In this document: positions 1 through 64,000 of the stretch, one piece after another | Layout of the letters: every line of letters starts with the position of its first letter | How positions within the stretch are numbered: the stretch's first letter is position 1 | Assembly: GCA_041390865.1 (NCBI GenBank) | Contig: JAWKPC010000009.1 | Coordinates: 4,933 to 68,932 of the forward strand | Length of the DNA: 64,000 nucleotides | Direction: 5' to 3' | Origin: Thermomicrobiales bacterium | GTDB lineage: Bacteria > Chloroflexota > Chloroflexia > Thermomicrobiales > CFX8 | Made by a program: the position numbers and the translations under genes | The notes under the pieces: generated by a model | The model's database searches: none | The model's input: only the letters and a program-made list of their open reading frames with translations | What the model was told of the DNA's origin: nothing

Positions 1-1
1 G

Positions 2-94
2 CAGCTCGCGAAGCTCGATGCCGTGCTGGCCGAAGATCTCCCGGCCTTCAATGCGAAGGTCAAGGAAGTCGGCGCCGAGGCGGTGGCGATTTAG
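2..94 (+). CDS. C-terminal fragment of a gene that starts upstream of the window; product not assignable
   Basis: Frame is open from base 2 (..QLAKLDAVLAEDLPAFNAKVKEVGAEAVAI*) with TAG at 92-94. Only about 30 codons are visible. Confidence 0.3.
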   Translation, partial: QLAKLDAVLAEDLPAFNAKVKEVGAEAVAI

Positions 95-109
95 GGAGGT
101 CCGTCGCCT

Positions 110-502
110 TCAACCCCTCTCCCACAGCTCCGCTTCGCTACGCGGAAGAGGGGGCCCGATCCAGGCAACGACATTGCTGCTCTTTTCTTGTTCCCCTCTT
201 CCCTCTGAGCGTAGCGGAAGCGTGTCGGAGAGGGCCGCGGTGAGGGAGGTCTTCACTGTGCCTACGAGGTCGCGAGACTGCCTTCGGTCATGAGCGAATC
301 GACAAGATAGCTTGCCGCTTCGATATTCGTCCAGCTCGTGCTCATAGGATGACTCAGCCGCATTCGTGAGCGTGTCAACGAAGGGTTCCAGCCAAGGATG
401 CCGGGGCACGTATGTTCGCGTGAATGACTCGGTCTGGATTCCGATCAGTTCCATTGTTTCGGGATCCAGCATTGCATAACAACGTGTCGGTGATGTCGAC
501 AC
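110..502 (-). CDS. hypothetical protein; boundaries unreliable
   Basis: 130-aa ORF from the track (..MLDPETMELIGIQTESFTRTYVPRHPWLEPFVDTL..). The 3' third reads through the REP-like units. The same frame stays open upstream to about 640 without a start codon, so this may be a remnant of a longer gene. Confidence 0.3.
   Translation of the reverse strand: MSTSPTRCYAMLDPETMELIGIQTESFTRTYVPRHPWLEPFVDTLTNAAESSYEHELDEYRSGKLSCRFAHDRRQSRDLVGTVKTSLTAALSDTLPLRSEGRGEQEKSSNVVAWIGPPLPRSEAELWERG
114..234. repeat. Two REP-like palindromic units in mutually inverted orientation
   Basis: Unit 1 is CCCCTCT (114-120) ... AGAGGGG (147-153). Unit 2 is CCCTCT (201-206) ... AGAGGG (229-234). The cores ccgcttcgctacgc and gcgtagcggaagcg are near reverse complements. 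The 12-mer cccctctcccac recurs at 9288-9299. Confidence 0.45.
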
Positions 503-764
503 TAATGGATGGTCCAGTTTTGTCGTAAATGAAGAAGTCAGTGTATCGGCTTCTTTGTCGTGCTCGATTCTGGATTCATCGGTAGCGGAAACCGCCGGGA
601 TCGCGCCGTAGATGAAACGTGTCTGGCATTACGTGTCGGCCATAGCTATGCCTCTTAACCCGCGATCCTTGGTGGAGTTGCAACTGCCAGGACACCAATA
701 AGATCTTCAGCTCACTTCGCTATTATGATACGATCAGAACATACGTTCTTTCTAAGTCGAAAGT

Positions 765-1924
765 GTGCAGATGCCACCAAAGAAGCATGGCACAATCTGG
801 GAGGCTAAGCCTCATACGATCGCCAAAGTCAAGATCTTAGAACGATATCTCCAAGCGTGGTCCCGATTATGGGAAGATCTGCGGGCTACGGGCAGGAGAT
901 TCTCTACATCGACGGTTTTGCAGGTCCCGGTCACTATATCAATCATCCGACTGGATCTCCTGTTGCTGCCCTACGAGCAGCTGCAAGGCAAGAAGCCAAG
1001 CCGATGTGACAATGGAAAGCAGGGATATTCACTGCGCTTTCGTCGAGATGGATACTGATCGATGCGAGTACCTACAAAATCACCTGATGCCGTTTCAGGC
1101 GATTTCAGGTGTGAACTACTCCATCGCATGTACTCCGTTCTCGGAGGGGATCGACGAACTGGCGAAGCAGAGGCCCGAGTTCTTTACCGGTCGGCTGCCC
1201 ATGTTCGCATTTATCGATCCGTTTGGCGCTACCGGTGCTCCGTTCTCGGTGGTGTATCGGCTTCTGGCCAGTCCAAGATCGGAAGTATTCATCAACTTTG
1301 ATGTTGATGCCGTAGCACGGATCTTCGGAGCTGGGGATCACGCTCGACATGAGGATCTGCTGGGCGATATCTTCGGCGACAATGAATGGCGGTCGGAATT
1401 CGAGCGGTTTAGTAGCGATTTCCCAAATTTATGGTGGGCGATTCTAGCCGCTTATAAGACGAGGCTCTGGAATCTGCCGCGAGTCCGTGCATCATTCTCC
1501 TTTGAGATGACAATACCGATACTCTTCCTCACTATCATCTTATCTTCGCTAGTCAGCATCATCGTGGATTGGAAAAGATGAAGGAAGCGATGAAAGGGAT
1601 TGACCAAACGGGCGAGTATCGGTTCTATGACGCGCATGTGAATCGGCCTAGACTATTCAGATTTGATCAGCCTCGAGACTTTGCGCCCAAGCTCAAGGAG
1701 TCTTTGAAGGCGCATCAGTTTCTTATGACGCAGTTCGAGACTACGCCTTGAATGAAACTCCATTCTTGAATCCAAAGAGCATGCTCAAGGTCCTGGAGGA
1801 AGACGGACTGATAACCGTAGATTCTACAAACCCGAAACGACGTCTAGGCACCTTTAACGAGAAATGGCTGAGATTGATCCAATTGAAGAAGGAAGGTTCC
1901 GATGGCGAGACGGAGCAATATTGA
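765..1924 (+). pseudogene. tcmP: three-Cys-motif partner protein TcmP family, frame-disrupted (at least 4 frame changes)
   Basis: Family-typical segments lie in different frames. These are HTIAKVKILERYLQAW (ORF 765..1058), then GQEILYIDGFAGPGHYINHPTGSP in another frame, then HCAFVEMD..FAFIDPFGATGAPFSVV (ORF 1006..1581), then YHLIFASQH..KEAMKGIDQTGEYRF (ORF 1569..1751), then a tail ending ..GETEQY* at 1922-1924. It overlaps the start of its usual DUF5131 partner. Confidence 0.6.
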
Positions 1925-2660
1925 GTGGACTGACATGACGTGGAATCCCGTAACTGGTTGTACAAAGATCAGTGCTGGATGTAAACATTGCTACGCGGAA
2001 ACAATGGCAAAACGACTCCACCAATGGGGAGCGCGCGATATCGAGATGGATTCAAAGTCACACTTCACGAAGATCTGATCGGACTACCCTTCCGGTGGAG
2101 GAAGCTCGCATGGTCTTCGTCAACTCGATGTCGGATCTGTTTCACGACCGAGTCCCGTTCCGCTTCATCGAACGGGTCTTCGAAACTATGGAGGCATGTT
2201 CACAGCATGTCTTTCAAGTACTTACCATGCGGCCAGAACGCTTTGGATGTCGCCAATAGCTTGCCATGGCCTGAAAACGTTTGATGGGTCGTCAGTGTAG
2301 AAAACCAACGCTACACCTATAGATCAGAGATTCTCCAGCGAGTACCAGCTCAGGTCAGGTTTCTGTCAATTGAGCCGCTAATCGGTCGAATTGATCACAT
2401 CTCTCTCGATGAGATCCACTGGGTGATAGTAGGTGGAGAATCAGGTCCGCGAGCCCGTCCACTGGAACCCTCATGGGTCGAGGAGATCTATAGTAAATGC
2501 CGCGCATCGGACGTTCCGTTCTTCTTTAAGCAATGGGGAGGGTTCAAAACATCGAACTGGACGCGAGCTATTTGGGACGACGTTCGATGAAATGCCATTC
2601 GCCTACGAGAATCGCACGTCTAGTCAACGTTCGATCCCGATTACGGTCGATCTTCATTGA
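1902..2660 (+). pseudogene. DUF5131 / phage Gp37-Gp68 family protein (three-Cys motif), frame-disrupted
   Basis: ATG at 1902 gives [39 protein letters not shown], which carries the C-x6-C-x2-C motif. Later conserved pieces ([47 protein letters not shown]) sit in at least 3 other frames (ORFs 1972..2259, 1988..2284, 2433..2660). Confidence 0.65.
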
Positions 2661-2786
2661 GGTCTCATCATGGTCGCTAGCGCTGTTCCGCGGACGCCCA
2701 AGTGAAGCTGCCGTTCGCACAGTTGTGTGGGGGGCATGACTAAGTGAGGCCGACTGTTCAAAACCATTCAAAGATGAAGGAAGCGC

Positions 2787-3281
2787 ATGAAAATCGAAGC
2801 GAAGCTCGAAGAGATGGGGTTGACGTTGCCGCCGGTCGGGACGTACGCGTCGCCGCAGACGGGACCACCGGTGCCGGTCGTGGTGCGGAATGGCATCGCC
2901 TACGTATCGGGCCACTCGTCGCGGGCGATAGACGGCAAGGGCGCGGCGCCGAAGGGTGCGGTTCCGAGCAAGGTCTCGCCGGACGACGCTCGCGAGGCGG
3001 CGAAGGGCGCGGGTCTGACGATCCTTACCCAGCTCAAGGAAGAACTCGGCGATCTCGACCGCATCTCGAAGTGGCTCTACGTCGCCGGAATGGTCAACGC
3101 CGATCCGGGGTTTGACCGGACATCGTATGTCATGAGCGGTTTCTCGGAGTTCATCATCGAGTTGTTCGGGCCGGAAATCGGCAATCACGCCCGTTCGGCG
3201 GCAGGCCATTCGACGCTGGCCGGCAACAGCTGCGTCATCGTTGCAGCCTGGGTCGAGGTCGACGGGCACGACACGGAATAG
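2787..3281 (+). CDS. RidA/YjgF-family reactive-intermediate deaminase-like protein
   Basis: Intact 164-aa ORF with a family-like layout (..IAYVSGH..ARSAAGHSTLAGNSCVIVAAWVEVD). Confidence 0.8.
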   Translation: MKIEAKLEEMGLTLPPVGTYASPQTGPPVPVVVRNGIAYVSGHSSRAIDGKGAAPKGAVPSKVSPDDAREAAKGAGLTILTQLKEELGDLDRISKWLYVAGMVNADPGFDRTSYVMSGFSEFIIELFGPEIGNHARSAAGHSTLAGNSCVIVAAWVEVDGHDTE

Positions 3282-3291
3282 GTCCTGTGCC

Positions 3292-3582
3292 TCAGAGGAG
3301 CCAGAAGACGGCCATCCCGGTCAGGAGAGCGGCCCAGAGCTGACGGGTCAGAAGCACGGCTCCGGCGGCGAGCAGTGCGGCGACAATCCTGACGGCGTCG
3401 AGGTTGCCGTCGCTGCTCAGGCCGGGAACGATGAGCGCGGCGAAGGCGGCGACCGGGACGTAGGCCAGCGCCCTGTCGAGTCTGGCCGGGATAGCCTTTC
3501 GATTGAGCAGGGTGAAGCCGACAACCCGGGTAACGTAGGTCCCCAATGCGATGACGGCGATCAGTCCGGCACGCTCGATCAT
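3292..3582 (-). CDS. azlD: AzlD-family branched-chain amino acid transport protein
   Basis: 96-aa hydrophobic protein whose start overlaps the stop of the AzlC-like gene by 4 nt (3579-3582), the classic azlCD arrangement. Confidence 0.8.
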   Translation of the reverse strand: MIERAGLIAVIALGTYVTRVVGFTLLNRKAIPARLDRALAYVPVAAFAALIVPGLSSDGNLDAVRIVAALLAAGAVLLTRQLWAALLTGMAVFWLL

Positions 3583-4319
3583 CCGGGCCCTCCAGTGAGA
3601 GCCGTCGAGCAGGACGCTGCCGTCGCGGCCAGCGCGATGACCAGGACGATCGATGCTCCGTCAGGCACGACCCCATCGATGGCGAACATCAGCGCTGCGG
3701 CGATGATCGCGACGGCGACGTCGACGCGTGTCTTCAGCATCGGCATCAGCAATGCCACGAAGGTAAGCGGGAAGATGAACTCCAGGCCGATTCGCTCGGT
3801 GGCGGGTAAGGCATCGCCAACCAGCGCTCCGAAAGCCGTTGCCGGGATGTAGATGATCCAGAGGCTGATGCTGACCCCCAGGAGAAACAGGGAGCTCACC
3901 CGACCGGCGACGAATGACCGGAGCGAGACGCCATAGGATTCGTCGGTCAAGAAGAAGGCAAGGACCGGTTTCGGCGGCGTCGTGCGCTCCGGCAACCAGC
4001 GGTTGATCGACAGGCCGTAGAAGATGTGGCGGACATTCAGGAGGAGCCCGGTCAGGACGATCGGGATGAATCCAGCGCCGGAGGCATAGAGGGCGACGGC
4101 CGCGACCTGAGCCGAGCCGGCGAAGATCAGGGCCGACATCGCGACGATCTCGAACGGCCCGAAACCTGCCGTGCGGGCGGCGATTGCATAGGCGATCGAG
4201 AAAGCGACCACGCCGGGCCAGAGCGGGATCATCTGGATAAAGCCGCGCCGGAAATCCTCATCGAGGCCGACGGCGGCGATCTGTTGTCCGACGTGCCGCC
4301 GGCTCGGAAGAACTGACAT
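3579..4319 (-). CDS. azlC: AzlC-family branched-chain amino acid permease subunit
   Basis: 246-aa polytopic membrane protein, translationally coupled to azlD. Confidence 0.85.
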   Translation of the reverse strand: MSVLPSRRHVGQQIAAVGLDEDFRRGFIQMIPLWPGVVAFSIAYAIAARTAGFGPFEIVAMSALIFAGSAQVAAVALYASGAGFIPIVLTGLLLNVRHIFYGLSINRWLPERTTPPKPVLAFFLTDESYGVSLRSFVAGRVSSLFLLGVSISLWIIYIPATAFGALVGDALPATERIGLEFIFPLTFVALLMPMLKTRVDVAVAIIAAALMFAIDGVVPDGASIVLVIALAATAASCSTALTGGPG

Positions 4320-4331
4320 GTGGTCATGTCC

Positions 4332-4382
4332 GATCTGTTAGATCGAGAGTCCAATAGGTCGATATTGAATGGGCACGTGCCC
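4332..4382. promoter_or_regulatory. Palindromes in the azlC / mocR-like divergent intergenic region (candidate operators)
   Basis: GATCTgttAGATC at 4332-4344 and the perfect 12-bp palindrome GGGCACGTGCCC at 4371-4382. Both lie between divergent starts at 4319 (-) and 4447 (+). Confidence 0.3.
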
Positions 4383-4446
4383 GTAGGAAATACCCAATAT
4401 GTGATTGGATCTTCCGGAGTCTGGTAGCTACGACTACAATGCAGCT

Positions 4447-5877
4447 ATGGAATTCTCAACGATTGACCTGGATAGACAGCAGGATGCGGCGCTTTATCTC
4501 CAGCTTTGCGATGCGCTGGTCTCGGCGATCGACGACGGCGAGCTCGTCCCGGGAGAACGCCTTCCCTCGGAGCGCGATCTCGCCCGGCAGCTCGGAGTCA
4601 GCCGGACGACGGTGATCAACGCCTACGACGAGCTGCGCGCCCGGGGGCTGGTACGCGGTCAGGTGGGTCGCGGCACCTTCGTCGATGCCCGGCCGGACCA
4701 CACCGACGCGCCGTTCGCCTGGAGGGGCAAGGTGTCGCTCGGCGCGCTGCGGACGCTCGATCCAACTCTTCGCTGGATAACGAACGTGGCCAGTGATACG
4801 TCGATGATCTCCTTCGCCCCGGCACTTCCGGCGATCGATATCTTTCCGGTCGACAAGCTCAAAGATGCCGTCGCCGATGCGCTCGACCGGTACCCGCTTC
4901 GCGCGTTGACTCTCTCTCCGACCGAGGGCCAACCCGAGCTGCGGAAGGCTGCGGCGAAGCGGATTGGCGCCCGTCCGGAGCAGATCCTGATCGTTTCCGG
5001 GGCGATGCAGGGCATCGATCTGGTGGCGCGGTGCCTGCTCGATCCCGGTGATACGGTCATCATGGACCGTCCCGGCTACCTCGGCGCGATCCAAACGTTC
5101 CGGGCGTCGGGGGCGAGCATCATCGGTTGGGACATCGAACGTGCGGATGTCGATGAGCTCGAAGATCTGCTGATGCGCTACCGCCCGAAGCTGCTCTACA
5201 CCAACCCGACCTTCCAGAACCCGACCGGCCGGGTGATGCCAAGAGGTGTCCGCCAGGATCTGCTCGACCTGGCCAATCGCTACCGGCTGCCGATCGTCGA
5301 GGACGAGCCTTATCGCGAGCTCGGGTTCGACGGATCCCCGCCGCCGACGCTCTACAGCCTCGACCGGAACGCGCTGGTGATCCATCTCCATACCTTCTCG
5401 AAGACGCTGGCGGGCGGATTCCGGATGGGCTTTCTGGCGGCGGCCGAGGAGATCATCGACCAGCTTGCTCTCTTCAAGCAGCGCAGCGATGTGACCTCGC
5501 CAAGTCTCGAGCAGTTCATCGTCGCCCGGATGCTCACCGGTGATTTCTTCGACCGGCACATGGAGCGGCTGCGCATCGAGCACAAGCGCCGGGCCGGGGC
5601 GATGCTCGCCGCGCTGGAGCGGAACGTGCCTGCCGGAACGCTCTCGATCGATCCCGTCGTCGGGGGGCTCTACATCTGGGTCACGATGCGGGGCAGGCAG
5701 GATGGCTACGAGCTGCTGCGCCGGTCGGAATCAGCGGGCGTCGTCTTCGTCCCGGGCGAGACGTTCTACCCGGATGTGGCCGGGAAGAACCAGTTCCGGC
5801 TCTGCTTTGCAGCGGTTACGCCGGAGCGCATTGATGAGGGCATCGCGAAGCTGGGGCCGCTGATCTCACCGCGATAG
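4447..5877 (+). CDS. MocR/PdxR-type regulator: GntR-family wHTH fused to a fold-type I aminotransferase-like domain
   Basis: The N-terminus reads LYLQLCDALVSAIDDGELVPGERLPSERDLARQLGVSRTTVINAYDELRARG. A long aminotransferase-like domain follows (..HTFSKTLAGGFRMGFL..). The track ORF starts at 4405; the ATG at 4447 fits the family N-terminus better. Confidence 0.9.
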   Translation: MEFSTIDLDRQQDAALYLQLCDALVSAIDDGELVPGERLPSERDLARQLGVSRTTVINAYDELRARGLVRGQVGRGTFVDARPDHTDAPFAWRGKVSLGALRTLDPTLRWITNVASDTSMISFAPALPAIDIFPVDKLKDAVADALDRYPLRALTLSPTEGQPELRKAAAKRIGARPEQILIVSGAMQGIDLVARCLLDPGDTVIMDRPGYLGAIQTFRASGASIIGWDIERADVDELEDLLMRYRPKLLYTNPTFQNPTGRVMPRGVRQDLLDLANRYRLPIVEDEPYRELGFDGSPPPTLYSLDRNALVIHLHTFSKTLAGGFRMGFLAAAEEIIDQLALFKQRSDVTSPSLEQFIVARMLTGDFFDRHMERLRIEHKRRAGAMLAALERNVPAGTLSIDPVVGGLYIWVTMRGRQDGYELLRRSESAGVVFVPGETFYPDVAGKNQFRLCFAAVTPERIDEGIAKLGPLISPR

Positions 5878-5955
5878 ACCGCTTAACCCTGAAGGCCGAC
5901 GCCGCCGCCGCCGGTCAACCGATGGGCACGTCCGGACATGCCCGTGGATAGCTCG

Positions 5956-6455
5956 CTATTCCCCGGTTTCGAGCCGACCCGCCAGCTCCAGAACTCGCCA
6001 GTAGGCCTTGTCGGCGCTGTAGATCAGTGTGTTTTCCAGACTCCGCTCGATCAGCTCGCCTTCGGCGGAGTGCGCTCCAGCAGTATGCGCCACGGCCTCG
6101 GGCAGCCCGACGGTCAGCGCACATGAACGCCGTAGACCGAATGGCGGATGGCCGGGTAACCCGCTGCACCAACGTCGTTCTTCCAGCGCTGCTGATTTCT
6201 GGGGCTGAACTCGAACGGCTTGCCGACATCGTGGCAGAGCGCGCAGGCCCAGAGGAGATCGCGATCGATTCCCAGATCTCCGTGGACCTCTTCGAGACCA
6301 TCGGCCAACCCTGAGCCATCCGGGCTACGCTGCGAATATGGTGCGCCTGCGATCCTTCGGTAGAGAGCAGGCGTATCCGGGTTGCCGGACGCTCTGATCT
6401 CCTCGATGCGGGAGAACTCGCTCTGGCTCAACGCGTAGGCCCAGGCTTCGATCAC
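5956..6455 (-). pseudogene. HD-domain phosphohydrolase-like protein with one frameshift near 6115
   Basis: ORF 6114..6455 contains ..LLWACALCHDVGKPFEF... The protein-like continuation ..LTVGLPEAVAHTAGAHSAEGELIERSLENTLIYSADKAYWRVLELAGRLETGE* lies in a different frame and ends at 5956-5958. Confidence 0.55.
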
Positions 6456-6554
6456 CAGATCAGCAGTTCGTTATCCTCCATGGACGCCAGTTCTTCCAAA
6501 GCTGTCCCGGACGGATTCGCGGTACGGACTCAGATCGCTCATTGGCCTTCCTCT

Positions 6555-7397
6555 CTATGGTTTCTGACAGGCAACATAGCGCGGATGGCCGCCGCCAGCG
6601 TCGAGGACTCGGATTCTCCCCTGCTCGGCGAGGTGGATCAGGTGCGCCCGGACGGTGCCTTCGGCCGCTCTCTGGATGTTCGGCTGCACTTCGGGATAGA
6701 TCAGCGCCGTGACCGCTTCACTGGTGTCCAGTCCGGACGCAACTGCGTCGAAGATCTCCCGCTCCCGGCTCTCTCTCCGTTCGATGTACTGGTCGATGCG
6801 CTCGTTGCCGTTGATGATCGCCGGCCCGTGTCCCGGATAGATGATGTCGATCTCGAACTCGTTGACGCGATGGAGTGAAGCCATGTAGTCGCGCATCGAG
6901 CCGGCTGGAGGCACAATCGATATCGTGCCGAAACCCGAAAGCAGGTCTCCGGCGAAGAGAGCCTTCAGCCCGGGCTCGTAGAGGCTGATGTGCCCGACCG
7001 CATGCCCCGGCGTCTCGATGACCGTCAGCCGGTACGGTCCCGCTTCGAACAGCTGTCCGGCGGAAAGCGGCTGAGCACCGGTGACGTCGGTCGACGTCGC
7101 GTCCGGATGCAGGTAACGTTCGGCGCCGGTCGCTTGCTGGATCGCCATCGCTGCCCCGGCATGATCCTGGTGAGCGTGAGTCAGGATGACCTTCTCCGGC
7201 GGGTCGATCCCGAAGTGCTCGATTGCCTCGGTGACCGCAACCCCGCCGTCGTCCGATCCGGCATCGACCAGGAGGCCGTGCCTGCGCCCGACGAAGTAGA
7301 CATTCGTCGGCTGGCCGATTCTGCCGACGAGATTCGGGACGCTTGCCCGGAACAGTTCATCCGAGATCTGTTCGAAGTCGGAGCTCATGGAAGACAC
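6555..7397 (-). CDS. MBL-fold metallo-hydrolase
   Basis: Intact 280 aa with the HxHxDH motif (THAHQDHAGAA). Confidence 0.85.
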   Translation of the reverse strand: MSSMSSDFEQISDELFRASVPNLVGRIGQPTNVYFVGRRHGLLVDAGSDDGGVAVTEAIEHFGIDPPEKVILTHAHQDHAGAAMAIQQATGAERYLHPDATSTDVTGAQPLSAGQLFEAGPYRLTVIETPGHAVGHISLYEPGLKALFAGDLLSGFGTISIVPPAGSMRDYMASLHRVNEFEIDIIYPGHGPAIINGNERIDQYIERRESREREIFDAVASGLDTSEAVTALIYPEVQPNIQRAAEGTVRAHLIHLAEQGRIRVLDAGGGHPRYVACQKP

Positions 7398-7604
7398 GTT
7401 CTTGGATCCCTACCGTCTCGATCAACTGCGGGCACGACCGTTTCAACCACGTGGGGCATCGCTTCCGAGCAGGCGATATTCCTGCGCCAATGCACTGACG
7501 ACCGTTCCCACCCGGAAGGGGATTGTAGCTATCTTTTTGCGATCACCAGATGAGTGTGATATTCGTGTGGCCGTCGGGCCTCGGTTAGCAGGACAAATTC
7601 GCGA

Positions 7605-9047
7605 TCAGTCCTGGCCATAGAGGGCGGTTTCGGGGAAGAAGCTTGACCAGCCGAACCAGAAGGCGAGATGGCCGGGAAGACGCGGAAGTTTGTCGCCGGC
7701 TGCAGCGGTAAGCGCCTCTTCGGTGATGGCCCAGGTCTGGCCGTCCTGATCGATCAACGTGCCGGGTTCTGGGCCGGGTCGGAAGGTGTGCCCTTCACGC
7801 TCGTAGGCGCGAACCGCCCCTCCCGCATCGTAGCTGAATGCGATGTCGTTCCGGTCGGTGCCGTTGACCTCTATCTTCTCTCCGCTACCGACAATGACGA
7901 TCTCGACGCCGCCCAGGTCGTCGCTGATTGCGCGTTCCGAGAGGACCGCGTCGGTCGGATACGCCTTCGGGTTGCCATTGATCTCGATCGCGAAGATCTG
8001 GGTTTTCTCCGGCAGCCGGCGGTCGGATTCCGGCGTCGGGAACCAGGTGCCCGAGCTGGTGAAGTACTCGCTGTAAGGCGTGCCGGGCCGGTACTGGCGG
8101 TCGTGTCCGGTGTCGAAGCTCAACACCGTCGTATCCGGATGGTCGACCAGCCAGTCGCTCCAGGTCGTCAGGACGATGGGCAGAATCTCGAGCTTGATCG
8201 CGGGGCGCCCGTTTGCGGAACCGGCAAGCTCGCCGAGTACCGGCTCGCCGGTTAGCTGGTTCCAGAGCGTGCGCGTCTGCCGGTCGTACATGAGCTTGTT
8301 GCTGCGATAGAGCAGCCCGGAGGTCCCGAAGTCGAAGACCGTTCCGTCCGGTTGGGTCGTCCGGTAGGCGATCCCGGCTCCGCAAAGGGTGCAGTAGGCG
8401 AGGCTGATCGGCTCGCCGCCGATGACATCGTTCGCCATCTCGTGCTGATCCATGATTCTCAGCGGATAGGCGCGCGCTTCGCCGTTGACGACCAGGCCGA
8501 AGACAGGTTCCTCGTCCATCATCCCGGTCGCGTCGGCTGCGCTCAGCACTGGCGGGTACTCGAGTGGCGGGATGCCGTCGACGCCGACGCCTCCCCAGAC
8601 AATCTCTTCAACGCGAATCGTGCTCGTCTCTCCGTCGTTGAGGAACTCACCAAAGCCCCGGTCGAGCCGCGAGAATAGCGAGCCCTTCCAGGCCGTGAAT
8701 CCGGGCGGCGGTTCATATTCCGTGTTTGCGTACCAGTCCCGCCATGCGAACCAGGAACGGCCGAACTTCTGGCCGCTCAATGCCTCCAGGGTTTCGACGT
8801 GAGCGACTCTCTCGCTGTTCTCGACCATCATCCGCTGCGTCTCGATGAAGACGGCGATGAAGCGTTTGTCATCCTGCTCCCTGATACGTGCCATCGCATC
8901 GAGCGCGGGCTGGCCCCGTTCCTCGCTGATCGCGTAGAGCAGTTCAACAGCTTCTTCGTCGGAGATCGGGTGCGGCGAACAGCCGGAGATACCGGCGGTA
9001 GCCAGGAGGGATAGGGAGATCAGGATAAGGACGAATGAGCGGTACAT
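7605..9047 (-). CDS. DUF3179-family lipoprotein
   Basis: Intact 480 aa. It has a signal peptide with a lipobox (..LLATAGISGC) and a family-like core (..GIPPLEYPPV..NGEARAYPLRIMDQHEMANDVIGGEPISLAYCTLCGAG..). Confidence 0.75.
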   Translation of the reverse strand: MYRSFVLILISLSLLATAGISGCSPHPISDEEAVELLYAISEERGQPALDAMARIREQDDKRFIAVFIETQRMMVENSERVAHVETLEALSGQKFGRSWFAWRDWYANTEYEPPPGFTAWKGSLFSRLDRGFGEFLNDGETSTIRVEEIVWGGVGVDGIPPLEYPPVLSAADATGMMDEEPVFGLVVNGEARAYPLRIMDQHEMANDVIGGEPISLAYCTLCGAGIAYRTTQPDGTVFDFGTSGLLYRSNKLMYDRQTRTLWNQLTGEPVLGELAGSANGRPAIKLEILPIVLTTWSDWLVDHPDTTVLSFDTGHDRQYRPGTPYSEYFTSSGTWFPTPESDRRLPEKTQIFAIEINGNPKAYPTDAVLSERAISDDLGGVEIVIVGSGEKIEVNGTDRNDIAFSYDAGGAVRAYEREGHTFRPGPEPGTLIDQDGQTWAITEEALTAAAGDKLPRLPGHLAFWFGWSSFFPETALYGQD

Positions 9048-9435
9048 GTTTCTCCGTCAGATCCGGTCCAGGAATCGGGAAGCTGTCCGACGCTGCCAGT
9101 ATGGTGGGGAGATATTACGCCGTTGCTACGGGTTCGGCGGTCCGGTTTGGCTCGATCTGGAAGCGCCGGACATCCGGTAGAAATCAGGAGGATGGATTTT
9201 CGGGAAGGCGGGAATAATCGGAGATGCATTGGAGTTATAGATAGCGAGACAACCAAATGGGCCGGCGGCGCGGCGCCTCACGTCCTTCCCCTCTCCCACT
9301 CAGAACCTGGACGACGAGGCTTTCTTTTCCCCCACACTGAATCGCCGGGCGCGTCCGGTCCACTGTTGTCCCACCCTCCTTCCCCTTGCGCCCGGGCGGC
9401 ACCCCCACCGCTCGGGCGACTCTCTTTCGGGTCGA

Positions 9436-10101
9436 TTATGTAGGTTCTCCAAGCCGTTCGATCCGGTGTCTGACGCTGCTCCGGTACCGCTCGGCGAGTT
9501 CTGGCAGCGCAGCCAGCTCCACCAGCGCGTCGAGGTCCTGCCCCCGGCGGGTGGCCGCAACCCTCCGGATCGTCCATTCCGGGTGAGGGCGGCCAATCCG
9601 CGTGAATTCCTGGCCGGCTTCGACAGCGCCTTCCCGGAGCGTCCGGTAGTACCAGCCGGTCCAGCCAAGCTGCTCGACGCGGGCCGTGAGGTTCGGGATG
9701 CCGTGGCGGCGGGCGATCTTCCAGCAGGGCCCGCGCGGGCTGGTGACCTGGATTACAACCTCGCCGATCTCGAAGGTATCGCCGATGCTGACGCGATCCT
9801 CGTCGAGCCCGTCGATCGTGAAATTCTCGCCGAACGCTCCGTAGGGAAATTCCGGGCGGTCCAGCTCCTCGCGCCAGTGTGGGTAGTGCCCGGCCGAGTA
9901 GCCGAGGATCGACTGATCGGGGCCGCCGTGAACCGCGAGATCGTCCTGCCGGTCGCCGGCCAGGTTCAATTCTCCCAGCCAGACGGGACCTGTAACCGAC
10001 TCTTTCAAAATCGCGCTCGACCACGAGCGGTCCGGCCTGAACCCGCCTTCGTCGCCGAAGATCTTCGGCATCCCCACCTGGATCGAGACCAGACGCACCA
10101 T
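9436..10101 (-). CDS. MOSC domain-containing protein (YiiM-like)
   Basis: MVRLVSIQVGMP..LAGDRQDDLAVHGGPDQ..GAFGENFTIDGLDE..PCWKIARR. The ATG at 10099-10101 follows GGAGGGGGAG. The longer track ORF (to 10314) is an upstream extension with no protein-like content. Confidence 0.85.
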   Translation of the reverse strand: MVRLVSIQVGMPKIFGDEGGFRPDRSWSSAILKESVTGPVWLGELNLAGDRQDDLAVHGGPDQSILGYSAGHYPHWREELDRPEFPYGAFGENFTIDGLDEDRVSIGDTFEIGEVVIQVTSPRGPCWKIARRHGIPNLTARVEQLGWTGWYYRTLREGAVEAGQEFTRIGRPHPEWTIRRVAATRRGQDLDALVELAALPELAERYRSSVRHRIERLGEPT

Positions 10102-10233
10102 TGCTCCCCCTCCGGAACCATTCGCGACCACAACACTGGAGAGGAACGGTACGACGTTTTCCCGATGGCGGACAACGTCTGGCGAATGACACTCTAGATG
10201 ATTGCCTGACCACTGAAATTGAGGGGATAATCG

Positions 10234-10605
10234 ATGGCTGTATTGACCGATGAACATGGCGTCGCCCGGCTCTGCTACCTGACGACGACCGGACGCCGGA
10301 CCGGAAACGCGCACGAAATTGAGATGTGGTTCGCCCGGGATGGCGGCGACCGGATCTATATGCTCTCGGGCGGTGGCCGCGACAGCGACTGGGTGAGGAA
10401 CCTGCTGGCGACGCCGAAAGTTGCGGTGCGCATCGATGACGTTACTTTTCGGGGCACTGCCTCACCGATCAGCGGCCTTCCGGACGAACCGATTGCCCGT
10501 CGGCTGCTGGCTGCGAAGTACCAGGACTGGTCGGAGGGCGAACCGCTGAGTGACTGGGCGATGCAGTCGTTCCCGGTCGCCATCGATCTCGAAGGCAGCC
10601 TGTAG
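10234..10605 (+). CDS. DUF385 / deazaflavin-dependent nitroreductase-family protein
   Basis: 123 aa with ..CYLTTTGRRTGNAHEIEMWF..MLSGGGRDSDWVRNLLATPKVAVRI.., the family pattern. Confidence 0.7.
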   Translation: MAVLTDEHGVARLCYLTTTGRRTGNAHEIEMWFARDGGDRIYMLSGGGRDSDWVRNLLATPKVAVRIDDVTFRGTASPISGLPDEPIARRLLAAKYQDWSEGEPLSDWAMQSFPVAIDLEGSL

Positions 10606-10624
10606 CGAGTTGCCCGAGACAATC

Positions 10625-10660
10625 CCCTCCCTCGGGCCCAGAGGGCGTCGCGAGGGAGGG
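10625..10660. terminator. Hairpin between convergent genes
   Basis: CCCTCCCTCG (10625-10634) pairs with CGAGGGAGGG (10651-10660), followed by aTGTTTcg. It lies between the stops at 10605 (+) and 10682 (-). Confidence 0.5.
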
Positions 10661-10681
10661 ATGTTTCGTGTGGTGCTTGCT

Positions 10682-11671
10682 CTATTGCGAGGCGTCGAGG
10701 CCTTCGACGACGAGCTTGTAGCTGGCGGGGAACTCCTTGAGACGGCCCCGGCTGAACTCGACCGAGAACGGGATCGTTGCGCCGGGTTCGAGGGTTTCCG
10801 TCGTGACGAAGCTGTCGACGCTGATGACGTTCCCCGCCGCATCGTAGGCGGTCGCTCCAACCTGGACAAACCGTAGCGCCATGCCCGAGTCGTTGGTGAG
10901 GTTGCCGGTGACGTCCACGAAGTCGAAGCCGGTTTCCGGGCCGACGAGCGTGTCGCCGCTGATCGACAGGTTGCCGGTATAGGCAGCGACGATCTCGGGG
11001 CGGGTGAAGTTATAGCTGGCGACGATCTCCTCGCTGGCCCACTCGGTATAACCGCCTTCATCGAAGGTGACGAGAATCGAGAATCCGGCGATATCGCCCG
11101 GCTGCATGACCGTCTTTCCGACCGATTCGCTCTCGCCCCGGCCAACACGATTGCCGCCTCCGTCGAGCAGCGTCGCGCTGACCTCGACGCCGGTCGCAGC
11201 CACATCGCTTGTGTTCTGGACCTCGCCGAAGATAATCGCCGCGCCAGCTTCAGGGTTGCAGGTAGACGTGGGTCGAGATGATCTCGACTTCCGCCTTGAC
11301 CGGCTCTGGCGTTGCGCTGGGACCAGCTGATACCAGCGCCGAGGCCGATCTGCGCGTCGCCGGTGGCGCGACGCTGAGCGGTGTGGCCGTCGGAGCGTCG
11401 ACGTCGGTCGCGGTGTTCGCGTCGGTTGAACGATCATCCGTGACATCGTCGCTGTCGGCAGGGGCGCTGATTCGCTATTGCCGGAGCCTGTGACGCTGTC
11501 CTCCGGCTCGCTGGTTCCGCTGCCGCCGGCGTTCGAGCCGCCGATGCTGGCCGAAATCGATGATCCATCATCCGCTGTGCCATTGCCGGCATCGTTCGAG
11601 TCGCCCTCGTCTCCACCACAGGCGGTCAATATGAGCGTGAGGATCAGCAGAATACTGAAGAGAGCGCGCAT
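10682..11671 (-). CDS. lipoprotein with D/S/G-rich tether and two FxLYD-like beta-sandwich repeats
   Basis: Signal peptide with lipobox (LILTLILTACGG) and a C-terminal half with a repeated pattern (..FGEVQNTSDVAATGVEVSATLLDGGGN.. and ..VDVTGNLTNDSGMALRFVQVGATAYDAAGN..). The central segment, about 11270-11460, looks out of frame (see findings). Confidence 0.6.
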   Translation of the reverse strand: MRALFSILLILTLILTACGGDEGDSNDAGNGTADDGSSISASIGGSNAGGSGTSEPEDSVTGSGNSESAPLPTATMSRMIVQPTRTPRPTSTLRRPHRSASRHRRRADRPRRWYQLVPAQRQSRSRRKSRSSRPTSTCNPEAGAAIIFGEVQNTSDVAATGVEVSATLLDGGGNRVGRGESESVGKTVMQPGDIAGFSILVTFDEGGYTEWASEEIVASYNFTRPEIVAAYTGNLSISGDTLVGPETGFDFVDVTGNLTNDSGMALRFVQVGATAYDAAGNVISVDSFVTTETLEPGATIPFSVEFSRGRLKEFPASYKLVVEGLDASQ

Positions 11672-11748
11672 CCGGGCCTGCCGGGATAGTCCAATGCAAA
11701 ACAGGCCGTATCGTTACCGGCCATTCATCCTCAACCGTATCCGTGCGG

Positions 11749-12311
11749 TTAGCTTGAAACTACAGGCAGTTCGTACCGATTTTCCGGCGGCGCAGTGGCG
11801 TCTACCGTCTCCCAGCTCTTGTGGGTGAGAAATGCAACGTTGAGCGGGATGCCCGGCAGCAACTGGTCGGCGACTAGCCCCGCGGCGGATCCGAGCTGAT
11901 CCTCGACCAGCGCCCGGATCTGGTCATCGAGCTCGACCGCTCCATTGAAGACGGCGGTAATCCGGACCTCTCCCTGGTTGTCAGGCGGTGCGCCTTTGTC
12001 CGTCAGGACGAACATCGAGCTCGACCCATCATCGAACTCATAGATCCCGTATTGATCGAGAAATGGAATCGTGTAGCGATTGCTGACCGTGCCGGTGAGT
12101 CTGACTCGGCGCCGTCACCCTCGGATTCCCGCGCAGCTGAGCGATCGTCAGATCTTCCGAGCCTCTTCGCCATCGCCTCCGGCTAATCAGCACCCCGACA
12201 ATGACGACGACAATCAGCAGTGCGAAGGTGGCAACGATCAGGCCGGGCGACAGCCAGGATGGCCGCCGGAATCCATCCGGATCCGATACCTCGACCCACC
12301 CGTCCGCTCAT
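11749..12311 (-). pseudogene. single-pass membrane protein, hypothetical, at least 2 frameshifts
   Basis: ATG at 12309-12311. A TM helix (GLIVATFALLIVVVIVGVLI) is readable only after a frame change. A further change is needed to join ..LTGTVSNRYTIPFLDQYGIYEFDDGSSS to ORF 11749..12015 (MFVLTDKGAPPDNQGEVRI..). Confidence 0.4.
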
Positions 12312-12345
12312 GATTCGCTCATTACCTGAAATTGCAGTGTCTGGA

Positions 12346-14004
12346 TCACCACATCATCGACCAGCAATTCGACTGTACAGGGCTGGCCGCTCGCCAGGGG
12401 ATCGATATTCCTGGCGCGCATCGCTGGCACCGAGATGCCAGACTTGCCCGGACCGATCGAAGACCACTTCGGATGGAGGGCTGGTCGCTCGCAGCGTTCC
12501 GGTCGGGTCGTACCAGCGTCACAACGTGAATTCGAGATCGCGATCCTTGTATGATGATACGACGAAGGCGAACGCGATCGCCGTCTCGTCGGGCTGGAAC
12601 TGACGGCGGTATCGGTCGGGGCCTGATCTCTCGATCGTTCAGCGCGACCTCATGGGTCATCGTCGCTCTCGTAACCTGCAACGTTTCCGCCGCCGGGAGT
12701 GGCTGGAGAATGAGCGACACCTCGCTCCCGTCCTCGCCGACATCGACGTTCGGCAGGCTCGAAACTATCCATCGAAGTGCGTACGACATGTTCTCCTTCG
12801 GGTAGATCGGTGACGCGGCGTCGTGCCGACCGGTTGGCCGTTGATCGAGAGTTCCGGCTCCGGAGGGCAGGGCTCGTGACCGATATCTCGCTGGATGTGC
12901 GGCCGACGACCGCAGGTCGAGATATTCGCCGCGATCCAGGTACACGGTGACCAGTACGATGAACACGGTGAGCACCCTGCCGCGAACCAGCGCCCCCTGT
13001 TCGCTCATCCAGTGCCAGGGCATCAGCTTCCGCTTGAGCGGCGCTTCGATAACGGTCGCCGGCCTGCGCTTGTCACTGCCGGCACGTTGTCCGGGAGAGA
13101 GATGGACGCAGCGGTCACCAACCGCACGAGCGCCGCCGCGAATTCACCGGCTGTCGCATACCGGTCCTCGGGCGATTTCGCGAGCGCCTTTCCAACGACG
13201 GCGCTCATCTCGGCGGTAAGCTGCGGGTTGCGATCGTGGACGGGCAGCGGCGGTTCGCTGATGTGACCGAGCAGGACGGCATGGGGCGTGCGGTGGGGAA
13301 ACGGCGTCGTTCCAGTCAGCATCTCGTAGACGACCACGCCGAGGGCGTAGACGTCGGATTGGGCAGTGGCGGGGAATCCCTGGGCTTGTTCGGGAGACAT
13401 GTAGGCCGGGGTGCCAACCAGCATGCCCTGGCTCGTGACGTTGATATCCTCTGCCGCCTGGGCGATGCCGAAGTCGGTCAGCAGTACCCCGCCGTCGCTG
13501 TCGACCAGCATGTTCCCGGGCTTGATATCCCGGTGGATGATGCCGTTTTCGTGGGCGTAGTCGAGTGCGGACGCGATCTGGGTGATGTATCCGACGACGG
13601 TCTAAAACATCTGCTGGCGCCGCTACTGGCGACCTGGCGTAATGTGGAACCTTCAACGTATTTCATCGCCAGGAAATACGTCCGGCGTCCGGCCGGTCTC
13701 GTAGATCGTGATGATGTTGGGATGCCCAGGCGGCCGCGGCGCGCTGCTCCCGGAGTAAATCGCTCGACGAGTTCCCTGTCGCCGGCCAATTCGGGCAGCA
13801 GGATCTTTCAGGCGCTGACGCGGTCGAGCACGCTATGGCGGGCGACTAGACCCGGGCCATGCCTCCCCGGCCGACCTCATCCTCGATGATGTAATCCTGA
13901 ATTCGCTGCCCGCTGAGACTGGCCCGCGCGCGTGACCGAAGCCGCCGAACTTCCTGCCGGTAGATAGACCGTTCCTTCCTGGTTCGCTGCCCATAGCCTG
14001 ACAT
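12346..14004 (-). pseudogene. Hanks-type Ser/Thr protein kinase with TM and extracytoplasmic tail, heavily frame-disrupted
   Basis: Kinase motifs are split over several frames. The Gly-loop GRGGMARV is at the end of ORF 13846..14244, LAMKYVEGSTLRQ is in ORF 13478..13789, and YAHENGIIHRDIKPGNMLVD..DFGIA..GTPAYMSPE is in the frame of ORF 13023..13511. A TM-like VLTVFIVLVTVYL lies in ORF 12346..13023. Confidence 0.7.
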
Positions 14005-14048
14005 CGGGTCAACCGCCGGGAAAAGGGCCATCATGACTATTCGCGGCA

Positions 14049-16365
14049 TCATCGAGTTCCAATGACCCGGCAGACAAGTACGGGTTGATTCCGTGGCCCT
14101 GACCGTTGTGGTCCCAGCTCCTCGACCTCGAAATGGTCCCGACCCGTTCGTGGTCGAATCGCTGATCAGAACGTCGCCGACCTGGGCTTCGGCCTGTAGC
14201 CGGGCGGCGATGTTCACGGCATCGCCAATCGCGGTGTAGTTCATCAGCTCCGGCGTCCCGATGTTGCCGACGATCGCCTCCCCGGTGTTGATGCCGACTC
14301 CATAGCCGGTCGTCAGGATACCGTCCGATTCCTCGGATCATTTGCCGCAAGCCGCGCTGCATCCGGAGCCCGGCCCGACCGCGGCGATTTCGTGGCCGGG
14401 AGTTCCACCGGGGCGTTGAAGATTGCCATCATGCCGTCACCGAGGAATTGTCGAGCGTGCCGAGCTGGCGAAGATCTCGCGGCGTTGCCAGCGTCGGGCA
14501 CTGCTCCAGGACCTTGACGACCTCCTCCGTTGCTGGTTTTCCGACATCGTCGCAGCCACGGAGATCCAATCCGCGAAGAGAATTGTCACCTCCTGCCTGG
14601 CACCGCCAAGCTCGACGTCATCGGGATTCATCAGCAGCTGCTCGACGACGCCACGCGGAGCGAGGTAGCGGCCGAACAGACGCGGACGAAGTTGCCTGCG
14701 CCGGACTTCCGCCCGGCGCGCCTCTTCAAAGCCGGACAACCTTGGTCAGATCATTGATGAGTGAAGACGAACCCCTGGCTCTCCTGAGCACCACCGGCGC
14801 GCGGCAGTACCGCGACCCGGGCCGTGTAGAAACACCGCTCTTTCTCCCCCAGTTGCCGCTCCAGCCGCGGCCAACCATCATCGTCTGGTCGTCGTTCTCC
14901 GCCTGAACGCTGAGCGTCTGGAGCCGCCGCCGAGAACTGGCCGGAGATAACCGCATCGAGCGGCCGCCGGTCGCCTGTTCCAGGTCGATGCCGGTGAGCT
15001 GCTCGGCGGCCGGGTTCCAGGTTGTGACGATCCTCTGGCCGTCGACTGCAATCAGGGCAGACGACATCGAGCGGATGATCGATTGCCGGCCTGCTGGCGG
15101 CGGTCTCGGCGTGCACCGCGCGTTCTCGATCGCGGCCGCGGCTTGCCCTGCAAAGCTCGACATCAGCTCCAGACGTCGCGTCGAACACCCCGCGCTGGAT
15201 CGAGGAATCGAGATAGAGCGCGCCGATTTTCCGCCGTCGCGCCAGCAGCGGGACCGAGAGAATCGAGCGCAGCGAGAGCCCGACGATCGATTCGGCGGCG
15301 CTCAGGTCCGGGTCGTTCAGGGCGTCGCCGGTGATGAATGGTTCCTCTCGATGACATCCTGAACGATCGAGCGACTGAAGATGATCTCGTCGTTCGCCGG
15401 TTCGGATGCGTCTCGAAGCGGGTCAGCACGAACTGCCTGGCTTCGTCGAACATCGGCCGCCCCCGGTCGTCGCAGAGGATGACGGCGGCATGTTCTCCGC
15501 CCAGCAGGGCCAGGAGTTCCTGCATGACCGAGCTGATCGTGACATCGAGATCGAGCGACGCGCCCAGCGAGCGTCCCGCGCTCTGAAGTATCGCCAGCCG
15601 CTCTCCGGTCGATTCGTTTTCGACCGATGCTCCGGATGCGTGGACGACGACGACGCTGGCGCTATCGGAGTTGCCTCGTTGTCGGGCGAACTCGACCAGC
15701 CGTTCGGCGGGATCGGATTCGGCGGTGGAATCGAGTGCCGTCTTGATCTCGCCGGCGTCGATCTGTCGCGCCGCGCCGTCGCTGGCGAGCGTGATGTAGA
15801 CCTCGTCGGCGATTTCGTGGCTGAACATGTCGACTTTGATTTGCCGTTCGATACCCAGCGCCCGGGTCAGGACGTTTCTGCGAGGGTGATTCTCTGCCTC
15901 TTCCTTGGATAGCCGTCCCGCCGCTACTTCCCCGGCGACCCAGGTATGGTCATGGGTGATCTGTCTGATGTCGCCGCCGCTGGAGAGGTAACCGCGCGCC
16001 CGTCCAATATGCGCGACATGGGCGATGCCTTCGATGAGGGTAAGGGCGAGGATCGTTGCTCCGGATGTCGGAGCGCCATCCTCGCGAGTATCCCGCAGCA
16101 TGTGGTTGGCACGTTCGATTGCTGTCCGCAATCTGGCCTCGGGATTCGAGATGGCGCTGTTCCAGTAGTGTTCGATGACGATGCGCGCCGCCAGCCTGCT
16201 GGCATGGAGGGCGTCGTCACGCGGCCCGAAGCCATCGGCAATGACCCAGATCGAGCCTTTCTGGGCGCGTTCGAAGGGCGTCGTCGACTCCCGCGACTCG
16301 ACGGTGTCGAGCAACACCTCCTGGTTACGGCCCGGTAGACTCGCCTGCCATGCCTGATAGCCCAT
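14049..16365 (-). pseudogene. PP2C phosphatase - GAF - PAS - class III adenylyl/guanylyl cyclase multidomain protein, heavily frame-disrupted
   Basis: The PP2C part is intact in ORF 15163..16386 (..IWVIADGFGP..ITLASDGAARQI..). GAF follows (LDLDVTISSVMQELLALLGGEHAAVILCD). A PAS-like piece is in ORF 14726..15163 (LIAVDGQRIVTTWNPAAEQLTGI). Cyclase motifs are in three further frames: QEVTILFAD (14437..14739), FLGDGMMAIFNAP (14313..14501) and YTAIGDAVNIAARLQ (13846..14244). Confidence 0.7.
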
Positions 16366-16617
16366 CGCCGACACCGATATCAACACCCGCCCCGCTCGGT
16401 TTCGTTAGCCTCGAGGGAAGTATAAGGAGTGAATGAGATGATCGTTGCTTGATATGGCCGATAAGCGATCATTTCTACTGCGCCGGACGGCATGATGGAA
16501 TCTGCCCGGCGCATTCGACGGTCACCGGGCGTGTTGCGCGGGGATGGATTACAAGCGTTTCGAATGCCTGAGGTCGCCGTCGAGATTGCCGCACCAGCCA
16601 ACACTGAAATACCGGAA

Positions 16618-17064
16618 ATGGATGGGTCGATGGGTGAACCGACGTTGAAGGAACGCCTTGCGGCGCTGGCCGCATTCGTGCCGGTGTTCGAGGGCCCGGA
16701 TTTCGTTTTCGGTGAGTGGCAAGGGGCGGCGGGGCAGATGCCCTGGTTCCGCCTCTCGGACGATGCCAGGAGCTTTGTGTCAACCGCATCCCGGTTCGGG
16801 TGGGTCGTTCCAGGCTTCGATTGGCCGTCCTGGCAGCGGACAGAAGTGGCACGTCATCTGCTGAGCAATCCGCAGTCGATCGAAACAGCCACGGCGGAGG
16901 ACCTCGAACGCCTGCTGACCGTCCATGTCCGGCTGGATCGGTTTAGTGAAGGACACCTCGCCTCAGCCTTCGAGAGCGGCCAGCTTCCGGCTATAGCCCG
17001 CCGCGCCGCTGCGCTTCTGAAAGAATGCCGGGGTCTCGATGAGACAGCAAGCGGGTTACGGTAG
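16618..17064 (+). CDS. hypothetical protein
   Basis: Protein-like from MDGSMGEPTLKERLAALAAFVPVFEGPDF.. (ATG 16618). The upstream part of track ORF 16492..17064 looks non-coding. No family recognised. Confidence 0.55.
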   Translation: MDGSMGEPTLKERLAALAAFVPVFEGPDFVFGEWQGAAGQMPWFRLSDDARSFVSTASRFGWVVPGFDWPSWQRTEVARHLLSNPQSIETATAEDLERLLTVHVRLDRFSEGHLASAFESGQLPAIARRAAALLKECRGLDETASGLR

Positions 17065-18747
17065 CTGCAACCAGCCTTGCCGGCTGGTGACGCCCGGGGG
17101 CGGAAGGTCGGAGATCCAGGGGTAGCGGAAATAGGAATCGAAGATCGGCCGGAGGTCGGTCGCGCTGTGAGTCTGCCAGGTGCGGAGCATGTCGTAGGCT
17201 GTGACGATATCGAGCGCGAAATCATCGTAGATCTGCTGCATCGCGGCCCAGAAATCATCCCAGCCCATCGTCGCCAGGACGTCCATGTAGAAGCGCTGGC
17301 CCTGCTCGTAGATCGCGAAGTAGGTGCCGTTGCCGGTCTGGGGCAGCTCTTCCCAGCGCGAGTCGAGCGGGCAGCAGTAGCCGCCGCTGACCACCGGCGC
17401 GACTTCGGTGAAGTCCGTCGCCAATCCCCGCTCGAAGAACTCGGCCGCGCCCTCGTCGATCCAGCCTTCCTCGAGCGTCCTGGTGCCGATGATCCCGTAG
17501 AACCACATGTGAGCGACTTCGTGGTAGATCAGCCGGTCGAGCGGCTGATAGGCCGGGTTGATCCAGATGTGGTTGCCGTACTCGATGCCGCCCGGCATCG
17601 ACGGACCGGCGTCGGCGATCCGCAGCGTCGGCCAGGGATAGGGACCGAGCAGCACCGAGAGACGGTCGACGGCCTCGGCGGTTGTCGCGAGCACCTGTGA
17701 GCTGACGTCCGGCGAGATGCCGCCACGCCAGGCGTACTCGATCGTCACCCCGGTCGCCGAGACGGTCGACGCGAAGACGTAGCTCGGCGAGATCGCAAAG
17801 TCGAAGTCGCGGATATCCTTGCCATGCAACTGGTAGCGCACCCGGCCGTCGGGGAGTTGCTCGTTGCCGGTGACCTCGCCCGAGTGACTGAACTCCAGCC
17901 CGGGATCGAGATCGAGCGTCACATCGAAGGTGGCGACGCGGGTATAGGAGGGATCGAGTGTCAGGCTGAAGGGGTGGTCGTCCGAGATCTGCGGGAACCA
18001 GTAGCCGAGCCGGAGGACGTCGGCGTCTACCGCCAGATAGCCCCAGCCTTCGGGCTCTGGCCCGCCGACATCGAGGTGGAAGTCGATGCCGATCTCGAGC
18101 GGCGCGGCGACGTCCTCCGGCAGGTCGAGGACCATCGTCGCGCCGCCGTTGAGCCAGTCTGGCTCGGCCGGCGAACCATTCAGCGTCAGTTGTTCGAGCG
18201 TGAAGAAGCCGTAGCCGGCGGCCGGGATCTGGAAATAGAGTTGATCCGGCGGGTAGCTCCGGAAATCGCGGATCGTCACCGTCTCGCTGGCCTGCACGAA
18301 GCCGGTGGTCGTCGAGAGTTCGCTGATGTGGACGGCATAGTGCAGGTCGAGATCGGGCAATTCGACTCGTTGGTCGGAAGGCCGCTCATCCGGCAGCCAG
18401 GGCGTCGCGGCGACCGGGGCTTGCTGCGGTTCGGTCGATTGCGTTGGCGTCGGTTCGATGGCCGGCATAGCCGGGATGGTGGGAGATGGGGCCAGTGACG
18501 TCGCCACGCCGGTAGGTGCCGTCGGTGATATCCGGGTTTCCGCTGTAGGCGTCGGGGCAATTGATTCGATTTGATCAGCCTGCGGAACCTCTGACGGAGC
18601 CGCGGTAGCCGATATGGACGCGCCTTCGTGTTGCGTGGCGTCCGGATTCGCCTTCGAGGGACCGGTGCAGGCTACGACCAGCGGCAGGATCATGACAACC
18701 AGCGCAGCGATGCCCAGGCGTCTATACGATTTGTGGTGTCGTCGCAC
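17056..18747 (-). CDS. M1-like (gluzincin) zinc metallopeptidase lipoprotein
   Basis: Intact 563 aa with a lipobox (LPLVVAC), a P/T/A-rich tether and HExxH-x18-E (YHEVAHMWFYGIIGTRTLEEGWIDEGAAEF). Confidence 0.8.
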   Translation of the reverse strand: MRRHHKSYRRLGIAALVVMILPLVVACTGPSKANPDATQHEGASISATAAPSEVPQADQIESIAPTPTAETRISPTAPTGVATSLAPSPTIPAMPAIEPTPTQSTEPQQAPVAATPWLPDERPSDQRVELPDLDLHYAVHISELSTTTGFVQASETVTIRDFRSYPPDQLYFQIPAAGYGFFTLEQLTLNGSPAEPDWLNGGATMVLDLPEDVAAPLEIGIDFHLDVGGPEPEGWGYLAVDADVLRLGYWFPQISDDHPFSLTLDPSYTRVATFDVTLDLDPGLEFSHSGEVTGNEQLPDGRVRYQLHGKDIRDFDFAISPSYVFASTVSATGVTIEYAWRGGISPDVSSQVLATTAEAVDRLSVLLGPYPWPTLRIADAGPSMPGGIEYGNHIWINPAYQPLDRLIYHEVAHMWFYGIIGTRTLEEGWIDEGAAEFFERGLATDFTEVAPVVSGGYCCPLDSRWEELPQTGNGTYFAIYEQGQRFYMDVLATMGWDDFWAAMQQIYDDFALDIVTAYDMLRTWQTHSATDLRPIFDSYFRYPWISDLPPPGVTSRQGWLQLP

Positions 18748-18928
18748 GTCTGACCTGGCGATCCGTCATGTCCCGTCGTTCGCGAGCGTTACTTGATGAA
18801 ATGAGCGACGCCGTCGTCCGGTAACGCGAGAAGATATTGTGCGGGATTCAGTCACCGGAAGTGTAACAACGGGTTAGAGGCCTTCCGTGGTGGCGAAGCC
18901 CGTTGCCAGGCATCTGTGACGTCGCTTC

Positions 18929-19338
18929 TCATGCCGGATGCATCGTCTGCCGGAGCAGAAGCGTTGCCAGCCCGGTTTCGATGAGACCGATCGTGAAGTA
19001 CAGGATCTGGAGATTCCTCATAACTCCGGGATCGGACCCGACGAAGAGCACCTCGCCCAGGATCCATCCGATCATGATGCAGCCGGCCGCGCCTGCCCCG
19101 ACTGTTGCACGCTCCGACCTCCGGAGGAGTTCGGCGAGGGCCAGCAACTGACTGCCGCCAACGATGACGCCGAGAATCAAGGCCGGGATCGTGAAGCTGC
19201 CGAACGGCGAGCCGTCCAGGACGCTTGTTTCATCTGGAGCGTGTCGGTCAGGAGACCGATGGAACCGCCGATCGCGCTTACCCCGCCAAGTCCCAGGAAT
19301 CCGATCAATAGCCTTCTCTCGGCCCGATTACCATTCAT
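18929..19338 (-). pseudogene. small polytopic membrane protein, one frameshift
   Basis: ATG at 19336-19338 gives MNGNRAERRLLIGFLGLGGVSAIGGSIGLLTD... The continuation is ORF 18929..19180 (ILGVIVGGSQLLALAELL..) in another frame. Confidence 0.45.
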
Positions 19339-19359
19339 GACGAGCCTCTTTCCCAGCCG

Positions 19360-19770
19360 TCAGGATTTCGGCGTGGGGCGATCGCGCACTACGATTCGCT
19401 TTACGAGCAACGGCAGCATGAGGATCGAGATCGGGACGGCGCTCCAGGTCTGTCCTTTTCTGACGTCATAGGCGGCAAGCAGTTTCGACCAGGGTTCTCC
19501 GGCGACAAAGTGCCCGAAACCGAACTCGAAGGCGATCGTCGCCAACGACCAGCCAGCGCCGATGCCGAGAAGTGTTCTGTCCCGAACATCAGCGATGGAG
19601 TTTCGTAGCGACAGATAGGCACCGGCGAACAGGCCTGCAACACAGGTGACCGTGCTGATCTGGTGGGCCGTGCGTTCCCGAGGAAGGCCGTAGGTCGTGC
19701 CGCGGAGTATGCCGTTCAACACGCCGATCGCGGCGAGAAGTATCCACGTCACCGTCGCGCGGAGGATCAT
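19360..19770 (-). CDS. membrane protein, hypothetical
   Basis: MILRATVTWILLAAIGVLNG.. with four hydrophobic segments. The ATG at 19768-19770 abuts the stop of the upstream gene. Confidence 0.55.
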   Translation of the reverse strand: MILRATVTWILLAAIGVLNGILRGTTYGLPRERTAHQISTVTCVAGLFAGAYLSLRNSIADVRDRTLLGIGAGWSLATIAFEFGFGHFVAGEPWSKLLAAYDVRKGQTWSAVPISILMLPLLVKRIVVRDRPTPKS

Positions 19771-19771
19771 G

Positions 19772-20515
19772 TCAACCCGCTTTCGTATGGATCGGGATAG
19801 GCAATTCGACAGGCTGCTCGTTCCGGGATCGCTCATGCGCTTCGACCCTGCGGCGAATGCCCCGGAGCATCTGGCGGGTGTAGATGAAGTCGCCAAAGTC
19901 CGCGATGGGCAGCGCCAGCCGCATCCAGCCAGGAGCAGGCTTCCTGCCTTGCATCACGATGGCGCGAGTCCGGAGCAGGAGCCGGGTGGTGTCGTCGTCA
20001 ACCTCGTCCAGCACGAAGGCCCAGGAGAAGTCGAGATAGAGGCCCGGGTCGGCTGCCGAGAGGTCTGGCCAGATGCCGGTCGTCGGGTGCCGGCGGGAAT
20101 GGAGCACGAGCGACCGGTTCGGCTCGATCAATGCCACCCGGAAATGGGCCGTTCCGTTGATGCTGTCCGGAACGACGTCCCCAGCCGAGAGTTGCTGGAG
20201 TTCCGGCACGATCCGGTCGACGCTCGGATTGTCGATTCTCCAGACGATCCGGTCGAGGCGTTCCGAGAGATACCAGCCGCCACGGGTAATGCCCATCTGG
20301 ACGAGCCAGGGCCAGACATCCCGTGCAGGGGCGCGGATCGTGATGCCGTGCGTCGTTTCCCAGACAGGTTGAGGGATCAGATCGTCACCAGGCAGAGATG
20401 CGTCTACCTCCCGGGTCGTGGCGCCCCAGCGGCGTCCCAACTGCCGGTTGAGCAGCAACGCCACCCCGACAGCGGCGACACTTGCGGTGGCGAAAAGGGT
20501 AGTTCTCGTCGGCAT
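19772..20515 (-). CDS. SRPBCC/START-like superfamily protein (tentative)
   Basis: Intact 247 aa with an N-terminal TM/signal. The core ..HGITIRAPARDVWPWLVQMG..GGWY.. resembles the polyketide-cyclase/SRPBCC fold families. Confidence 0.5.
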   Translation of the reverse strand: MPTRTTLFATASVAAVGVALLLNRQLGRRWGATTREVDASLPGDDLIPQPVWETTHGITIRAPARDVWPWLVQMGITRGGWYLSERLDRIVWRIDNPSVDRIVPELQQLSAGDVVPDSINGTAHFRVALIEPNRSLVLHSRRHPTTGIWPDLSAADPGLYLDFSWAFVLDEVDDDTTRLLLRTRAIVMQGRKPAPGWMRLALPIADFGDFIYTRQMLRGIRRRVEAHERSRNEQPVELPIPIHTKAG

Positions 20516-20732
20516 CCTTCCCCTCCAATCGGTGGAGAGTGTCTGTCTCGTTGCCGCCGAACCCGGAGAAGGTTCAACGGCCGGCTACATCAGGATTGTC
20601 ATCCCATCCCCGCAACACAGATGCGAAGAATGACGGGGCCGAGTTACAGGTTCGTGCCAATTCGCCGTTCGGTGTTCTCCTCCTCTGGGCTCATCCCTCG
20701 ATAGCTTCTCTTAGCCTTGCGTCGAGTTCCCG

Positions 20733-20764
20733 ATAAGAATCCGCTAAGAACCCCTCGATACGAT
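20733..20764 (+). promoter_or_regulatory. Site A: tandem heptads at 11-bp spacing plus a -10-like hexamer (SARP-type promoter candidate) upstream of the LuxR-family gene
   Basis: ATAAGAA (20733-20739), tccg, CTAAGAA (20744-20750), an 8-nt spacer cccctcga, then TACGAT (20759-20764). An inverted CTTAG lies at 20710-20714. Confidence 0.4.
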
Positions 20765-20931
20765 GCGGTCATACGATCGTGAAACGTGCGAATGCCGCAT
20801 GGGTCGGCGCTGTACCGGCCGTGCATTCCAGTAGCCGCTCGGCCACTTGAGAACAAACCGGGCAGGTATGAGAACGAGCAGCGGTGGCGCTTCACGTTAT
20901 CGGATTCAATGCGCCAGGAGGGGGCAGAACG

Positions 20932-21258
20932 ATGGAACAGCTAGCATGGGTAGTTCATCGCTGCGAGAGCGAGCGCGCGAGCAGCGAGCCTCCCCGATGG
21001 GTCGAGTACGAGGCTACCTTGCCAGCATCCACCGGAGATCTGAGCGTCAGGGAGCTCGATGTCCTCGAGCTCGTGGCGACCGGCAGGACCGACGCCGAGA
21101 TTGCGGATAGCCTCTCGATCAGCCGCCGGACGGTCGGCGCCCACATCAGCAATATGCTGAACAAGACCAACGCCAGCAATCGGGTCGAACTCGTTATCTG
21201 GGCGCTTGTCAACGGCGTCCTGATGCTGACGATGCGGGAATCACTATCGACGGCCTGA
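20932..21258 (+). CDS. LuxR/FixJ-type HTH protein (stand-alone DNA-binding domain)
   Basis: ..LSVRELDVLELVATGRTDAEIADSLSISRRTVGAHISNMLNKTNASNRVEL... The ATG at 20932 follows GGAGGGGG. The track ORF starts at 20884. Confidence 0.75.
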   Translation: MEQLAWVVHRCESERASSEPPRWVEYEATLPASTGDLSVRELDVLELVATGRTDAEIADSLSISRRTVGAHISNMLNKTNASNRVELVIWALVNGVLMLTMRESLSTA

Positions 21259-21297
21259 CTTTTCTTATCCCGAGCCCTGAATGAATCGACCATCGAA

Positions 21298-21327
21298 AGA
21301 GCCGCCCGCGCGGGCGGCTCTTTTGTG
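21298..21327. terminator. Rho-independent terminator, usable from both directions
   Basis: aGAGCCGCCcgcgGGCGGCTCtttTGTG sits between the stops at 21258 (+) and 21342 (-). Confidence 0.7.
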
Positions 21328-21341
21328 CTGTCCGACTGGGT

Positions 21342-21548
21342 TTATCCTCGTGGATGGCGGCCTTCCTGGTAGAGCCAGCGTAGGAGCTGGAGACAGCGCC
21401 AGTGGTGGTTCGTCTCGACCTCCTCGATCAGCGGGTGGTAGCGCTCACGCATGGCCACGATGCGGGTGATTTGCTCCTGGCCGAACCCCGCGCGTTCGAG
21501 ATCCTGCCGGCTGATCGTCCGCGTGGTCTGGCCGGTTCCGTTCGTCAT
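21342..21548 (-). CDS. small hypothetical protein (68 aa)
   Basis: ATG preceded by GGAGAC. Last gene of the same-strand run 23080 to 21342. Confidence 0.4.
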   Translation of the reverse strand: MTNGTGQTTRTISRQDLERAGFGQEQITRIVAMRERYHPLIEEVETNHHWRCLQLLRWLYQEGRHPRG

Positions 21549-21626
21549 GGCTGCGTCTCCAATCTCAGCTGATCTCTTGCCGCCGAGAGCGGGACAGTCC
21601 AGGCTGCCCCGTCCTCGACGATGGGT

Positions 21627-22097
21627 CTAGTAGTCGAACTGGTCGATCGGGCGATTGCCTCCCGGATAGACTTCGCTATCCGATCCCTTGTCCGGGGCGC
21701 AGAACTCCGCGATCGAGCCGGGCCCTTCATGCTGGGCCGCCGGGTCCATCGGATCCATCAGTCCCTCACCCTGACAGGTGGCGGGATAGTCCAATCCGGC
21801 GTCCGGATCGACCTCGTCAGCGGACCCTTCCGCGCCTGCCACGGTGCCGCAGTACTCGGCGACCGACTGCCCCGGGTCGAGCAACAGTTCCTGGATCTGC
21901 GTGTCCATCAAGCCTTCGCCATGACAGCGCGTCAGGCTGACGTCCGTCGATTCGGCTTCGTCATCACCGCCGGGCGTCTGGGCGGTGCCGGCCTCGCTCA
22001 TCAGTAGCACGGCCAGCAGGCCGATAAGTCCGACTGCGAGAGTTGTGGCGAGGAGTCCCCGGAGGCTCTGCCGCTGTGGTTGTGCGATCTCATTCAT
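21627..22097 (-). CDS. membrane-anchored/secreted protein with an internal Cys-pair repeat
   Basis: AAGGAG lies 10 nt before the ATG. A TM/signal (LLATTLAVGLIGLLAVLL) is followed by two repeats, C(H/Q)GEGLMD..x..AE(Y/F)C. Confidence 0.6.
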   Translation of the reverse strand: MNEIAQPQRQSLRGLLATTLAVGLIGLLAVLLMSEAGTAQTPGGDDEAESTDVSLTRCHGEGLMDTQIQELLLDPGQSVAEYCGTVAGAEGSADEVDPDAGLDYPATCQGEGLMDPMDPAAQHEGPGSIAEFCAPDKGSDSEVYPGGNRPIDQFDY

Positions 22098-22127
22098 CGT
22101 CGTGTTTCTCCTTCAATATGCGTCGTA

Positions 22128-22655
22128 CTAGTAGTTCAGTTCTCCAGCGCGAAGCTGGAGGACGTCATCCGGGCTCGGGTAGTAGTTCTCGCATTGATCG
22201 AGGATCGCGAAGTGCGCAACGTCCTCGAATTCGTCCTGCCAGAGGATCTCGTCGGAGAACATGTCGAGGTCGATAACGTCGACTCCCGTTTTCTGGTTGA
22301 AGTAGGGGTCGATCCAGTCATCCTCGAGTGGCGGATCTTCCGCGTAGAAGCCGACATTCGAGGCGATCGTCCCGGCTGGTTGGGCGACGATGTCGTGATC
22401 CCAGAGGTTGTCTTCCAGGAACTGGATCGTCTTCCCGTCCAGGTTGTCCCGGCCGGCGATCTCCTCGAGCGGTGTGCGGTCGAGCATCGCGTAGCCGGCC
22501 GTGGGCTCGTACTGCATGGTTTCGATGACCTCAGGCGTGAAGGAGCGATGGTTCGCATGCTTCCCGGTAAGTCCATCGGCTCCAGCGCTGAGCGGGAGCG
22601 CGACCAGGCCGAGCGCGAGCCCGAATCCGGCGAGCGTATGTTTGAGGCGGTTCAT
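22128..22655 (-). CDS. secreted acidic hypothetical protein
   Basis: AGGAG precedes the ATG at 22653-22655. The signal peptide is MNRLKHTLAGFGLALGLVALPLSAGA. The 328-aa track ORF is an upstream extension. Confidence 0.65.
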   Translation of the reverse strand: MNRLKHTLAGFGLALGLVALPLSAGADGLTGKHANHRSFTPEVIETMQYEPTAGYAMLDRTPLEEIAGRDNLDGKTIQFLEDNLWDHDIVAQPAGTIASNVGFYAEDPPLEDDWIDPYFNQKTGVDVIDLDMFSDEILWQDEFEDVAHFAILDQCENYYPSPDDVLQLRAGELNY

Positions 22656-22927
22656 GCTAGGATCTCCTTTGAAAGTGGTTGTCGATGCGTCGATGTCCGC
22701 TGAAGATCCCCGAGCGATGCGGTCCCGTTCAGCTGGTGTGCCGCGTTGGTCGGGGATTCTGCGCTCGTGCTGTCCCAATAGACGGCTCCTTTCCGCTCGT
22801 TGTGAATATCGGGGTGAAGCGAGCGCCCGCAGGATCGGTGTGCGAGCGCTCGAACCGGATAGCGGCTGGGCCGGGGAATCACCCAGCTTCCCCTGTTGCG
22901 GCCAATCGCGGTTCCCGCCGGGGCTCG

Positions 22928-23080
22928 TTATTGAGCCTGCTGCCGAGGCGGACGAAAACGTCCCACCGGCCGGCGAATGTTGATGTCCTGACCGACGAAG
23001 ACGCGTGCCTTCCGGTCTCTCTCGGCCGCGCGAAGAGTCATTCCTGCGGAGCTCGGCTTCGCGTTCGATAGGTGGAACAT
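22928..23080 (-). CDS. 50-aa ORF with strong RBS (hypothetical)
   Basis: GGGAGG lies 5 nt before the ATG (23078-23080). The product is MFHLSNAKPSSAGMTLRAAERDRKARVFVGQDINIRRPVGRFRPPRQQAQ*. It sits about 40 nt downstream of the site B promoter candidate. Confidence 0.35.
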   Translation of the reverse strand: MFHLSNAKPSSAGMTLRAAERDRKARVFVGQDINIRRPVGRFRPPRQQAQ

Positions 23081-23125
23081 GACAGCCTCCCTTCTGACTG
23101 CATGGCATCGCCATGTCCTGATCAG

Positions 23126-23193
23126 AGAATAGGAGGCCGGCTTAGCCCGCACTTAGGCGGGCAAGCGGCGTCTTCTTAGCGTTGGACTAAGAA
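23126..23193 (-). promoter_or_regulatory. Site B: CTAAG-type heptads plus a -10-like hexamer downstream of the LanC-like gene
   Basis: Read on the minus strand: TTCTTAG (23193-23187), tccaacg, CTAAGAA (23179-23173), then CTAAGTG (23156-23150), then 11 nt later CTAAGCC (23145-23139), a 7-nt spacer, and TATTCT (23131-23126). Confidence 0.35.
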
Positions 23194-23358
23194 CGTGGGA
23201 GTGCCTTACGAAGAAAGAGTCGAGGCCATATTTATGTCATCTTGACCGAAGCGGAGCGAAGTCGAAAAATCTCCATAAATCCTGGATGCTTCCCTGGAAA
23301 GGAGTCTTCTTCCGGGACCGTCTCGACGGGCATTGCTTTCGGATCTGCTCCAACATCC

Positions 23359-24640
23359 TCATCCGTGGAGCAAAATCGACGGCAGCGCAGGATCCGCCAA
23401 CCGCAGGTAGAACCGCGCGATCCCGGCCAACCCCAGCATCAGATTCGGCGTCCAGCCGCTGTGCGTCCACAGGGCCAGTCTCGCTCTTCCGGCCCGTAGA
23501 TCCTGATCCCGGCCTCGGCGACCGCCCGGCCAGTTTCCCGAAGCGCTCGAATCCCTCACCCAGCATCTCGCTGCCGAGTGCGAGGATCTCAGCGTTCCCG
23601 GCCAGTCCATGGCAAAGTGAATAGTTAACCGTCCCATCCTCCAGCCCGTTGATGACGGCTTGTTGGGTGGTATTCAGCGCGGTGATCGCCTCGTCGCGAT
23701 AGCGATCGTCGCCGGTCAGCTCCCAGGCACGCAATCGGGATAGGGCGATGCCTGGTGCGCCGTGGCACCAGAACGTGGCATAGGGAAATGGCCCGTCAGG
23801 GCGCTCATCGAGATCATCGACGGTGCGGAAATCCGGCCAGTTGCACTCGTCCGGGTCGAACCAGCTCCGCTCGAAATCGAACGCCCGGGTCGCAACATCG
23901 TGGAATGGCTCATCACCGGTCGCCTGCCACAGTTCGAGCAGCGCCATCCCGATCCCCGCCGCGCCGTGGGAGTAGCCGGTCAGGTTCGGGCTATCCGGCA
24001 GTGCGATCGATGGCCAGGAGCAGCCCCGCTCATTGCACTCCGCCGCCTCGACCAGCCGCTCGCCGAGTCCAGTGGCCCGGTCGATCAGCGCCGGTTCATC
24101 CAGCATCTCGCTCAACCGCAGCAGAGCAATGACGGCGCCGGCGCTGCCGCTCAGCAGATCGTGCTCGTGATCTTCGGTGAGGTCGGCGTCGAGGGTGTCG
24201 AGTAGATTACGCGCACCGGAAACGATATCTTCAGCCTGCAGGAGCCGGCCAACCCGCGCCGCAACGAGCGCCAGTCCCGGCCGGCCGGTATAGAGCCCCA
24301 ACTGGACGGGCGCTTCGATGACCTCTGCCCGTCCCAGCGCCTGCCGGATCGCGCCGAGCGCCGTCTCCCGCGCCTTCTCATCACCCGTCGCCACGGCCAT
24401 CTCGGCCAAGAACAGCGCCACTCCACTCGACCCGCCATACGGCTCCGGCCCGAGCGAGCTATAGGTCATCCCCTGATGCGCCGGCGCAGTCATATCCCAG
24501 GCTCGACCCCAGCCAGTTGCACCAGCCTTCGTGCCAGAACGCTTCCCCGATGATCTCCCGGCCAATCGCCCTCGCGACCTGGAGATACTCATCCGTCAGC
24601 GCTTCCCGGTACCGGCAAGGCGGTGCCGTGCCTCCCCGCC
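23359..24640 (-). pseudogene. LanC-like lanthionine cyclase, frame-disrupted (at least 3 frame changes); 5' boundary with the HopA1-like gene unclear
   Basis: ORF 23237..24592 carries GSSGVALFLAEMA, FWCHGAPGIALSRL and SLCHGLAGNAEIL. The family C-terminus WTPNLMLGLAGIARFYLRLADPALPSILL is in another frame (ORF 23359..23637). The N-terminal ..EYLQVARAIGREIIGEAFWHEGWCNWLG is in a third frame (about 24490-24600). Confidence 0.75.
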
Positions 24641-25752
24641 GTCCGTCTCGTCAAACGTAAAATCGTAATCATCGACCGAACCGGGTTCAGATACGGCCGT
24701 TCCGGATCGATCCCCGCCTCCTCGAACGTCTCGATCACCACCGCCAGCCGATCCTCGACGGTCTCGGCGCCCTGCTCCCAGCCCCGCACCAGTCCCTCGG
24801 CCAGCAGCCGGCAGCGGTGCATCCCGAAGCTGTCGCCTCCCGGCGGATCCTCGGCTAGCCCGACTCCCGGCGCGATCCGCTTCGTCAGCGCCGGAACCGG
24901 ACGCTTCAAATCGTCGCGCACCTCGCGGTAGACCTCCGCCAGCAGCGGCACGGCCCGATCGAGATCATCCTTTAATAGATAGAGCACACCCGCATCGCAG
25001 CGGTTGTAGCGGTCCGGGTGATTCACCACCTTCAGCCGGAAGGGCACCTTCGCCCCGTTCAGCCGCCCGGTGATCCCTTGAACCAGCGTCGCCGCACCCC
25101 AGGAATAGAGGTTCCAGTACACCCGCACGACCAGATCAGCCGCGTCATACGGCTCATCGCTCAACACCGTATAGAACCCCGGCGAGATCGCCGGCAGCTC
25201 CTTCGGGAGCTTCAGGTCCACTTCCTCCCCGACCCCCGGCAGCCCATCCCCGCCGAAGACGATCTCCTCCGGCTTCGCCCGTAGCGTTAGCCCATCCCTC
25301 CGAATTGCCAGCTCGACCCCGCCATCATCACCATCCCGATGCTCGACAAGCAGCCACCCCGCTTGCCGCGTTCCATTCCCGGCGTTCGCCGCCGACAGTT
25401 CATCAACAAACTCCGGTAGCCCGTTCGCCCGCGTCGACCCCGCATACGGCGCCCGGCTCGGCCTGGCCCGCCCGGCCTGGTAGAAATCTTCATACAGCCG
25501 GTTCGTTAGCGTCCCTCCGAGATGCCCCCGCGCCGCATCCGGCCGGATCCGGAAGATAGGCCGCACGTGCTCCTGCACGTTCGACGACACCGCCCCGAAC
25601 CAGGTGAATTGAATTGCTGAGTTTTGAGAAGTGGAATACACAGTCTCACGAAGACGGGCGACGGGCTCATCTATCAACGCCTTAGCCGTAGCTAATACGC
25701 CTTCCACCTCTGTCATTTCGAGCGGAGGCTTTGCGGAGTCGAGAAATCTCAT
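24589..25752 (-). CDS. HopA1-family protein (candidate phospho-Ser/Thr lyase component)
   Basis: 387-aa ORF with a family-like core (..VVRVYWNLYSWGAATLV..FRLKVVNHPDRYNRCDAGVLYLLKDD..). The last 30 or so codons look off-frame. An alternative frame reads ..PYLNPGSVDDYDFTFDE. Confidence 0.7.
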   Translation of the reverse strand: MRFLDSAKPPLEMTEVEGVLATAKALIDEPVARLRETVYSTSQNSAIQFTWFGAVSSNVQEHVRPIFRIRPDAARGHLGGTLTNRLYEDFYQAGRARPSRAPYAGSTRANGLPEFVDELSAANAGNGTRQAGWLLVEHRDGDDGGVELAIRRDGLTLRAKPEEIVFGGDGLPGVGEEVDLKLPKELPAISPGFYTVLSDEPYDAADLVVRVYWNLYSWGAATLVQGITGRLNGAKVPFRLKVVNHPDRYNRCDAGVLYLLKDDLDRAVPLLAEVYREVRDDLKRPVPALTKRIAPGVGLAEDPPGGDSFGMHRCRLLAEGLVRGWEQGAETVEDRLAVVIETFEEAGIDPERPYLNPVRSMITILRLTRRTAGRHGTALPVPGSADG

Positions 25753-25867
25753 GCGACCACCGGAGGGGCGTTCACCCGAGATCTCTCCACTCCGCTTCGC
25801 AAAGCCTCCACTCCAGTCGAGATGACAATGTTGGTGCTTGGTTCGTCTTCAATGTTGAAAGCAAAGA

Positions 25868-26767
25868 TCACGTACCCGCTCCGTCCGGCAGCGGAATCCC
25901 GAACAACCCCTCCGCCGCATCCTCCGGCGCTTCCATGATGTTCAGGCTTAGCTGCAACAGCAGATAGATGTGCGGCGTTAGATGGGTCATCGTCTGGGTC
26001 CGCTCGTAGGCCGTCTGGATCAGCCGCGCCCCGGCGAAGCTCACCGACTTGATCGGCCGCTCCCGCGCCTTCGCCTGGTCGAACTCCATCGCCTCGACAT
26101 AGCTCTCCCAGAGAGCGCGGATCGCTGGCTGCATATCTTCGATCAGGTACTTCGCCAGTCCCTCGTACGGTTCGCCGCCAACGACCGGAATCGACAGCGC
26201 CCAGAACGCCACGAACTCGCTCAGCAGTGTCCCGACGTCCCAGCACGGATCGCCGATCCCCGCCATCTCCCAATCGATGATCTTTACCTCCGTTGGCCCC
26301 GTCTCCTCCTTCGGATACACAAGAATGTTGTCCCACTTGAGGTCGTGGTGAATCCGGCACCGGGAAGACCACCAGCTTTGAAGCGACCGAAGCTGGTTGA
26401 TGAGTGCCTTTGATATCTGAACTTCCCCGATCATTTGCTGGCTCCCGGCGCTCGCAAGGTACATGAAATGAGCCCGCGGTTGGCCCAGGTCAGTGGCCAT
26501 GGGTATGCGTCTTGTTCGTCATCCCACGGGGCGTCGGAGTGTAGTCGTGCCAGGACTTTTCCGAGATCGGCTGTGATTGAGGCGCCAGATGAAGTGGGGC
26601 CGAGGCGGCCCGGAAGGTTAGGCCGCCACCCTATGTCGATCGAATGTACCGTTGGAAAGTACGCCGAACTGTTCGTCCGTATGAATCAGCCATACGTCGT
26701 TATGCGATGAGTAATCGACTGCGGATATCGGACCTCGGGCAACAGCACCGCTGAATTGGAATCGCAC
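25868..26767 (-). pseudogene. APH/choline-kinase-type phosphotransferase (candidate lanthipeptide kinase), at least 2 frameshifts in the N-lobe
   Basis: The C-lobe is intact in ORF 25868..26500 (RIHHDLKWDNILV, IIDWEMAGIGDPCWDVG). N-lobe pieces lie in two other frames (..VDYSSHNDVWLIHTDEQ.., ..ADLGKVLARLHSDAPW..). A candidate GTG start is at 26765-26767. Confidence 0.7.
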
Positions 26768-26780
26768 CCCAGAAGAGGCT

Positions 26781-27648
26781 TTAGCACGGCGAGTTCGTTG
26801 AGCTATACGCCTGTTCCGAATCCGTGTCGAAGATCGTGTTGACGAAACCACCGACATTGGACTCGATGTCCTCAATGCGCAGTCGCTGGGCGATCTGCCC
26901 GCGGATGAATGTCTTGGCCGTCTTCGACCGGACGTGCTTGACCTGCGCGCGTGCGCGCACCCATACTGTTGTCCGTCCGAGCGGTGCATACCCATCAGCC
27001 AGGCCCGGCTCTTCGTAGACAACGTGCAGGACGTCCTTGTTCTGTATCTCGAGCCATTCGGATAGATCAACCTTGATGAAGAGACGGCAGATTCGTTGGT
27101 CGGTGAAGCGCCCGTCTGCGATCAGGAAATCATCTTTGTCAGCTTTGCTGAACTTTCCGAAGACAGAGCAGACCTCCTAGCCACCTCTCGAGCTTACCTT
27201 TTGCATCAAGTTGTTCGCTTGCGGCTGAGGCGGCATTGGTCGCCTTTTTCAAGTTGCATGTTGCTTTATCCCACTCACATGTTTTCGTAAAATCGATTTC
27301 TCCGACAAGCCACTCTTTGAACCAGTCGACTCGTTCAGAGCCTCGGTCTGATCCTCAGCATCCGTCGTCTTATCCAGAGCCTTCTTTATCTTCTCTATCT
27401 TCGCTTGGGCTTCGTACCCTCCTTTGTCTTCTTGTCATCAAGACTTCCCATAAGAACTCCGCCTGCGTCTCTGTTCTTCTTGTACCAACCAGGGCCTGTG
27501 TCTTCATTGCCGTCCTTAGTGAAATGCTCGAGAATCGTTCCAACAACATCCGTCACGAGACGGTTTCCTTAACCAGATGAACTCGCCGATATCGCCGTCG
27601 TCCCACTTGTAGCCTTCGAGATACACTCCGGACACGCTCTGAAGATCA
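26781..27648 (-). pseudogene. unassigned protein-coding remnant(s), readable only by switching frame at least 5 times
   Basis: Protein-like stretches in different frames: ..AKLDDLQSVSGVYLEGYKWDDGDIGEFIW, GNRLVTDVVGTILEHFTKDGNEDTGPGWYKK, AKIEKIKKALDKTTDAEDQTEALNES, VDWFKEWLVGEIDFTKTCEWDKATCNLKK, FGKFSKADKDDFLIADGRF..TIFDTDSEQAYSSTNSPC*. GC is lower than in the flanks. Confidence 0.35.
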
Positions 27649-28923
27649 TCAAGCTTGGCGTGTTGGATGATGCGGTTGCGGTTCTTTGCGGCGCCTGAGA
27701 ATCCGGTTCCTCGTCGTAGCCTCGTCACTCTCTGCGATCTCGTCAGAGATCTTGTCCTCCAGCGCTTTGCGAAGCGATGCATCATACATGTCTGTCTGGA
27801 TCGCAGCGATTTGGTAAAGTGCTTGGGCAACGGTGACCGGATCGACGTTCTCGGCACCAGAGATACGTCCCAAGATGTTCTTCAATAGTTCATCGAGGCT
27901 TTTGGACTCACTGCCGCTCATTTGTTCCTCAACTAGGTTGTTCAATATGACATGTCCCTGTGGTCGTCCGTATCCGACTTCTCGGTTCCACCTCCACTTC
28001 TTGTTCGGGACCCGCACAAACCGGTAGCCCGACAACTTGACGCAGGAACCTTCGATCAGGTCACGAACCTGCTGGTTCGTCAGTTCCGGCCGGATGCCGA
28101 AAATCAGTGCCGCCAGGCCGACCTGCAGGCTGGCGATTGATGTGCCAGCCGACCGGTCGAATAGCTGCCGGGCAGGTCTCCACTCGGACCGCGCTCGTCG
28201 AGCGATCTGACGCCGACGCCGCGTGCGACGACATCGAGATCGTTGCCGTACTGGCTACCCCAATCCCTGGGAAGCCTCGGGTCCAACTGCTTGCGCCGTC
28301 CGCGACGATCGATGGCCCCGACCGCCATGACCTTGGGATGCCGGGCCGGAAAATCAACCCCGGAAGGGTAGCGTTTCAGTAGTTGCCCGCTGCCGCACGG
28401 AGAACCAGTCCGGAGTCCCAGGCGCGCTCGATTGCCCGATGCATCTCGGGCGTTTCGGCGACCTTCAAGCTGATGTTGATGACTCGTGCGCCATGTGCAA
28501 TTGACCAGAGGATCGCGGCGGCGACCCAGGCCGGCGACGGATTTCGTTCGCCGCTGACCTTTACCGGCATGATTGGAAAGCCAGGGGCAGTACTGTCCAG
28601 GACATGCTGCCGGGAATCTCGCTGAATCCCCGCTGCAGCTCCGCGACGCTCGTTCCGTGTGGTTTCGATCTGAGCCGGTAGCTCGCGTCGTAGTTTGGCT
28701 GGTGGGAAGCAGGCCGGGATCTGTTTCTGCGACGCTGCTCGTATTCCTCGGCATTGAAGTGAAGTGAGCGGTCGACGTAGTTGAGATTGGGATGATGGAG
28801 ATCAAAGCCTGAATCGATGACCGCGATGATTGCTCGCTCTTTCCCAGGCATCTGGATGTCCGGGAGAGCGCTCCACGGTTTGGGCCCCTCTGGTGTTCTG
28901 CTCTGGCAATCAAGTCGGTTCAT
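27649..28923 (-). pseudogene. S8 (subtilisin-like) serine peptidase without signal peptide, at least 3 frameshifts
   Basis: Catalytic motifs are spread over frames. AIIAVIDSGFDLHHP (Asp) and HGTSVA (His) are in ORF 28561..28923. AAAGNY (Asn) is in 28376..28570. VMAVGAIDRRG..YGNDLDVVA is in 28104..28913. AGTSIASLQVGLAALIF (Ser) joins ORF 27649..28035. The start lies 16 nt after the SARP gene stop. Confidence 0.7.
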
Positions 28924-28939
28924 CTCCTCATCGTGGTTT

Positions 28940-31900
28940 TCAGTCCAGATACAGGATATGGCCCAGTACTTGGCAGACTCTTAGCGGTTTCCGTGCGTTT
29001 GCAGCATGCGAGACTCGCTGTCCAGAATCTATCTGACGCTGCAGGCGCGACATCCCGAGTTGGTGCGCGGTCTGTTGGGCAGATGAGGAGAGTTCAATCG
29101 CTCGTTCACGGTCTCCCGCTGCATCGCGTTCAGGAGCACATCGGCCAGAATTACCCGCGAATGGGCTACATAGACAGGCAATCTCATGGATTTGTGCGCT
29201 TGATACGCATCTTCCAGGTGCTTGACGGCGACGGTCCAGATTGCCAAGGCAAGCGGCAAGCAAGCCCAGATAGAGCGAGACGGTGCCGTAGATCACGACG
29301 TTCCCACCGCCACTTACGATTTGGCCATCATGAGGCTTCAGGAGGTCATAGAGCACGCTCGTAGCATGTTTGTCATTGACTGCTGTCGCCGTTAGGGACA
29401 GCATTGCGATGTTCGGTAACCACAGCAGATTCCTCGGAATGTCAGCGAACTCTTTGTTCGTCAGGCGTGCAATCTCATTTCGAGGCCCCTCTGTTTCACC
29501 GAGATCGCTTTCGATTAACTTGACAAGGATCGAGTAGTGGGACGGATGTGAATGCCGGCCGGCAACTTCCTGAGCTAGCTCCAGAATGTCTTGTTGCCGG
29601 TCCTGTTCACGGTAGATGAACGTCAACTGCGTTAAATAGGCGCCCAGCGACTGGACTGGCGCAGCCCGCCGACCAATCGAAAGAGCTTGCTCCGCCAGCT
29701 CTTCGGCTTCTTTGAAATCGCCGCGTGCGAGAGCGTACATTGCTTGTCGGAACGTTGCAGCCCAGATGTTTCGGGGTTGACGAATCTGATGAGCGATCTC
29801 AGAGTAGACACGATTCTCCTGGTTTGCGGATTCGAGATCGCCAGCTTCTATGAACTCGAATATTCGCCATGCATGGCTCAGGAGCAATTGCTCTCGATTA
29901 TCGAGTTGGGTTGCTAGCTTGATGACTTCTGATGTGTTGCGCAGACGCTCCGAACTATTGTCCGGTCCTTGAAGAACGTAGTGCCTTGCCAGCTTTGCAC
30001 GCATCTCGATCTCGGCGTCGGCATTATCGGATGCGATCTTCAGGGCCTCTCTGACCATTTTCTGTATGCGCGTTGCACCGTTAGTAATGGCGACGTTCGC
30101 TCCAGCGATGTCACGAACTAGTGCACCGAGTACCCGGACATAGAGTCGGGGATGTTGATCATCCAGTCGGTTTCTTGCCTCTTCAAGCAGAGCAACATAG
30201 GTGCCGTCGTAGTCACCCAGTTGGAACGCCGTATCCGAAATGCCGACAGCCGACCGAGCGTACAGGACCGGATCTTCTAAACCTTCCGCGAGGTCGACGG
30301 CCCGCTCATAGGCTGCCAGTGCCTTCCGGGCGTCTCCGACACTACGTTGTGATTGACCCAGAAGTAATAGCAGCTCGTGCTGGCTATGGGGATTAGCGTC
30401 AGCCTGTTGATCGAGGATGTTCAATGCCTCCTCGAAATATTCTCCGGCCTCTTCATAGGCGATGCCTGCCAAGGCCTGTTTCCCAGCACGCGTCAGATAC
30501 GTGACAGCCTGTGCATGAGCTCCAACTGGAACAGCGATCGAAAAGTGATGGGCGAGTTCGACGACATGATCGTCCGGATCTTCTGCAAAGCACTCTTCGA
30601 TTGCCTCTCCAGTCCGCAGGTGCATCCGCAGGCGGCGGGCCTGGGAGAGGTCGTCGTAGAGGGTCTGGCGGGTGATGGCGTGGGTGAAGCGGAAGCCGCC
30701 GGGGGTCGGGGGCGATTCGACGATCAGGCCGGTGCCGAGGGCTTCTTCCAGGGCGTCGAGCGTGGCCAGCTCATCCAGATCCGCGACCTGGGCGACGATC
30801 GGGAGCTCGAAATCGCGGCCGGAGACGGATGCGGTGGTCAGAACCTGGTGGGCGGTGTCGCTCAGCCGGGCCGTGCGCAGCGCGATCGTCTCCCGGATGC
30901 CGTGGGGGATCATCAGGCGCCAGGACCGGACGTCCTCCGGGTTGTTGAGTCGCTCTTCCTCTATTAGTAGGGCCACGATCTCACGAACGAAGAAGGGATT
31001 GCCCTCGGTCTGATCGTGGATTGCGGCGGCTAGTCCGTTCGGTGTCTCGCGGCTAGTCACCAGCTCGATATAGCGGTCGATGTCGGCCACACTCAGTCCT
31101 TCGAGGTTGATCCGCTCGTTCGCTTCGTGGCGAGCAAGCTGTCCGAGGGTGCGGGTTAAGGGGTGGCCCCGATCAACCTCGACGTGGCGGTAGGTGCCGA
31201 GGATCAGCAGGCCGGTCTCGGCGACCTCGCGAGCCAGGAACTCGAGCAGCAACAGCGACGAGCGGTCGGCGCTGTGGAGATCGTCGATGATCAGTGCCAG
31301 CGGCGCGCGCCCGGCGGCGTTCTTCAGGAAGGTTGTCATGCTGTCGAAGAGTCGAAATCGCTCGCCGTCGGGATCGAGCGGCGGCGGCTCCTCCAGATCG
31401 GGCAGCCGGTCGCGTAGCTCCGGGGTGATCCGTGCGATGTCGGCGGCCCCTGGTCCCATGACCTTCTGCAATTCGGCGGTCGAGCGTCCCTCGACGTAGC
31501 TGCGGACGATCTGCACCCAGGGCCAGTAGGCGGGCGCGCCGTCGCCCTCGTAGCAGCGGCCCCAGAGCGTGCGGACACCCTGAGAACCGGCGTAGCGCAG
31601 GAACTCTTCCGACATGCGCGTCTTGCCGATGCCCGGCTCGCCGGCAACCAGGATGATCTCACCTTCGCCGCCGATAACTCGCTCCAGCGCCTCCTGCAAG
31701 ACGCCGAGTTCCTGGCTCCGCCCGACGAAATCGCCGGCACGGCCGAGGAAATCGGCGATCGATTCGGTGATCTCCGGTCGGGATTCAGGTTCTGCCGTCA
31801 CCGGCTGTTCGACCGTCCAGGTCTGGAAGGGGAAATCGCCGGAGAGGATCGCGCCGTAGAGATCGTCGGTCTCCGGTTCCGGCTCGAGATCAAGCTCCCG

Positions 31901-32689
31901 TTCAAGGATTTCCCGGACCCGCTCGTACTGGCGCAGCGCCTGCTGGCGGCGGCCGGTCAACGCATAGAGCTCCATCAGCTGGCGATGGGCTCTTTCCCGG
32001 TCCGGCTCGATCGCGACAATCCGCCGCAATGCGTCGATAGCCGGTGTCGCCTCGCGGCGGGCAACATGCAGCCGGGCCAGACGGTCGAGCAGCGAAAGAT
32101 ACTGCTCGTGCAGAGCGATCCGGCGTTCTGCAGCCCAGTCCTCATAGAGATCGTCTGGCAACAGATCTCCGCGGTAGAGATCGAGCGTCTCGTAAAAGCG
32201 ACCGGGATCGTCTGCTGTTTGGAGATCGCGGGCGCGCTCTTCAAAGACATCGACATCGATCCAGAGGGGGGCGGCCGGGTCAAGACTGAGGATGCCGCGT
32301 TGGAGCCGGAGGATGCGGTTCGGTTTCTCGTCGGGTAGGAGCGCGCCGAGCGTTCTTCGTGCAACGTGCAGCGCCTGGTGGAGATTGTTCGAGCCGGCGT
32401 CGGGATCGAGATCCGGCCAGAGCAGCTCGACGAGCTGTTCGCGGAGGATACTCTGGCCAGGGGCGAGCACGACGATCTTGACCAGGCTGCGTGCTTTGGC
32501 CAGTCGCCAGCCGTCGTCGGGGATTTCGCTCGCTCCACAGGCGATCCGGAATCCGCCGAGCAGCTCGATGCGGAGCGCTTCCAATTGCGTTTCTGCCGAC
32601 ACCGCCCCCGCTTCCTCTCGCGGATGTAGTCCCTCACGTTCTGTGGGGTCGTGTTCGTGCAGTACTTGTTTAATTGACTGTGATAGCAA
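28940..32689 (-). CDS. AfsR-like SARP regulator: OmpR-type wHTH + BTAD + AAA/STAND ATPase + TPR array
   Basis: Intact 1249 aa. wHTH/BTAD: LRIELLGGFRI..LVELLWPD..YRGDLLPD..AHRQLMELYALTGRRQQALRQYERV. Walker A: LVAGEPGIGKTRM. The C-terminal half is TPR-like. Confidence 0.85.
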   Translation of the reverse strand: MLSQSIKQVLHEHDPTEREGLHPREEAGAVSAETQLEALRIELLGGFRIACGASEIPDDGWRLAKARSLVKIVVLAPGQSILREQLVELLWPDLDPDAGSNNLHQALHVARRTLGALLPDEKPNRILRLQRGILSLDPAAPLWIDVDVFEERARDLQTADDPGRFYETLDLYRGDLLPDDLYEDWAAERRIALHEQYLSLLDRLARLHVARREATPAIDALRRIVAIEPDRERAHRQLMELYALTGRRQQALRQYERVREILERELDLEPEPETDDLYGAILSGDFPFQTWTVEQPVTAEPESRPEITESIADFLGRAGDFVGRSQELGVLQEALERVIGGEGEIILVAGEPGIGKTRMSEEFLRYAGSQGVRTLWGRCYEGDGAPAYWPWVQIVRSYVEGRSTAELQKVMGPGAADIARITPELRDRLPDLEEPPPLDPDGERFRLFDSMTTFLKNAAGRAPLALIIDDLHSADRSSLLLLEFLAREVAETGLLILGTYRHVEVDRGHPLTRTLGQLARHEANERINLEGLSVADIDRYIELVTSRETPNGLAAAIHDQTEGNPFFVREIVALLIEEERLNNPEDVRSWRLMIPHGIRETIALRTARLSDTAHQVLTTASVSGRDFELPIVAQVADLDELATLDALEEALGTGLIVESPPTPGGFRFTHAITRQTLYDDLSQARRLRMHLRTGEAIEECFAEDPDDHVVELAHHFSIAVPVGAHAQAVTYLTRAGKQALAGIAYEEAGEYFEEALNILDQQADANPHSQHELLLLLGQSQRSVGDARKALAAYERAVDLAEGLEDPVLYARSAVGISDTAFQLGDYDGTYVALLEEARNRLDDQHPRLYVRVLGALVRDIAGANVAITNGATRIQKMVREALKIASDNADAEIEMRAKLARHYVLQGPDNSSERLRNTSEVIKLATQLDNREQLLLSHAWRIFEFIEAGDLESANQENRVYSEIAHQIRQPRNIWAATFRQAMYALARGDFKEAEELAEQALSIGRRAAPVQSLGAYLTQLTFIYREQDRQQDILELAQEVAGRHSHPSHYSILVKLIESDLGETEGPRNEIARLTNKEFADIPRNLLWLPNIAMLSLTATAVNDKHATSVLYDLLKPHDGQIVSGGGNVVIYGTVSLYLGLLAACLGNLDRRRQAPGRCVSSAQIHEIACLCSPFAGNSGRCAPERDAAGDRERAIELSSSAQQTAHQLGMSRLQRQIDSGQRVSHAANARKPLRVCQVLGHILYLD

Positions 32690-32712
32690 CGTAGCGAATA
32701 CCGATCATTAAG

Positions 32713-33189
32713 TCAATGCTCTGGGGCCAGATAAATGTGTGGTTCACTGATTGCTGCCCAACGCCCGCCGCTCTGGCGGAACTCCGTATTGATATGCCCG
32801 ATCTCGTGGCATTGCCAGTCACCCTCCTCCCGGTTCATCCCGCCGATGACCATCGAAAGCTGAACCCGATCATCTCGCCAGACGGCGGGTCGAAAGGCGA
32901 GGAAGCCGACTTCCTCGTCGAGGAGCAGCTGCTCTTCCGTCATGAGCTCGTCGAGCGCCAGAACATCGAGTCGCCGCGGAAGCTCGTCCAGCTTCAGCGA
33001 TTGAGCGAGGTTCGACTGCACGATCTTCATCGGGATTTCACGAAGCCTATGGCCTCTCGGGAAGATCTGGATTGGACGGCGGGTGCCGGGCAATCGTTCC
33101 CCGAGCATGACCGCGATCAGGACAATCTCCTGCAGGTATCCGAGAATCGAGTCTGAGCTGGTGTTCTGGGAATCGTAGCTGTTGGTCAT
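32713..33189 (-). CDS. hypothetical protein (158 aa), first gene of the SARP-containing run
   Basis: GAGGAGG lies 6 nt before the ATG at 33187-33189. The stop is 23 nt upstream of the SARP start. No family recognised. Confidence 0.5.
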   Translation of the reverse strand: MTNSYDSQNTSSDSILGYLQEIVLIAVMLGERLPGTRRPIQIFPRGHRLREIPMKIVQSNLAQSLKLDELPRRLDVLALDELMTEEQLLLDEEVGFLAFRPAVWRDDRVQLSMVIGGMNREEGDWQCHEIGHINTEFRQSGGRWAAISEPHIYLAPEH

Positions 33190-33386
33190 CGTAGGCCTCC
33201 TCGTTCGAGGGATAATGGCTGCCACCCGGAACACAACGTCCACCGGGAGAGCAACCCGGCCTTACCACCGGTTGCGGTTTTACATGTGCTCTGCCCCCCC
33301 GCTTCGCTTGGACGGTGCGTTGTGCCATTCGCTAGTAGGACCCGGCACTCATCGCGTGGCGCCTGCGAACTTAAGCTGTTGTCCGG

Positions 33387-33418
33387 AGTGTGAGCACCCG
33401 TTCTTAGCAATTTCTTAA
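33387..33418 (-). promoter_or_regulatory. Site C: tandem heptads at 11-bp spacing upstream of the hypothetical-SARP operon
   Basis: Read on the minus strand: TTAAGAA (33418-33412), attg, CTAAGAA (33407-33401), an 8-nt spacer cgggtgct, then CACACT (33392-33387, a weak -10). About 200 nt upstream of the ATG at 33189. Confidence 0.35.
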
Positions 33419-33853
33419 CAGGTCCAGACGCGCGGTAAGGAGTGGCGGGCTGCCCCGACTGCTCGCGTGCTACCGGAACGCGCGGGTGGACTACGATCGC
33501 CAGCACAGGGTGACTTGTCGTTCGGGGAGTAGACGCTGACGTGAAACAACCCGTCGGGTTGGAGTTCGAGGCGTTCGGACACCTGGTGACGTACCCTCGC
33601 GACGGGCGGAATCTTTCCTGCTACCTCTTGCTGCCGGAGTTTGCCGCCGGCCCGACGAAGTCTCTCAGGCCGGGTTACGCTGCCTTCTCTTCTGTGAGTC
33701 CCCGGCCGTTGGAGCCGCGACATCGAGCTGTTTCTGGAACGATGGGTGCGAGCACGATCGATCGATATTCGACGGCGCGCTTTGACGGCCGGGCAGGACT
33801 CTTCTACGATCTGCCGATTGGATAACTGGACGATCATCAGAAAGTCGAGAAGG

Positions 33854-34657
33854 ATGAACTGGAATCAGCTTGAAGCCGCCGTTCGAGAGAATGAACAGTA
33901 CGGGACGGTCGGCGTCGCCGCGATCGGACCGGATGGCAGCGTTTGGTCGCACAACGGCGATCGGAAGTTCAAGGCGGCCAGCACGGTCAAGATCCCGCTC
34001 ATGGCCGAGATCTACCGAAAGGTCGAGGCGGGCAACGCCTCGCTGGATGACCTGCACACCCTGCAAGCCGATGAAAAAGCGCCCGGCAGCGGCGTCATGC
34101 TGCATCTCCACGACGGTGTTGAGCTGACGCTCAATGACCTGATCTACCTGATGATCTCGATCAGCGACAACACTGCCACGAACCTCCTGATCCGGATGGC
34201 CGGGATGGACGCGGTCAACGCAACGATGCAGGAACTGGGGATGGCGAACTCCAATCTGGGCCGTGAGATGAAGAACCGCGCCGCCGAGGGAGACGAGGAA
34301 GAGAACTGGGCCGCGCCGAACGACTACGCGGCCGTCGTACAGGCGATTCTCGATGACAAAGCGGCCTCGGCCGGGTCGTGCGCGGCGATGCGCGAGATGC
34401 TCCAGCTTCAGCAGAACAAGCGCCGTATTTCTCGCTACCTGCCTGAAGATGACGGCATCGAATGGGGCAGCAAGACGGGCAGCATCAAAGACGTCACTAA
34501 CGATGTCGGCTACGTTCGGACCGATAAGGGCACGCTGATCATCGCCGTCTTCTGCGAGAACATGGCGAGCCAGGCGCGGGGCGAGCGGATGATCGCCGAC
34601 ATCACCCGGGCGGCGTTGCTTGATACCGGCGTCGTCGAGCCGCTGCCGATAACCTGA
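33854..34657 (+). CDS. class A beta-lactamase-related serine hydrolase
   Basis: SxxK (AASTVKIPL), SDN (SISDNTA) and KTG (GSKTGSI) are all present. ATG at 33854. No signal peptide is evident. Confidence 0.8.
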   Translation: MNWNQLEAAVRENEQYGTVGVAAIGPDGSVWSHNGDRKFKAASTVKIPLMAEIYRKVEAGNASLDDLHTLQADEKAPGSGVMLHLHDGVELTLNDLIYLMISISDNTATNLLIRMAGMDAVNATMQELGMANSNLGREMKNRAAEGDEEENWAAPNDYAAVVQAILDDKAASAGSCAAMREMLQLQQNKRRISRYLPEDDGIEWGSKTGSIKDVTNDVGYVRTDKGTLIIAVFCENMASQARGERMIADITRAALLDTGVVEPLPIT

Positions 34658-34670
34658 TCGGTATCGACGA

Positions 34671-35486
34671 ATGACTGTAACCTGGCCGTTGCTGCACTAT
34701 GAGCTCGATGACTACACCGAGCCGTGGAGTGCTGAACCTGCCCCGGTCGTGCTGTTCCATCACGGGCTGGCCGGGAACGGGGAGCTGTTCCGTGCCTGGG
34801 TGCCGTTCCTGGCTGACCGTTTCCGGGTGCTGCGGATCGATGCCCGGGGACAGGGCCGGACGCCGAAGCCCGGGGGCTACGAGTGGTCGGCGGATTACTT
34901 CGTGCAGGACGTCGTCGACCTGCTCGACCATCTGGAGATCGAGCGGGTTCACTGGGCCGGATCGTCGGGCGGCGGGATCATTGGCCAGCACGCCGCGATC
35001 ACCGCTCCCGGCCGCATTGCCTCGCTGACGCTCATCGCGACGACGCCGCGTTTCCGGAGCCCGACCGAGAACCTCGATGACTGGCTTGCCCCGCTCATGC
35101 GCGGCGATGCCCGCGAGTTCTTCCTGCAGGACGTCGAGCGGCGCTTCGGCACCGGGAATCCGGAGCGGACCGACTGGATCGTCAACGAGATCCTCCGGAC
35201 GCCGACGAAGACGATCGAAGATCTCCACCGCTGGGTCGTTGGCGTGGATCTCGTGCCGGATCTTCCGAAGATCCAGTGTCCGGCACTGATCATTACCGGC
35301 GAGCACGACACACTGACCGACCTGAGCGACGCGAGTTTGATGGAGCAGCACATCCCCGATGCCCGCCAGCATGTGATCGAGGGCTATCCACACAACGTCG
35401 GTTACACCCATCCGCATTTGGTAGCGCCGATCCTGCGGCAGTTTCTGGATGAGGTAACCGGTGCGGATCGGAGAGAATCAACATGA
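34671..35486 (+). CDS. alpha/beta-fold hydrolase
   Basis: Intact 271 aa with HG oxyanion (VLFHHGLAGNG), a nucleophile elbow (WAGSSGGGIIG) and a C-terminal His region (..IEGYPHNV..). Confidence 0.85.
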   Translation: MTVTWPLLHYELDDYTEPWSAEPAPVVLFHHGLAGNGELFRAWVPFLADRFRVLRIDARGQGRTPKPGGYEWSADYFVQDVVDLLDHLEIERVHWAGSSGGGIIGQHAAITAPGRIASLTLIATTPRFRSPTENLDDWLAPLMRGDAREFFLQDVERRFGTGNPERTDWIVNEILRTPTKTIEDLHRWVVGVDLVPDLPKIQCPALIITGEHDTLTDLSDASLMEQHIPDARQHVIEGYPHNVGYTHPHLVAPILRQFLDEVTGADRREST

Positions 35487-35686
35487 CCGATAACGACCAG
35501 GCGGTCGATCGCGACGAGGTTCGGACGCTGGCGAGACTGGCCGGATTGCCGATGCCTGACGAACGTCAGGAGCAGCTGGAGAGGACGCTGTCGGCCTACC
35601 GGGCCAACATTGCCCGCCTGCGGGGTGTAGATCCCGGCAGCGCGGAGCCGCCGGCGATCAGCTACGAGAGCGAGGTGCCGCGATAG
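35483..35686 (+). CDS. GatC-like small protein (candidate amidase partner subunit)
   Basis: 67 aa. VDRDEVRTLARLAGLPMPDERQEQLERTLSAYRANIARLRGVDPGSAEPP follows the GatC pattern. There is an ATGA overlap with the upstream gene and it sits immediately 5' of the amidase. Confidence 0.6.
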   Translation: MTDNDQAVDRDEVRTLARLAGLPMPDERQEQLERTLSAYRANIARLRGVDPGSAEPPAISYESEVPR

Positions 35687-35695
35687 CTGCGCACG

Positions 35696-37113
35696 ATGCA
35701 ACCGATCTCTGCTTCGCCCCGATCGAGGATCTCGGCGGGCTGCTGGCGAAAAAGGATCTATCGCCGGTCGAGCTGACCGGGGCCGTCCTGGATCGCGCCG
35801 AGCGCCACAACGACGAGATGCGCGTCTACATCACGATCGTGCGCGATGTCGCGCTCGAACAGGCGCGGCAGGCCGAGCGGGAGATACTCGACGGCGGCTA
35901 CCGGGGACCGATGCACGGCATTCCGATCGCCTTGAAGGACAACGTCGAGACGCAAGGTATCCGGACGTCATGCGCGTCGCTGGTCGACCCGGACTGGGTA
36001 CCGAACTCCGATGCGACGGTCTACCGGAAGCTTCGCGAGGCCGGCGCGATCCTGATCGGCAAGGCGAATCTCTTCGAATACGCCTTTAGCATGACTGACG
36101 CCTTCCCTCAGCCGCTGAACCCCTGGCATCCCGAGCGAACCTCAGCCGGCTCGAGCTCCGGTTCGGCGGTCGCCGTCGCGATTGGTATGGCCCAGGGGTC
36201 GATCGGCTCGGACACCGGCGGTTCGGGCCGTATGCCGGCGCATGTCAATGGCGTCGTCGGGCTGAAGCCGACCTATGGCCGGGCCAGCCGGGCCGGACTC
36301 GTACCGCTCAGCTTCAGCCTCGACAATCCCAGCGTCTTCGCCCGGACCGTCCGCGGCGCCGGGCTGATGATGGAGGCGATCTCGGGACACGATCCTCGCG
36401 ATGAATACTCTGCCGCTGTCGCGGTGCCGGACATGACCGGCAAGATCGGTCGGGACATTACCGGCCTGCGGATTGGTGTGGCTCGCGGCTACACCATCTC
36501 GGGCGTCGATCCCGATGTCGATGCTGCGATGGCACGCGCGCTGGCCGTGCTCCAGGGGCTTGGAGCCAGCGTCGACGAGGCCGACCTTCCCTATGTCGAG
36601 CATTGCGTAGCCCTGCAGAACGCGATCATGCTGACCGAAGCGGCGAGCGTGCACTACAAGACGGTCCGCGAGACGCCGGAGCTGCTAGGTGAGACCGCCC
36701 TGATGCGGCTCGACATGGGCAGCGTCATCCCGGCAACGGACTACATTCACGCCCAGCAGGTCCGGAAATTGATGCGGAACGCCTTCCGCGAGCTGTTCGA
36801 GCGGTTCGACGTCATCATCGGGCCGGCGAATCCTGCCCGGGCTGGAGCCGCCGGTAGCTGGATGACCGAGATCGAGGGCAAGGCATACGATCTGCGGCAG
36901 GTTGGGCCTGAGTACACCGGTATCTACAATCTCGCCGGCATCCCGGCCATTGTCGTTCCGGCGGGATTCACCAGCGAGGACACGCCGATCGGTCTCCAGA
37001 TCGCCGGTCCCTGGTTCGACGAACCGACCGTTCTCCAGGTCGCCGGCGCCTACGAGCAGGCTACCGACTGGCACGCGAAACGGCCGCCGTTGCCGCGAGA
37101 CCAGGCGGCGTGA
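35696..37113 (+). CDS. amidase-signature (GatA-like) amidase; 5' end out of frame with the only nearby ATG
   Basis: IALKDNV and ..TSAGSSSGSAVAVA.. are signature motifs. The conserved N-terminal helix (DLCFAPIEDLGGLLAKKDLSPVELTGAVLDR) is in frame with ORF 35818..37113 but has no in-frame start. The ATG at 35696 is shifted by one base. Confidence 0.8.
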
Positions 37114-37212
37114 CTGCTCCCCGTTTTTTCGGTCCAGCGATAATGAGAGTTGTTACGGCGAAGAATAGTTCGGATTATTCGCAGAGTATGTGGATGGCAA
37201 CGATGTGATCAG

Positions 37213-37243
37213 TGTAGAGACGCGCCGTCGGCGCGTCTCTACA
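37213..37243. terminator. Perfect 14-bp-stem hairpin between convergent genes
   Basis: TGTAGAGACGCGCC gtc GGCGCGTCTCTACA lies between the amidase stop (37113) and the LacI-family stop (37299). Confidence 0.55.
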
Positions 37244-37298
37244 TGGAACGACGATGCTGGTGAATGATGTGGGATAGATCACCGCATTCTCTGGGCGA

Positions 37299-38384
37299 TC
37301 AGCCGGCCGCGCGCTGCCTTGGTGAGCGTTGGTCCTGGAGGGCGGCTTCGGATGATACCGACGATTCCCGGATGATGAGCTGTGGGGAGATCGACACCTG
37401 CCGTGGCTCGTGATCGGCTCTGTCGATCTGGTCGAGCAGGGCGTGAAACGCTGTCGCGCCCATCTCGTAGAGCGGCATCGTCACTGTCGAAAGCGGCGGG
37501 GTGACGATACCCGCGACATTCGCGTCACCGAAGCCGACGATCGCGACCTCGTCCGGGATGGCGACGCCCTCCGAGATGAGATGGCGCATGGCCCCGACGC
37601 CCGGGAGATCGTTCGAGGCGAAGATCGCGTCGAACTCCAGACCACGATCGCGGGCCTCGCGGATCGCCTGCTCGCCTCCGCGCAGGAGATCGCTGAATCC
37701 CCGTCCGATTCTTCCGGCAGCCCGGACGACGAGCTCCGGGTCGACCGGCATACCTGCCTGTTCAAGCGCCGTCTTATAGCCCGCGAACTTCGAGCTGTCG
37801 ACGTTGCTCTCGAGGTCCATGCCGAGGAAGAGAATGCGCTGCCGGCCGAGCCGGATGAGATGCTCCGTCGCCAGCCGGGCACCGGATTCGTAACCGGGCC
37901 AGATAACCGTTCCATGGGTCTGAGAAATCTCGCGATTGATCATGACGACCGGAAACAGACCGCCGATCGCCCGCTCGATCGTTTCGTCGTTCAGCTTCGA
38001 ATTGAAGCTGATGATCCCGGCAACGCGATGGCCGCGCAACCGCTCGATCGCGTTGAGCTCCCGTTCCTGGCTGCCGGACGCGTTGCAGAGAAAGACGCTG
38101 TAGCCGGCCTCGGCAGCAGCATCTTCGACTCCGCGGGCAATCTGTGGAAAGAACGGCTGGTCGATGTTCGGGACGGACAGGCCGATCACCAGTGTCTTGC
38201 TGGTAACCAGACTGCGTGCCAGGGCGTTCGGCTGGTAGCCGAGTTCTCGAATTGCTTCGAGGACGCGCTTGCGTGTAGCTTCCGCCACTTCACCCTTGTT
38301 ATTGATGACCCGTGAAATCGTCTGCTTCGAGACCTTCGCCCGGGCAGCGACATCACCAAGCGTTGGCTGGCGCCCACGTTCCAA
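37299..38384 (-). CDS. LacI-family transcriptional regulator
   Basis: Intact 361 aa. The HTH is TLGDVAARAKVSKQTISRVINN, followed by a periplasmic-binding-protein-like sugar domain. Confidence 0.9.
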   Translation of the reverse strand: MERGRQPTLGDVAARAKVSKQTISRVINNKGEVAEATRKRVLEAIRELGYQPNALARSLVTSKTLVIGLSVPNIDQPFFPQIARGVEDAAAEAGYSVFLCNASGSQERELNAIERLRGHRVAGIISFNSKLNDETIERAIGGLFPVVMINREISQTHGTVIWPGYESGARLATEHLIRLGRQRILFLGMDLESNVDSSKFAGYKTALEQAGMPVDPELVVRAAGRIGRGFSDLLRGGEQAIREARDRGLEFDAIFASNDLPGVGAMRHLISEGVAIPDEVAIVGFGDANVAGIVTPPLSTVTMPLYEMGATAFHALLDQIDRADHEPRQVSISPQLIIRESSVSSEAALQDQRSPRQRAAG

Positions 38385-38513
38385 CTTGCTCCGCCCTCAC
38401 GTTAGATTTCCGAATCCAATGGCCTGCTCGATGATAGAACGAATCCGCACTCGGAGCGGGCACATGCCATTGGATGGGCCGTTTTATACTGCGTATGCAC
38501 CTCAGCTACAGAA

Positions 38514-38733
38514 TGTTATCGTTCACGGTCGGACTTGTCCAAGGGGCCGCGTTGTGGGGTGGCGCCAATCCGGATCTCGTAGCTCCAGCACGTCCGAACT
38601 GTAGGCGCTTAGCCCGGGCACAAGGTAAAAACGACGCGATCTCATTCCGGTGGTTCGGGTTGAACGCTCCCGATCGCCTCTTGACGTTCGAGATTTACCG
38701 GTCTATGTTATCGATAACGGGAACGATAACAAG
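38514..38733. promoter_or_regulatory. LacI-type operator candidates in the lacI / creatininase divergent region
   Basis: The perfect palindrome GTTATCGATAAC is at 38707-38718. Half-site copies are TGTTATCGTTC at 38514-38524 and its reverse complement GAACGATAACA at 38721-38731. Confidence 0.45.
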
Positions 38734-38807
38734 TGCCATCTCTCACCATTTCTCGGATGTTCGAAAACCGGAATACGACCGCTGGTCGGAAGGAGACTTT
38801 TTTGTAC

Positions 38808-39527
38808 ATGATGGAGAAGCCCTGGGTCGACTTCGACGCGATCCGGCAGGAGAATGATCTGGTCATCATCCCGACCGGCGCGGTCGAAGTCTATGGACAA
38901 CACCTGCCGGCCGGAACCGACACGATCGTCATCACCCACATCGCGCGGCGCGTCGGCGAGCAGCTCGGCGCGCCGGTCCTGCCGACGCTGCCGGTGGGTT
39001 TCTCGCGCTCGCTCGGCGACTTCCCCGGCACGCTGAACATCTCGACCGGCACGCTCATGGCCTATGTCCAGGAAACTGCGGAGAGCGTCATTTCCTGGGG
39101 GTTCAAGCGCATCCTGTTTCTGAACAGTCATCGCGGCAACATCGGCCCGATCGGCGAGGTTGCGATGGAGCTCCAGGCAAAGCATGGCGTTACCTGTGCC
39201 CAGGTCTTCTGGTGGGATTACGTGGCCGCTCTGGTCACCGATATCGTCGACTCCGCACCCCACGCGAACGGCCACGCTTCCGAGATCGGCACTTCGATCA
39301 TGCTCCATCTCGACCCGGACTTCGTCGTCGAGGACCGCATTGAAGACCAGACCCCGACGAGCGGCGTGCCCTACGGCGACATCATCCAGTACAAGGGCAT
39401 GCGGGTCCGTTCCGATTCCGGCGTCGTCGGCAATCCGGAAGTCGCGACGGCCGAAAAAGGTGAGGAGATGGTTCAGCGAGGAGTTGACCGGATTATCGCA
39501 TTTGTCCGCGACGAATTTGGCGGCTAG
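38808..39527 (+). CDS. creatininase-family amidohydrolase (paralogue 1)
   Basis: ..LVIIPTGAVEVYGQHLPAGTD..ILFLNSHRGN..HASEIGTS... GGAAGGAG lies upstream of the ATG at 38808. The track ORF starts at 38733. Confidence 0.85.
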   Translation: MMEKPWVDFDAIRQENDLVIIPTGAVEVYGQHLPAGTDTIVITHIARRVGEQLGAPVLPTLPVGFSRSLGDFPGTLNISTGTLMAYVQETAESVISWGFKRILFLNSHRGNIGPIGEVAMELQAKHGVTCAQVFWWDYVAALVTDIVDSAPHANGHASEIGTSIMLHLDPDFVVEDRIEDQTPTSGVPYGDIIQYKGMRVRSDSGVVGNPEVATAEKGEEMVQRGVDRIIAFVRDEFGG

Positions 39528-39548
39528 ACCGGCCGTCCAGCAGGAAGG

Positions 39549-40247
39549 ATGTCACCAATGGCAGCCACGAAACCAGGGTTCACGATCGTCAAGTCAATCG
39601 ACAGAGCCGGCAAGGAAATCGTCGAGAAGTTCCGGGGATTGGCGTCGGCGAATATCTCCGATGTTCAGGGGAAGCACAACACCTTTGATGCTCGGGTCAA
39701 GCCGATTTACGCGCCGATGGAACCGCTCTGCGGGACGGCGATCACCGTCAAGGCGCGGCCGGGTGACAACCTGCTGGCGACCAAGGCGATTCATATGGCT
39801 CAGCCCGGAGACGTCATTGTCATTTCCGGCGGGTTCGACATGAACCTGACGGTCTGGGGCGGGGTCATGAGCACGATGGCCAAGAAGAAGGGCATCGCCG
39901 GCGTCGTGACCGACGGCCTCGTCCGCGACGTCGCCGAAACTCGGGAAGTCGGCTTGCCGGTCTTCTCGATCGGCGTGACTCCAGTGGGGCCGACCAAGGA
40001 GGGCGCCGGCCAGATCAACCTCCCGATCTCCTGCGGCGGCGTGATCGTCAATCCCGGCGACATCATCGTCGGCGATGAAGATGGCGTCGTCGTTGTTCGG
40101 AAGGAAGACGCCGAGGCCGTCCTCGAACGGACCCACGCGCGCATGGAACTCGAGAAATCCTGGATGGAACAGATCGCTCGCGGCGAGTCCATTCTCGAAG
40201 ATTCCGACGATGATCTCCGGGCCCGGGGCGCCGAGATCATCGAGTAG
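39549..40247 (+). CDS. RraA-like / HMG-aldolase-family protein
   Basis: Intact 232 aa with ..GDVIVISGGFDMNLTVWGGVMSTMAKKKGIAGVVTDGLVRD... Confidence 0.85.
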   Translation: MSPMAATKPGFTIVKSIDRAGKEIVEKFRGLASANISDVQGKHNTFDARVKPIYAPMEPLCGTAITVKARPGDNLLATKAIHMAQPGDVIVISGGFDMNLTVWGGVMSTMAKKKGIAGVVTDGLVRDVAETREVGLPVFSIGVTPVGPTKEGAGQINLPISCGGVIVNPGDIIVGDEDGVVVVRKEDAEAVLERTHARMELEKSWMEQIARGESILEDSDDDLRARGAEIIE

Positions 40248-40383
40248 CGCAAGCAGCGGTGCGATATGCGGCGAAGCATCCACATAGTTCCGGTTCAGCG
40301 TATGACCATGAGTAAGGATGAACGGCTGCCGCGCGCCCGGTTGACGATGTCTATCCACGGCAATCACGGAAAAGAGTAACCAC

Positions 40384-41169
40384 GTGGCAAAAGTTCGTCT
40401 GGCGTCTATGACCTGGAAAGAAGCGGAGGAGGCATACGCAGAGAATCCCGTCATTCTGATACCAAGCGCATCCATCGAGCAGCATGGCCCGGCTACGCCG
40501 GTCGGCGACTTCCGGATCAGCGAATGGGTCGGAGATCAGGTCGCGGAACGCACCGGATCAATCGTTGCCCCGATGTTGCCGTACGGCTATTCGGAGGTCT
40601 TCCGGCGGTTCCCCGGCACGGTGACGCTGGAGGCTTCGACGGTTGCCGAGGTCATGTACGACGTGGCCGCAAGCTTCCTGGATCACGGCCTGGACCACAT
40701 CGTATTTCTCTGCGGCCACAACGGGAACATGCCGATCCTCGATCATGTCGCCCGTCGTATCCGCCGCGAGTACGGCTTGCGGCTCGGCTGTTTCGAGCCC
40801 TTCCGCCTGTTCTCGTCCAAGACGCTCTCCGAAGCGTTCGGCGAAGAGAACAAGGTGATGGGTCACGGCAGCGATCCGATCATGTCCTTCAACATGCACC
40901 TCTTCCCGGATGACGTCCGGATGGACCTTGTCGAGGAGGAGAACCTGACGAAGTATGAGGACTTGACGGTGCGCGGCAGCAGCCAGGTCGCTGTCGGCGA
41001 TGTTGCCGGACACATCTACTTCGATACGTTGGATCTCGCGCCGAACGGCGTCATGGGGGATGTCTCGGGATTCAACGCCGAAGCCGGCGGGAAGCTGCTG
41101 AACCATATCGTCGAAAAGGGCGTCGAGTTCGTCGAGCTCTTCAAGACGCACGACACCCACATCGACTAG
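40384..41169 (+). CDS. creatininase-family amidohydrolase (paralogue 2)
   Basis: Intact 261 aa with ..ILIPSASIEQHGPATPVGDF..IVFLCGHNGN..GHGSDPIMS... Confidence 0.85.
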   Translation: MAKVRLASMTWKEAEEAYAENPVILIPSASIEQHGPATPVGDFRISEWVGDQVAERTGSIVAPMLPYGYSEVFRRFPGTVTLEASTVAEVMYDVAASFLDHGLDHIVFLCGHNGNMPILDHVARRIRREYGLRLGCFEPFRLFSSKTLSEAFGEENKVMGHGSDPIMSFNMHLFPDDVRMDLVEEENLTKYEDLTVRGSSQVAVGDVAGHIYFDTLDLAPNGVMGDVSGFNAEAGGKLLNHIVEKGVEFVELFKTHDTHID

Positions 41170-41205
41170 CCCATTCGAATCCGAGTTGAGGAGAGAGTAC
41201 AGATA

Positions 41206-43005
41206 GTGAACGATCAGAACACTGAACGCCCCGATCGCATGATCGATCGGATCATCCAGAATCAGTCATCTCGGCGCCTCTTCTTGCGCCGCGCGCTGGC
41301 CCTGGGCCTGAGCGCCCCGGTCGTCGGCGGGCTGCTGGCCGCCTGTGGCGGTGATGACGACGACGATGACGATGACGACAGCGGCGGCGAGCCGACATCG
41401 GCGGATGCCGGCGGGGACGAACCCACTGCCACCGCCGAAGACAGCTCCGGGGAAGATGAACCCACCGAAGCGGAAGGCGACTCCGGCGACGAGCCGACCG
41501 CGACATCCGAAGACAGCGGCGGCGATACCGGCGGCGGTGAAGGCCAGGCCGGCGGCACGTTGAACTTCGGCCTGCTGCGCGATGCCATCGGCTTTGACCC
41601 GCACATCGCCTACGGCGCGAGCTCATCATCGCTTCAGGGCAACGTCTACGACACGGTCATCACCTACGATCTCGAAGGCAACCTCGCTGGCGGACTTGCC
41701 GAAACCTGGGAAGTCTCCGACGACGGGCTCGAATACACCCTGTCCATGCGCCAGGGCGTGACCTTCCACGAGGGTCAGGCATTCTCGGCCGAAGACGTCG
41801 TCGCCAATCTCGACCGCATTCTCGACGAGACGAACGGCCTCGCCCGGCGGACCGAGCTGTCGAACATCGGATCCTACGAAGCGTCCGACGAGCAGACGCT
41901 CGTCCTATCGCTCGAACAGCCGTACGCGACGCTGCTTGCCGTCCTCGCGACGAACGAAGTCGGCATCGCCAGCAAGGAATGGCTGGAATCCGGCGTCGAC
42001 CCGGCGCGCGAGATGAACGGCACCGGCCCCTTCATGCTCGATTCATTCGAGCCGGAGGTACGCTACACCCTGGTCAAGAACCCGAACTACTGGCAGTCCG
42101 GGCTGCCCTATCTGGACACGATCAACGAGACGCCGATTCCGGACGACAACGCCCGGGTCAACGCCTTGCTCAGCGGCGAGATCAACTTTGTCGAGTATGT
42201 TCCCTGGCAGAACATGGCCGAAATCGACGACAACTCGGACTTCCAGCTCTTCAAGGGCTTCGACCTCTACAACATCGTTCGCCTGAACACGAACCGCCCG
42301 CCGCTGGACAACAAGCTGGTCCGGCAGGCGCTCAACTACGCGATCGATCGGGAAGCGGTCATCGCCGTCGCGTTCGGCGGCGAGGGACTGCCGATGACCA
42401 ACGGACTCTTCCCGCCCGGCTCCCCCTGGTACAACGAGGAGCTCGAGGGTCACTGGACTTACGATCCGGAGAAAGCGATGTCGCTGCTCGAGGAGGCTGG
42501 CGTTGATCCGACCGAGGTCACGCTCGACTTCACCGTGGCGACGATCAGCGTTCACTCCGACACTGCCCAGGTCGTCCAGCAGCAGCTGGAGCAGCTCGGG
42601 TTCACGATCAACTACATCCAGCAGGACGTGCCATCGCTGACCGAGCGGCGGACGACCGGCGACTACCAGATGATGCAGGATGGTCTGAGCCTGAACTATC
42701 CCGATCCCGACTACTACAGCGTCTACTTCGCGATCGGTGGGACGGCCCACGCCGCCGGTATCGGCTACGAGAACGAGGAACTGACCGAGATTCTCGAGCG
42801 CGGCCGTTCAGAAACCGATCCCGAAGTCCGGAAAGAGATCTATCTGGAATTCGAGCGCGCGCTGATGGAAGAAGCCCCCTGGATCTTCGTCCTGCACCGG
42901 CCGCAGGCTGAGGCGATGGCTGCGTCAGTCAAGGGCTACACTCGTATTCCGGGTCTGGGATTGCGCTCCGAAGCATTCCTTGAGAACCTCTATATCGAAG
43001 AGTAG
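41206..43005 (+). CDS. ABC transporter substrate-binding lipoprotein, family 5 (peptide/nickel type)
   Basis: Intact 599 aa with a TAT-like SRRLFLRR, a lipobox LLAAC, a roughly 70-aa acidic tether (D8 run, EPTA repeats) and then the family-5 fold. Confidence 0.9.
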   Translation: MNDQNTERPDRMIDRIIQNQSSRRLFLRRALALGLSAPVVGGLLAACGGDDDDDDDDDSGGEPTSADAGGDEPTATAEDSSGEDEPTEAEGDSGDEPTATSEDSGGDTGGGEGQAGGTLNFGLLRDAIGFDPHIAYGASSSSLQGNVYDTVITYDLEGNLAGGLAETWEVSDDGLEYTLSMRQGVTFHEGQAFSAEDVVANLDRILDETNGLARRTELSNIGSYEASDEQTLVLSLEQPYATLLAVLATNEVGIASKEWLESGVDPAREMNGTGPFMLDSFEPEVRYTLVKNPNYWQSGLPYLDTINETPIPDDNARVNALLSGEINFVEYVPWQNMAEIDDNSDFQLFKGFDLYNIVRLNTNRPPLDNKLVRQALNYAIDREAVIAVAFGGEGLPMTNGLFPPGSPWYNEELEGHWTYDPEKAMSLLEEAGVDPTEVTLDFTVATISVHSDTAQVVQQQLEQLGFTINYIQQDVPSLTERRTTGDYQMMQDGLSLNYPDPDYYSVYFAIGGTAHAAGIGYENEELTEILERGRSETDPEVRKEIYLEFERALMEEAPWIFVLHRPQAEAMAASVKGYTRIPGLGLRSEAFLENLYIEE

Positions 43006-43020
43006 ATCGCTAGCTGATCA

Positions 43021-43045
43021 GGGGACGGCGTCTCGCGCCGTCCCC
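43021..43045 (+). other. Intercistronic stem-loop after the binding-protein gene
   Basis: GGGGACGGCG tctcg CGCCGTCCCC sits 16 nt after the stop. There is no T-tract, so it is more likely an mRNA-stabilising or attenuating hairpin than a full terminator. Confidence 0.5.
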
Positions 43046-43081
43046 TGGTTGTCAGGGTGACATGAGAGGACGGACGAACCG

Positions 43082-44035
43082 GTGGGCGCCTACCTCGTTC
43101 GACGGACTATCTCCACCATAGTCTTGCTGTACCTGATTATCACGGTCGTATTCCTGCTGCTCCACTTGCTGCCGGGCGATCCGGCGCTGGCGGTGCTTGG
43201 CGGCATCGATGCGAACCCTTCTCCGGAAGACGTGGCGCAGGTCCGGGAGCGGCTGGGGCTGGATCGTCCACTGTATGTGCAGTACTTCGACTACCTCGGG
43301 AACATCGTTCGGCTCGACTTCGGCGAGTCGTTCGTCAACGGCCGCTCGGTCTCCAGCGATATCGCGACCCGGCTTCCGCGGACGATGATGATCATCGTTC
43401 CGGCGATCATCGTCGCGGTGCTGGTCGGGATGCCGCTCGGGATCATCGCCGCCCGCTACCGCCAGTCCGTCGTCGATCCGATGGTCTCGTCGATCGCCTT
43501 GCTCGGATTCTCCGTCCCGGTCTTCGTCATCGGCCTGCTGCTCGTCTACCTGTTTTCCATCCAGCTTGGCTGGCTGCCGGCGAACGGCTATATCGACCCC
43601 CGGGATGACTTTCCGGAGTTTCTGAAGCGGGCGACCCTCCCGATCGTCTCGCTGTCGCTTGGCCCGATGGCCCTGACGATGCGGATGACCCGGTCCTCGA
43701 TGCTCGAGCAGCTTGGTCTGGACTACGTGCGGACGGCGCGCTCGAAGGGGCTCTCCGAGCTGACGACGCTCTACCGGCACGTCCTGCGTAACGCGCTCCT
43801 GCCAATTGTCACGATCGTCGCGTTGCAGTTCGGCGCGATGTTCGCGGGAAGCGTTCTGGTGGAGTCGATCTTCAACTGGCCCGGCGTCAACGCTTATCTG
43901 TTGACCGCTATCGGGGTCCGGGACTATCCGGTCGTCCAGGGCGTGGTGGCTGTCGTCGCATCCATCTTCGTGCTGATCAACTTCCTGACGGACATCTCCT
44001 TTGCCTTCTTCGATCCACGAATCCGGCACGACTAA
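43082..44035 (+). CDS. ABC transporter permease (DppB/OppB-like)
   Basis: Intact 317 aa ending in the family motif ..FFDPRIRHD. Confidence 0.9.
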   Translation: MGAYLVRRTISTIVLLYLIITVVFLLLHLLPGDPALAVLGGIDANPSPEDVAQVRERLGLDRPLYVQYFDYLGNIVRLDFGESFVNGRSVSSDIATRLPRTMMIIVPAIIVAVLVGMPLGIIAARYRQSVVDPMVSSIALLGFSVPVFVIGLLLVYLFSIQLGWLPANGYIDPRDDFPEFLKRATLPIVSLSLGPMALTMRMTRSSMLEQLGLDYVRTARSKGLSELTTLYRHVLRNALLPIVTIVALQFGAMFAGSVLVESIFNWPGVNAYLLTAIGVRDYPVVQGVVAVVASIFVLINFLTDISFAFFDPRIRHD

Positions 44036-44951
44036 TGAAAGGTCGAACGTGGAACAGCTGAGAACGGTCGGTGCCTCGACAACCGACCTCCGGGAAGACC
44101 GGCACCCCCGGTTCGAGATCATCCGCGACTGGCTGCACTGGTTCTTCACGAATCCGCGCGTCTTCATTAGTGGTGGGTTCATCATTCTGCTCTGTCTGGC
44201 CGCCATAGCGGCGCCGATCATCACCAGCAGCGATCCCTCGCTGATTCGCGCGGACCAGCGCTTGCTACCTCCCGGCGACGGCGGATTCCTGGGAACCGAC
44301 GAGTTCGGACGCGATCTATTCGCCCGGATCATCTATGGAGCGCGACTGACGATGATCGTCAGCCTTTCGAGTGTGATGATCGCCGCCGTTCTCGGATTGG
44401 TGATGGGCATGGCGGCGGCCTATTTCAAATCGCCGACCGACACCGTCCTGATGCGGTTCGCCGACGCGATCCTGAGCTTCCCGCCGATCCTCCTGGCAAT
44501 CTTCGTCATCTCCTTCTGGGGCTCGTCGGTCATCAACGTCATCATGGTGATCGGGCTCCTCTACACGCCGCGATTCCAGCGTGTGGCCTACAGCACGACG
44601 CTGGCTGTCCAGGAGAATGATTACGTGCTTGCCGCCCGGGCGATCGGCTCGAAATCGACGCGCATCCTCCGGCTGGGTATCCTGCCGAATATTCTTGCGC
44701 CGTCAATCGTCCAGTTCTCGCTGGCGATGGGCACCGCCATTCTTCTCGAATCCGGATTGAGCTTCCTCGGGCTCGGGCCGCCGCCGGACATTCCGTCCTG
44801 GGGACGATCGATCCAGCAGGCGAGCCGCTTCCTCAGCCAGCATCCCTGGGGAGTTTTCTGGCCGTCGCTGGTCATATCGATGACCGTTCTCGCGTTCAAT
44901 ATTCTGGGCGACGCGTTGCGTGACAGATTGGACCCGCGTCTGCGATCCTGA
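44001..44951 (+). CDS. ABC transporter permease (DppC/OppC-like); start uncertain
   Basis: Intact ORF ending ..ALRDRLDPRLRS. The true start may be the GTG at about 44049. Confidence 0.85.
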   Translation: MPSSIHESGTTNERSNVEQLRTVGASTTDLREDRHPRFEIIRDWLHWFFTNPRVFISGGFIILLCLAAIAAPIITSSDPSLIRADQRLLPPGDGGFLGTDEFGRDLFARIIYGARLTMIVSLSSVMIAAVLGLVMGMAAAYFKSPTDTVLMRFADAILSFPPILLAIFVISFWGSSVINVIMVIGLLYTPRFQRVAYSTTLAVQENDYVLAARAIGSKSTRILRLGILPNILAPSIVQFSLAMGTAILLESGLSFLGLGPPPDIPSWGRSIQQASRFLSQHPWGVFWPSLVISMTVLAFNILGDALRDRLDPRLRS

Positions 44952-45035
44952 TCGCCTGTCGTGTCGAGCAAACGCGGAAATGCCTCTACTATTCGATCGA
45001 ACGAGCAAGTAGCCTGGGGAAGGAAACACAGGAGC

Positions 45036-46733
45036 ATGGGATCAACGACAACCCTGCACGTCACGCGGGATCTAGCAGTTTCACGAAACGGTATGGTGGC
45101 AGCCAAGCATCCGTTAGCGGTCCGCGCTGCGCTCGATATTCTCGAGCAGGGAGGCAATGCAGTCGACGCCGCTGCCACGGCGGCGTTCGCTATCGGCGTC
45201 GTCGAGCCGTGGATGAGCGGTGTTGGCGGGGTCGGCTTCATGACGATCCAGATGGCCGATGGAACCCGGAAAGTGGTCGATTACTTCGGCCGGGCGCCGC
45301 AGGCGGCGGCGGCCGACATGTACGAGCTGACCGGTGAAGAGCGCTCGGTCGTCGGTTTCGGCGGCGTCAAGGATCAGGCCAACGCCTACGGTCCGCTCTC
45401 CTGTGTCGTCCCGGGCATGGTCGCGGGCCTCTCCTACGCCGTCGAGAAGTACGGCAAGAAGGAGATCGGCGAGGTCGTCGGGCCGGCGATCCGGTTCGCC
45501 GACGAGGGTTTCGAGGTCAATTGGTACAACGGCATGCTGCTCTCGTCGCAGCAGGATACGATTCGCCGCGATCCGGAAACGACGCGGATCTTCCTTAATA
45601 ATGGATCTCCGCCCGCCCCACTCTTCGGAACCGCCAACCCGAGGATCCGGCAGCCCGAGCTGGCCGGTACGCTACGGAAGATCGCCGAGCAGGGATCGGA
45701 CGGTTTCTACAAGGGCGAGGTGGCCGAGCGAATTGGCGAGCATCTCCAGAGTGTTGGCGGGATCATCACCGCGGACGATATGGCGCGCTTCGAGCCGACC
45801 GAAGTCGATCCAATCGTCGTCGACTACCACGACTACGAGTTGCTTCTCCTGCCGTTCCAGGGTGGCGGGATCACCCTGGCGGAGTCGTTCAACATTCTCG
45901 ACGGGCTCGACATCCGCTCGACCGGCCACAACACGGCAACGACGATCCACCACATTGCTGAAGCGAGCCGGCGCGCATTCGCCGATCGCTTCGCCTACGT
46001 CGGCGATCCAGGCTTCGTCGATATTGACTGGGCAAAGCTGGCATTGAAGGAGTACGGAGAGCTTCGACGCGGCGAGATTGACTCGACACGAGCGTCGAAT
46101 CCGGGGCCCGGCGAAGGCATCCGGCTGAGCAGCGATGCGAACGGCGGTTCCGCCACCAACATGGACGAGGGATGCACGACCCACCTCTCGGTCGTCGACA
46201 AAGACGGCAATATGGTCTCGGTGACCCAGACGCTAACCCTGATCTTCGGCTCGGCGGTCACCGTCCCCGATGTCGGTGTCTTGCTCAACGATTCGATGAA
46301 CCTCTTCGAGCCGATCCCTGGGCGGGCGAACTCGATCGCGCCCTGGAAGCGGCCGGCATCGAACATGGCGCATATCGTTGCGGTGAAGGATGGACAGCCA
46401 GTGCTCGCGGTCGGCGCCCCGGGCGGCCGGCGAATCATCGACACTTGCATGCAGATGGCCTTGAATGTCCTCGATTTCGGCATGGACATCCAGTCGGCCT
46501 GTGCCGCGCCGTTGCTCGACGCATCGAGCCCGGACGAGCTCCTGGTCGATGACCGGATCAGCCAGTTTACTCGTGACAGGCTGCGTGAGATGGGCCACAA
46601 CGTCGTCGATGCTGAGGTGACTTTTGCGCCGCGTGCCTTCGCCAGCCCGACCGGCGTCACCCTTGATCCCGACACCGGTCTTCGCCACGGCGGCGCCGAC
46701 CCCTTCGGCATCGGCATCGCCGCCGGACACTAG
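45036..46733 (+). CDS. ggt: gamma-glutamyltransferase
   Basis: ..VAAKHPLAVRAALDILEQGGNAVDAA.., with the autoprocessing/catalytic Thr in ..DEGCTTHLSVVDKDGN.. and ..GAPGGRRII... ATG at 45036. Confidence 0.9.
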   Translation: MGSTTTLHVTRDLAVSRNGMVAAKHPLAVRAALDILEQGGNAVDAAATAAFAIGVVEPWMSGVGGVGFMTIQMADGTRKVVDYFGRAPQAAAADMYELTGEERSVVGFGGVKDQANAYGPLSCVVPGMVAGLSYAVEKYGKKEIGEVVGPAIRFADEGFEVNWYNGMLLSSQQDTIRRDPETTRIFLNNGSPPAPLFGTANPRIRQPELAGTLRKIAEQGSDGFYKGEVAERIGEHLQSVGGIITADDMARFEPTEVDPIVVDYHDYELLLLPFQGGGITLAESFNILDGLDIRSTGHNTATTIHHIAEASRRAFADRFAYVGDPGFVDIDWAKLALKEYGELRRGEIDSTRASNPGPGEGIRLSSDANGGSATNMDEGCTTHLSVVDKDGNMVSVTQTLTLIFGSAVTVPDVGVLLNDSMNLFEPIPGRANSIAPWKRPASNMAHIVAVKDGQPVLAVGAPGGRRIIDTCMQMALNVLDFGMDIQSACAAPLLDASSPDELLVDDRISQFTRDRLREMGHNVVDAEVTFAPRAFASPTGVTLDPDTGLRHGGADPFGIGIAAGH

Positions 46734-47201
46734 GATCTGCGCGAGCCCGTGGAGTTCCACGGACTCCGTCAGAAGCCGATGCCTGACCATCGATCAGTCC
46801 GGCGGGCGTATATACCCGCCGGACTTCCGAGTTCTGGAGTCATTGATGATAGCCAGCGGCGGTCCTGAGCCGTGATTCCAGATGCGGCGTGGAAGTAGAT
46901 CCGGATAAGAATGGTGGAGGTTCTCAAGCCTGGCTGGCCAATGAGAACCAACTCGGGAGTGCACTGCCGAAGAGTCCGACCAGGACGCTTGGGAGTCGAA
47001 TCTGTTTGGTCTTTCGTCGTCGCTCTTCATGTGATTGACTCATCTCCGGTTCTTGAGCCTTTGCCTGTGACGAAGCTGGTCTTCTCGTGGCAAGGCTATG
47101 GTGCCGCTAGACCGTCTTTGCTGCCCTGCTCTCTCAGAGACTGCCGTCGTCAAACGACACACTCGCGTCAGTACATGATGGGCCTAGGCTAGGATCTGGG
47201 T

Positions 47202-47819
47202 TCAATCTTTGGAAGCCAAGATGTTGTTGAATTCTCTAGCTCCAAGGGGCTCTGCGTTTACATGCTCGACGTTCCATAAGCCACTCTGTTGAATAGCTTC
47301 AGAGTTCGAGAATCTTCCGAGCCAGGTGTCTGATGGTGATCCCATTGGCATCTGGGCAAGAAGTGCGATTAGTCCTCGTGAAAGAGTCTTTCGATCGTCG
47401 TAGTCATTTATGGGGATGCATACAAATGAAAAATCGTCTCGTAGTAGCCGGCTGACCTGTTCTTCGACTTTTGGATCGCTGCTACCTCCCTGCTTGACCC
47501 ATTCCTCTAATCGACTGTCATTTGGATTGTGGCGGTTGAGTCACGCAGCCCCCAGATGTTTTCGGAACACAGATGAGTTCTTGTTTCCTCTGAGCGAATT
47601 CTTGTTACCAAAGTGTTGCTGGATTCGATTTGGAAGTCGTCCCGGCTTAATGTGGGTGCCGATCCGCGTGACTCTCTCGCACATTGTGGTGCCGATCTGG
47701 ATCGTTTCTCCTCGCTCAAAGAAGAAATAGACTCCGTTCGGCGGCAGTTGATCGTGCATGGAGTAGAAATCGTACCGCTGAAGTTGTGACAAGACGGCAT
47801 AGAGATCGCTGGTTATCAC
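47202..47819 (-). pseudogene. GIY-YIG-like domain protein, one frameshift near 47540 (tentative)
   Basis: ORF 47541..47819 has ..NGVYFFFERGETIQIGTT..RVTRIGTH..RLPNRIQQHF... The continuation ..EEWVKQGGSSDPKVEEQVSRLLRDDFSFVCIPINDYDDRKTLSRGLIALL..GLWNVEHVN..* is in another frame and ends at 47202. The region is low-GC. Confidence 0.45.
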
Positions 47820-47999
47820 TGTCCTTGACTCTTTCTTTCACTTGAATTGATGCTGGAACTCTTCCCGTTCCGACCGCCAATCTTGTCAGGCTTCCCGAAA
47901 AGAGACATGATTAACATAGACGGCTTAACGGAAATTCGCTCATTAACGTCCCTATTGAATTGTCTCAATGGGATTCGTTGCAGCAATCTCAGTACGTGA

Positions 48000-48062
48000 C
48001 GGGGGCGCATGGGAGTCGAACCCACCCGAGAGGCTCGTCACCCCTCACAACGGTTTTGAAGG
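48000..48062 (-). tRNA. 3' fragment of a long-variable-arm tRNA (anticodon loop to discriminator); no 5' half present
   Basis: The minus strand reads cTTCAAAA-CCGTT-GTGAGGGGTGACGAGCCTCTCGG-GTGGG-TTCGACT-CCCAT-GCGCCCCC-G. This gives a canonical T-arm, a long variable arm and an acceptor 3' strand. The complementary GGGGGCGC 5' strand is absent from the next 400 nt. The loop can be read as anticodon UCA (Sec-like, with an 8-nt acceptor strand and G73) or CAA (Leu). Confidence 0.5.
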
Positions 48063-48168
48063 ATGGAATGTGGCTTCTAGGCAAGTCCGGCAATGTCCAT
48101 TTTGCCCGTAAACATCAAGAAACCTGTCTGAGCGTTTCCAGCAAAATCCAGCCATATCCATCGGCTAA

Positions 48169-48189
48169 GGTGTCAAATTAGGTGTCAAA
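48169..48189. repeat. Direct 9-mer repeat GGTGTCAAA x2 (12-nt register) about 110 nt from the tRNA fragment
   Basis: GGTGTCAAA occurs at 48169-48177 and 48181-48189. This is a candidate recombinase arm-type or regulator site. Confidence 0.3.
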
Positions 48190-48339
48190 ACCGGTCGCCT
48201 GAGTTGCTAGTGCGTCGACGAAAGCACTTCGACAAACGTCGATTGCGGCTACTTGAATTCCCATGCTGAATGGTTCGATATCGAACGAGACGGTTTGATC
48301 GGCTCGATCGGCATGCGGGTCGCAGTTGGACCAATATCG

Positions 48340-48367
48340 TTGACAGATCCTTCATTGATGCTAATAT
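48340..48367 (+). promoter_or_regulatory. Near-consensus sigma-70-type promoter for the Lrp-family gene
   Basis: TTGACA (48340-48345), a 16-nt spacer, then TAATAT (48362-48367). AAGGAGG is at 48388-48394 and the ATG at 48398. Confidence 0.5.
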
Positions 48368-48397
48368 CCGTCAACGAACCGTGCAACAAGGAGGAAT

Positions 48398-48940
48398 ATG
48401 ACGACCGAATCAACCATCGTGCTGGATGAGTTGGATCGTGCACTGATCGCTCTTCTTCAGGAAGATGCACGGGCGAGTTACCACGAACTCGGAACAGTGC
48501 TAGGTGTCTCGCCTTCAACGGCGCGAAGGCGCACCGAACGACTGATTGATGCTGATGTCATCAAGACCGTCGTTGTCCCGAACTGGCCGAAGCTGGGCTA
48601 CAGCTTCGTCGCCCTGGTCGGTATCTCGGTCCAGCTGCTCAAGCTACGTGAAGTCGGGCGCGGGCTCATCTCAATGGATGAGGTCAACTGGGTTGCCATG
48701 ACAACCGGAGCGTTCGACCTCTTTGCCCAGATAGTGCTGCCCCGTAATCAAGACATCACCAGTTTCATCACAGAACGCCTAGCGCCCATCGACGGTATAC
48801 GCAATGTTGAAACGCTGATGGTGCCGGAATTCGTGAAGTCGTTTGAAGAGTACAGGCTGCCGCTAGAACCTAATCCTCTTTATGTGCGTACATGCCAGAA
48901 ACAGGACCCGGGTCCTAACGGGCGCGTTCCAAGGGAATAG
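48398..48940 (+). CDS. Lrp/AsnC-family transcriptional regulator
   Basis: Intact 180 aa. The HTH is LDELDRALIALLQEDARASYHELGTVLGVSPSTARRRTERL, followed by a RAM-like domain. Confidence 0.85.
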   Translation: MTTESTIVLDELDRALIALLQEDARASYHELGTVLGVSPSTARRRTERLIDADVIKTVVVPNWPKLGYSFVALVGISVQLLKLREVGRGLISMDEVNWVAMTTGAFDLFAQIVLPRNQDITSFITERLAPIDGIRNVETLMVPEFVKSFEEYRLPLEPNPLYVRTCQKQDPGPNGRVPRE

Positions 48941-49032
48941 GAGGGCGTATGGCTAGGTGCCGGTAGTCTGGCCGTTGGTCAGTCGCGACGCCGCACAACG
49001 TTGGGCAACTTCTTCTTGATGAGGGGGAAATA

Positions 49033-50831
49033 ATGGTAGATGAACGACAAGTTTCACTGACGAAGGCTCTAATGGCGCACTTTGAGTCGCTTGGAGTAAG
49101 CCGACGTCACTTTCTGAAACTACTTGCAACGGCCGGTGCAGGCGCCAGTCTCTCGGCACTCATTGTCGCTTGCGGCGGCGATGATGACGATGACGATACA
49201 TCTGGCGGTGGTGACGAGGAACCAACAGCAGCTAGTGGTGGTGCGGAACCGACCGCTACTTCTGCTGAGGAGGAAGAAGAGGAATCGGAGGACGAGCCTA
49301 CGGCAACAACTGAAGCCTCCGGAGGCGCTGGTGGCGGTGGTGAAACCGGTGTGCTCGTCGCAGCCAGTGGCCAGGACATTTCCAACCTCGACCCGCATAC
49401 CGGTCACGATTACTCTATCGCCAGCACGCAGAAGTCCGTCTATGACACCCTGCTGCGCTATCAGGGCAACCCGCCGGAACTTGAGCATGTTCTCGCGACC
49501 GATTATGAAGCGAACGAAGACGCGACTGAGTGGACGTTTACACTCGATGACCGCGCAGTTTTCCACGATGGTACACCGGTTACCGCTGATGACATCGTCT
49601 ATAACGTTGGTCGCTTGATTCGCAAGAACAAGGGACCGGCTTGGATGTTTACCAACTTCCTGGAGGAGGATGGCGCAGAGGCGATCGACGAACACACGGT
49701 GAAGCTCACGCTCACCTCGCCTTCTCGCCGCTGCCATTGATACTGCCCTGGCTCTTCATCGTCAACCAAAAAGTGGTTGCGGAACATGAGACCGATGGTG
49801 ATGAAGGTGAAGGCTGGTTGGTCGATCACGAAGCTGGCTCCGGCCCCTTCACTATTAAGAGCTGGAACGTTGGCGATTCTTACGAATTCGAAGCGCTGCC
49901 GGACTACTGGTGGGGTTGGCCCGAAGAAGGGCGGCTGTCTGGCTATATCTGGAGAATCATCCGCGAATCTTCCTCGGCTCGACTGGCGCTGCTAAGTGGT
50001 GACGTCCATATGGCATTCGACCTCGGCCCTGAAGATGTTGGTGCAATGCTTGATGAGCCGGGGTTCATCGTCAACGAGGAGCAGGGTCTCGGCGTCTTCG
50101 CCCTTAAACTCAATAACCAGGCTGGACCCACAGCGGACATCAACGTTCGCAAGGCCATAAGCTACGCAATGGACTACGAAGCGGTCGTCGATGCCCTAAA
50201 TGGCCGAGCGACCCTACTTGAAGGCCCGTTGCCGAACCTAGGGGAATACAACAATCCGAATCTGGATCTCTATCGATTCGACCTAGACAAAGCGAAGGAG
50301 GCGCTTGCGGCTAGCCCAGAGTATGCCGATGGTGGCTTTGAACTCGAATATGTCTACGTCACTGGGCTCCAGATTGAAGAGCAGATCGGCCTAATTCTGC
50401 TCGATGCCCTCTCCGAGCTGAATATCACCTTGAATCTCCAGCCGCTGGTCTGGCCGGATATGGTCGCGCGGGCAACAGAGGTTGAAACTGCCCCACATAT
50501 CATGGCGGTCTACTCGGGTACGAGCTACGGCGACCCGGACAACTTCCTCTGGCAGGCCTATCACTCTAGCCAGGCGGGCTTCTGGGCGGCAGCCTCACAT
50601 TACATGAACCCGGACTTCGACAAGTTGCTCGAAGACGCGCGAGCGACACCGGACCATGACGAGCGCGTGCAGCTTTACCATCAAGCACAAGAGATCCTAG
50701 TCAACGACGCCGTTGAAGTCTGGATTCAGAGTGAATTCTCGGACACGACCCGCAGTGAGCGAGTCGGAGGCTACGTCTTTACACCGATCATGGGTTTCTA
50801 CCTGCAACCGCTCTGGCTGAATCCAGAATAG
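49033..50831 (+). pseudogene. ABC substrate-binding lipoprotein, family 5, one frameshift near 49720
   Basis: It has TAT-like SRRHFLK, a lipobox LIVAC and an acidic tether. ORF 49033..49740 ends ..LTLTSPSRRCH*, while the continuation ..FSPLPLILPWLFIVNQKVV.. is in ORF 49641..50831. Confidence 0.8.
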
Positions 50832-50960
50832 GCTGCGTGTATAGCAGGAGATGAATGTCATCTGACCCTGAATGCTACCGGCCCGCCACTGATTCGCGGG
50901 CCGGTATGCAGAAAATGTCATGGACACTCATCACCATGATAATCATGGAATGGATGCCAG

Positions 50961-51973
50961 ATGAATCTTGGCAGGTACATTCTCAGACGACTGATCATGC
51001 TCATCCCGGTGATCTTCGGGCTTACCATCCTCACCTTCACCCTGACCAATATCGTCCCCGGAGACCCCGCCATCTTAGCGGCCGGCCCACAGGCTAACGC
51101 CGAGATGGTCCAGCAGATTCGAGAAGAGTTTGGTCTCGATGATCCGTTGCCCGTGCAGTATGGCAACTACATCAAAGGGCTATTTGAAGGTGACTGGGGG
51201 CGCTCGATTCTTTCACGCCGTCCGGTTACCGCAGACCTGCGTGTTTACTGGCCGGCGACGCTGGAGCTGGTACTTGCCGCGATGACGATCGCCATAATCA
51301 TTGGCGTCCCTCTCGGTATTATCGCGGCGGTCAAGCACGACGAATGGCCAGACCATGCCTCACGAATCTACGCGCTGATGGGCGTCAGTCTGCCGGCATT
51401 CTGGTTAGCGCTTCTGCTGCAATGGTTCGTCGCCCTCCGCTTCGGCGTATTGCCGGTTGGGGGTCGTACCGACGTTCAGGTTGGCGCGCCTGAACACGTG
51501 ACCGGGATGTACATCCTCGACAGTATCCTGACGGCGAACTGGGCAGCACTAGAAGCATCGCTGCTTCATATCGCTTTGCCAGCCTTTACCCTGTCGATGG
51601 GTGCGCTAGCGACAATCACTCGCATGACGCGCTCGAGTATGCTGGAAGTGCTCAGCCAGGACTATATCCGAACGGCGCGTGCCAAAGGACTCGCGGAACG
51701 GCGCGTGCTGGTGCGCCACGCGCTGCGCAATGCTTCCATGCCAACCCTGACGATGATTGGCCTGTCACTTGGCTGGCTGATGGGTGGCTCGGTTCTGGTT
51801 GAAACGATCTTCGACTGGCCAGGGTTGGGCTCTACGCCGTGAACTCGGCATTGACTCTCGACTTCATGCCGATTATGGGAATCGCGCTGGTCTATGGCGT
51901 TGTGTTTAGTCTGATCAATCTGACCGTTGACGTGCTGTACGGCTTCGTTGATCCGCGCATCCGGTTCTCCTGA
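50961..51973 (+). pseudogene. ABC permease (DppB-like), frameshift near 51830
   Basis: ORF 50961..51842 ends ..IFDWPGLGSTP*. The conserved tail ..LYAVNSALTLDFMPIMGIALVYGVVFSLINLTVDVLYGFVDPRIRFS* is in another frame and ends at 51973. Confidence 0.8.
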
Positions 51974-51996
51974 GTCCGTTTGGAGGGATTCTATTC

Positions 51997-52944
51997 ATGG
52001 TTTCCGATCGAGCGCCAACAACGGAACAGGGGACAACCGCAGCGCCGGGCGAGGGGCTCGCCCAAGCGTCCGAACTCGGCACAGGCCGTACCGGCACGAC
52101 CGAATGGACTCGGCGCTGGCGACGGTTCAAGCGCAATCGACTCTCCGTCGTTGGTGCAGGTGTGATTGTGTTCCTGGCGATTATGGCCGTCGTCGGTCCC
52201 TTCGTCGCGCCCTACCCGGAAGATGCAACCGGAGCGGTCGATATCCGCAATCGCCTTCAAGCGCCAAGCAGCGACCACTGGTTTGGCACGGACGAGGTTG
52301 GACGGGATATTCTGACTCGAATCCTGGTCGGCTCGCGGCTCTCTCTGGGTGCCGGTTTCGTCGTGCTCGTTGTCGCAACAACGATCGGGACGATCCTCGG
52401 CGTCACGTCGGGCTTCTTTGGTGGTAAGGTCGATACGATTATCCAGCGGATAACCGACGTCTTCCTGACCGTACCGGGGCTTATTCTTGCAATGGCCGTC
52501 TCAGCGGCCCTTGGCCCTAGCCTCATCAACGTCGTTCTTGCGACTCTCTAGTGTGGTGGCCCGGCTATAGCCGTCTTTCGCGTGGTGAGGTGTTGCGGGC
52601 AAAGGAAGAGGTCTACGTCGAAGCGGCACGAGCAATCGGTGCTCCACAGCGCCGCATCGTGTCCCGGCATGTGATTCCGAATATCACGACACCGATCCTC
52701 GTCAAGTCCTCAATGGATATCGGCTTCGCTGTCCTGACGCTTGCGGCGTTGGGATTCATCGGACTTGGTGCCCAGCCGCCTACACCGGACTGGGGGCAAG
52801 ATGATCGCCGACGGCCGGCGCTATCTGCCAGAGTCTTGGTGGCTCACGCTCTTCCCCGGCATCGCAATCTTCCTGACGGTCTTTGCCTTCAACCTGCTCG
52901 GTGACGGTATCCGTGACGTATTCGACCCGCGTTCGCGTGACTGA
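51997..52944 (+). pseudogene. ABC permease (DppC-like), 2 frameshifts
   Basis: Three consecutive ORFs in different frames cover it (51997..52551, 52551..52904, 52741..52944), ending ..[14 protein letters not shown]. Confidence 0.8.
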
Positions 52945-52961
52945 GCGATAGAGAGGGAAGC

Positions 52962-54049
52962 ATGGCGCGCGACCTTGGTCCCGACGAGATCGAAGACATC
53001 GCCATCGGTGCGGCGGTGCTCGGCAGTGGCGGAGGTGGTGATCCCTTCATCGGCAAGCTGATGACACTCCAGTCCATCGAGCAGCACGGTCCGGTGAAGC
53101 TGGTGACGACTGACGAGCTGCCGCCGGATGGATTAGTCGTACCAGCTGCGATGATGGGGGCTCCGACGGTCGTCGTCGAGAAGATCCCGAACGGCGAAGA
53201 GCTCGGCGCGGCGTTCGATGCTCTGAGCAGTTACCTGGGCCAGGAGATCGTCGCGATCGTTCCAATTGAAGCTGGTGGACTCAACTCGATGCTGCCATTG
53301 GCGCTCTCGGCAACGCTCGGCTTGCCCGCGCTCGACCTTGACGGTATGGGGCGTGCATTTCCGGAACTCCAGATGGTGACCTTCCATCTCCACGGCATTT
53401 CCGCGACACCGATGGTCATCGCCGACGAGAAGGGCAATCAGTCACTACTTCAGACCGTCGACAACGTTTGGACCGAACGGCTGGCTCGAACACTGACGGT
53501 CCAGATGGGCGGCTCGACGATGATCGCGATCTACCCGATGACGGTCGCACAGGCTGCCGAATACGGGATTCATGGGACGATCACGCTCGCGGAGCGGTTG
53601 GGAGCTGTGCTGCGAGAATCGCGTCGCGCCGACGGTCACCAGTTGACGCACTTGTCGAAGCCGGAGGTGGTGTCAAGCTCTTCACGGGCAAGATCATCGA
53701 TGTTGAGCGGCGCACTGAAGGGGGCTTCGTACGAGGTGATGTCCAGCTTGATGGTATCGAAGGCTACTCTGGCCACCGCCTCAGTGTCTCGTTTCAGAAT
53801 GAGAATCTGGCGGCGACGCTCGACAACGAGGTAATCGCCTCTGTTCCGGATCTGATCGTGTTACTCGACCAGGAGACCGGCCTCCCGGTGACAACGGAAG
53901 CTCTCCATTACGGCTTGCGCATTGTCGTTGTGGCCTTTCCGTGTGCCGAACAGTGGCGAACTGAAGCAGGACTGGAGGTCTGTGGACCGAAATACTTCGG
54001 CTACGACATCGAATATCGACCGATAGAGACAATTCAACTGCCCTGGTAA
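52962..54049 (+). pseudogene. DUF917-family protein (paralogue 1), one frameshift near 53635
   Basis: GAAVLGSGGGGDPFIG..PIEAGGLNS..LDLDGMGRAFPELQM are in ORF 52962..53834. The C-terminal half ..KLFTGKIIDVERRTEGGFVRG..GPKYFGYDIEYRPIE.. is in ORF 53468..54049. Confidence 0.8.
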
Positions 54050-54076
54050 CGATGGGTGGGAGGGGAAGAACACAGG

Positions 54077-55645
54077 ATGAATCTGCGCCTGGGAATTGAT
54101 GTTGGTGGAACGAACACGGACGCCGTCGTGCTCGACGAGCAGTCCAACCTACTGGCCAGCTTCAAATCGCCGACGACCGCCGATGTGACCGGTGGCATAC
54201 GCAATGCGCTTTCGGGCCTCGTCGAGGGGCACCCGGAGCTCGATCTCGGCTCGATCAACTACGCGATGCTCGGAACGACGCACTGTACCAACGCGATTCT
54301 CGAACGTCGCAATCTCAATCAGGTCGGTATCGTCCGCATTGGCGCGCCGGCTACGCTCGCGATCCTGCCATTTGTCGGCTGGCCAGAGGATCTCAAGGAG
54401 GCCATCGGTGGGCACTATGCCGTCGTCGAAGGCGGTCACGAATACGACGGACGCGAAATTCGCCCACTCGGTGAAGAGGCAATCCGCGAGGCTGCCGAAT
54501 CCTTTAAGGGAAAGGTTGATTCAGTAGCGGTCGTCAGCGTCTTCTCGCCGGTCGATGCATCGCACGAAGAGCGGGCGGCGGAGATCCTAACCGAAGTCCT
54601 CGGTGATCTGCCGATGACTCACTCCTACGAGATCGGTAGTATCGGCCTGCTGGAGCGGGAAAACGCGTCGATCCTGAACGCCGCCGTCGTCAATGCCGCC
54701 AATATCGCTGCCCGCGGCTTTGAGAATGCGCTGAAGGAGCATGGCATCCACGCCGATATGTTCTTCAGCCAGAACGACGGAACGTTGATGGCGCTGGAAT
54801 ATGCCACCCGCTACCCGATCCTGACGGTCGCCAGCGGTCCGGCTAACTCAATCCGTGGCGCGGCGTTTCTGTCGCGGCTTGAAGACGCAATCGTTGTCGA
54901 CGTCGGCGGTACGTCGACCGACATCGGCATCTTGGTCAAAGGCTTCCCGCGGGAGTCATCGATTGCCGTCGATATCGGCGGGGTGCGAACGAATTTCCGT
55001 ATGCCGGACCTGATCTCGATCGCTCTCGGAGGCGGTACGCGCGTGCATACAAACGGAGACCTCCGCATCGGGCCTGACAGTGTCGGCTACCGCATCACGG
55101 AGGAGGCGCTCGTCTTCGGTGGCAATACGCTGACTCTCTCAGACATCGCAGTGGCCGACGGTCGGGCCTCGATGGGTGATCGATCCGCGCTGGATGCGGT
55201 GAATTCGGAGCTCATTGGGCAGGTGATCGACTGGATTCGGGTGTCCTGCGAAGCGACGATCGATCGGATGAAGACGAGCGCTGATCCTATGCCGGTCGTA
55301 CTCGTCGGAGGAGGTAGCGTCGTTCTTCCTACCGAACTAGCTGGGGCATCGACCGTCAACCGTCCCGAAAACTATGGCGTTGCCAATGCCATTGGGGCGG
55401 CCATCGCGCAGTGCAGTGGCGAAATCGAACGCATATTCTCCCTGGATGAATATACCCGTGACGAGGCGATGGAGATGGCCCGCCAGATGGCTCACGATGA
55501 AGCGGTCCGTGCCGGCGCAGATCCATCGACGGTCGAAATTGTCGATGTCCATGAGGTCCCGCTTGCCTACCTGCCCGGGAACGCAACGCGCATTCGGGTG
55601 CGAGCCGCCGGAGATCTCGCCCTGGTGACGGCTGCGGCAGGTTAG
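54077..55645 (+). CDS. hydantoinase/oxoprolinase-family protein (short, HyuA-like, DUF917-associated type)
   Basis: Intact. It starts MNLRLGIDVGGTNTDAVVLDE.. (ATG 54077 after GGGAGGGG) and has a second ASKHA-like motif ..AIVVDVGGTSTDIGI... Confidence 0.85.
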   Translation: MNLRLGIDVGGTNTDAVVLDEQSNLLASFKSPTTADVTGGIRNALSGLVEGHPELDLGSINYAMLGTTHCTNAILERRNLNQVGIVRIGAPATLAILPFVGWPEDLKEAIGGHYAVVEGGHEYDGREIRPLGEEAIREAAESFKGKVDSVAVVSVFSPVDASHEERAAEILTEVLGDLPMTHSYEIGSIGLLERENASILNAAVVNAANIAARGFENALKEHGIHADMFFSQNDGTLMALEYATRYPILTVASGPANSIRGAAFLSRLEDAIVVDVGGTSTDIGILVKGFPRESSIAVDIGGVRTNFRMPDLISIALGGGTRVHTNGDLRIGPDSVGYRITEEALVFGGNTLTLSDIAVADGRASMGDRSALDAVNSELIGQVIDWIRVSCEATIDRMKTSADPMPVVLVGGGSVVLPTELAGASTVNRPENYGVANAIGAAIAQCSGEIERIFSLDEYTRDEAMEMARQMAHDEAVRAGADPSTVEIVDVHEVPLAYLPGNATRIRVRAAGDLALVTAAAG

Positions 55646-55691
55646 GAAGCAGTCCTCCGTCTCAATGTCTGCTTGAAGAGGGGAACACAGT

Positions 55692-56731
55692 ATGGAATTT
55701 CTCATCGGCACCGAGATGCGGGATGAGTATTTGTCATTCGAAGTTGCTCACGCCGCGCGGAAGATGGTTGAAGAGGTCATGCCGGTGAAGGCCGGCGAAA
55801 ATGTTGTTATCTCAGCCGACACGAGCAGTGACGGGCGAGTCGTCCAGGCGACTGCCGAAGCGGTCTATGCGCTTGGCGCCCATCCAGTCGTGATCTGGTA
55901 CGAAACGCGACCCGATGCTCAGATGGAGCCACCAGGACCGGTTGCGGCCGCCCTGAAGGCTGCAGATGTCTGGTTTGAATTTGGTGTCCAGTACATCCTC
56001 TACACGGATGCGCGACGTGAAGCCACGGAGGCAGGCTGTCGACATGCCTGCTATGGCGGCATGGATGTCGAGATGTTGGTGCGGACGATCGGTCGGGTTG
56101 ACCAGGACGCCATGGGTGAGCTTGGCCGTCGCCTGCGAGAACTTTGCATGGCAGGTGAGGTAGTACGGATTACCGACACGAACGGCACTGATCTAACCTG
56201 CCCGATCGACAAGAACCCACCTTCCTATCTCGGCGGCTCAAGGCAAGATGGTGGCGGCTATTCCCAGATGCTTGGAGGTCAGTCAGGCTTCTCAGCAAAG
56301 ATCGATGAGGTCAACGGGGTAATGGTCTTTGACGGCGCGCTGTGGCCGCCAGCCGAGATCGGCCCGCTCAAGGAGCCGGTGAAGTTGACCGTCGAGAACG
56401 GCTATGTGACCAGTATCGAAGGCGGGCCGGAAGCGCCGATCTTCGAACGATGGATGGCGCATTTGGCAACCGGCAGATGTACCGCATCGCCCACTTCTCA
56501 TTTGGTTTCAATCCCGGAGTCAAGCGCATCAGTGGTCGTATCGTCGAGGATGAGCGAGTCTTCGGTTGTATGGACATCGGCATCGGGCCACAGAACCTTG
56601 GAGCGCCCAGTCACACCGACGGCATCATTCTGCGTCCGACGCTGACGGTCGACGGCGTTGAGATCGAACGCGACGGCGTGTATGTCGAGCCATCATTGGT
56701 CGAAATCTGTGAGCGCCTCGGCGTCGCCTGA
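55692..56731 (+). pseudogene. M29 / aminopeptidase-T-like (NicX-like) protein, one frameshift near 56465
   Basis: ORF 55692..56645 carries the N-terminal two-thirds. The conserved tail ..YRIAHFSFGFNPG..ERVFGCMDIGIG..HTDGIILRPTLTVDG.. is in ORF 56342..56731. The family call is from overall pattern only. Confidence 0.6.
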
Positions 56732-56766
56732 AGAGGGCCGGCTCACGCAGCTGAAGGAGTGAGGCA

Positions 56767-58011
56767 ATGGCGGCTAGCGTATTGACAAAGGAAGACCTCT
56801 GGGATCTCGTCGTTGGCGGTAGCGCGATTGCGACAGGCGGTGGAGGGACCGGCCCCACACGCGAACAATTCGACGCCTACGTCGATCCGATTCTCGAAAG
56901 CGGTGCACAGCCGTCCCTGCTCGATCCAGGCGAGCTCGACGACGATGCGATGGTGTACATGGAAGTCGGGGCTGGTGGTGGCGTCACCCGGGCTGATCGG
57001 GAGCGCTACCTATCTCCAGGTATCGCTGGTTGGTGGCGGAGAGACATCAATCGGACACAGTGGATTCGCGACCGGCTGGATGAGTATGACAATCTCTATC
57101 CAGTGGGTAGCTGGGCCGAACCGCCGGACGAGGGCTGGAACGAACAGATCGACCAGCGGATGGCCGAGCTGCACGGTGCCGAACCCGATGCCCATCTGAT
57201 CTTCGAAATCGGTCCGAATGTCTTCCGCTCGATGCTCGCGGCAGCGCAAAAGGGTAATCCGCTGATTGACGCGGACATCGCGGGCTACCGTGCAGTCCCG
57301 GAAGTATCGCTCTGTTCCTTCAACATCCACGGTGTACCGGCCCAACCGGTTCTCTTTGCGTCAGCCTGGGGCGATGTCATCGTGCTCGAACGGGTTATCT
57401 CCTGGCAACGGATGGAGGACATCGGGCGCCATCTCGCGGTCGTTAGTGGTGGCGGCGTGCGTGGATTGATGGCGTTCGACGGCGAAACCGTACGCGAGAA
57501 GACGTTCAGTGGAACCGTCTCGAAAGCGCTCGAAGTCGGGCGGGCGATCCGTGCCGCGAGAGAATCCGGTCGTGACGTCGCCCAAGCAGTAGCAGATATA
57601 ACGGATGGTCACGTGCTCTTCCGGGGCACGGTGCTGGCAAGGCTCAACGAGGATCACACCGCGTTCATCTGGGGTACCGAACGGATTCTCGGCACCGGCG
57701 AGTGGAAGGGCCAGACGTTCAAGATCTGGTACAAGAACGAGAATCACATGAGCTGGATCGATGATGCTCCATTCGTGATGTCACCGGACTTGATTACGGT
57801 GATCGATCCAGAAACTGGCTACGGGCTCTCGAACTTCGACAGTCCGGCGTGGGACTATGGTCGTGAGGTGGCGGTGCTCGGGGCCCCATGTCACCCGCTC
57901 TGGAGGAGCGAGCGCGGCTTACGCATATTCCATCCAGCCCGCTGGGGATTCGCCTGCGACTACACGCCAATCGACGAGGCGGTGGCGAAGGTCCAGGGCG
58001 GTAGCGGATGA
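56767..58011 (+). CDS. divergent DUF917-like protein (paralogue 2)
   Basis: Intact 414 aa with GGSAIATGGGGTGP, ..IFEIGPNVFRS..IDADIAGYRAVPE.. and a tail ..RIFHPARWGFACDYTPI. Same layout as DUF917 but with insertions. Confidence 0.7.
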   Translation: MAASVLTKEDLWDLVVGGSAIATGGGGTGPTREQFDAYVDPILESGAQPSLLDPGELDDDAMVYMEVGAGGGVTRADRERYLSPGIAGWWRRDINRTQWIRDRLDEYDNLYPVGSWAEPPDEGWNEQIDQRMAELHGAEPDAHLIFEIGPNVFRSMLAAAQKGNPLIDADIAGYRAVPEVSLCSFNIHGVPAQPVLFASAWGDVIVLERVISWQRMEDIGRHLAVVSGGGVRGLMAFDGETVREKTFSGTVSKALEVGRAIRAARESGRDVAQAVADITDGHVLFRGTVLARLNEDHTAFIWGTERILGTGEWKGQTFKIWYKNENHMSWIDDAPFVMSPDLITVIDPETGYGLSNFDSPAWDYGREVAVLGAPCHPLWRSERGLRIFHPARWGFACDYTPIDEAVAKVQGGSG

Positions 58012-59155
58012 CCACTCGCCAGCTCACATCTCGTACCGAGATCGAAGACTTCGTTCACGGGCTCGTATTGTTCGGCACCGGAGGTGGTGGTGGACCGGCA
58101 GCTGGGATCATCAAGCGACTCACGTCCGAATTAGCAGCGGGCACGTACATCGGCTGGACCGATATCGACGACCTTCCTGACGACACCTGGACGTTCAGTA
58201 TCGCCGGTGTTGGCGGTCGTGCTCCTGCAGAGGGACCGGATCAGGCGCTGCTTGCCCGGACTGGGCTCAGCAAGCACCGGTACGAAGACTTCGGCGATAT
58301 GCTGCTTGAGGCCGCGCGGACGCTGACCGACCTGCATGCTGTCGAGCCAGGTGCGATCATTGCCGTTGAGCTGGGCAGCAGTAACACGGTCACGCCGATG
58401 CTTGTTGCCGCCCGGCTCGGAATCCCGCTCATTGATGGCGATTACTGCGGTCGAGCCAAGCCGGAGATACAGCAGTCGATGCTTGAGATCGCTGGTCATG
58501 GCGTCTGGCCGCTCGTCTTTGTTGATCGTTGGGGCGATATTGTGCACATCCCGAACGCGGTGAGTAGCGCGATGGTTGACCGGATCGGGAGGCACCTTTG
58601 CAGCGCATCGTTCGGTGGTGTGGCCGTTGCCCGCTCGCTGCTACCCTCTGCCGATGCTCGCAACGCCATCGTCAGGGGCTCATGTGAGATGTCGCTACAA
58701 GCCGGCCGCGTTCTGCGGCAGGCTAGGGAATCCGGCGATGATCCAGTCGTGGCGATCGTTGAACACCTCGGCGGGGCACACCTGTTCGACGGCAAAGTCG
58801 AACGCATTGAAGAGGACCCTGAAAGCGGCTATCAATTCCATCTTTGTACCCACCACTTAACTGGGGAAGGGGCGTTCGATGGGAAGAAGTGTGCCGTCTG
58901 GGTGAAGAACGAACATCATATCGTCTGGGTGGATGACCGCTGCCAAGCAATGAGTCGAGACATCATTGCGCTACTCGACCGGAGCGATGGCCGGCCTCTG
59001 ACCAATCATGAGATCGAACCGGGATTGAATGTCGCCGTCATCGCGATGCCTCCACTCGACGATCGCTGGCGTTTGAAGGCGGGCATCGATCTGCTCGGCC
59101 CACGTGCCTTCGGATCGATTTCGATTACGAGCCGGTCGAAAGCCTCGTCCGGTAA
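58008..59155 (+). pseudogene. divergent DUF917-like protein (paralogue 3), 1-nt deletion about 45 nt before its stop
   Basis: ATGA overlap with paralogue 2. Motifs GLVLFGTGGGGGPAAG and ..VELGSSNTV..IDGDYCGRAKPE... The family tail IDFDYEPVESLVR** (TAA 59153-59155) is reached only by a frame change at about 59110. As assembled, the frame reads through into paralogue 4. Confidence 0.7.
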
Positions 59156-59192
59156 TGAATACCGCCACTGCCCTAGATGGAGTACGTCCAGT

Positions 59193-60320
59193 ATGACCGC
59201 AAGCCCGATCAGGCAACTGGACCTTGAGGCACTCCAGGATTTGGCAGTCGGTTCGGCGCTCCTCGGCACGGGCGGAGGCGGCGACCCATTCATCGGACGG
59301 ATCATCACCGAGCAGGCGATTCGGAAGTTCGGACCGGTTGAGGTCATTAGCCCTGATGAGCTAGTGCAGGATGATCTCGTGGTTGTCATCAGCATGTCCG
59401 GTGCGCCGACGGTCATGACCGAAAAGATTCCCAACGGCGAAGAGATGGATCGTGTCTTCAACCTCGCAGTCGAACATGCGGGATGCGACCCACGTGCTGT
59501 GATCTCCTTCGAAATTGGTGGAATGAATTCTCTCTTTCCGGTTGCCGTTGCCGCCCGGCATGGTCTGCCGCTTGTTGATGCCGATGGCATGGGAAGGGCC
59601 TTCCCCGAGTTCCAAATCACATCATTCAATGCAGGTGGCGTGCGCTTTGGTCCACGCTTCATCACAGATGAGAAAGGCAATGTCTTACGCATCGACGGGA
59701 TCGACGCAACCTGGCTCGAAAAAATAAACAGACGAGCACTCGTCGCCATGGGAGGTTCAGTCATATCGGCGATTGGTTTGACTGGCGAAGACGTCCGCCA
59801 GGCCTCGATTCATGGATCCATATCGCTGGCATGTGCGATTGGACGGACGTTAAGCAGACCAGGGGAGAGAGGTACGGGTTGGCTGCAACGGTTAGAGCAG
59901 GTCTGTCCGGTACTCCCGCTCTTCAAGGGCAAGGTCATTTCCGTCAATCGCCGCGTCGAAGGTGGCTGGGTAAAGGGACATGCCGAGATCGCTGGCCTCG
60001 AGGTTGACGGTAGTCAGACGGCCAGAATCGACTTCCAGAACGAGCATCTCCTGTTGCGATCCGATGTAGGAACCAAGACCGGACGAGTTCTCGGCTCGAC
60101 GCCGGATCTTCTCGCTGTCCTGGATAGCGAAACCGGGTTGCCGATCACGACCGAGCGGTTGCACTACGGTCAGCGTGTCACGATCATCGGTATTCCCTGC
60201 GATCCCATCTGGAGAACCGAACGTGGCTTGGAACTCGCGGGGCCGCGCTATTTCGGTTGGGATATTGAATATGTACCGATTGAGAAGCGAATGGAATCTG
60301 CATTGTTTCGTCTGTGGTAG
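59193..60320 (+). CDS. DUF917-family protein (paralogue 4)
   Basis: The ATG at 59193 gives MTASPIRQLDLEALQDLAVGSALLGTGGGGDPFIG..FEIGGMNS..VDADGMGRAFPEFQ..GPRYFGWDIEYVPIEKRME... Intact. Confidence 0.8.
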   Translation: MTASPIRQLDLEALQDLAVGSALLGTGGGGDPFIGRIITEQAIRKFGPVEVISPDELVQDDLVVVISMSGAPTVMTEKIPNGEEMDRVFNLAVEHAGCDPRAVISFEIGGMNSLFPVAVAARHGLPLVDADGMGRAFPEFQITSFNAGGVRFGPRFITDEKGNVLRIDGIDATWLEKINRRALVAMGGSVISAIGLTGEDVRQASIHGSISLACAIGRTLSRPGERGTGWLQRLEQVCPVLPLFKGKVISVNRRVEGGWVKGHAEIAGLEVDGSQTARIDFQNEHLLLRSDVGTKTGRVLGSTPDLLAVLDSETGLPITTERLHYGQRVTIIGIPCDPIWRTERGLELAGPRYFGWDIEYVPIEKRMESALFRLW

Positions 60321-60333
60321 CGATAGGTATTCC

Positions 60334-61441
60334 GTGAATATCGACGTAATTGAGCAACTTGATCTCGAGGCAGTCCAAGACCTGGCCGTAGGCTCAGCTC
60401 TCCTCGGAACCGGTGGCGGAGGTGATCCGTTCATCGGACGGATTATCGCAGAGCAAGCTATCCGGGAATTTGGGGCGGTCGAGATGATTAGACCGGAGGC
60501 ACTCGCAGACGATGACCTGGTTATCGTCGTCGGTATGGCCGGCGCGCCAACGGTCATGACAGAAAAGATCCCCAATGGAGCGGAGATAGACCGCGTCTAT
60601 AATTCTGTCATCGAACAGCTGGGACGTAGCCCGCGTGCCATGATCTCCTTCGAAATCGGCGGGATCAATTCGCTCTTCCGGTCGCTGCTGCCGCTCGACG
60701 GGGCTTAGCGCTTGTTGATGCCGACGGGATGGGGCGTGCATTTCCTGAGTTCCAGATGTCCTCTTTCAACGTTGGAGGAGTGCGGTTCTGGCCCGCTTTT
60801 TGCGGCCGATGAGAAGGGAAACGCGATACGGATCGACGGTATCGACGCGAGCTGGATCGAGCGGATTGTCCGTCAGTCTCTCGTAGCAATGGGAGGGTCG
60901 GTTATGTCGGCGATTGGCCTGACCGGGAAAGACGTCCGCCTCACTTCGATTCACGGATCCATCTCAGTTGCTTGCAGCATTGGTCGGGCGCTCAGCCGTC
61001 CAGATAAGACCACTGGAGACTGGCTTGAACGTTTGCGACAGATCTATCCCATCCTTCCGCTTTTCAGTGGGAAGGTCACTTCCATCGATCGCCGTGTTGA
61101 AGCCGGCTGGGTCCGGGGCATGCCGTCGTCACAGGGCTTAGAGAAGACGCGCACCAGCAAGCGAGGATCAATTTCCAGAACGAGCATCTCTTACTTCGAT
61201 CTACCGTCGGAGACAACGGCGGTCAGATTCTTGGCTCGACACCGGATCTTCTCGCTGTTCTCGACAGCGAGACAGGATTGCCCATTACGACCGAGAGATT
61301 GCACTATGGACAGCGCGTCACGATCGTTGGTATTCCTGCGATCCCATCTGGAGAACCGAACGTGGCTTGGAACTCGCGGGGCCGCGCTATTTCGGTTGGG
61401 ATATTGAATATGTACCGATTGAGAAGCGAATGGAAGCGTAG
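60334..61441 (+). pseudogene. DUF917-family protein (paralogue 5), tandem duplicate of paralogue 4 with at least 4 indels
   Basis: The GTG at 60334 gives VNIDVIEQLDLEAVQDLAVGSALLGTGGGGDPFIG... It is colinear with paralogue 4 throughout but needs frame changes at about 60685, 60790, 61130 and 61336. It ends ..IEKRMEA* at 61439-61441. Confidence 0.75.
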
Positions 61442-61539
61442 CTGGAATCACCTATATATCTCTTGCAGCACGGCAAGCGGACAGCAGCGTAGGGATCGCT
61501 GGAGACGACGAGAAACCAGAGTAGTAAAGGAGCAGAGAT

Positions 61540-62631
61540 ATGCCGTGGGATCTAACACATGAAGACGTCGAGCGGATAGCGATTGGCGCCGGGATTCTCG
61601 GCACCGGCGGCGGCGGAATCCCTATCGGGGAATGATTCGAGCCCAGCATCAACTCGAACTGGGCCGCAAGCTGACGATCGTCAAGCTGGACGAATTGCCG
61701 GATGATGCGCTCGTCGTCCCGATGGGTGGAATGGGAGCCCCGACGGTCGGACTGGAGAAGATCGGACGGGGTGACGAGGGAAAGGTAGCAGTTGAGGCGA
61801 TGAGAGACTATCTCGGCGTCGACATCGTGGCGACCGCTCCGATCGAGATCGGTGGTGGCAATTCCTTCGCACCGATGATCGCTTCTGCCCACCTCGGGAT
61901 CCCGACCGTCGACGTTGATGGGATGGGACGGGCTTTTCCGGAAGGCTCAATGATTAGCTATTATTTCGACGGTGTTGCGGCATCTCCGATCGTTATGGTC
62001 GATTCGCAGCACCAGAAGATTATCCTCGAAAATGTTGCCCCACACCCGTTCGCTCGAGCGAATATCCCGAGCGATCTGTGTCCAGCTCGGTGGCAGTGCG
62101 ATGGTTGTCGACGAACCGTTGACGGTCAAGAAACTGAAGGAAACCGGCATTCCGGACACCATCACACTGGCTTACCGTGTCGGTGACGCGGTGAAGGCAG
62201 CTCAAGCGACTGGCGCGGACCCGATCCAGGCCGTGTGTGAAGCGAACGAAGGGCGCATTCTCTTCGCCGGCAAGATTACCGACGTGGACCGCCGGGTCGA
62301 ACGCGGTTACAACTTCGGCCGTCTCAAGATCGACGGCCTTGATACCTACCAGGGCAGTCAGGCGACGATTGATCTCCAGAACGAGTTCCTGATCTGCCGG
62401 GTTGACGGTGAGATGGTCGCAATCGTCCCGGATCTCATCACTATGGTCGATACCGAGCGAGGTGAGCCGATCACGACTGAGGTCGTTCGCTACGGTCTCC
62501 GGGTCACGGTCATCGGGATGCCTGCGCCGCCGCAACTCACGACCGAACAAGCAATGCAGTTTGTCGGTCCTCAGGCATTCGGCTATGACGAGCCGTATGT
62601 GCCATTCAAGACGCTGGTAGCTGCGGTCTGA
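61540..62631 (+). pseudogene. DUF917-family protein (paralogue 6), 2 frameshifts
   Basis: AAGGAG precedes the ATG at 61540, giving MPWDLTHEDVERIAIGAGILGTGGGG... It continues in ORF 61632..62186 (..PIEIGGGNSF..VDVDGMGRAFPE..) and then ORF 61972..62631 (..GPQAFGYDEPYVPFKTLVAAV*). Confidence 0.75.
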
Positions 62632-62670
62632 GATGGCACGATCAATTCGAGGCGTACGGAGGCTCGACTG

Positions 62671-64000
62671 GTGATTGGAAACGAGAAGGGAAGTGGAATC
62701 CTCCTCGGTATCGATATCGGCGGAACGTTCACCGACGTTGTCGTCTACGATCCCGAGAACGGCAATCTCCACATGGCGAAAGCACCCTCAAATCCGACCC
62801 AGCCAGCTTCGGCTTTTTTCGCCGGAATCGACAAGGTGTTCAGTGAGCAGCATCTCGAGAGCAGACAGCTTGCTCGGATTCTGCATGGCAGCACGGTCGC
62901 GACGAACGCCGTGCTCGAAGGCTCGGGGAGCCGGCTTGGACTGATTACGACCGAGGGATTTGGTCATATCCTGGAGATCGGGCGTGCCTATATCCCAGGG
63001 ATCTTCACCAACTACATGCGCTGGGAAAAGCCTGAGCGTCTCGTTCCCCTCCAGAGCGTTGTCGAGATTCCCGAACGTCTCGCGGTGAACGGTTCCATAG
63101 TGCGGGAATTCAACGATGATCTTGCCCACGAACGTATCGCGGTGCTGATCGCGTCGGGCGTCGAAGCAATCGCTGTCTCTCTCTTGCATAGTTATGTAAA
63201 TCCCGATCACGAGCGGCGTGTTGCGGAGATCATCCATGAGATCGCGCCGGACATGCCAGTATCGCTCTCATCGGACATCCTGCCGGAATACCGTGAATAT
63301 GAGAGGACCATGACAACGGTTCTCAACTCCTTCGTCATGCCTGCGGTTTCACGGTACCTCGGCGAGATTGGAAATGGGCTTGAATCGCGCGGTATCGATG
63401 CAGATCTCCACATCGTCCGTTCCGATGCCGGAGTGATGAGCCTGGCGGCAGCGCGGGAGCGGCCGGTTAACACGGTCCTCTCAGGGCCGGCCGGAGGCGT
63501 TCAGGCAGCGGCGCATCTGGCCGACGCAGCCGGATTCCCGCACATCGTCTCGCTTGACATGGGCGGGACATCGACGGATGTCTGTCTGAGCACGTCGGCC
63601 GAGCCACGGCTTTCGACCGACACCTGGGTATCTCATTATCCGATCAAGGTGCCGATCATCGACATCACGACGATCGGAGCCGGCGGCAGTTCGTCGCCTA
63701 CGTATCCTCCGCCGGAGCCTTGCGGGTCGGACCGCGCAGCTGGGGCCGACCCGGTCCCGCCTGCTACGGGCGCGGCGGCACGGCCCCGACCGTTACCGAC
63801 ACTAACCTGGTCCTGGGCCGTTTGCCGGTCAAGCTAGCCGGCGGCGAGATCGAACTGGATGTCGAACGTTCCCGCGACGCCATCGAGAGAGATTGCCAAA
63901 CCGCTTGCTATGTCCGTAGAGGATGCCGCCTACGGCATCTCTTCGCATCGTCAACGAGAACATGCTCGGCGCGCTGAGGGTTGTCAGTGTCCAGCGAGGG
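62671..64000 (+). pseudogene. N-methylhydantoinase A / oxoprolinase (HyuA-type), at least 2 frameshifts, runs off the window
   Basis: GILLGIDIGGTFTDVVVYD.., ..DMGGTSTDVCL.. and ..DITTIGAGGSS are in ORF 62671..63837. The continuation ..LRVGPRS..GPACYGRGGTAPTVTDTNLVLGRL.. is in ORF 63720..63977, then ..AKPLAMSVEDAAYGI.. is in a third frame. Confidence 0.8.

Follow-up and report, generated by a model that had tools for sequence, protein, structure and literature searches.

SARP-family activators are known from promoters that carry direct repeats spaced 11 or 22 bp apart, the 3' repeat lying 8 bp from the -10 element (PMC10936776), and their heptameric repeats overlap the -35 region (PMC10972967). 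The sites of small SARPs comprise two or three repeats, with spacers usually of 4 nt (4-15 nt reported), and the SARP-LAL protein PimR activates the LuxR-type gene pimM via heptads with 4-nt spacers (PMC10972967). The initial annotation of the locus considered here had invoked this rule as 11-bp heptamer repeats about 8 bp from the -10, and the same two papers do state it. AfsR, acting on the afs box of the afsS promoter in Streptomyces coelicolor (PDB 8k60, 8jke, 8hvr), is a large SARP with ATPase (NOD) and TPR regions; the afs box places two 11-bp direct repeats over the -35 region, the 3' one 8 bp away from a -10 that is suboptimal, and within its 11-bp repeat an AfsR protomer contacts the first 8 bp but not the last 3. 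PimR, from the pimaricin cluster of Streptomyces natalensis, is a SARP with a LAL-like ATPase, and its heptads, three in number and not overlapping the -35, lie at the promoter of a LuxR-family gene of the same cluster, pimM being the described target. ActII-ORF4, DnrI and other small SARPs, which are without ATPase or TPR, likewise use heptameric direct repeats over the -35 of cluster promoters.

In a 64-kb window (the whole stretch of DNA analyzed, to which all positions refer) from an uncultured Thermomicrobiales bacterium (Chloroflexota), we observed four promoter-like sites, A-D (Table 1), with a common layout of heptad, 4 nt, heptad, 8 nt and a -10-like hexamer (nAnnnT). Three of these, A, B and C, had been claimed previously, and all are real, with their coordinates confirmed in the sequence, but the weaker site D (second heptad CCAAGTA) had been missed. 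Two heptads are present at all four sites and at the 21 orthologous sites described below; site B has a third, being built of an inverted half-site, a distal heptad and the core heptad pair. Promoter prediction gives no canonical -35/-10 pair at sites A-D, and none of them has a TTGACA-like hexamer 16-18 nt ahead of the -10; heptad 1 would cover about -38 to -32. The predicted leaders are long, about 80-160 nt for site A and about 160-190 nt for site C.

Table 1. Promoter-like sites and genes of the conserved block (positions in the window)
Feature	Coordinates	Strand	Composition or evidence	Remark
Site A	20733-20764	+	ATAAGAA 20733-20739, tccg, CTAAGAA 20744-20750, 8 nt, TACGAT 20759-20764	predicted SARP-dependent promoter of LuxR-solo gene
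LuxR/GerE-type solo regulator	20932..21258	+	108 aa; GerE E=1.6e-18	
Conserved 68-aa protein	21342..21548	-	...RERYHPLIEEVE...LQLLRWLYRQGRYPRG	adjoins LuxR in L160, L166, L167, L168
Membrane-anchored 156-aa protein	21627..22097	-	repeated C(Q/H)GEGLxDP...GPGSIAE(Y/F)C units	180-aa homologue in L166
Secreted acidic protein	22128..22655	-	signal peptide (MNRLKHTLAGFGLALGLVALPLSAGADG)	homologues P0001, P0002 and a 152-aa protein of L166
Conserved 68-aa ORF	22876..23080	-	MF[YH]L...ARVFVGQ...GESG; strong RBS	frameshifted to apparent 50 aa
Site B	23193-23126	-	TTCTTAG 23193-23187, 7 nt, CTAAGAA 23179-23173, 16 nt, CTAAGTG 23156-23150, cggg, CTAAGCC 23145-23139, 7 nt, TATTCT 23131-23126	
HopA1-like lyase + LanC-like cyclase	23237..25752	-	HopA1 E=3.2e-42; LANC_like E=1.1e-50	two ORFs in window
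APH/LxmK-like kinase	25868..26503	-	Pfam APH E=1.1e-8	N-terminal part missing or frameshifted
S8 peptidase-like gene	27895..28913	-	L166 S8 protein (355 aa) matches in three frames (tblastn)	frameshift-broken
Large SARP, SARP-LAL type	28940..32689	-	OmpR-like wHTH, BTAD, AAA_16 ATPase, TPR	
Site D	28984-28953	-	CTAAGAG-tctg-CCAAGTA, 8 nt, TATCCT	within last codons of SARP ORF, upstream of S8-like gene
hyp, conserved 158-aa protein	32713..33189	-	start set by alignment	always directly upstream of SARP gene
Site C	33418-33387	-	TTAAGAA 33418-33412, attg, CTAAGAA 33407-33401, 8 nt, CACACT 33392-33387	predicted SARP-dependent promoter of hyp-SARP operon

The signal resides in heptad pairs and not in single TAAGAA hexamers. 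Two copies of the exact pair TAAGAA-N5-TAAGAA lie in the window as against 0 in 1000 dinucleotide-preserving shuffles, and TAAG-N7-TAAG occurs three times against a shuffle mean of 0.17, a count of at least three being reached by 0.1% of shuffles; the relaxed TAAG-N7-NAAG has only four matches when the 64 kb are read on both strands, all within 20.7-33.4 kb and all with a -10-like hexamer 7-8 nt downstream. The single hexamer, which had been called very rare, is neither unusually rare nor enriched (11 copies versus 7.2 +/- 2.6 expected), and the singletons listed earlier (21262, 27450, 46905) are to be joined by two overlooked ones at 1720 and 49877. To keep the PWM cross-validation non-circular, window and orthologous sites were used as separate training sets. 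A PWM from three orthologous sites only scored site C at 28.9 bits and site A at 20.1 bits, the next match outside A-D reaching 12.1 bits, and with one from the window sites only, the top ranks went to the syntenic sites of L080, L001 and L002, and likewise in L160-L172. At a threshold of at least 18 bits there were 15 matches in 194 kb of syntenic loci, every one at a syntenic position; 1.94 Mb of other SARP/LAL loci gave no match.

About ten other lineages with the same cluster carry the layout at syntenic positions, giving 25 compiled sites (four from the window and 21 orthologous). Throughout these, the heptad starts are spaced exactly 11 bp apart, a G directly precedes heptad 2, A and T occupy positions 2 and 6 of the -10, and the site is correctly oriented toward the downstream gene; TAAG is kept in 49/50 heptads, and the spacer between heptad and -10 is 8 nt in 24/25 sites. 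The repeat spacing and the 8-nt distance thus match the published SARP promoter layout. The lone exception is window site B, whose 7-nt spacer (GGCCTCC) had been read correctly for this copy, but whose orthologues all have 8 nt (GGGCCTCC in L168). In the intergenic alignments for sites A and C (A4 and A5, with 53% and 52% mean identity), invariant columns cluster on the heptads and the -10; 16 of the 17 in A4 (site A) fall on ATAAGA, GCTAAG and ATAnnnT, the 17th being an A that lies seven nt 3' of the -10, while alignment A3 (75% identity) is too conserved overall to discriminate.

Orthologues of site C lie 160-200 nt upstream of hyp (L001, L080/L171, L162, L163, L164, L165, L170, L172), and the presence of this site upstream of hyp-SARP in 9/9 loci covering the region supports autoregulation. 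Those of site A precede LuxR in L160, L166, L167, L168 and L169, and those of site B come after HopA1-LanC in L160, L163, L166, L167, L168 and L170. Within site B, the distal heptad lies 22 bp upstream of heptad 1 in four loci, 21 bp in one and 23 bp in two, and the palindrome YTTAG-N7-CTAAG that it forms with the inverted half-site is conserved in 7/7 site B loci and found nowhere else in 2.2 Mb of loci; this conserved half-site is not required by a SARP model. For site D a counterpart was found in L080/L002 (CTAAGAA-accg-TTAAGCG-N8-TACGTT, directly past the SARP stop codon) and is missing from L162, L163 and L167. Site D, with its weak heptad, its position inside the 3' end of the SARP ORF and its retention only in the nearest relative, counts against the promoter reading, as do the 7-nt spacer of window site B and the long predicted leaders.

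The claim that the window contains a single SARP was borne out by tblastn. Its BTAD is a full-length model match (PF03704, E=6.7e-25, residues 144-282), followed by an ATPase (AAA_16, E=1.1e-27) and C-terminal TPR_12 and TPR_MalT matches, with no GerE match that would mark a LuxR HTH at the C-terminus; the Trans_reg_C match is weak (E=0.0024; 18.3 bits, under the Pfam cut-off of 26.2). In phmmer searches, AfsR residues 24-301, including the DNA-binding domain 25-111, are matched by the first 300 aa of the protein (E=1e-9; the three structures above), and the N-terminus also aligns to EmbR (2fez, E=3e-5). Relatives matching only residues about 290-1190 are mostly LAL-like proteins. The AfsR residues W74, P79, R94 and K95, which contact the DNA backbone, are conserved as W, P, R and R, whereas Q and V replace the base-reading T88 and R92, as expected if the heptad sequence differs from that of AfsR; the repeat is (C/A)TAAGA(A/G) in the Thermomicrobiales cluster versus CGTT(T/C)ATCG in the afs box. 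The 8 contacted and 3 free bp per AfsR repeat parallel the 8+3 unit of the window sites. Unlike AfsR, the window SARP has an ATPase of the AAA_16/LAL type, belongs to a Thermomicrobiales host rather than an actinomycete, and is cluster-situated and apparently autoregulated. In the comparison with PimR, site A is the counterpart of the pimM promoter, but the window motif extends to the operon of the SARP itself and to two more operons, the LuxR protein is a 108-aa solo that has no PAS domain, and the cluster is RiPP-like rather than polyketide; ActII-ORF4 and DnrI differ further in heptad sequence and phylum.

The comparison can be extended to other Chloroflexota. TAAGAA-type sites are present in all loci whose SARP has NNLHQxLHxARRTL, including L005 (NNFHQVLHHARRAL), where ATAAGAA-cagt-ATAAGGG adjoins the SARP gene in a different neighborhood, with no LuxR on the contig. 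In the NLRKNLHYLR clade (L003/L081, L140, L107, L004), GGAACGT/AACGTTC repeats of 11-bp period adjoin the SARP gene, the 3' GGAACGT-type repeat lying 8 bp from TAGAGT/TACAGT in L003/L081, L140 and L107, and the -10-like hexamer being weaker (CATTTT) in L004. The heptad sequence tracks the SARP recognition helix, a correlation confounded by the shared ancestry of the whole cluster.

The genes bracketed by the sites resemble a class V lanthipeptide (LxmK/LxmX/LxmY-type) set in that kinase, HopA1-like lyase and LanC-like cyclase are encoded together. The kinase matches NCBIfam LxmK with E=1.1e-12 (47.7 bits, under the cut-off of 315) and is 72% identical to APH proteins of L166 and L160. HopA1-LanC is one fused protein in most orthologues (L160, L163, L166, L167, L170), and the window copy switches frame. 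The S8-like gene retains a VIDSGFD motif, and its orthologues have Pfam Peptidase_S8. Downstream of site B, the small ORF starts with ATG at 23080, preceded by GGGAGG; it had been described as a strongly ribosome-bound 50-aa ORF, of which the strong RBS stands, but the 50-aa length is that of a frameshifted copy. No obvious LanA precursor with a Ser/Thr/Cys-rich core was seen, the candidates being the conserved 68-aa ORFs and the membrane-anchored Cys-repeat protein. The hyp protein has 22 homologues (48-100% identity), no Pfam domain, and an AF2 model (pLDDT 76) with weak matches to NTF2-like folds (TM about 0.25). Compared with their orthologues, many genes of the window contain frameshifts, and the system in this MAG may have decayed or the assembly may be indel-prone. 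The conserved hyp...LuxR block ends where sites A and C lie, in keeping with the proposed module of about 12.7 kb (20.7-33.4 kb), but synteny runs on past site A through a 249-aa gene, an M1-like peptidase, a GAF-cyclase and a Ser/Thr kinase. Since no further motif sites occur in this stretch on the LuxR side, the edge of the regulon is not necessarily that of the functional neighborhood.

Taken together, the proposal of an autoregulated SARP regulon gains support from sites that fit the SARP rule, recur in about ten lineages and are kept at hyp-SARP. We consider it likely that a SARP-LAL regulon comprises hyp-SARP, the S8/kinase/HopA1-LanC genes, the small-ORF/secreted-protein operon and the LuxR solo; what the sequences show is the motif with its geometry and conservation, that it co-occurs with the SARP, and how the domains of that protein are made up, while SARP binding, activation and the transcription starts are inferred. 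The sites would be activator-dependent sigma-A-type promoters in which tandem 11-bp units, each of 8 conserved bases, G-(C/A/T)TAAGA(A/G), and 3 variable bases, stand in for the -35. The most likely binder of these units is the large SARP that the cluster encodes (wHTH-BTAD-AAA_16-TPR), two SARP domains perhaps sitting side by side on two heptads at about -38 and -27, by analogy with AfsR, and recruiting RNA polymerase via sigma region 4 and core subunits, with the ATPase/TPR part gating activation. Promoter C would drive hyp-SARP in positive autoregulation; D might be an internal promoter for S8, kinase and HopA1-LanC in this lineage and its closest relative only; B, which in addition has an inverted half-site and, two helical turns upstream, a third heptad, would drive the operon of the 68-aa ORF, secreted protein and Cys-repeat protein; and A would drive the convergent LuxR-solo gene in a SARP-to-LuxR cascade like that of PimR and PimM.

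The main rival is that the LuxR/GerE solo, the only DNA-binding protein besides the SARP recognized by Pfam within the conserved block, binds the CTAAG half-sites, autoregulates via A and controls the cluster including the SARP operon. This protein is identical over its 108 aa to P0025 (100% identity), named 'LuxR C-terminal-related transcriptional regulator [Thermomicrobiales bacterium]'. Each site A orthologue is upstream of a LuxR gene, and in L169 a good site (ATAAGAA-tcgg-CTAAGTC-N8-TATCCT, 24.9 bits) is kept at a LuxR paralogue whose 10-kb flanks contain no SARP cluster; moreover, the palindrome at site B is the usual arrangement for LuxR-type dimers. However, only that distal element is palindromic, and the core sites are head-to-tail repeats in the published SARP layout of 11-bp period and 8-bp distance from the -10. 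A head-to-tail 11-bp layout is also that of OmpR/PhoB-type wHTH proteins and is atypical of GerE-family dimers. Given that other Chloroflexota SARP clades have other heptads in the same geometry with no LuxR on their contigs, that the TAAG heptads of L005 adjoin a SARP without a LuxR, and that a SARP could act in trans in L169, we regard control by the LuxR solo as unlikely.

Alternatively, a factor encoded outside the cluster, for example a response regulator of the OmpR family or an alternative sigma factor, might read the motif, with the SARP as one target. Pho boxes, bound by the PhoB/OmpR family, share the 7-4-7 direct-repeat layout, with 7-bp repeats and 4-bp spacers replacing the -35 and wHTH domains bound head to tail. 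Furthermore, the afsS site in Streptomyces is common to PhoP and AfsR (PMC10972967), and the analysis of this genome covers 64 kb only. Yet PhoB/OmpR regulators are phosphorylation-driven response regulators, and the conserved block encodes no receiver-domain regulator, whether of the OmpR family or otherwise, and no alternative sigma factor. The motif also accompanies the SARP cluster in about ten lineages with differing flanks, its heptad co-varies with the SARP recognition helix, the -10 hexamers resemble those of housekeeping sigma-A (TAnnnT), and the upstream heptad, 19-20 nt from the -10, is unfit as a -35 element, all of which make an outside factor quite improbable. That the repeats are chance matches or repeated-element remnants without regulatory role is scarcely credible, for although single TAAGAA hexamers are not enriched and site D is degenerate, the exact pair was absent from all shuffles, the sequences around the different sites are unrelated to one another, conservation is confined to heptads and -10 in otherwise diverged intergenic regions, and orientation is correct at every site.

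Regulation by the cluster-encoded SARP, as proposed here, is a conventional circuit, yet a well-supported one, and it places a SARP circuit in an uncultured Thermomicrobiales bacterium, outside the phylum in which such circuits are usually studied.

Re-reading of the sequence bore out the exact coordinates that the initial annotation had given for the predicted promoter sites A, B and C, and a search of both strands of the 64-kb window with the loose pattern TAAG-N7-NAAG returned only four places, all with a -10-like hexamer 7-8 nt downstream. The significance resides in the pairs only and not in single TAAGAA hexamers: the exact pair TAAGAA-N5-TAAGAA occurs twice in the window versus in none of 1000 dinucleotide-preserving shuffles and TAAG-N7-TAAG three times against a shuffle mean of 0.17, whereas the single hexamer, previously described as very rare, is unremarkable at 11 copies versus 7.2 +/- 2.6 expected. 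The earlier list of TAAGAA singletons overlooked two more copies, at 1720 and 49877. Site D is new and weak, and lies in the last codons of the ORF of SARP, the large SARP-LAL regulator, upstream of the next gene. The predicted leaders are long at sites A and C. A lone inverted heptad is also seen 20 nt upstream of site A, in the intergenic region between divergent genes; it is unpaired and is not kept in the site-A alignment.

Coordinates of predicted sites, genes and associated elements in the window and in related loci
Feature	Locus	Strand	Position	Composition or context
Site A	window	plus	20733-20739; 20744-20750; 20759-20764	ATAAGAA, tccg, CTAAGAA, 8 nt, TACGAT
Site B, distal part	window	minus	23193-23187; 23179-23173	TTCTTAG, 7 nt, CTAAGAA, 16 nt
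Site B, proximal part	window	minus	23156-23150; 23145-23139; 23131-23126	CTAAGTG, cggg, CTAAGCC, 7 nt, TATTCT
Site C	window	minus	33418-33412; 33407-33401; 33392-33387	TTAAGAA, attg, CTAAGAA, 8 nt, CACACT
Site D	window	minus	28984-28953	CTAAGAG, tctg, CCAAGTA, 8 nt, TATCCT
Lone inverted heptad	window	minus	20707-20713	CTAAGAG (CTCTTAG on plus)
hyp gene	window	minus	33189..32713	158 aa; first gene of block, between site C and SARP
SARP gene	window	minus	28940..32689	1249 aa; BTAD, AAA_16, TPR
LuxR/GerE solo gene	window	plus	20932..21258	108 aa; behind site A, convergent to minus-strand block
Site-C leader	window	minus	33190-33380	from -10 to hyp start codon
Palindromes after site B -10	window	minus	23095-23125	CTGATCAG; CATGGC-N3/4-GCCATG
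Cys-repeat protein	window	minus	21627-22097	C(Q/H)GEGL(M/L)DP...GPGSIAE(Y/F)C repeats
Cys-repeat protein	L166	minus	10923-11465	same repeats
Extra full site	L170	minus	9736-9771	CTAAGGA, tttg, CTAAGAG, 8 nt, TACCCT
Second-clade repeats	L003	minus	1342	GGAACGT/AACGTTC
Second-clade repeats	L081	minus	1861	GGAACGT/AACGTTC
Second-clade repeats	L140	minus	762	GGAACGT/AACGTTC
Second-clade repeats	L107	minus	6235-6244	GGAACGT/AACGTTC
Second-clade repeats	L004	plus	9841	GGAACGT/AACGTTC

With the SARP protein as query against genomes and metagenomes, and with homologues of hyp (the gene upstream of SARP), LuxR and the secreted protein used to retrieve further contigs, some ten more lineages of the cluster were recovered (L001; L080, identical to L002 and L171; L160/L162; L163/L164; L165; L166; L167/L172; L168; L170; and L169, a LuxR paralogue outside the cluster); a 328-aa ORF had only two homologues, one of which gave access to the key locus L160. 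In these relatives hyp and SARP are followed by S8, a small protein, the APH kinase, HopA1::LanC, the 68-aa ORF, the secreted protein and other small proteins; LuxR closes the series in the opposite orientation, and the outer flanks vary among lineages. A PWM built from the four window sites only has its best match at the syntenic position in every locus, namely upstream of hyp (L001, L080, L162-L165, L170, L172), after HopA1-LanC (L160, L163, L166-L168, L170) and upstream of LuxR (L160, L166-L169). A PWM from three orthologous sites only places window sites C (28.9 bits) and A (20.1 bits) at the top, with the next match at 12.1. At scores of at least 18 bits the 194 kb of syntenic DNA gives 15 matches, each of them at a syntenic position, and the 1.94 Mb from other SARP/LAL loci gives none. 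One PWM match, at L164 12214, lies inside a frameshifted SARP coding sequence and is taken as chance.

Across 25 compiled sites, TAAG is present in 49 of the 50 heptads, G directly precedes heptad 2 in all 25, positions 2 and 6 of the -10 hexamer are invariably A and T (25/25), and heptad 2 is separated from the -10 by 8 nt in all but one (24/25). Intergenic alignments around sites A and C have mean identities of 52-53%, with the invariant columns gathered on the heptads and the -10; for site A these account for 16 of 17 such columns, the last being an A that lies 7 nt past the -10. The alignment around site B is less discriminating because it is 75% identical overall. The intergenic regions that follow SARP in L162, L163 and L167 lack site D, which is shared only with L080/L002 and is therefore lineage-specific. 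The extra full site of L170 faces the opposite way from hyp, towards a divergent operon that encodes MFS transporters and small unknown proteins, which makes the regulon of this lineage larger.

In the window, which derives from an uncultured Thermomicrobiales MAG (Chloroflexota), hyp, whose product matches NCBI 'R3A46_12375 [Thermomicrobiales bacterium]' at 100% identity, and SARP are followed on the minus strand by genes for an S8-like peptidase, an APH/LxmK-like kinase, a HopA1-like lyase and a LanC-like cyclase; past site B lie a small conserved ORF and the genes for a secreted acidic protein, a Cys-repeat protein anchored in the membrane and a protein of 68 aa. HopA1 and LanC form one fused protein in most relatives. 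Between 12300 and 28900 the GAF-cyclase, Ser/Thr kinase, HopA1-LanC, S8 and 68-aa ORFs switch frame relative to intact orthologues, which reflects either an indel-prone MAG/assembly or a decaying locus. Because of these many frameshifts the 7-nt spacer of site B (GGCCTCC), for which the L168 counterpart reads GGGCCTCC, is to be read with caution. No classical precursor peptide was found; the membrane-anchored Cys-repeat protein of the site-B operon is a possible candidate for an unconventional substrate of the kinase/HopA1-LanC enzymes.

Promoters controlled by SARPs have repeats 11 or 22 bp apart, the 3' repeat lying 8 bp from the -10 (PMC10936776), and the heptameric repeats overlap the -35 (PMC10972967). 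In the cryo-EM structures of AfsR two SARP domains sit side by side on two 11-bp repeats, each touching the first 8 bp of its repeat and leaving the other 3 uncontacted, and together they engage sigma region 4 and the core of the polymerase; ATP binding lifts the inhibition that the ATPase/TPR part of AfsR imposes. The unit described here, G-(C/A/T)TAAGA(A/G) followed by three variable bases, shares this 8+3 form. Over its N-terminal 300 residues the window SARP aligns to AfsR residues 24-301 (E=1e-9). The AfsR residues in contact with the DNA backbone, W74, P79, R94 and K95, are conserved, whereas the base-reading T88 and R92 are replaced by Q and V, as expected since the heptad differs. In light of the layout, the 8+3 unit and the AfsR alignment we read A-D as predicted SARP-dependent promoters, with the SARP itself probably the binder; all tested defining features of a SARP box are found in these putative boxes at the level of sequence. 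We propose that site C would drive hyp-SARP in an autoregulatory manner, site B the small-ORF/secreted-protein operon, site A the LuxR solo, and site D the biosynthetic genes as a lineage-specific internal promoter. The proposed link from site A to the LuxR solo follows the logic of PimR, a SARP-LAL that switches on the LuxR-type gene pimM.

The only recognised DNA-binding domains in the conserved block are those of SARP and the LuxR solo; tblastn of the window found no second SARP, in agreement with the initial annotation. The sites could in principle be bound by the LuxR solo rather than by SARP, given that L169, which has no SARP cluster for 10 kb in either direction, has a good site before its LuxR paralogue, and that site B contains a palindrome. 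However, the sites are repeats arranged head to tail with an 11-bp period, the last of them 8 bp from the -10, and the L005 SARP, which has a similar recognition helix (NNFHQVLHHARRAL), a different neighbourhood and no LuxR on its contig, has ATAAGAA-cagt-ATAAGGG beside its gene. Furthermore, in a second Chloroflexota SARP clade, whose helix is different (NLRKNLHYLR), the SARP gene is adjoined by two or three GGAACGT/AACGTTC repeats, also of 11-bp period; in L003/L081, L140 and L107 the last (3') of these stands 8 bp away from TAGAGT/TACAGT, and the hexamer in L004 is a weaker CATTTT. The geometry is thus constant while the heptad varies with the SARP helix. As this correlation is partly confounded by common descent, we hold the SARP to be a strongly favored rather than a certain reader, and binding by the LuxR solo to be quite improbable. 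Canonical sigma-70 promoters were searched for at A-D and none was found, nor was any -35-like hexamer; an ECF-sigma reading is disfavored by the spacing and the sigma-A-like -10, and a mobile element by the unrelated flanks of the sites, and both were rejected.

Site B keeps a third heptad, CTAAGAA, 22 +/- 1 bp upstream of heptad 1, and its inverted half-site creates the palindrome YTTAG-N7-CTAAG, found nowhere else in 2.2 Mb of loci. The palindromes right after its -10, seen in 6/7 loci of the site-B alignment, may serve a second regulator as operator or else form a 5' hairpin. The product of hyp always adjoins SARP translationally, the ORFs overlapping or almost touching in orthologues; its AF2 model, of acceptable quality (pLDDT 76), has an N-terminal helix and a curved beta-sheet, with only weak, NTF2-like PDB matches (TM about 0.25) that carry no functional assignment, and it could serve SARP as a partner or as a ligand-binding module. 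The conserved leader of about 160-190 nt downstream of site C was compared with its equivalents in L162-L165, L172 and L080. It contains blocks able to pair (GCACCGTCCA with TGGACGnTGTG, and CGGGGG with CTCTCCCG), but covariation support is weak, RNAalifold giving -12.8 kcal/mol with compensatory changes in 9/25 pairs and a slightly unfavourable covariation term, and a structured leader RNA was rejected. The leader has no Rfam match, and no known RNA families were found in the window. A separate conserved element, TGTAATAAGGAtgcccTAAGATG, sometimes in tandem and unrelated to the heptad motif, directly precedes short ORFs starting MS(N/Q)... in LAL-regulator loci of Actinomycetes and Solirubrobacterales (L039, L043, L046 at 1149+, L049, L051, L058, L070, L124); the ORFs may encode small peptides behind conserved ribosome-binding regions.

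The closest known counterparts are AfsR and the afs box, PimR acting on pimM, and the heptad sites used by the small SARPs ActII-ORF4 and DnrI. SARPs occur mainly in actinomycetes (PMC10936776), and among the 12 papers that a literature search listed none joined SARPs with Chloroflexi, which, given the loose term matching of the search, is weak evidence of absence. What is new is the host phylum, the heptad sequence and the RiPP-like target cluster, a useful but unsurprising extension of a known kind of promoter that leaves the current view of SARP action unchanged. The layout of 8+3-bp units with the last 8 bp from the -10 may be not an actinomycete speciality but portable in Chloroflexota, whose SARP-LAL clades may have distinct recognition helices with matching heptads (CTAAGAA versus GGAACGT). 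The same CTAAG half-site may be read by SARP as direct repeats and by the LuxR solo as a palindrome; such dual reading, if true, would constitute a feed-forward loop over an unusual kinase/HopA1-LanC system, which in place of a classical lanthipeptide may have as its substrates Cys-repeat proteins that are secreted or anchored in the membrane. That the portable layout, shared half-site, feed-forward loop and Cys-repeat substrates all hold together we regard as rather unlikely. The predicted operator, G-(C/A)TAAGA(A/G) twice, 8 nt and a -10, would give an uncharacterised SARP-LAL of an uncultured Thermomicrobiales a concrete target, carry the Streptomyces-derived promoter geometry to another phylum and delimit four transcription units of a cryptic RiPP-like cluster. 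The cluster might be activated in a heterologous host by the SARP domain minus its inhibitory ATPase/TPR part, with the native boxes retained, and the two heptad/recognition-helix pairs would provide a small natural data set on how SARP specificity is encoded.

Follow-up and report, generated by a model that had tools for sequence, protein, structure and literature searches.

The forward-strand region 52962–64000 of the window (the whole 64,000-nt stretch of DNA analysed here) encodes six DUF917 proteins, a short HyuA-like ATPase, a probable NicX-family protein and the start of a full-length HyuA. This locus is a variant, not previously described, of a known type of gene cluster without characterised chemistry, and its likely role is the ATP-dependent processing of imported hydantoin-like cyclic amides. 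The explanation as a whole, to which we give about an even chance, is an Lrp-regulated catabolic operon in which dispensable DUF917 variants share one ATPase and the 1-nt indels are consensus errors.

The operon begins upstream of the array. The earlier note on this DNA had placed an Lrp regulator and a peptide-type ABC importer there, and the coordinates bore this out. The AsnC/Lrp-type transcriptional regulator (48398–48940, +) is intact, carries HTH_AsnC-type and AsnC_trans_reg Pfam domains, and is orthologous to the first gene in the related loci L002, L087 and L088. It is followed on the same strand by an SBP_bac_5 substrate-binding protein of a peptide/opine-type ABC importer (49027–50831; 1-nt deletion near 49717), which was 70% identical to its L002 counterpart in a frameshift-aware alignment, the orthologue carrying PF00496. 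Two ABC permeases come next (50979–52944, i.e., about 50979–51973 and about 52012–52944, +; 1-nt indels near 51825, 52543 and 52794), with BPD_transp_1 and OppC_N recorded in their orthologues. The importer genes present are those of the binding protein and both permeases; neither the window operon nor those of L002, L087 and L088 include a gene for the importer's ATPase. An importer of the SBP_bac_5 type suggests peptides or opines, not hydantoins, as its cargo. The upstream genes of the window were common to none of the fetched loci, and scanning the window for tRNAs and Rfam families revealed no integration-site marker. A scan of the window for promoters and terminators gave site counts equal to those of shuffled sequences; the best sigma-70-like site (48340–48367) lies just 5′ of the AsnC/Lrp gene, at site counts not above the shuffles.

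Within the array, the order D1, HyuA-like, M29-like, D2 to D6 and HyuA, as originally proposed, was confirmed by the coordinates, and tblastn searches with D4 and D2 as queries placed all six DUF917 copies on the forward strand. D1 (52962–54049; 1-nt deletion near 53630) precedes the intact short HyuA-like ASKHA ATPase (54077–55645, +) and a putative metalloenzyme, probably of the NicX family and M29 fold (55692–56731, +; 1-nt deletion near 56462). D2 (56767–58011; intact), D3 (58008–59155; 1-nt deletion near 59113), D4 (59193–60320; intact), D5 (60334–61441; 1-nt indels near 60673, 60789, 61114 and 61335) and D6 (61540–62631; 1-nt indels near 61615 and 62036) follow. A full-length-type HyuA (62671–64000, +), cut by the window end and bearing at least two to three 1-nt indels (near 63691, 63870 and 63940), closes the array.

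All six copies belong to one family, as an HMM search suggested in the earlier note showed. Each contained PF06032 (S-Me-THD_N; 67–199 bits) and PF20906 (S-Me-THD_C; 153–244 bits), with a cut-off of 27 bits, and in all six both domains were full length and in N-to-C order; D1, D3, D5 and D6 were scanned after frame correction. The scores for the two domains were 199 and 244 bits for corrected D1 and 173 and 195 bits for D4. The invariant residues of the family, which comprises about 1,700 clusters at 50% identity, were kept in all six copies in the alignment. The copies fall into four old clades: D1, D4 and D5 (type 9), D6 (type 8, a monophyletic clade) and two rare insertion-bearing types represented by D2 and D3. 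Of D1, D4, D5 and D6, which the earlier note had grouped as canonical, D6 stands in a separate clade. The suggestion that D2 and D3 form a divergent subtype with insertions agreed with the alignment, which revealed an insertion of 25–40 aa. The D2 type is represented by only about six full-length 50%-identity clusters among 1.84 billion representatives, and the D2 stop codon overlaps the D3 start by 4 nt (ATGA).

As assembled, D3 and D4 form a single 770-aa ORF, an in-frame fusion created by the 1-nt deletion near 59113; D3 orthologues are intact, 382 aa long and up to 85% identical. D5 is a tandem duplicate of D4 with 72%–74% nucleotide identity, the last ~100 nt being identical in the two genes, and their orthologous pair in L001 is Da/Db. 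D1 was 88%–89% identical to its L170 counterpart, and the best D4 homologue found was 83% identical. An AF2 model of D4 (pLDDT 89) matched the CV_3147 structure 2o3i (TM 0.78, E 6e-21), and no other structural relative was found at E < 0.01. Given that 2o3i is itself an uncharacterised DUF917 structure, the fold offers no catalytic clue.

DUF917 and short HyuA-like genes almost always occur close together. A short HyuA-like homologue was present within 10 kb in 80 of 83 DUF917-anchored loci; conversely, DUF917 was present in 70 of 80 loci anchored on the ATPase, the remaining ten being contigs of about 1.9–10 kb. The general expectation that DUF917 mostly occurs singly beside a hydantoinase-type gene was supported, with one copy in 49 of the 70 copy-bearing loci in the sample anchored on the short HyuA-like gene. 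The lone copy was type 9 in 48 of these 49 loci, and in the remaining one, L089, a partial type-9 copy is present as well; other types thus occur only alongside type 9. The family-wide norm is accordingly a single type-9 DUF917 adjoining the short ATPase, and in every array with at least four DUF917 genes the short HyuA-like gene was present exactly once. The DUF917/ATPase pair of Thermoanaerobacter and Brevibacillus lies beside an Asp/Glu/hydantoin-racemase-family gene (PF01177) and an NCS1 transporter (PF02133, the family of the hydantoin permease Mhp1). The window resembles this common pair in its gene families, their adjacency, often with overlap, and the type-9 DUF917. It differs in having six DUF917 genes of four clades per ATPase, an ABC importer instead of NCS1, additional NicX-like, HyuA/HyuB and DUF1177 genes, and no racemase.

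The short HyuA-like protein of the window was 91% identical to its L170 orthologue. It contains Hydant_A_N and Hydantoinase_A and, counted from the GTG at 54056, both D-x-G-G-T phosphate-binding motifs (DVGGT at residues 15 and 282). In this core it resembles the HyuA/HyuB lactamases, namely N-methylhydantoinase, 5-oxoprolinase and the caprolactamase CapAB. The aspartates at the equivalent positions in CapA of caprolactamase, D11 and D295, lie in the ATP site and are required for activity (PMC8453981). Unlike the lactamases, the short protein had no Hydant_A_C in the Pfam scan and no adjoining HyuB, and its constant partner is DUF917; here its neighbours are DUF917 and NicX genes. Its score with the caprolactamase alpha model NF050156 was 104 bits, below the 1000-bit cut-off. 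A separate true HyuA lies at the end of the operon, with HyuB beside it in relatives. This long protein carries Hydant_A_N and Hydantoinase_A, with D-x-G-G-T motifs at residues 15 and 296, and its family is the alpha subunit of ATP-dependent hydantoinase/oxoprolinase/lactamase. In L002, the orthologue includes Hydant_A_C, and HyuB and DUF1177 come after it; the window ends before that point. Against the caprolactamase alpha and acetophenone carboxylase equivalogs, the L002 orthologue scored 540 bits, below their cut-offs of 1000–1500 bits.

The M29-like gene probably belongs to the NicX family, which has an M29-like fold, rather than to Peptidase_M29. PF26233 is recorded for orthologues 74%–90% identical to the window protein, whose own family call was taken from those, whereas PF02073 (Peptidase M29) scored only 15.9 bits (E 0.006) over 50 N-terminal residues, below the 27-bit cut-off. 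The best PDB match was NicX, 2,5-dihydroxypyridine 5,6-dioxygenase (7cn3), at an E-value of only 3.8e-7 over about 200 residues. The Fe(II) ligand triad of Pseudomonas putida NicX is presumably His-His-Asp; its first His, which we take to be His265, aligns with a His kept in the L001 orthologue. The window protein has an H-T-D motif close to its C terminus, beyond the reported 7cn3 alignment. Unlike NicX systems, the window has no nicotinate-pathway genes.

The earlier statement that DUF917 proteins are of poorly defined function holds for the window copies, which score far below the equivalog cut-offs, but is partly dated for the family, since NCBIfam now includes two characterised equivalogs: thiohydantoin desulfurase (NF058529) and S-methyl thiohydantoin desulfurase (NF058532). 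With these two models, respectively, D4 scored 62 and 84 bits and D2 49 and 53 bits, below the cut-offs of 440 and 450 bits. The desulfurases share the two-domain PF06032 and PF20906 architecture of the window copies, and both probably act on a five-membered hydantoin-type ring. The window differs from desulfurase systems in having no ergothioneine-pathway genes nearby and in its six copies tied to a short HyuA-like ATPase. Our literature searches returned nothing on DUF917 function and no published biochemistry of the partnership between DUF917 and the short HyuA-like protein.

Intact orthologues of each of the six copies were found in related metagenomic loci. In these relatives, the operon holds two to six DUF917 genes, variously combined but invariably accompanied by one short HyuA-like and one NicX gene: D1-D2-D3-D4-D6 in L170 (the window operon minus D5), D1-D2-D4-D6 with a D3 remnant between D2 and D4 in L002, D2-D4-D5-D6 in L001, D2-D3-D4-D6 in L087, D1-D4-D6 in L088 and D1-D6 in L089. 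The set in the window is larger than that of any fetched locus sharing this gene order, and D6 is present in all related NicX-type loci whose contig continues downstream of NicX. The neighbourhood survey supported the single copy as the usual state, but dense arrays are not unique to the window, as arrays of three to six copies recur, mainly in Chloroflexota genomes. Those in Anaerolineae, Phototrophicaceae and Aggregatilineales MAGs (L015, L020, L022, L025 and L036) and in Thermomicrobiaceae (L006, L091 and L170) likewise have three to six DUF917 genes of mixed types 8 and 9, a single short HyuA-like gene and genes of an SBP_bac_5-type importer, all on one strand; every one of these loci has the permeases, and the binding protein was seen in L022. 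In contrast to the window, the Anaerolineae-type arrays are ordered 8-(ATPase)-9-9-9-8, and neither NicX nor the D2 and D3 types occur in them.

Errors in the assembly consensus, not gene decay, most likely account for the indels in this region. The earlier observation that most members carry one to four indels applies to D1 (1), D3 (1), D5 (4) and D6 (2), whereas D2 and D4 have none. A genuinely decaying island, gathering frameshifts after a recent inactivation of the operon in this lineage, is a doubtful reading, although at least 15 frameshifts occur at 49.7–64 kb and the genes at 28.9–46.7 kb, with about 16 kb of coding sequence, showed none. This distribution indicates that the indels are patchy, and a similar patch occurs in an unrelated kinase at 13.6–13.85 kb, where five frameshifts lie within 250 nt and motifs are preserved in each piece. 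Deletions exceed insertions (11:4), and relatives show true structural loss of D3, which is a 100-aa internal-deletion remnant in L002 and absent from L001. However, all of the at least 15 lesions in the window are 1-nt indels, with neither larger deletions nor a single nonsense codon; the chance of the latter would be roughly 0.002 on the assumption that about one in three inactivating lesions is a nonsense change. Ribosome-binding sites and starts are intact, and the lesion-bearing genes are still 75%–91% identical to their orthologues (D6, with two lesions, 91% to that of L001). A relative-rate test found 86 vs. 74 unique changes (p 0.34) and thus no acceleration of protein change in the window lineage. 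Composition breaks at about 46.7 kb, with GC3 of 0.62–0.70 in the island vs. 0.78–0.82 in upstream genes, but the low GC3 was rejected as evidence of decay, since the intact relative L170 shares it. A codon-usage Viterbi gene model for calling frameshifts was also set aside as too crude; its AzlC and MOSC candidates were intact genes under spurious ORFs. The frameshifts should not be taken as pseudogenisation without read-level support.

The locus is proposed to function as an accessory catabolic operon under AsnC/Lrp control in a Thermomicrobiales-like Chloroflexota bacterium, and its SBP_bac_5 importer would take up small nitrogen compounds, either peptide-like or cyclic amides. The functional unit might consist of a DUF917 (S-Me-THD-like) protein and the short HyuA-like ASKHA ATPase as physical partners. 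The ATPase would supply ATP-dependent activation by analogy with HyuA/HyuB, and DUF917 would bind the ring substrate, probably a five-membered, hydantoin-like cyclic amide or ureide to judge by the gene neighbourhood, and carry out the reaction on it. This division into an ATPase subunit and a substrate subunit is modelled on CapA/CapB (PMC8453981). The six DUF917 proteins would be old, individually dispensable paralogues of four clades that share the single ATPase and broaden the range of substrates or steps, possibly around a core of a type-9 and type-8 pair, and the NicX-like metalloenzyme, HyuA/HyuB and DUF1177 may perform further steps or act on further substrates. A more specific idea, offered tentatively, is that DUF917 proteins are interchangeable substrate-specific catalytic modules that dock on one shared short HyuA-like ATPase. 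They would form a modular, ATP-dependent platform for processing cyclic amides and ureides that is distinct from HyuA/HyuB, with arrays serving as natural specificity libraries in which strains gain and lose single genes around the type-9 and type-8 core.

Of the two readings in the earlier note, multi-substrate catabolism and hetero-oligomeric assembly, the former was favoured because close relatives hold different subsets of the paralogues. An obligate hetero-oligomer of DUF917 paralogues and the short ATPase (e.g., a type-9 and type-8 core with D2 and D3), in which the copies are subunits and not alternative specificities, seems unlikely. Types 9 and 8 do occur together repeatedly, in orders such as 9-8, 8-9-8 and 8-9-9-9-8, and at least one type 9 together with D6 occurs in each fetched NicX-type locus sequenced on both sides of the pair of short HyuA-like and NicX genes. 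The overlap of D2 and D3 and the restriction of type 8 and the D2 and D3 types to loci with type 9 are also consistent with such a complex. However, far more loci (48) pair the ATPase with a lone type 9 than show any other arrangement, indicating that type 9 needs no other DUF917, and D1, D2, D3, D4 and D5 are each missing from some close relative. Moreover, no copy looks like a purely structural subunit, since all six keep the same invariant residues. DUF917 genes have been reported as enriched in cyclodipeptide-oxidase gene clusters without CDPS (bioRxiv 10.1101/2023.09.25.559410), and a LanC-like/HopA1 set occurs elsewhere in the window. Nevertheless, a biosynthetic cluster modifying a peptide-derived secondary metabolite is highly improbable here: the operon begins with an amino-acid-type regulator and importer, contains no CDPS, NRPS, CDO or exporter gene, and has amidase, creatininase-family and gamma-glutamyltranspeptidase genes among its neighbours.

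The only activities assigned to DUF917 are the two thiohydantoin desulfurases. Given that this one operon unites four DUF917 clades with one ATPase, an importer and a regulator, and that relatives vary gene by gene, these loci provide a ready-made panel for finding substrates. They also make it possible to test whether several catalytic partners share one ATPase, and the outcome bears on the use of cyclic-amide nitrogen by soil Chloroflexota.

The DUF917 array in the window represents a large version of a recurring, biochemically uncharacterised gene cluster that combines DUF917 with a short HyuA-like ATPase (HyuAs, without Hydant_A_C). Translation in three frames, together with tblastn searches using the two intact copies as queries, placed six DUF917-type genes (D1–D6) on the + strand at 52962–62631. 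Once reading frames had been corrected by frameshift-aware alignment against intact orthologues, all six copies matched both PF06032 (S-Me-THD_N) and PF20906 (S-Me-THD_C) at full length, far over the 27-bit cut-off. The observation in the earlier note was borne out with small corrections. The gene order is D1, HyuAs, a NicX-like gene, D2, D3, D4, D5, D6 and full-length HyuA, preceded by genes for an AsnC/Lrp regulator, an SBP_bac_5 binding protein and two permeases. Adjacent genes are 10–100 nt apart and have purine-rich ribosome-binding sites; the D2–D3 pair overlaps at ATGA. The gene previously labelled M29-like is better assigned to the NicX family: its orthologues carry PF26233, its closest solved relative is NicX (7cn3) and its Peptidase_M29 match was below threshold.

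A composition break lies at 46750–48400, with GC3 of 0.78–0.82 upstream and 0.62–0.70 in the island that holds the array. This stretch of about 1.7 kb, between a gamma-glutamyltranspeptidase gene and the regulator, has low GC (about 0.50–0.56) and yielded no convincing ORF, tRNA or Rfam match; a 92-aa ORF within it (47541–47819, minus strand) had no Pfam match. A second amide/peptide-catabolism block with all genes intact was found at 38733–46733, comprising an RraA-like gene between two creatininase-family genes, an SBP_bac_5 protein, two permeases and the gamma-glutamyltranspeptidase. On the minus strand at 23237–26500, a LanC-like gene (451 aa), a HopA1-family gene (387 aa) and an APH/kinase-like fragment, which matched only the C-terminal third of the kinase profile, stand in a row and resemble a split lanthipeptide-synthetase-like set. 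At the window start, about 2.7 kb (1–2786; GC 0.52 in the first 2 kb) scored as non-coding under a crude codon model and had no RNA-family or tRNA match.

Identity to D4 was 29–45% for the other copies, except D5 (75% after correction). Neighbour-joining analysis of the 170 DUF917 sequences taken from the fetched loci placed D1, D4 and D5 together in one large clade (type 9) and D6 in a monophyletic clade of its own (type 8), while D2 and D3 occupied two small clades in which a 25–40 aa insertion replaces the PTVxxEKIPNG motif. The six paralogues are old and drawn from four clades. All six retain the invariant residues (GGG loop, E107, N112, D129-x-D131 ... G-R-A-x-P-E, N283-E284 and D305). 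The D2 type is rare, with about six full-length clusters among 1.84 billion 50%-identity representatives (1,672 family matches); D3 has some 25 clusters of intact orthologues (380–385 aa, 63–85% identity), including Thermomicrobiaceae and Nitrolancea MAGs. Over a 101-nt tract near their 3′ ends, D4 (60196–60296) and D5 (61335–61435) are 100% identical, against about 72–74% overall, which suggests gene conversion between these tandem paralogues; the orthologous pair in locus L001 lacks the identical tract.

Intact versions of the operon exist among related loci. The NCBI assembly GCA_041743225.1 (L170) carries D1-HyuAs-NicX-D2-D3-D4-D6-HyuA at 80–91% identity per gene. Loci from JGI and Logan (L002 and L003) include the AsnC regulator, the binding protein and two permeases, a D3 remnant, and HyuA-HyuB-DUF1177 downstream. 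An ENA locus (L001) has D2-D4-D5-D6 without D3, and the metagenome loci L087, L088 and L089 lack D1 and HyuA/B, lack D2/D3, and keep only D1 and D6, respectively. At least six copies in a different order were found in a Thermomicrobiaceae MAG (L006) and a metagenome (L091). The short HyuA-like gene, NicX, at least one type 9 copy and a type 8 copy were constant across these loci, and each remaining paralogue was absent from some locus. In L002 (9604–9906), an in-frame internal deletion has left a 100-aa remnant of a D3-type DUF917 whose ORF runs from the N-terminal end straight into the C-terminal end, so this relative has genuinely lost an array member. A DUF1177 gene lies downstream of the array in L002 (16281–20926 region) and in L087 (16073–17050), directly after D6 in the latter, where HyuA/HyuB are absent; the L002 region also holds three divergently oriented genes, one for a YbdK/GCS2 carboxylate-amine ligase and two that match ATP-grasp only weakly (E 4e-5 and 0.12).

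Copy number was counted in two samples, both limited to 80 loci ranked by window-gene similarity rather than drawn as unbiased family surveys. The first comprised 83 non-redundant DUF917-anchored loci, mostly from a search of genome contigs (best matches: Thermomicrobiaceae and Chloroflexia MAGs, 61–64%); within ±10 kb of the anchor, 38 loci held one copy, 25 two, eight three, five four, four five, two six and one none. A short HyuA-like gene was nearby in 80 of the 83, and loci with at least four copies each had exactly one. The second sample took the short HyuA-like gene as its anchor and comprised 80 metagenome loci, of which 49 had one copy (type 9 in 48), 15 two, four three, one four, one six and ten none, the last being contigs of about 1.9–10 kb. 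The earlier note was therefore right that a DUF917 gene generally stands alone next to a gene of the hydantoinase type. Nevertheless, multi-copy arrays are a recurring Chloroflexota feature and no singularity. MAGs of Anaerolineae, Phototrophicaceae and Aggregatilineales repeatedly contain arrays of five and six copies arranged as 8-(ATPase)-9-9-9-(9)-8, together with SBP_bac_5-type importer genes (permeases, plus the binding protein in L022). The window equals the maximum of six full-length copies counted in any fetched locus. DUF917 has been described as not experimentally characterised (10.1101/2023.09.25.559410), and no description of arrays like this one was found in the searched literature.

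Relative to orthologues, at least 15 lesions were found at 49.7–64 kb, 11 of them inside the array. Each was an indel of one nucleotide (11 deletions, 4 insertions), usually within a run of 2–5 identical bases, and neither nonsense substitutions nor larger deletions were present. Recent, real pseudogenisation of the array could be argued from the intact genes with complete domains at 28.9–46.7 kb and in most large genes of the first 28 kb. However, the lesion-bearing genes are still 75–91% identical to orthologues, the window lineage is not accelerated (86 versus 74 unique changes, p 0.34; relative-rate test, outgroup L002), and the lower island GC3 is shared by the intact L170. Moreover, a similar patch affects a Ser/Thr kinase outside the island (13119–13902, minus strand), whose five frameshifts and single in-frame stop are confined to 13599–13850, although each fragment keeps canonical kinase motifs and the C-lobe is clean. 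Such patchy, indel-only damage without evolutionary consequences resembles the consensus errors of an assembly made from noisy long reads or at low coverage, and the decay proposed earlier is unlikely.

Besides its Hydant_A_N and Hydantoinase_A domains, the short HyuA-like protein contains the two D-x-G-G-T ASKHA motifs. Caprolactamase depends for its activity on the equivalent aspartates of CapA, which are located in the ATP site; its metal site is on the partner subunit CapB (PMC8453981). The near-obligate adjacency argues that DUF917 and the short ATPase work together, with DUF917 presumably taking the position of HyuB/CapB in the canonical enzymes. Clues to the substrate class come from the only named DUF917 family members, thiohydantoin desulfurases, although the window proteins are nowhere near the cut-offs of those equivalogs. 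In Thermoanaerobacter and Brevibacillus, the pair adjoins an NCS1 transporter and an Asp/Glu/hydantoin-family racemase. Several loci have creatininase-family genes after the ATPase (directly 3′ in L117, L118, L127 and L131), and the window has two more upstream of the array. A D4 structure model matched only the uncharacterised 2o3i. The constant pairing of type 9 with type 8 across related loci would fit a hetero-pair core, which is possible. The interpretation in the earlier note is partly supported; of its two readings, the multi-substrate island is favoured and the hetero-oligomer is possible. Close relatives differ from one another paralogue by paralogue but always have a single ATPase, a pattern that fits alternative specificities better than an obligate multi-subunit complex.
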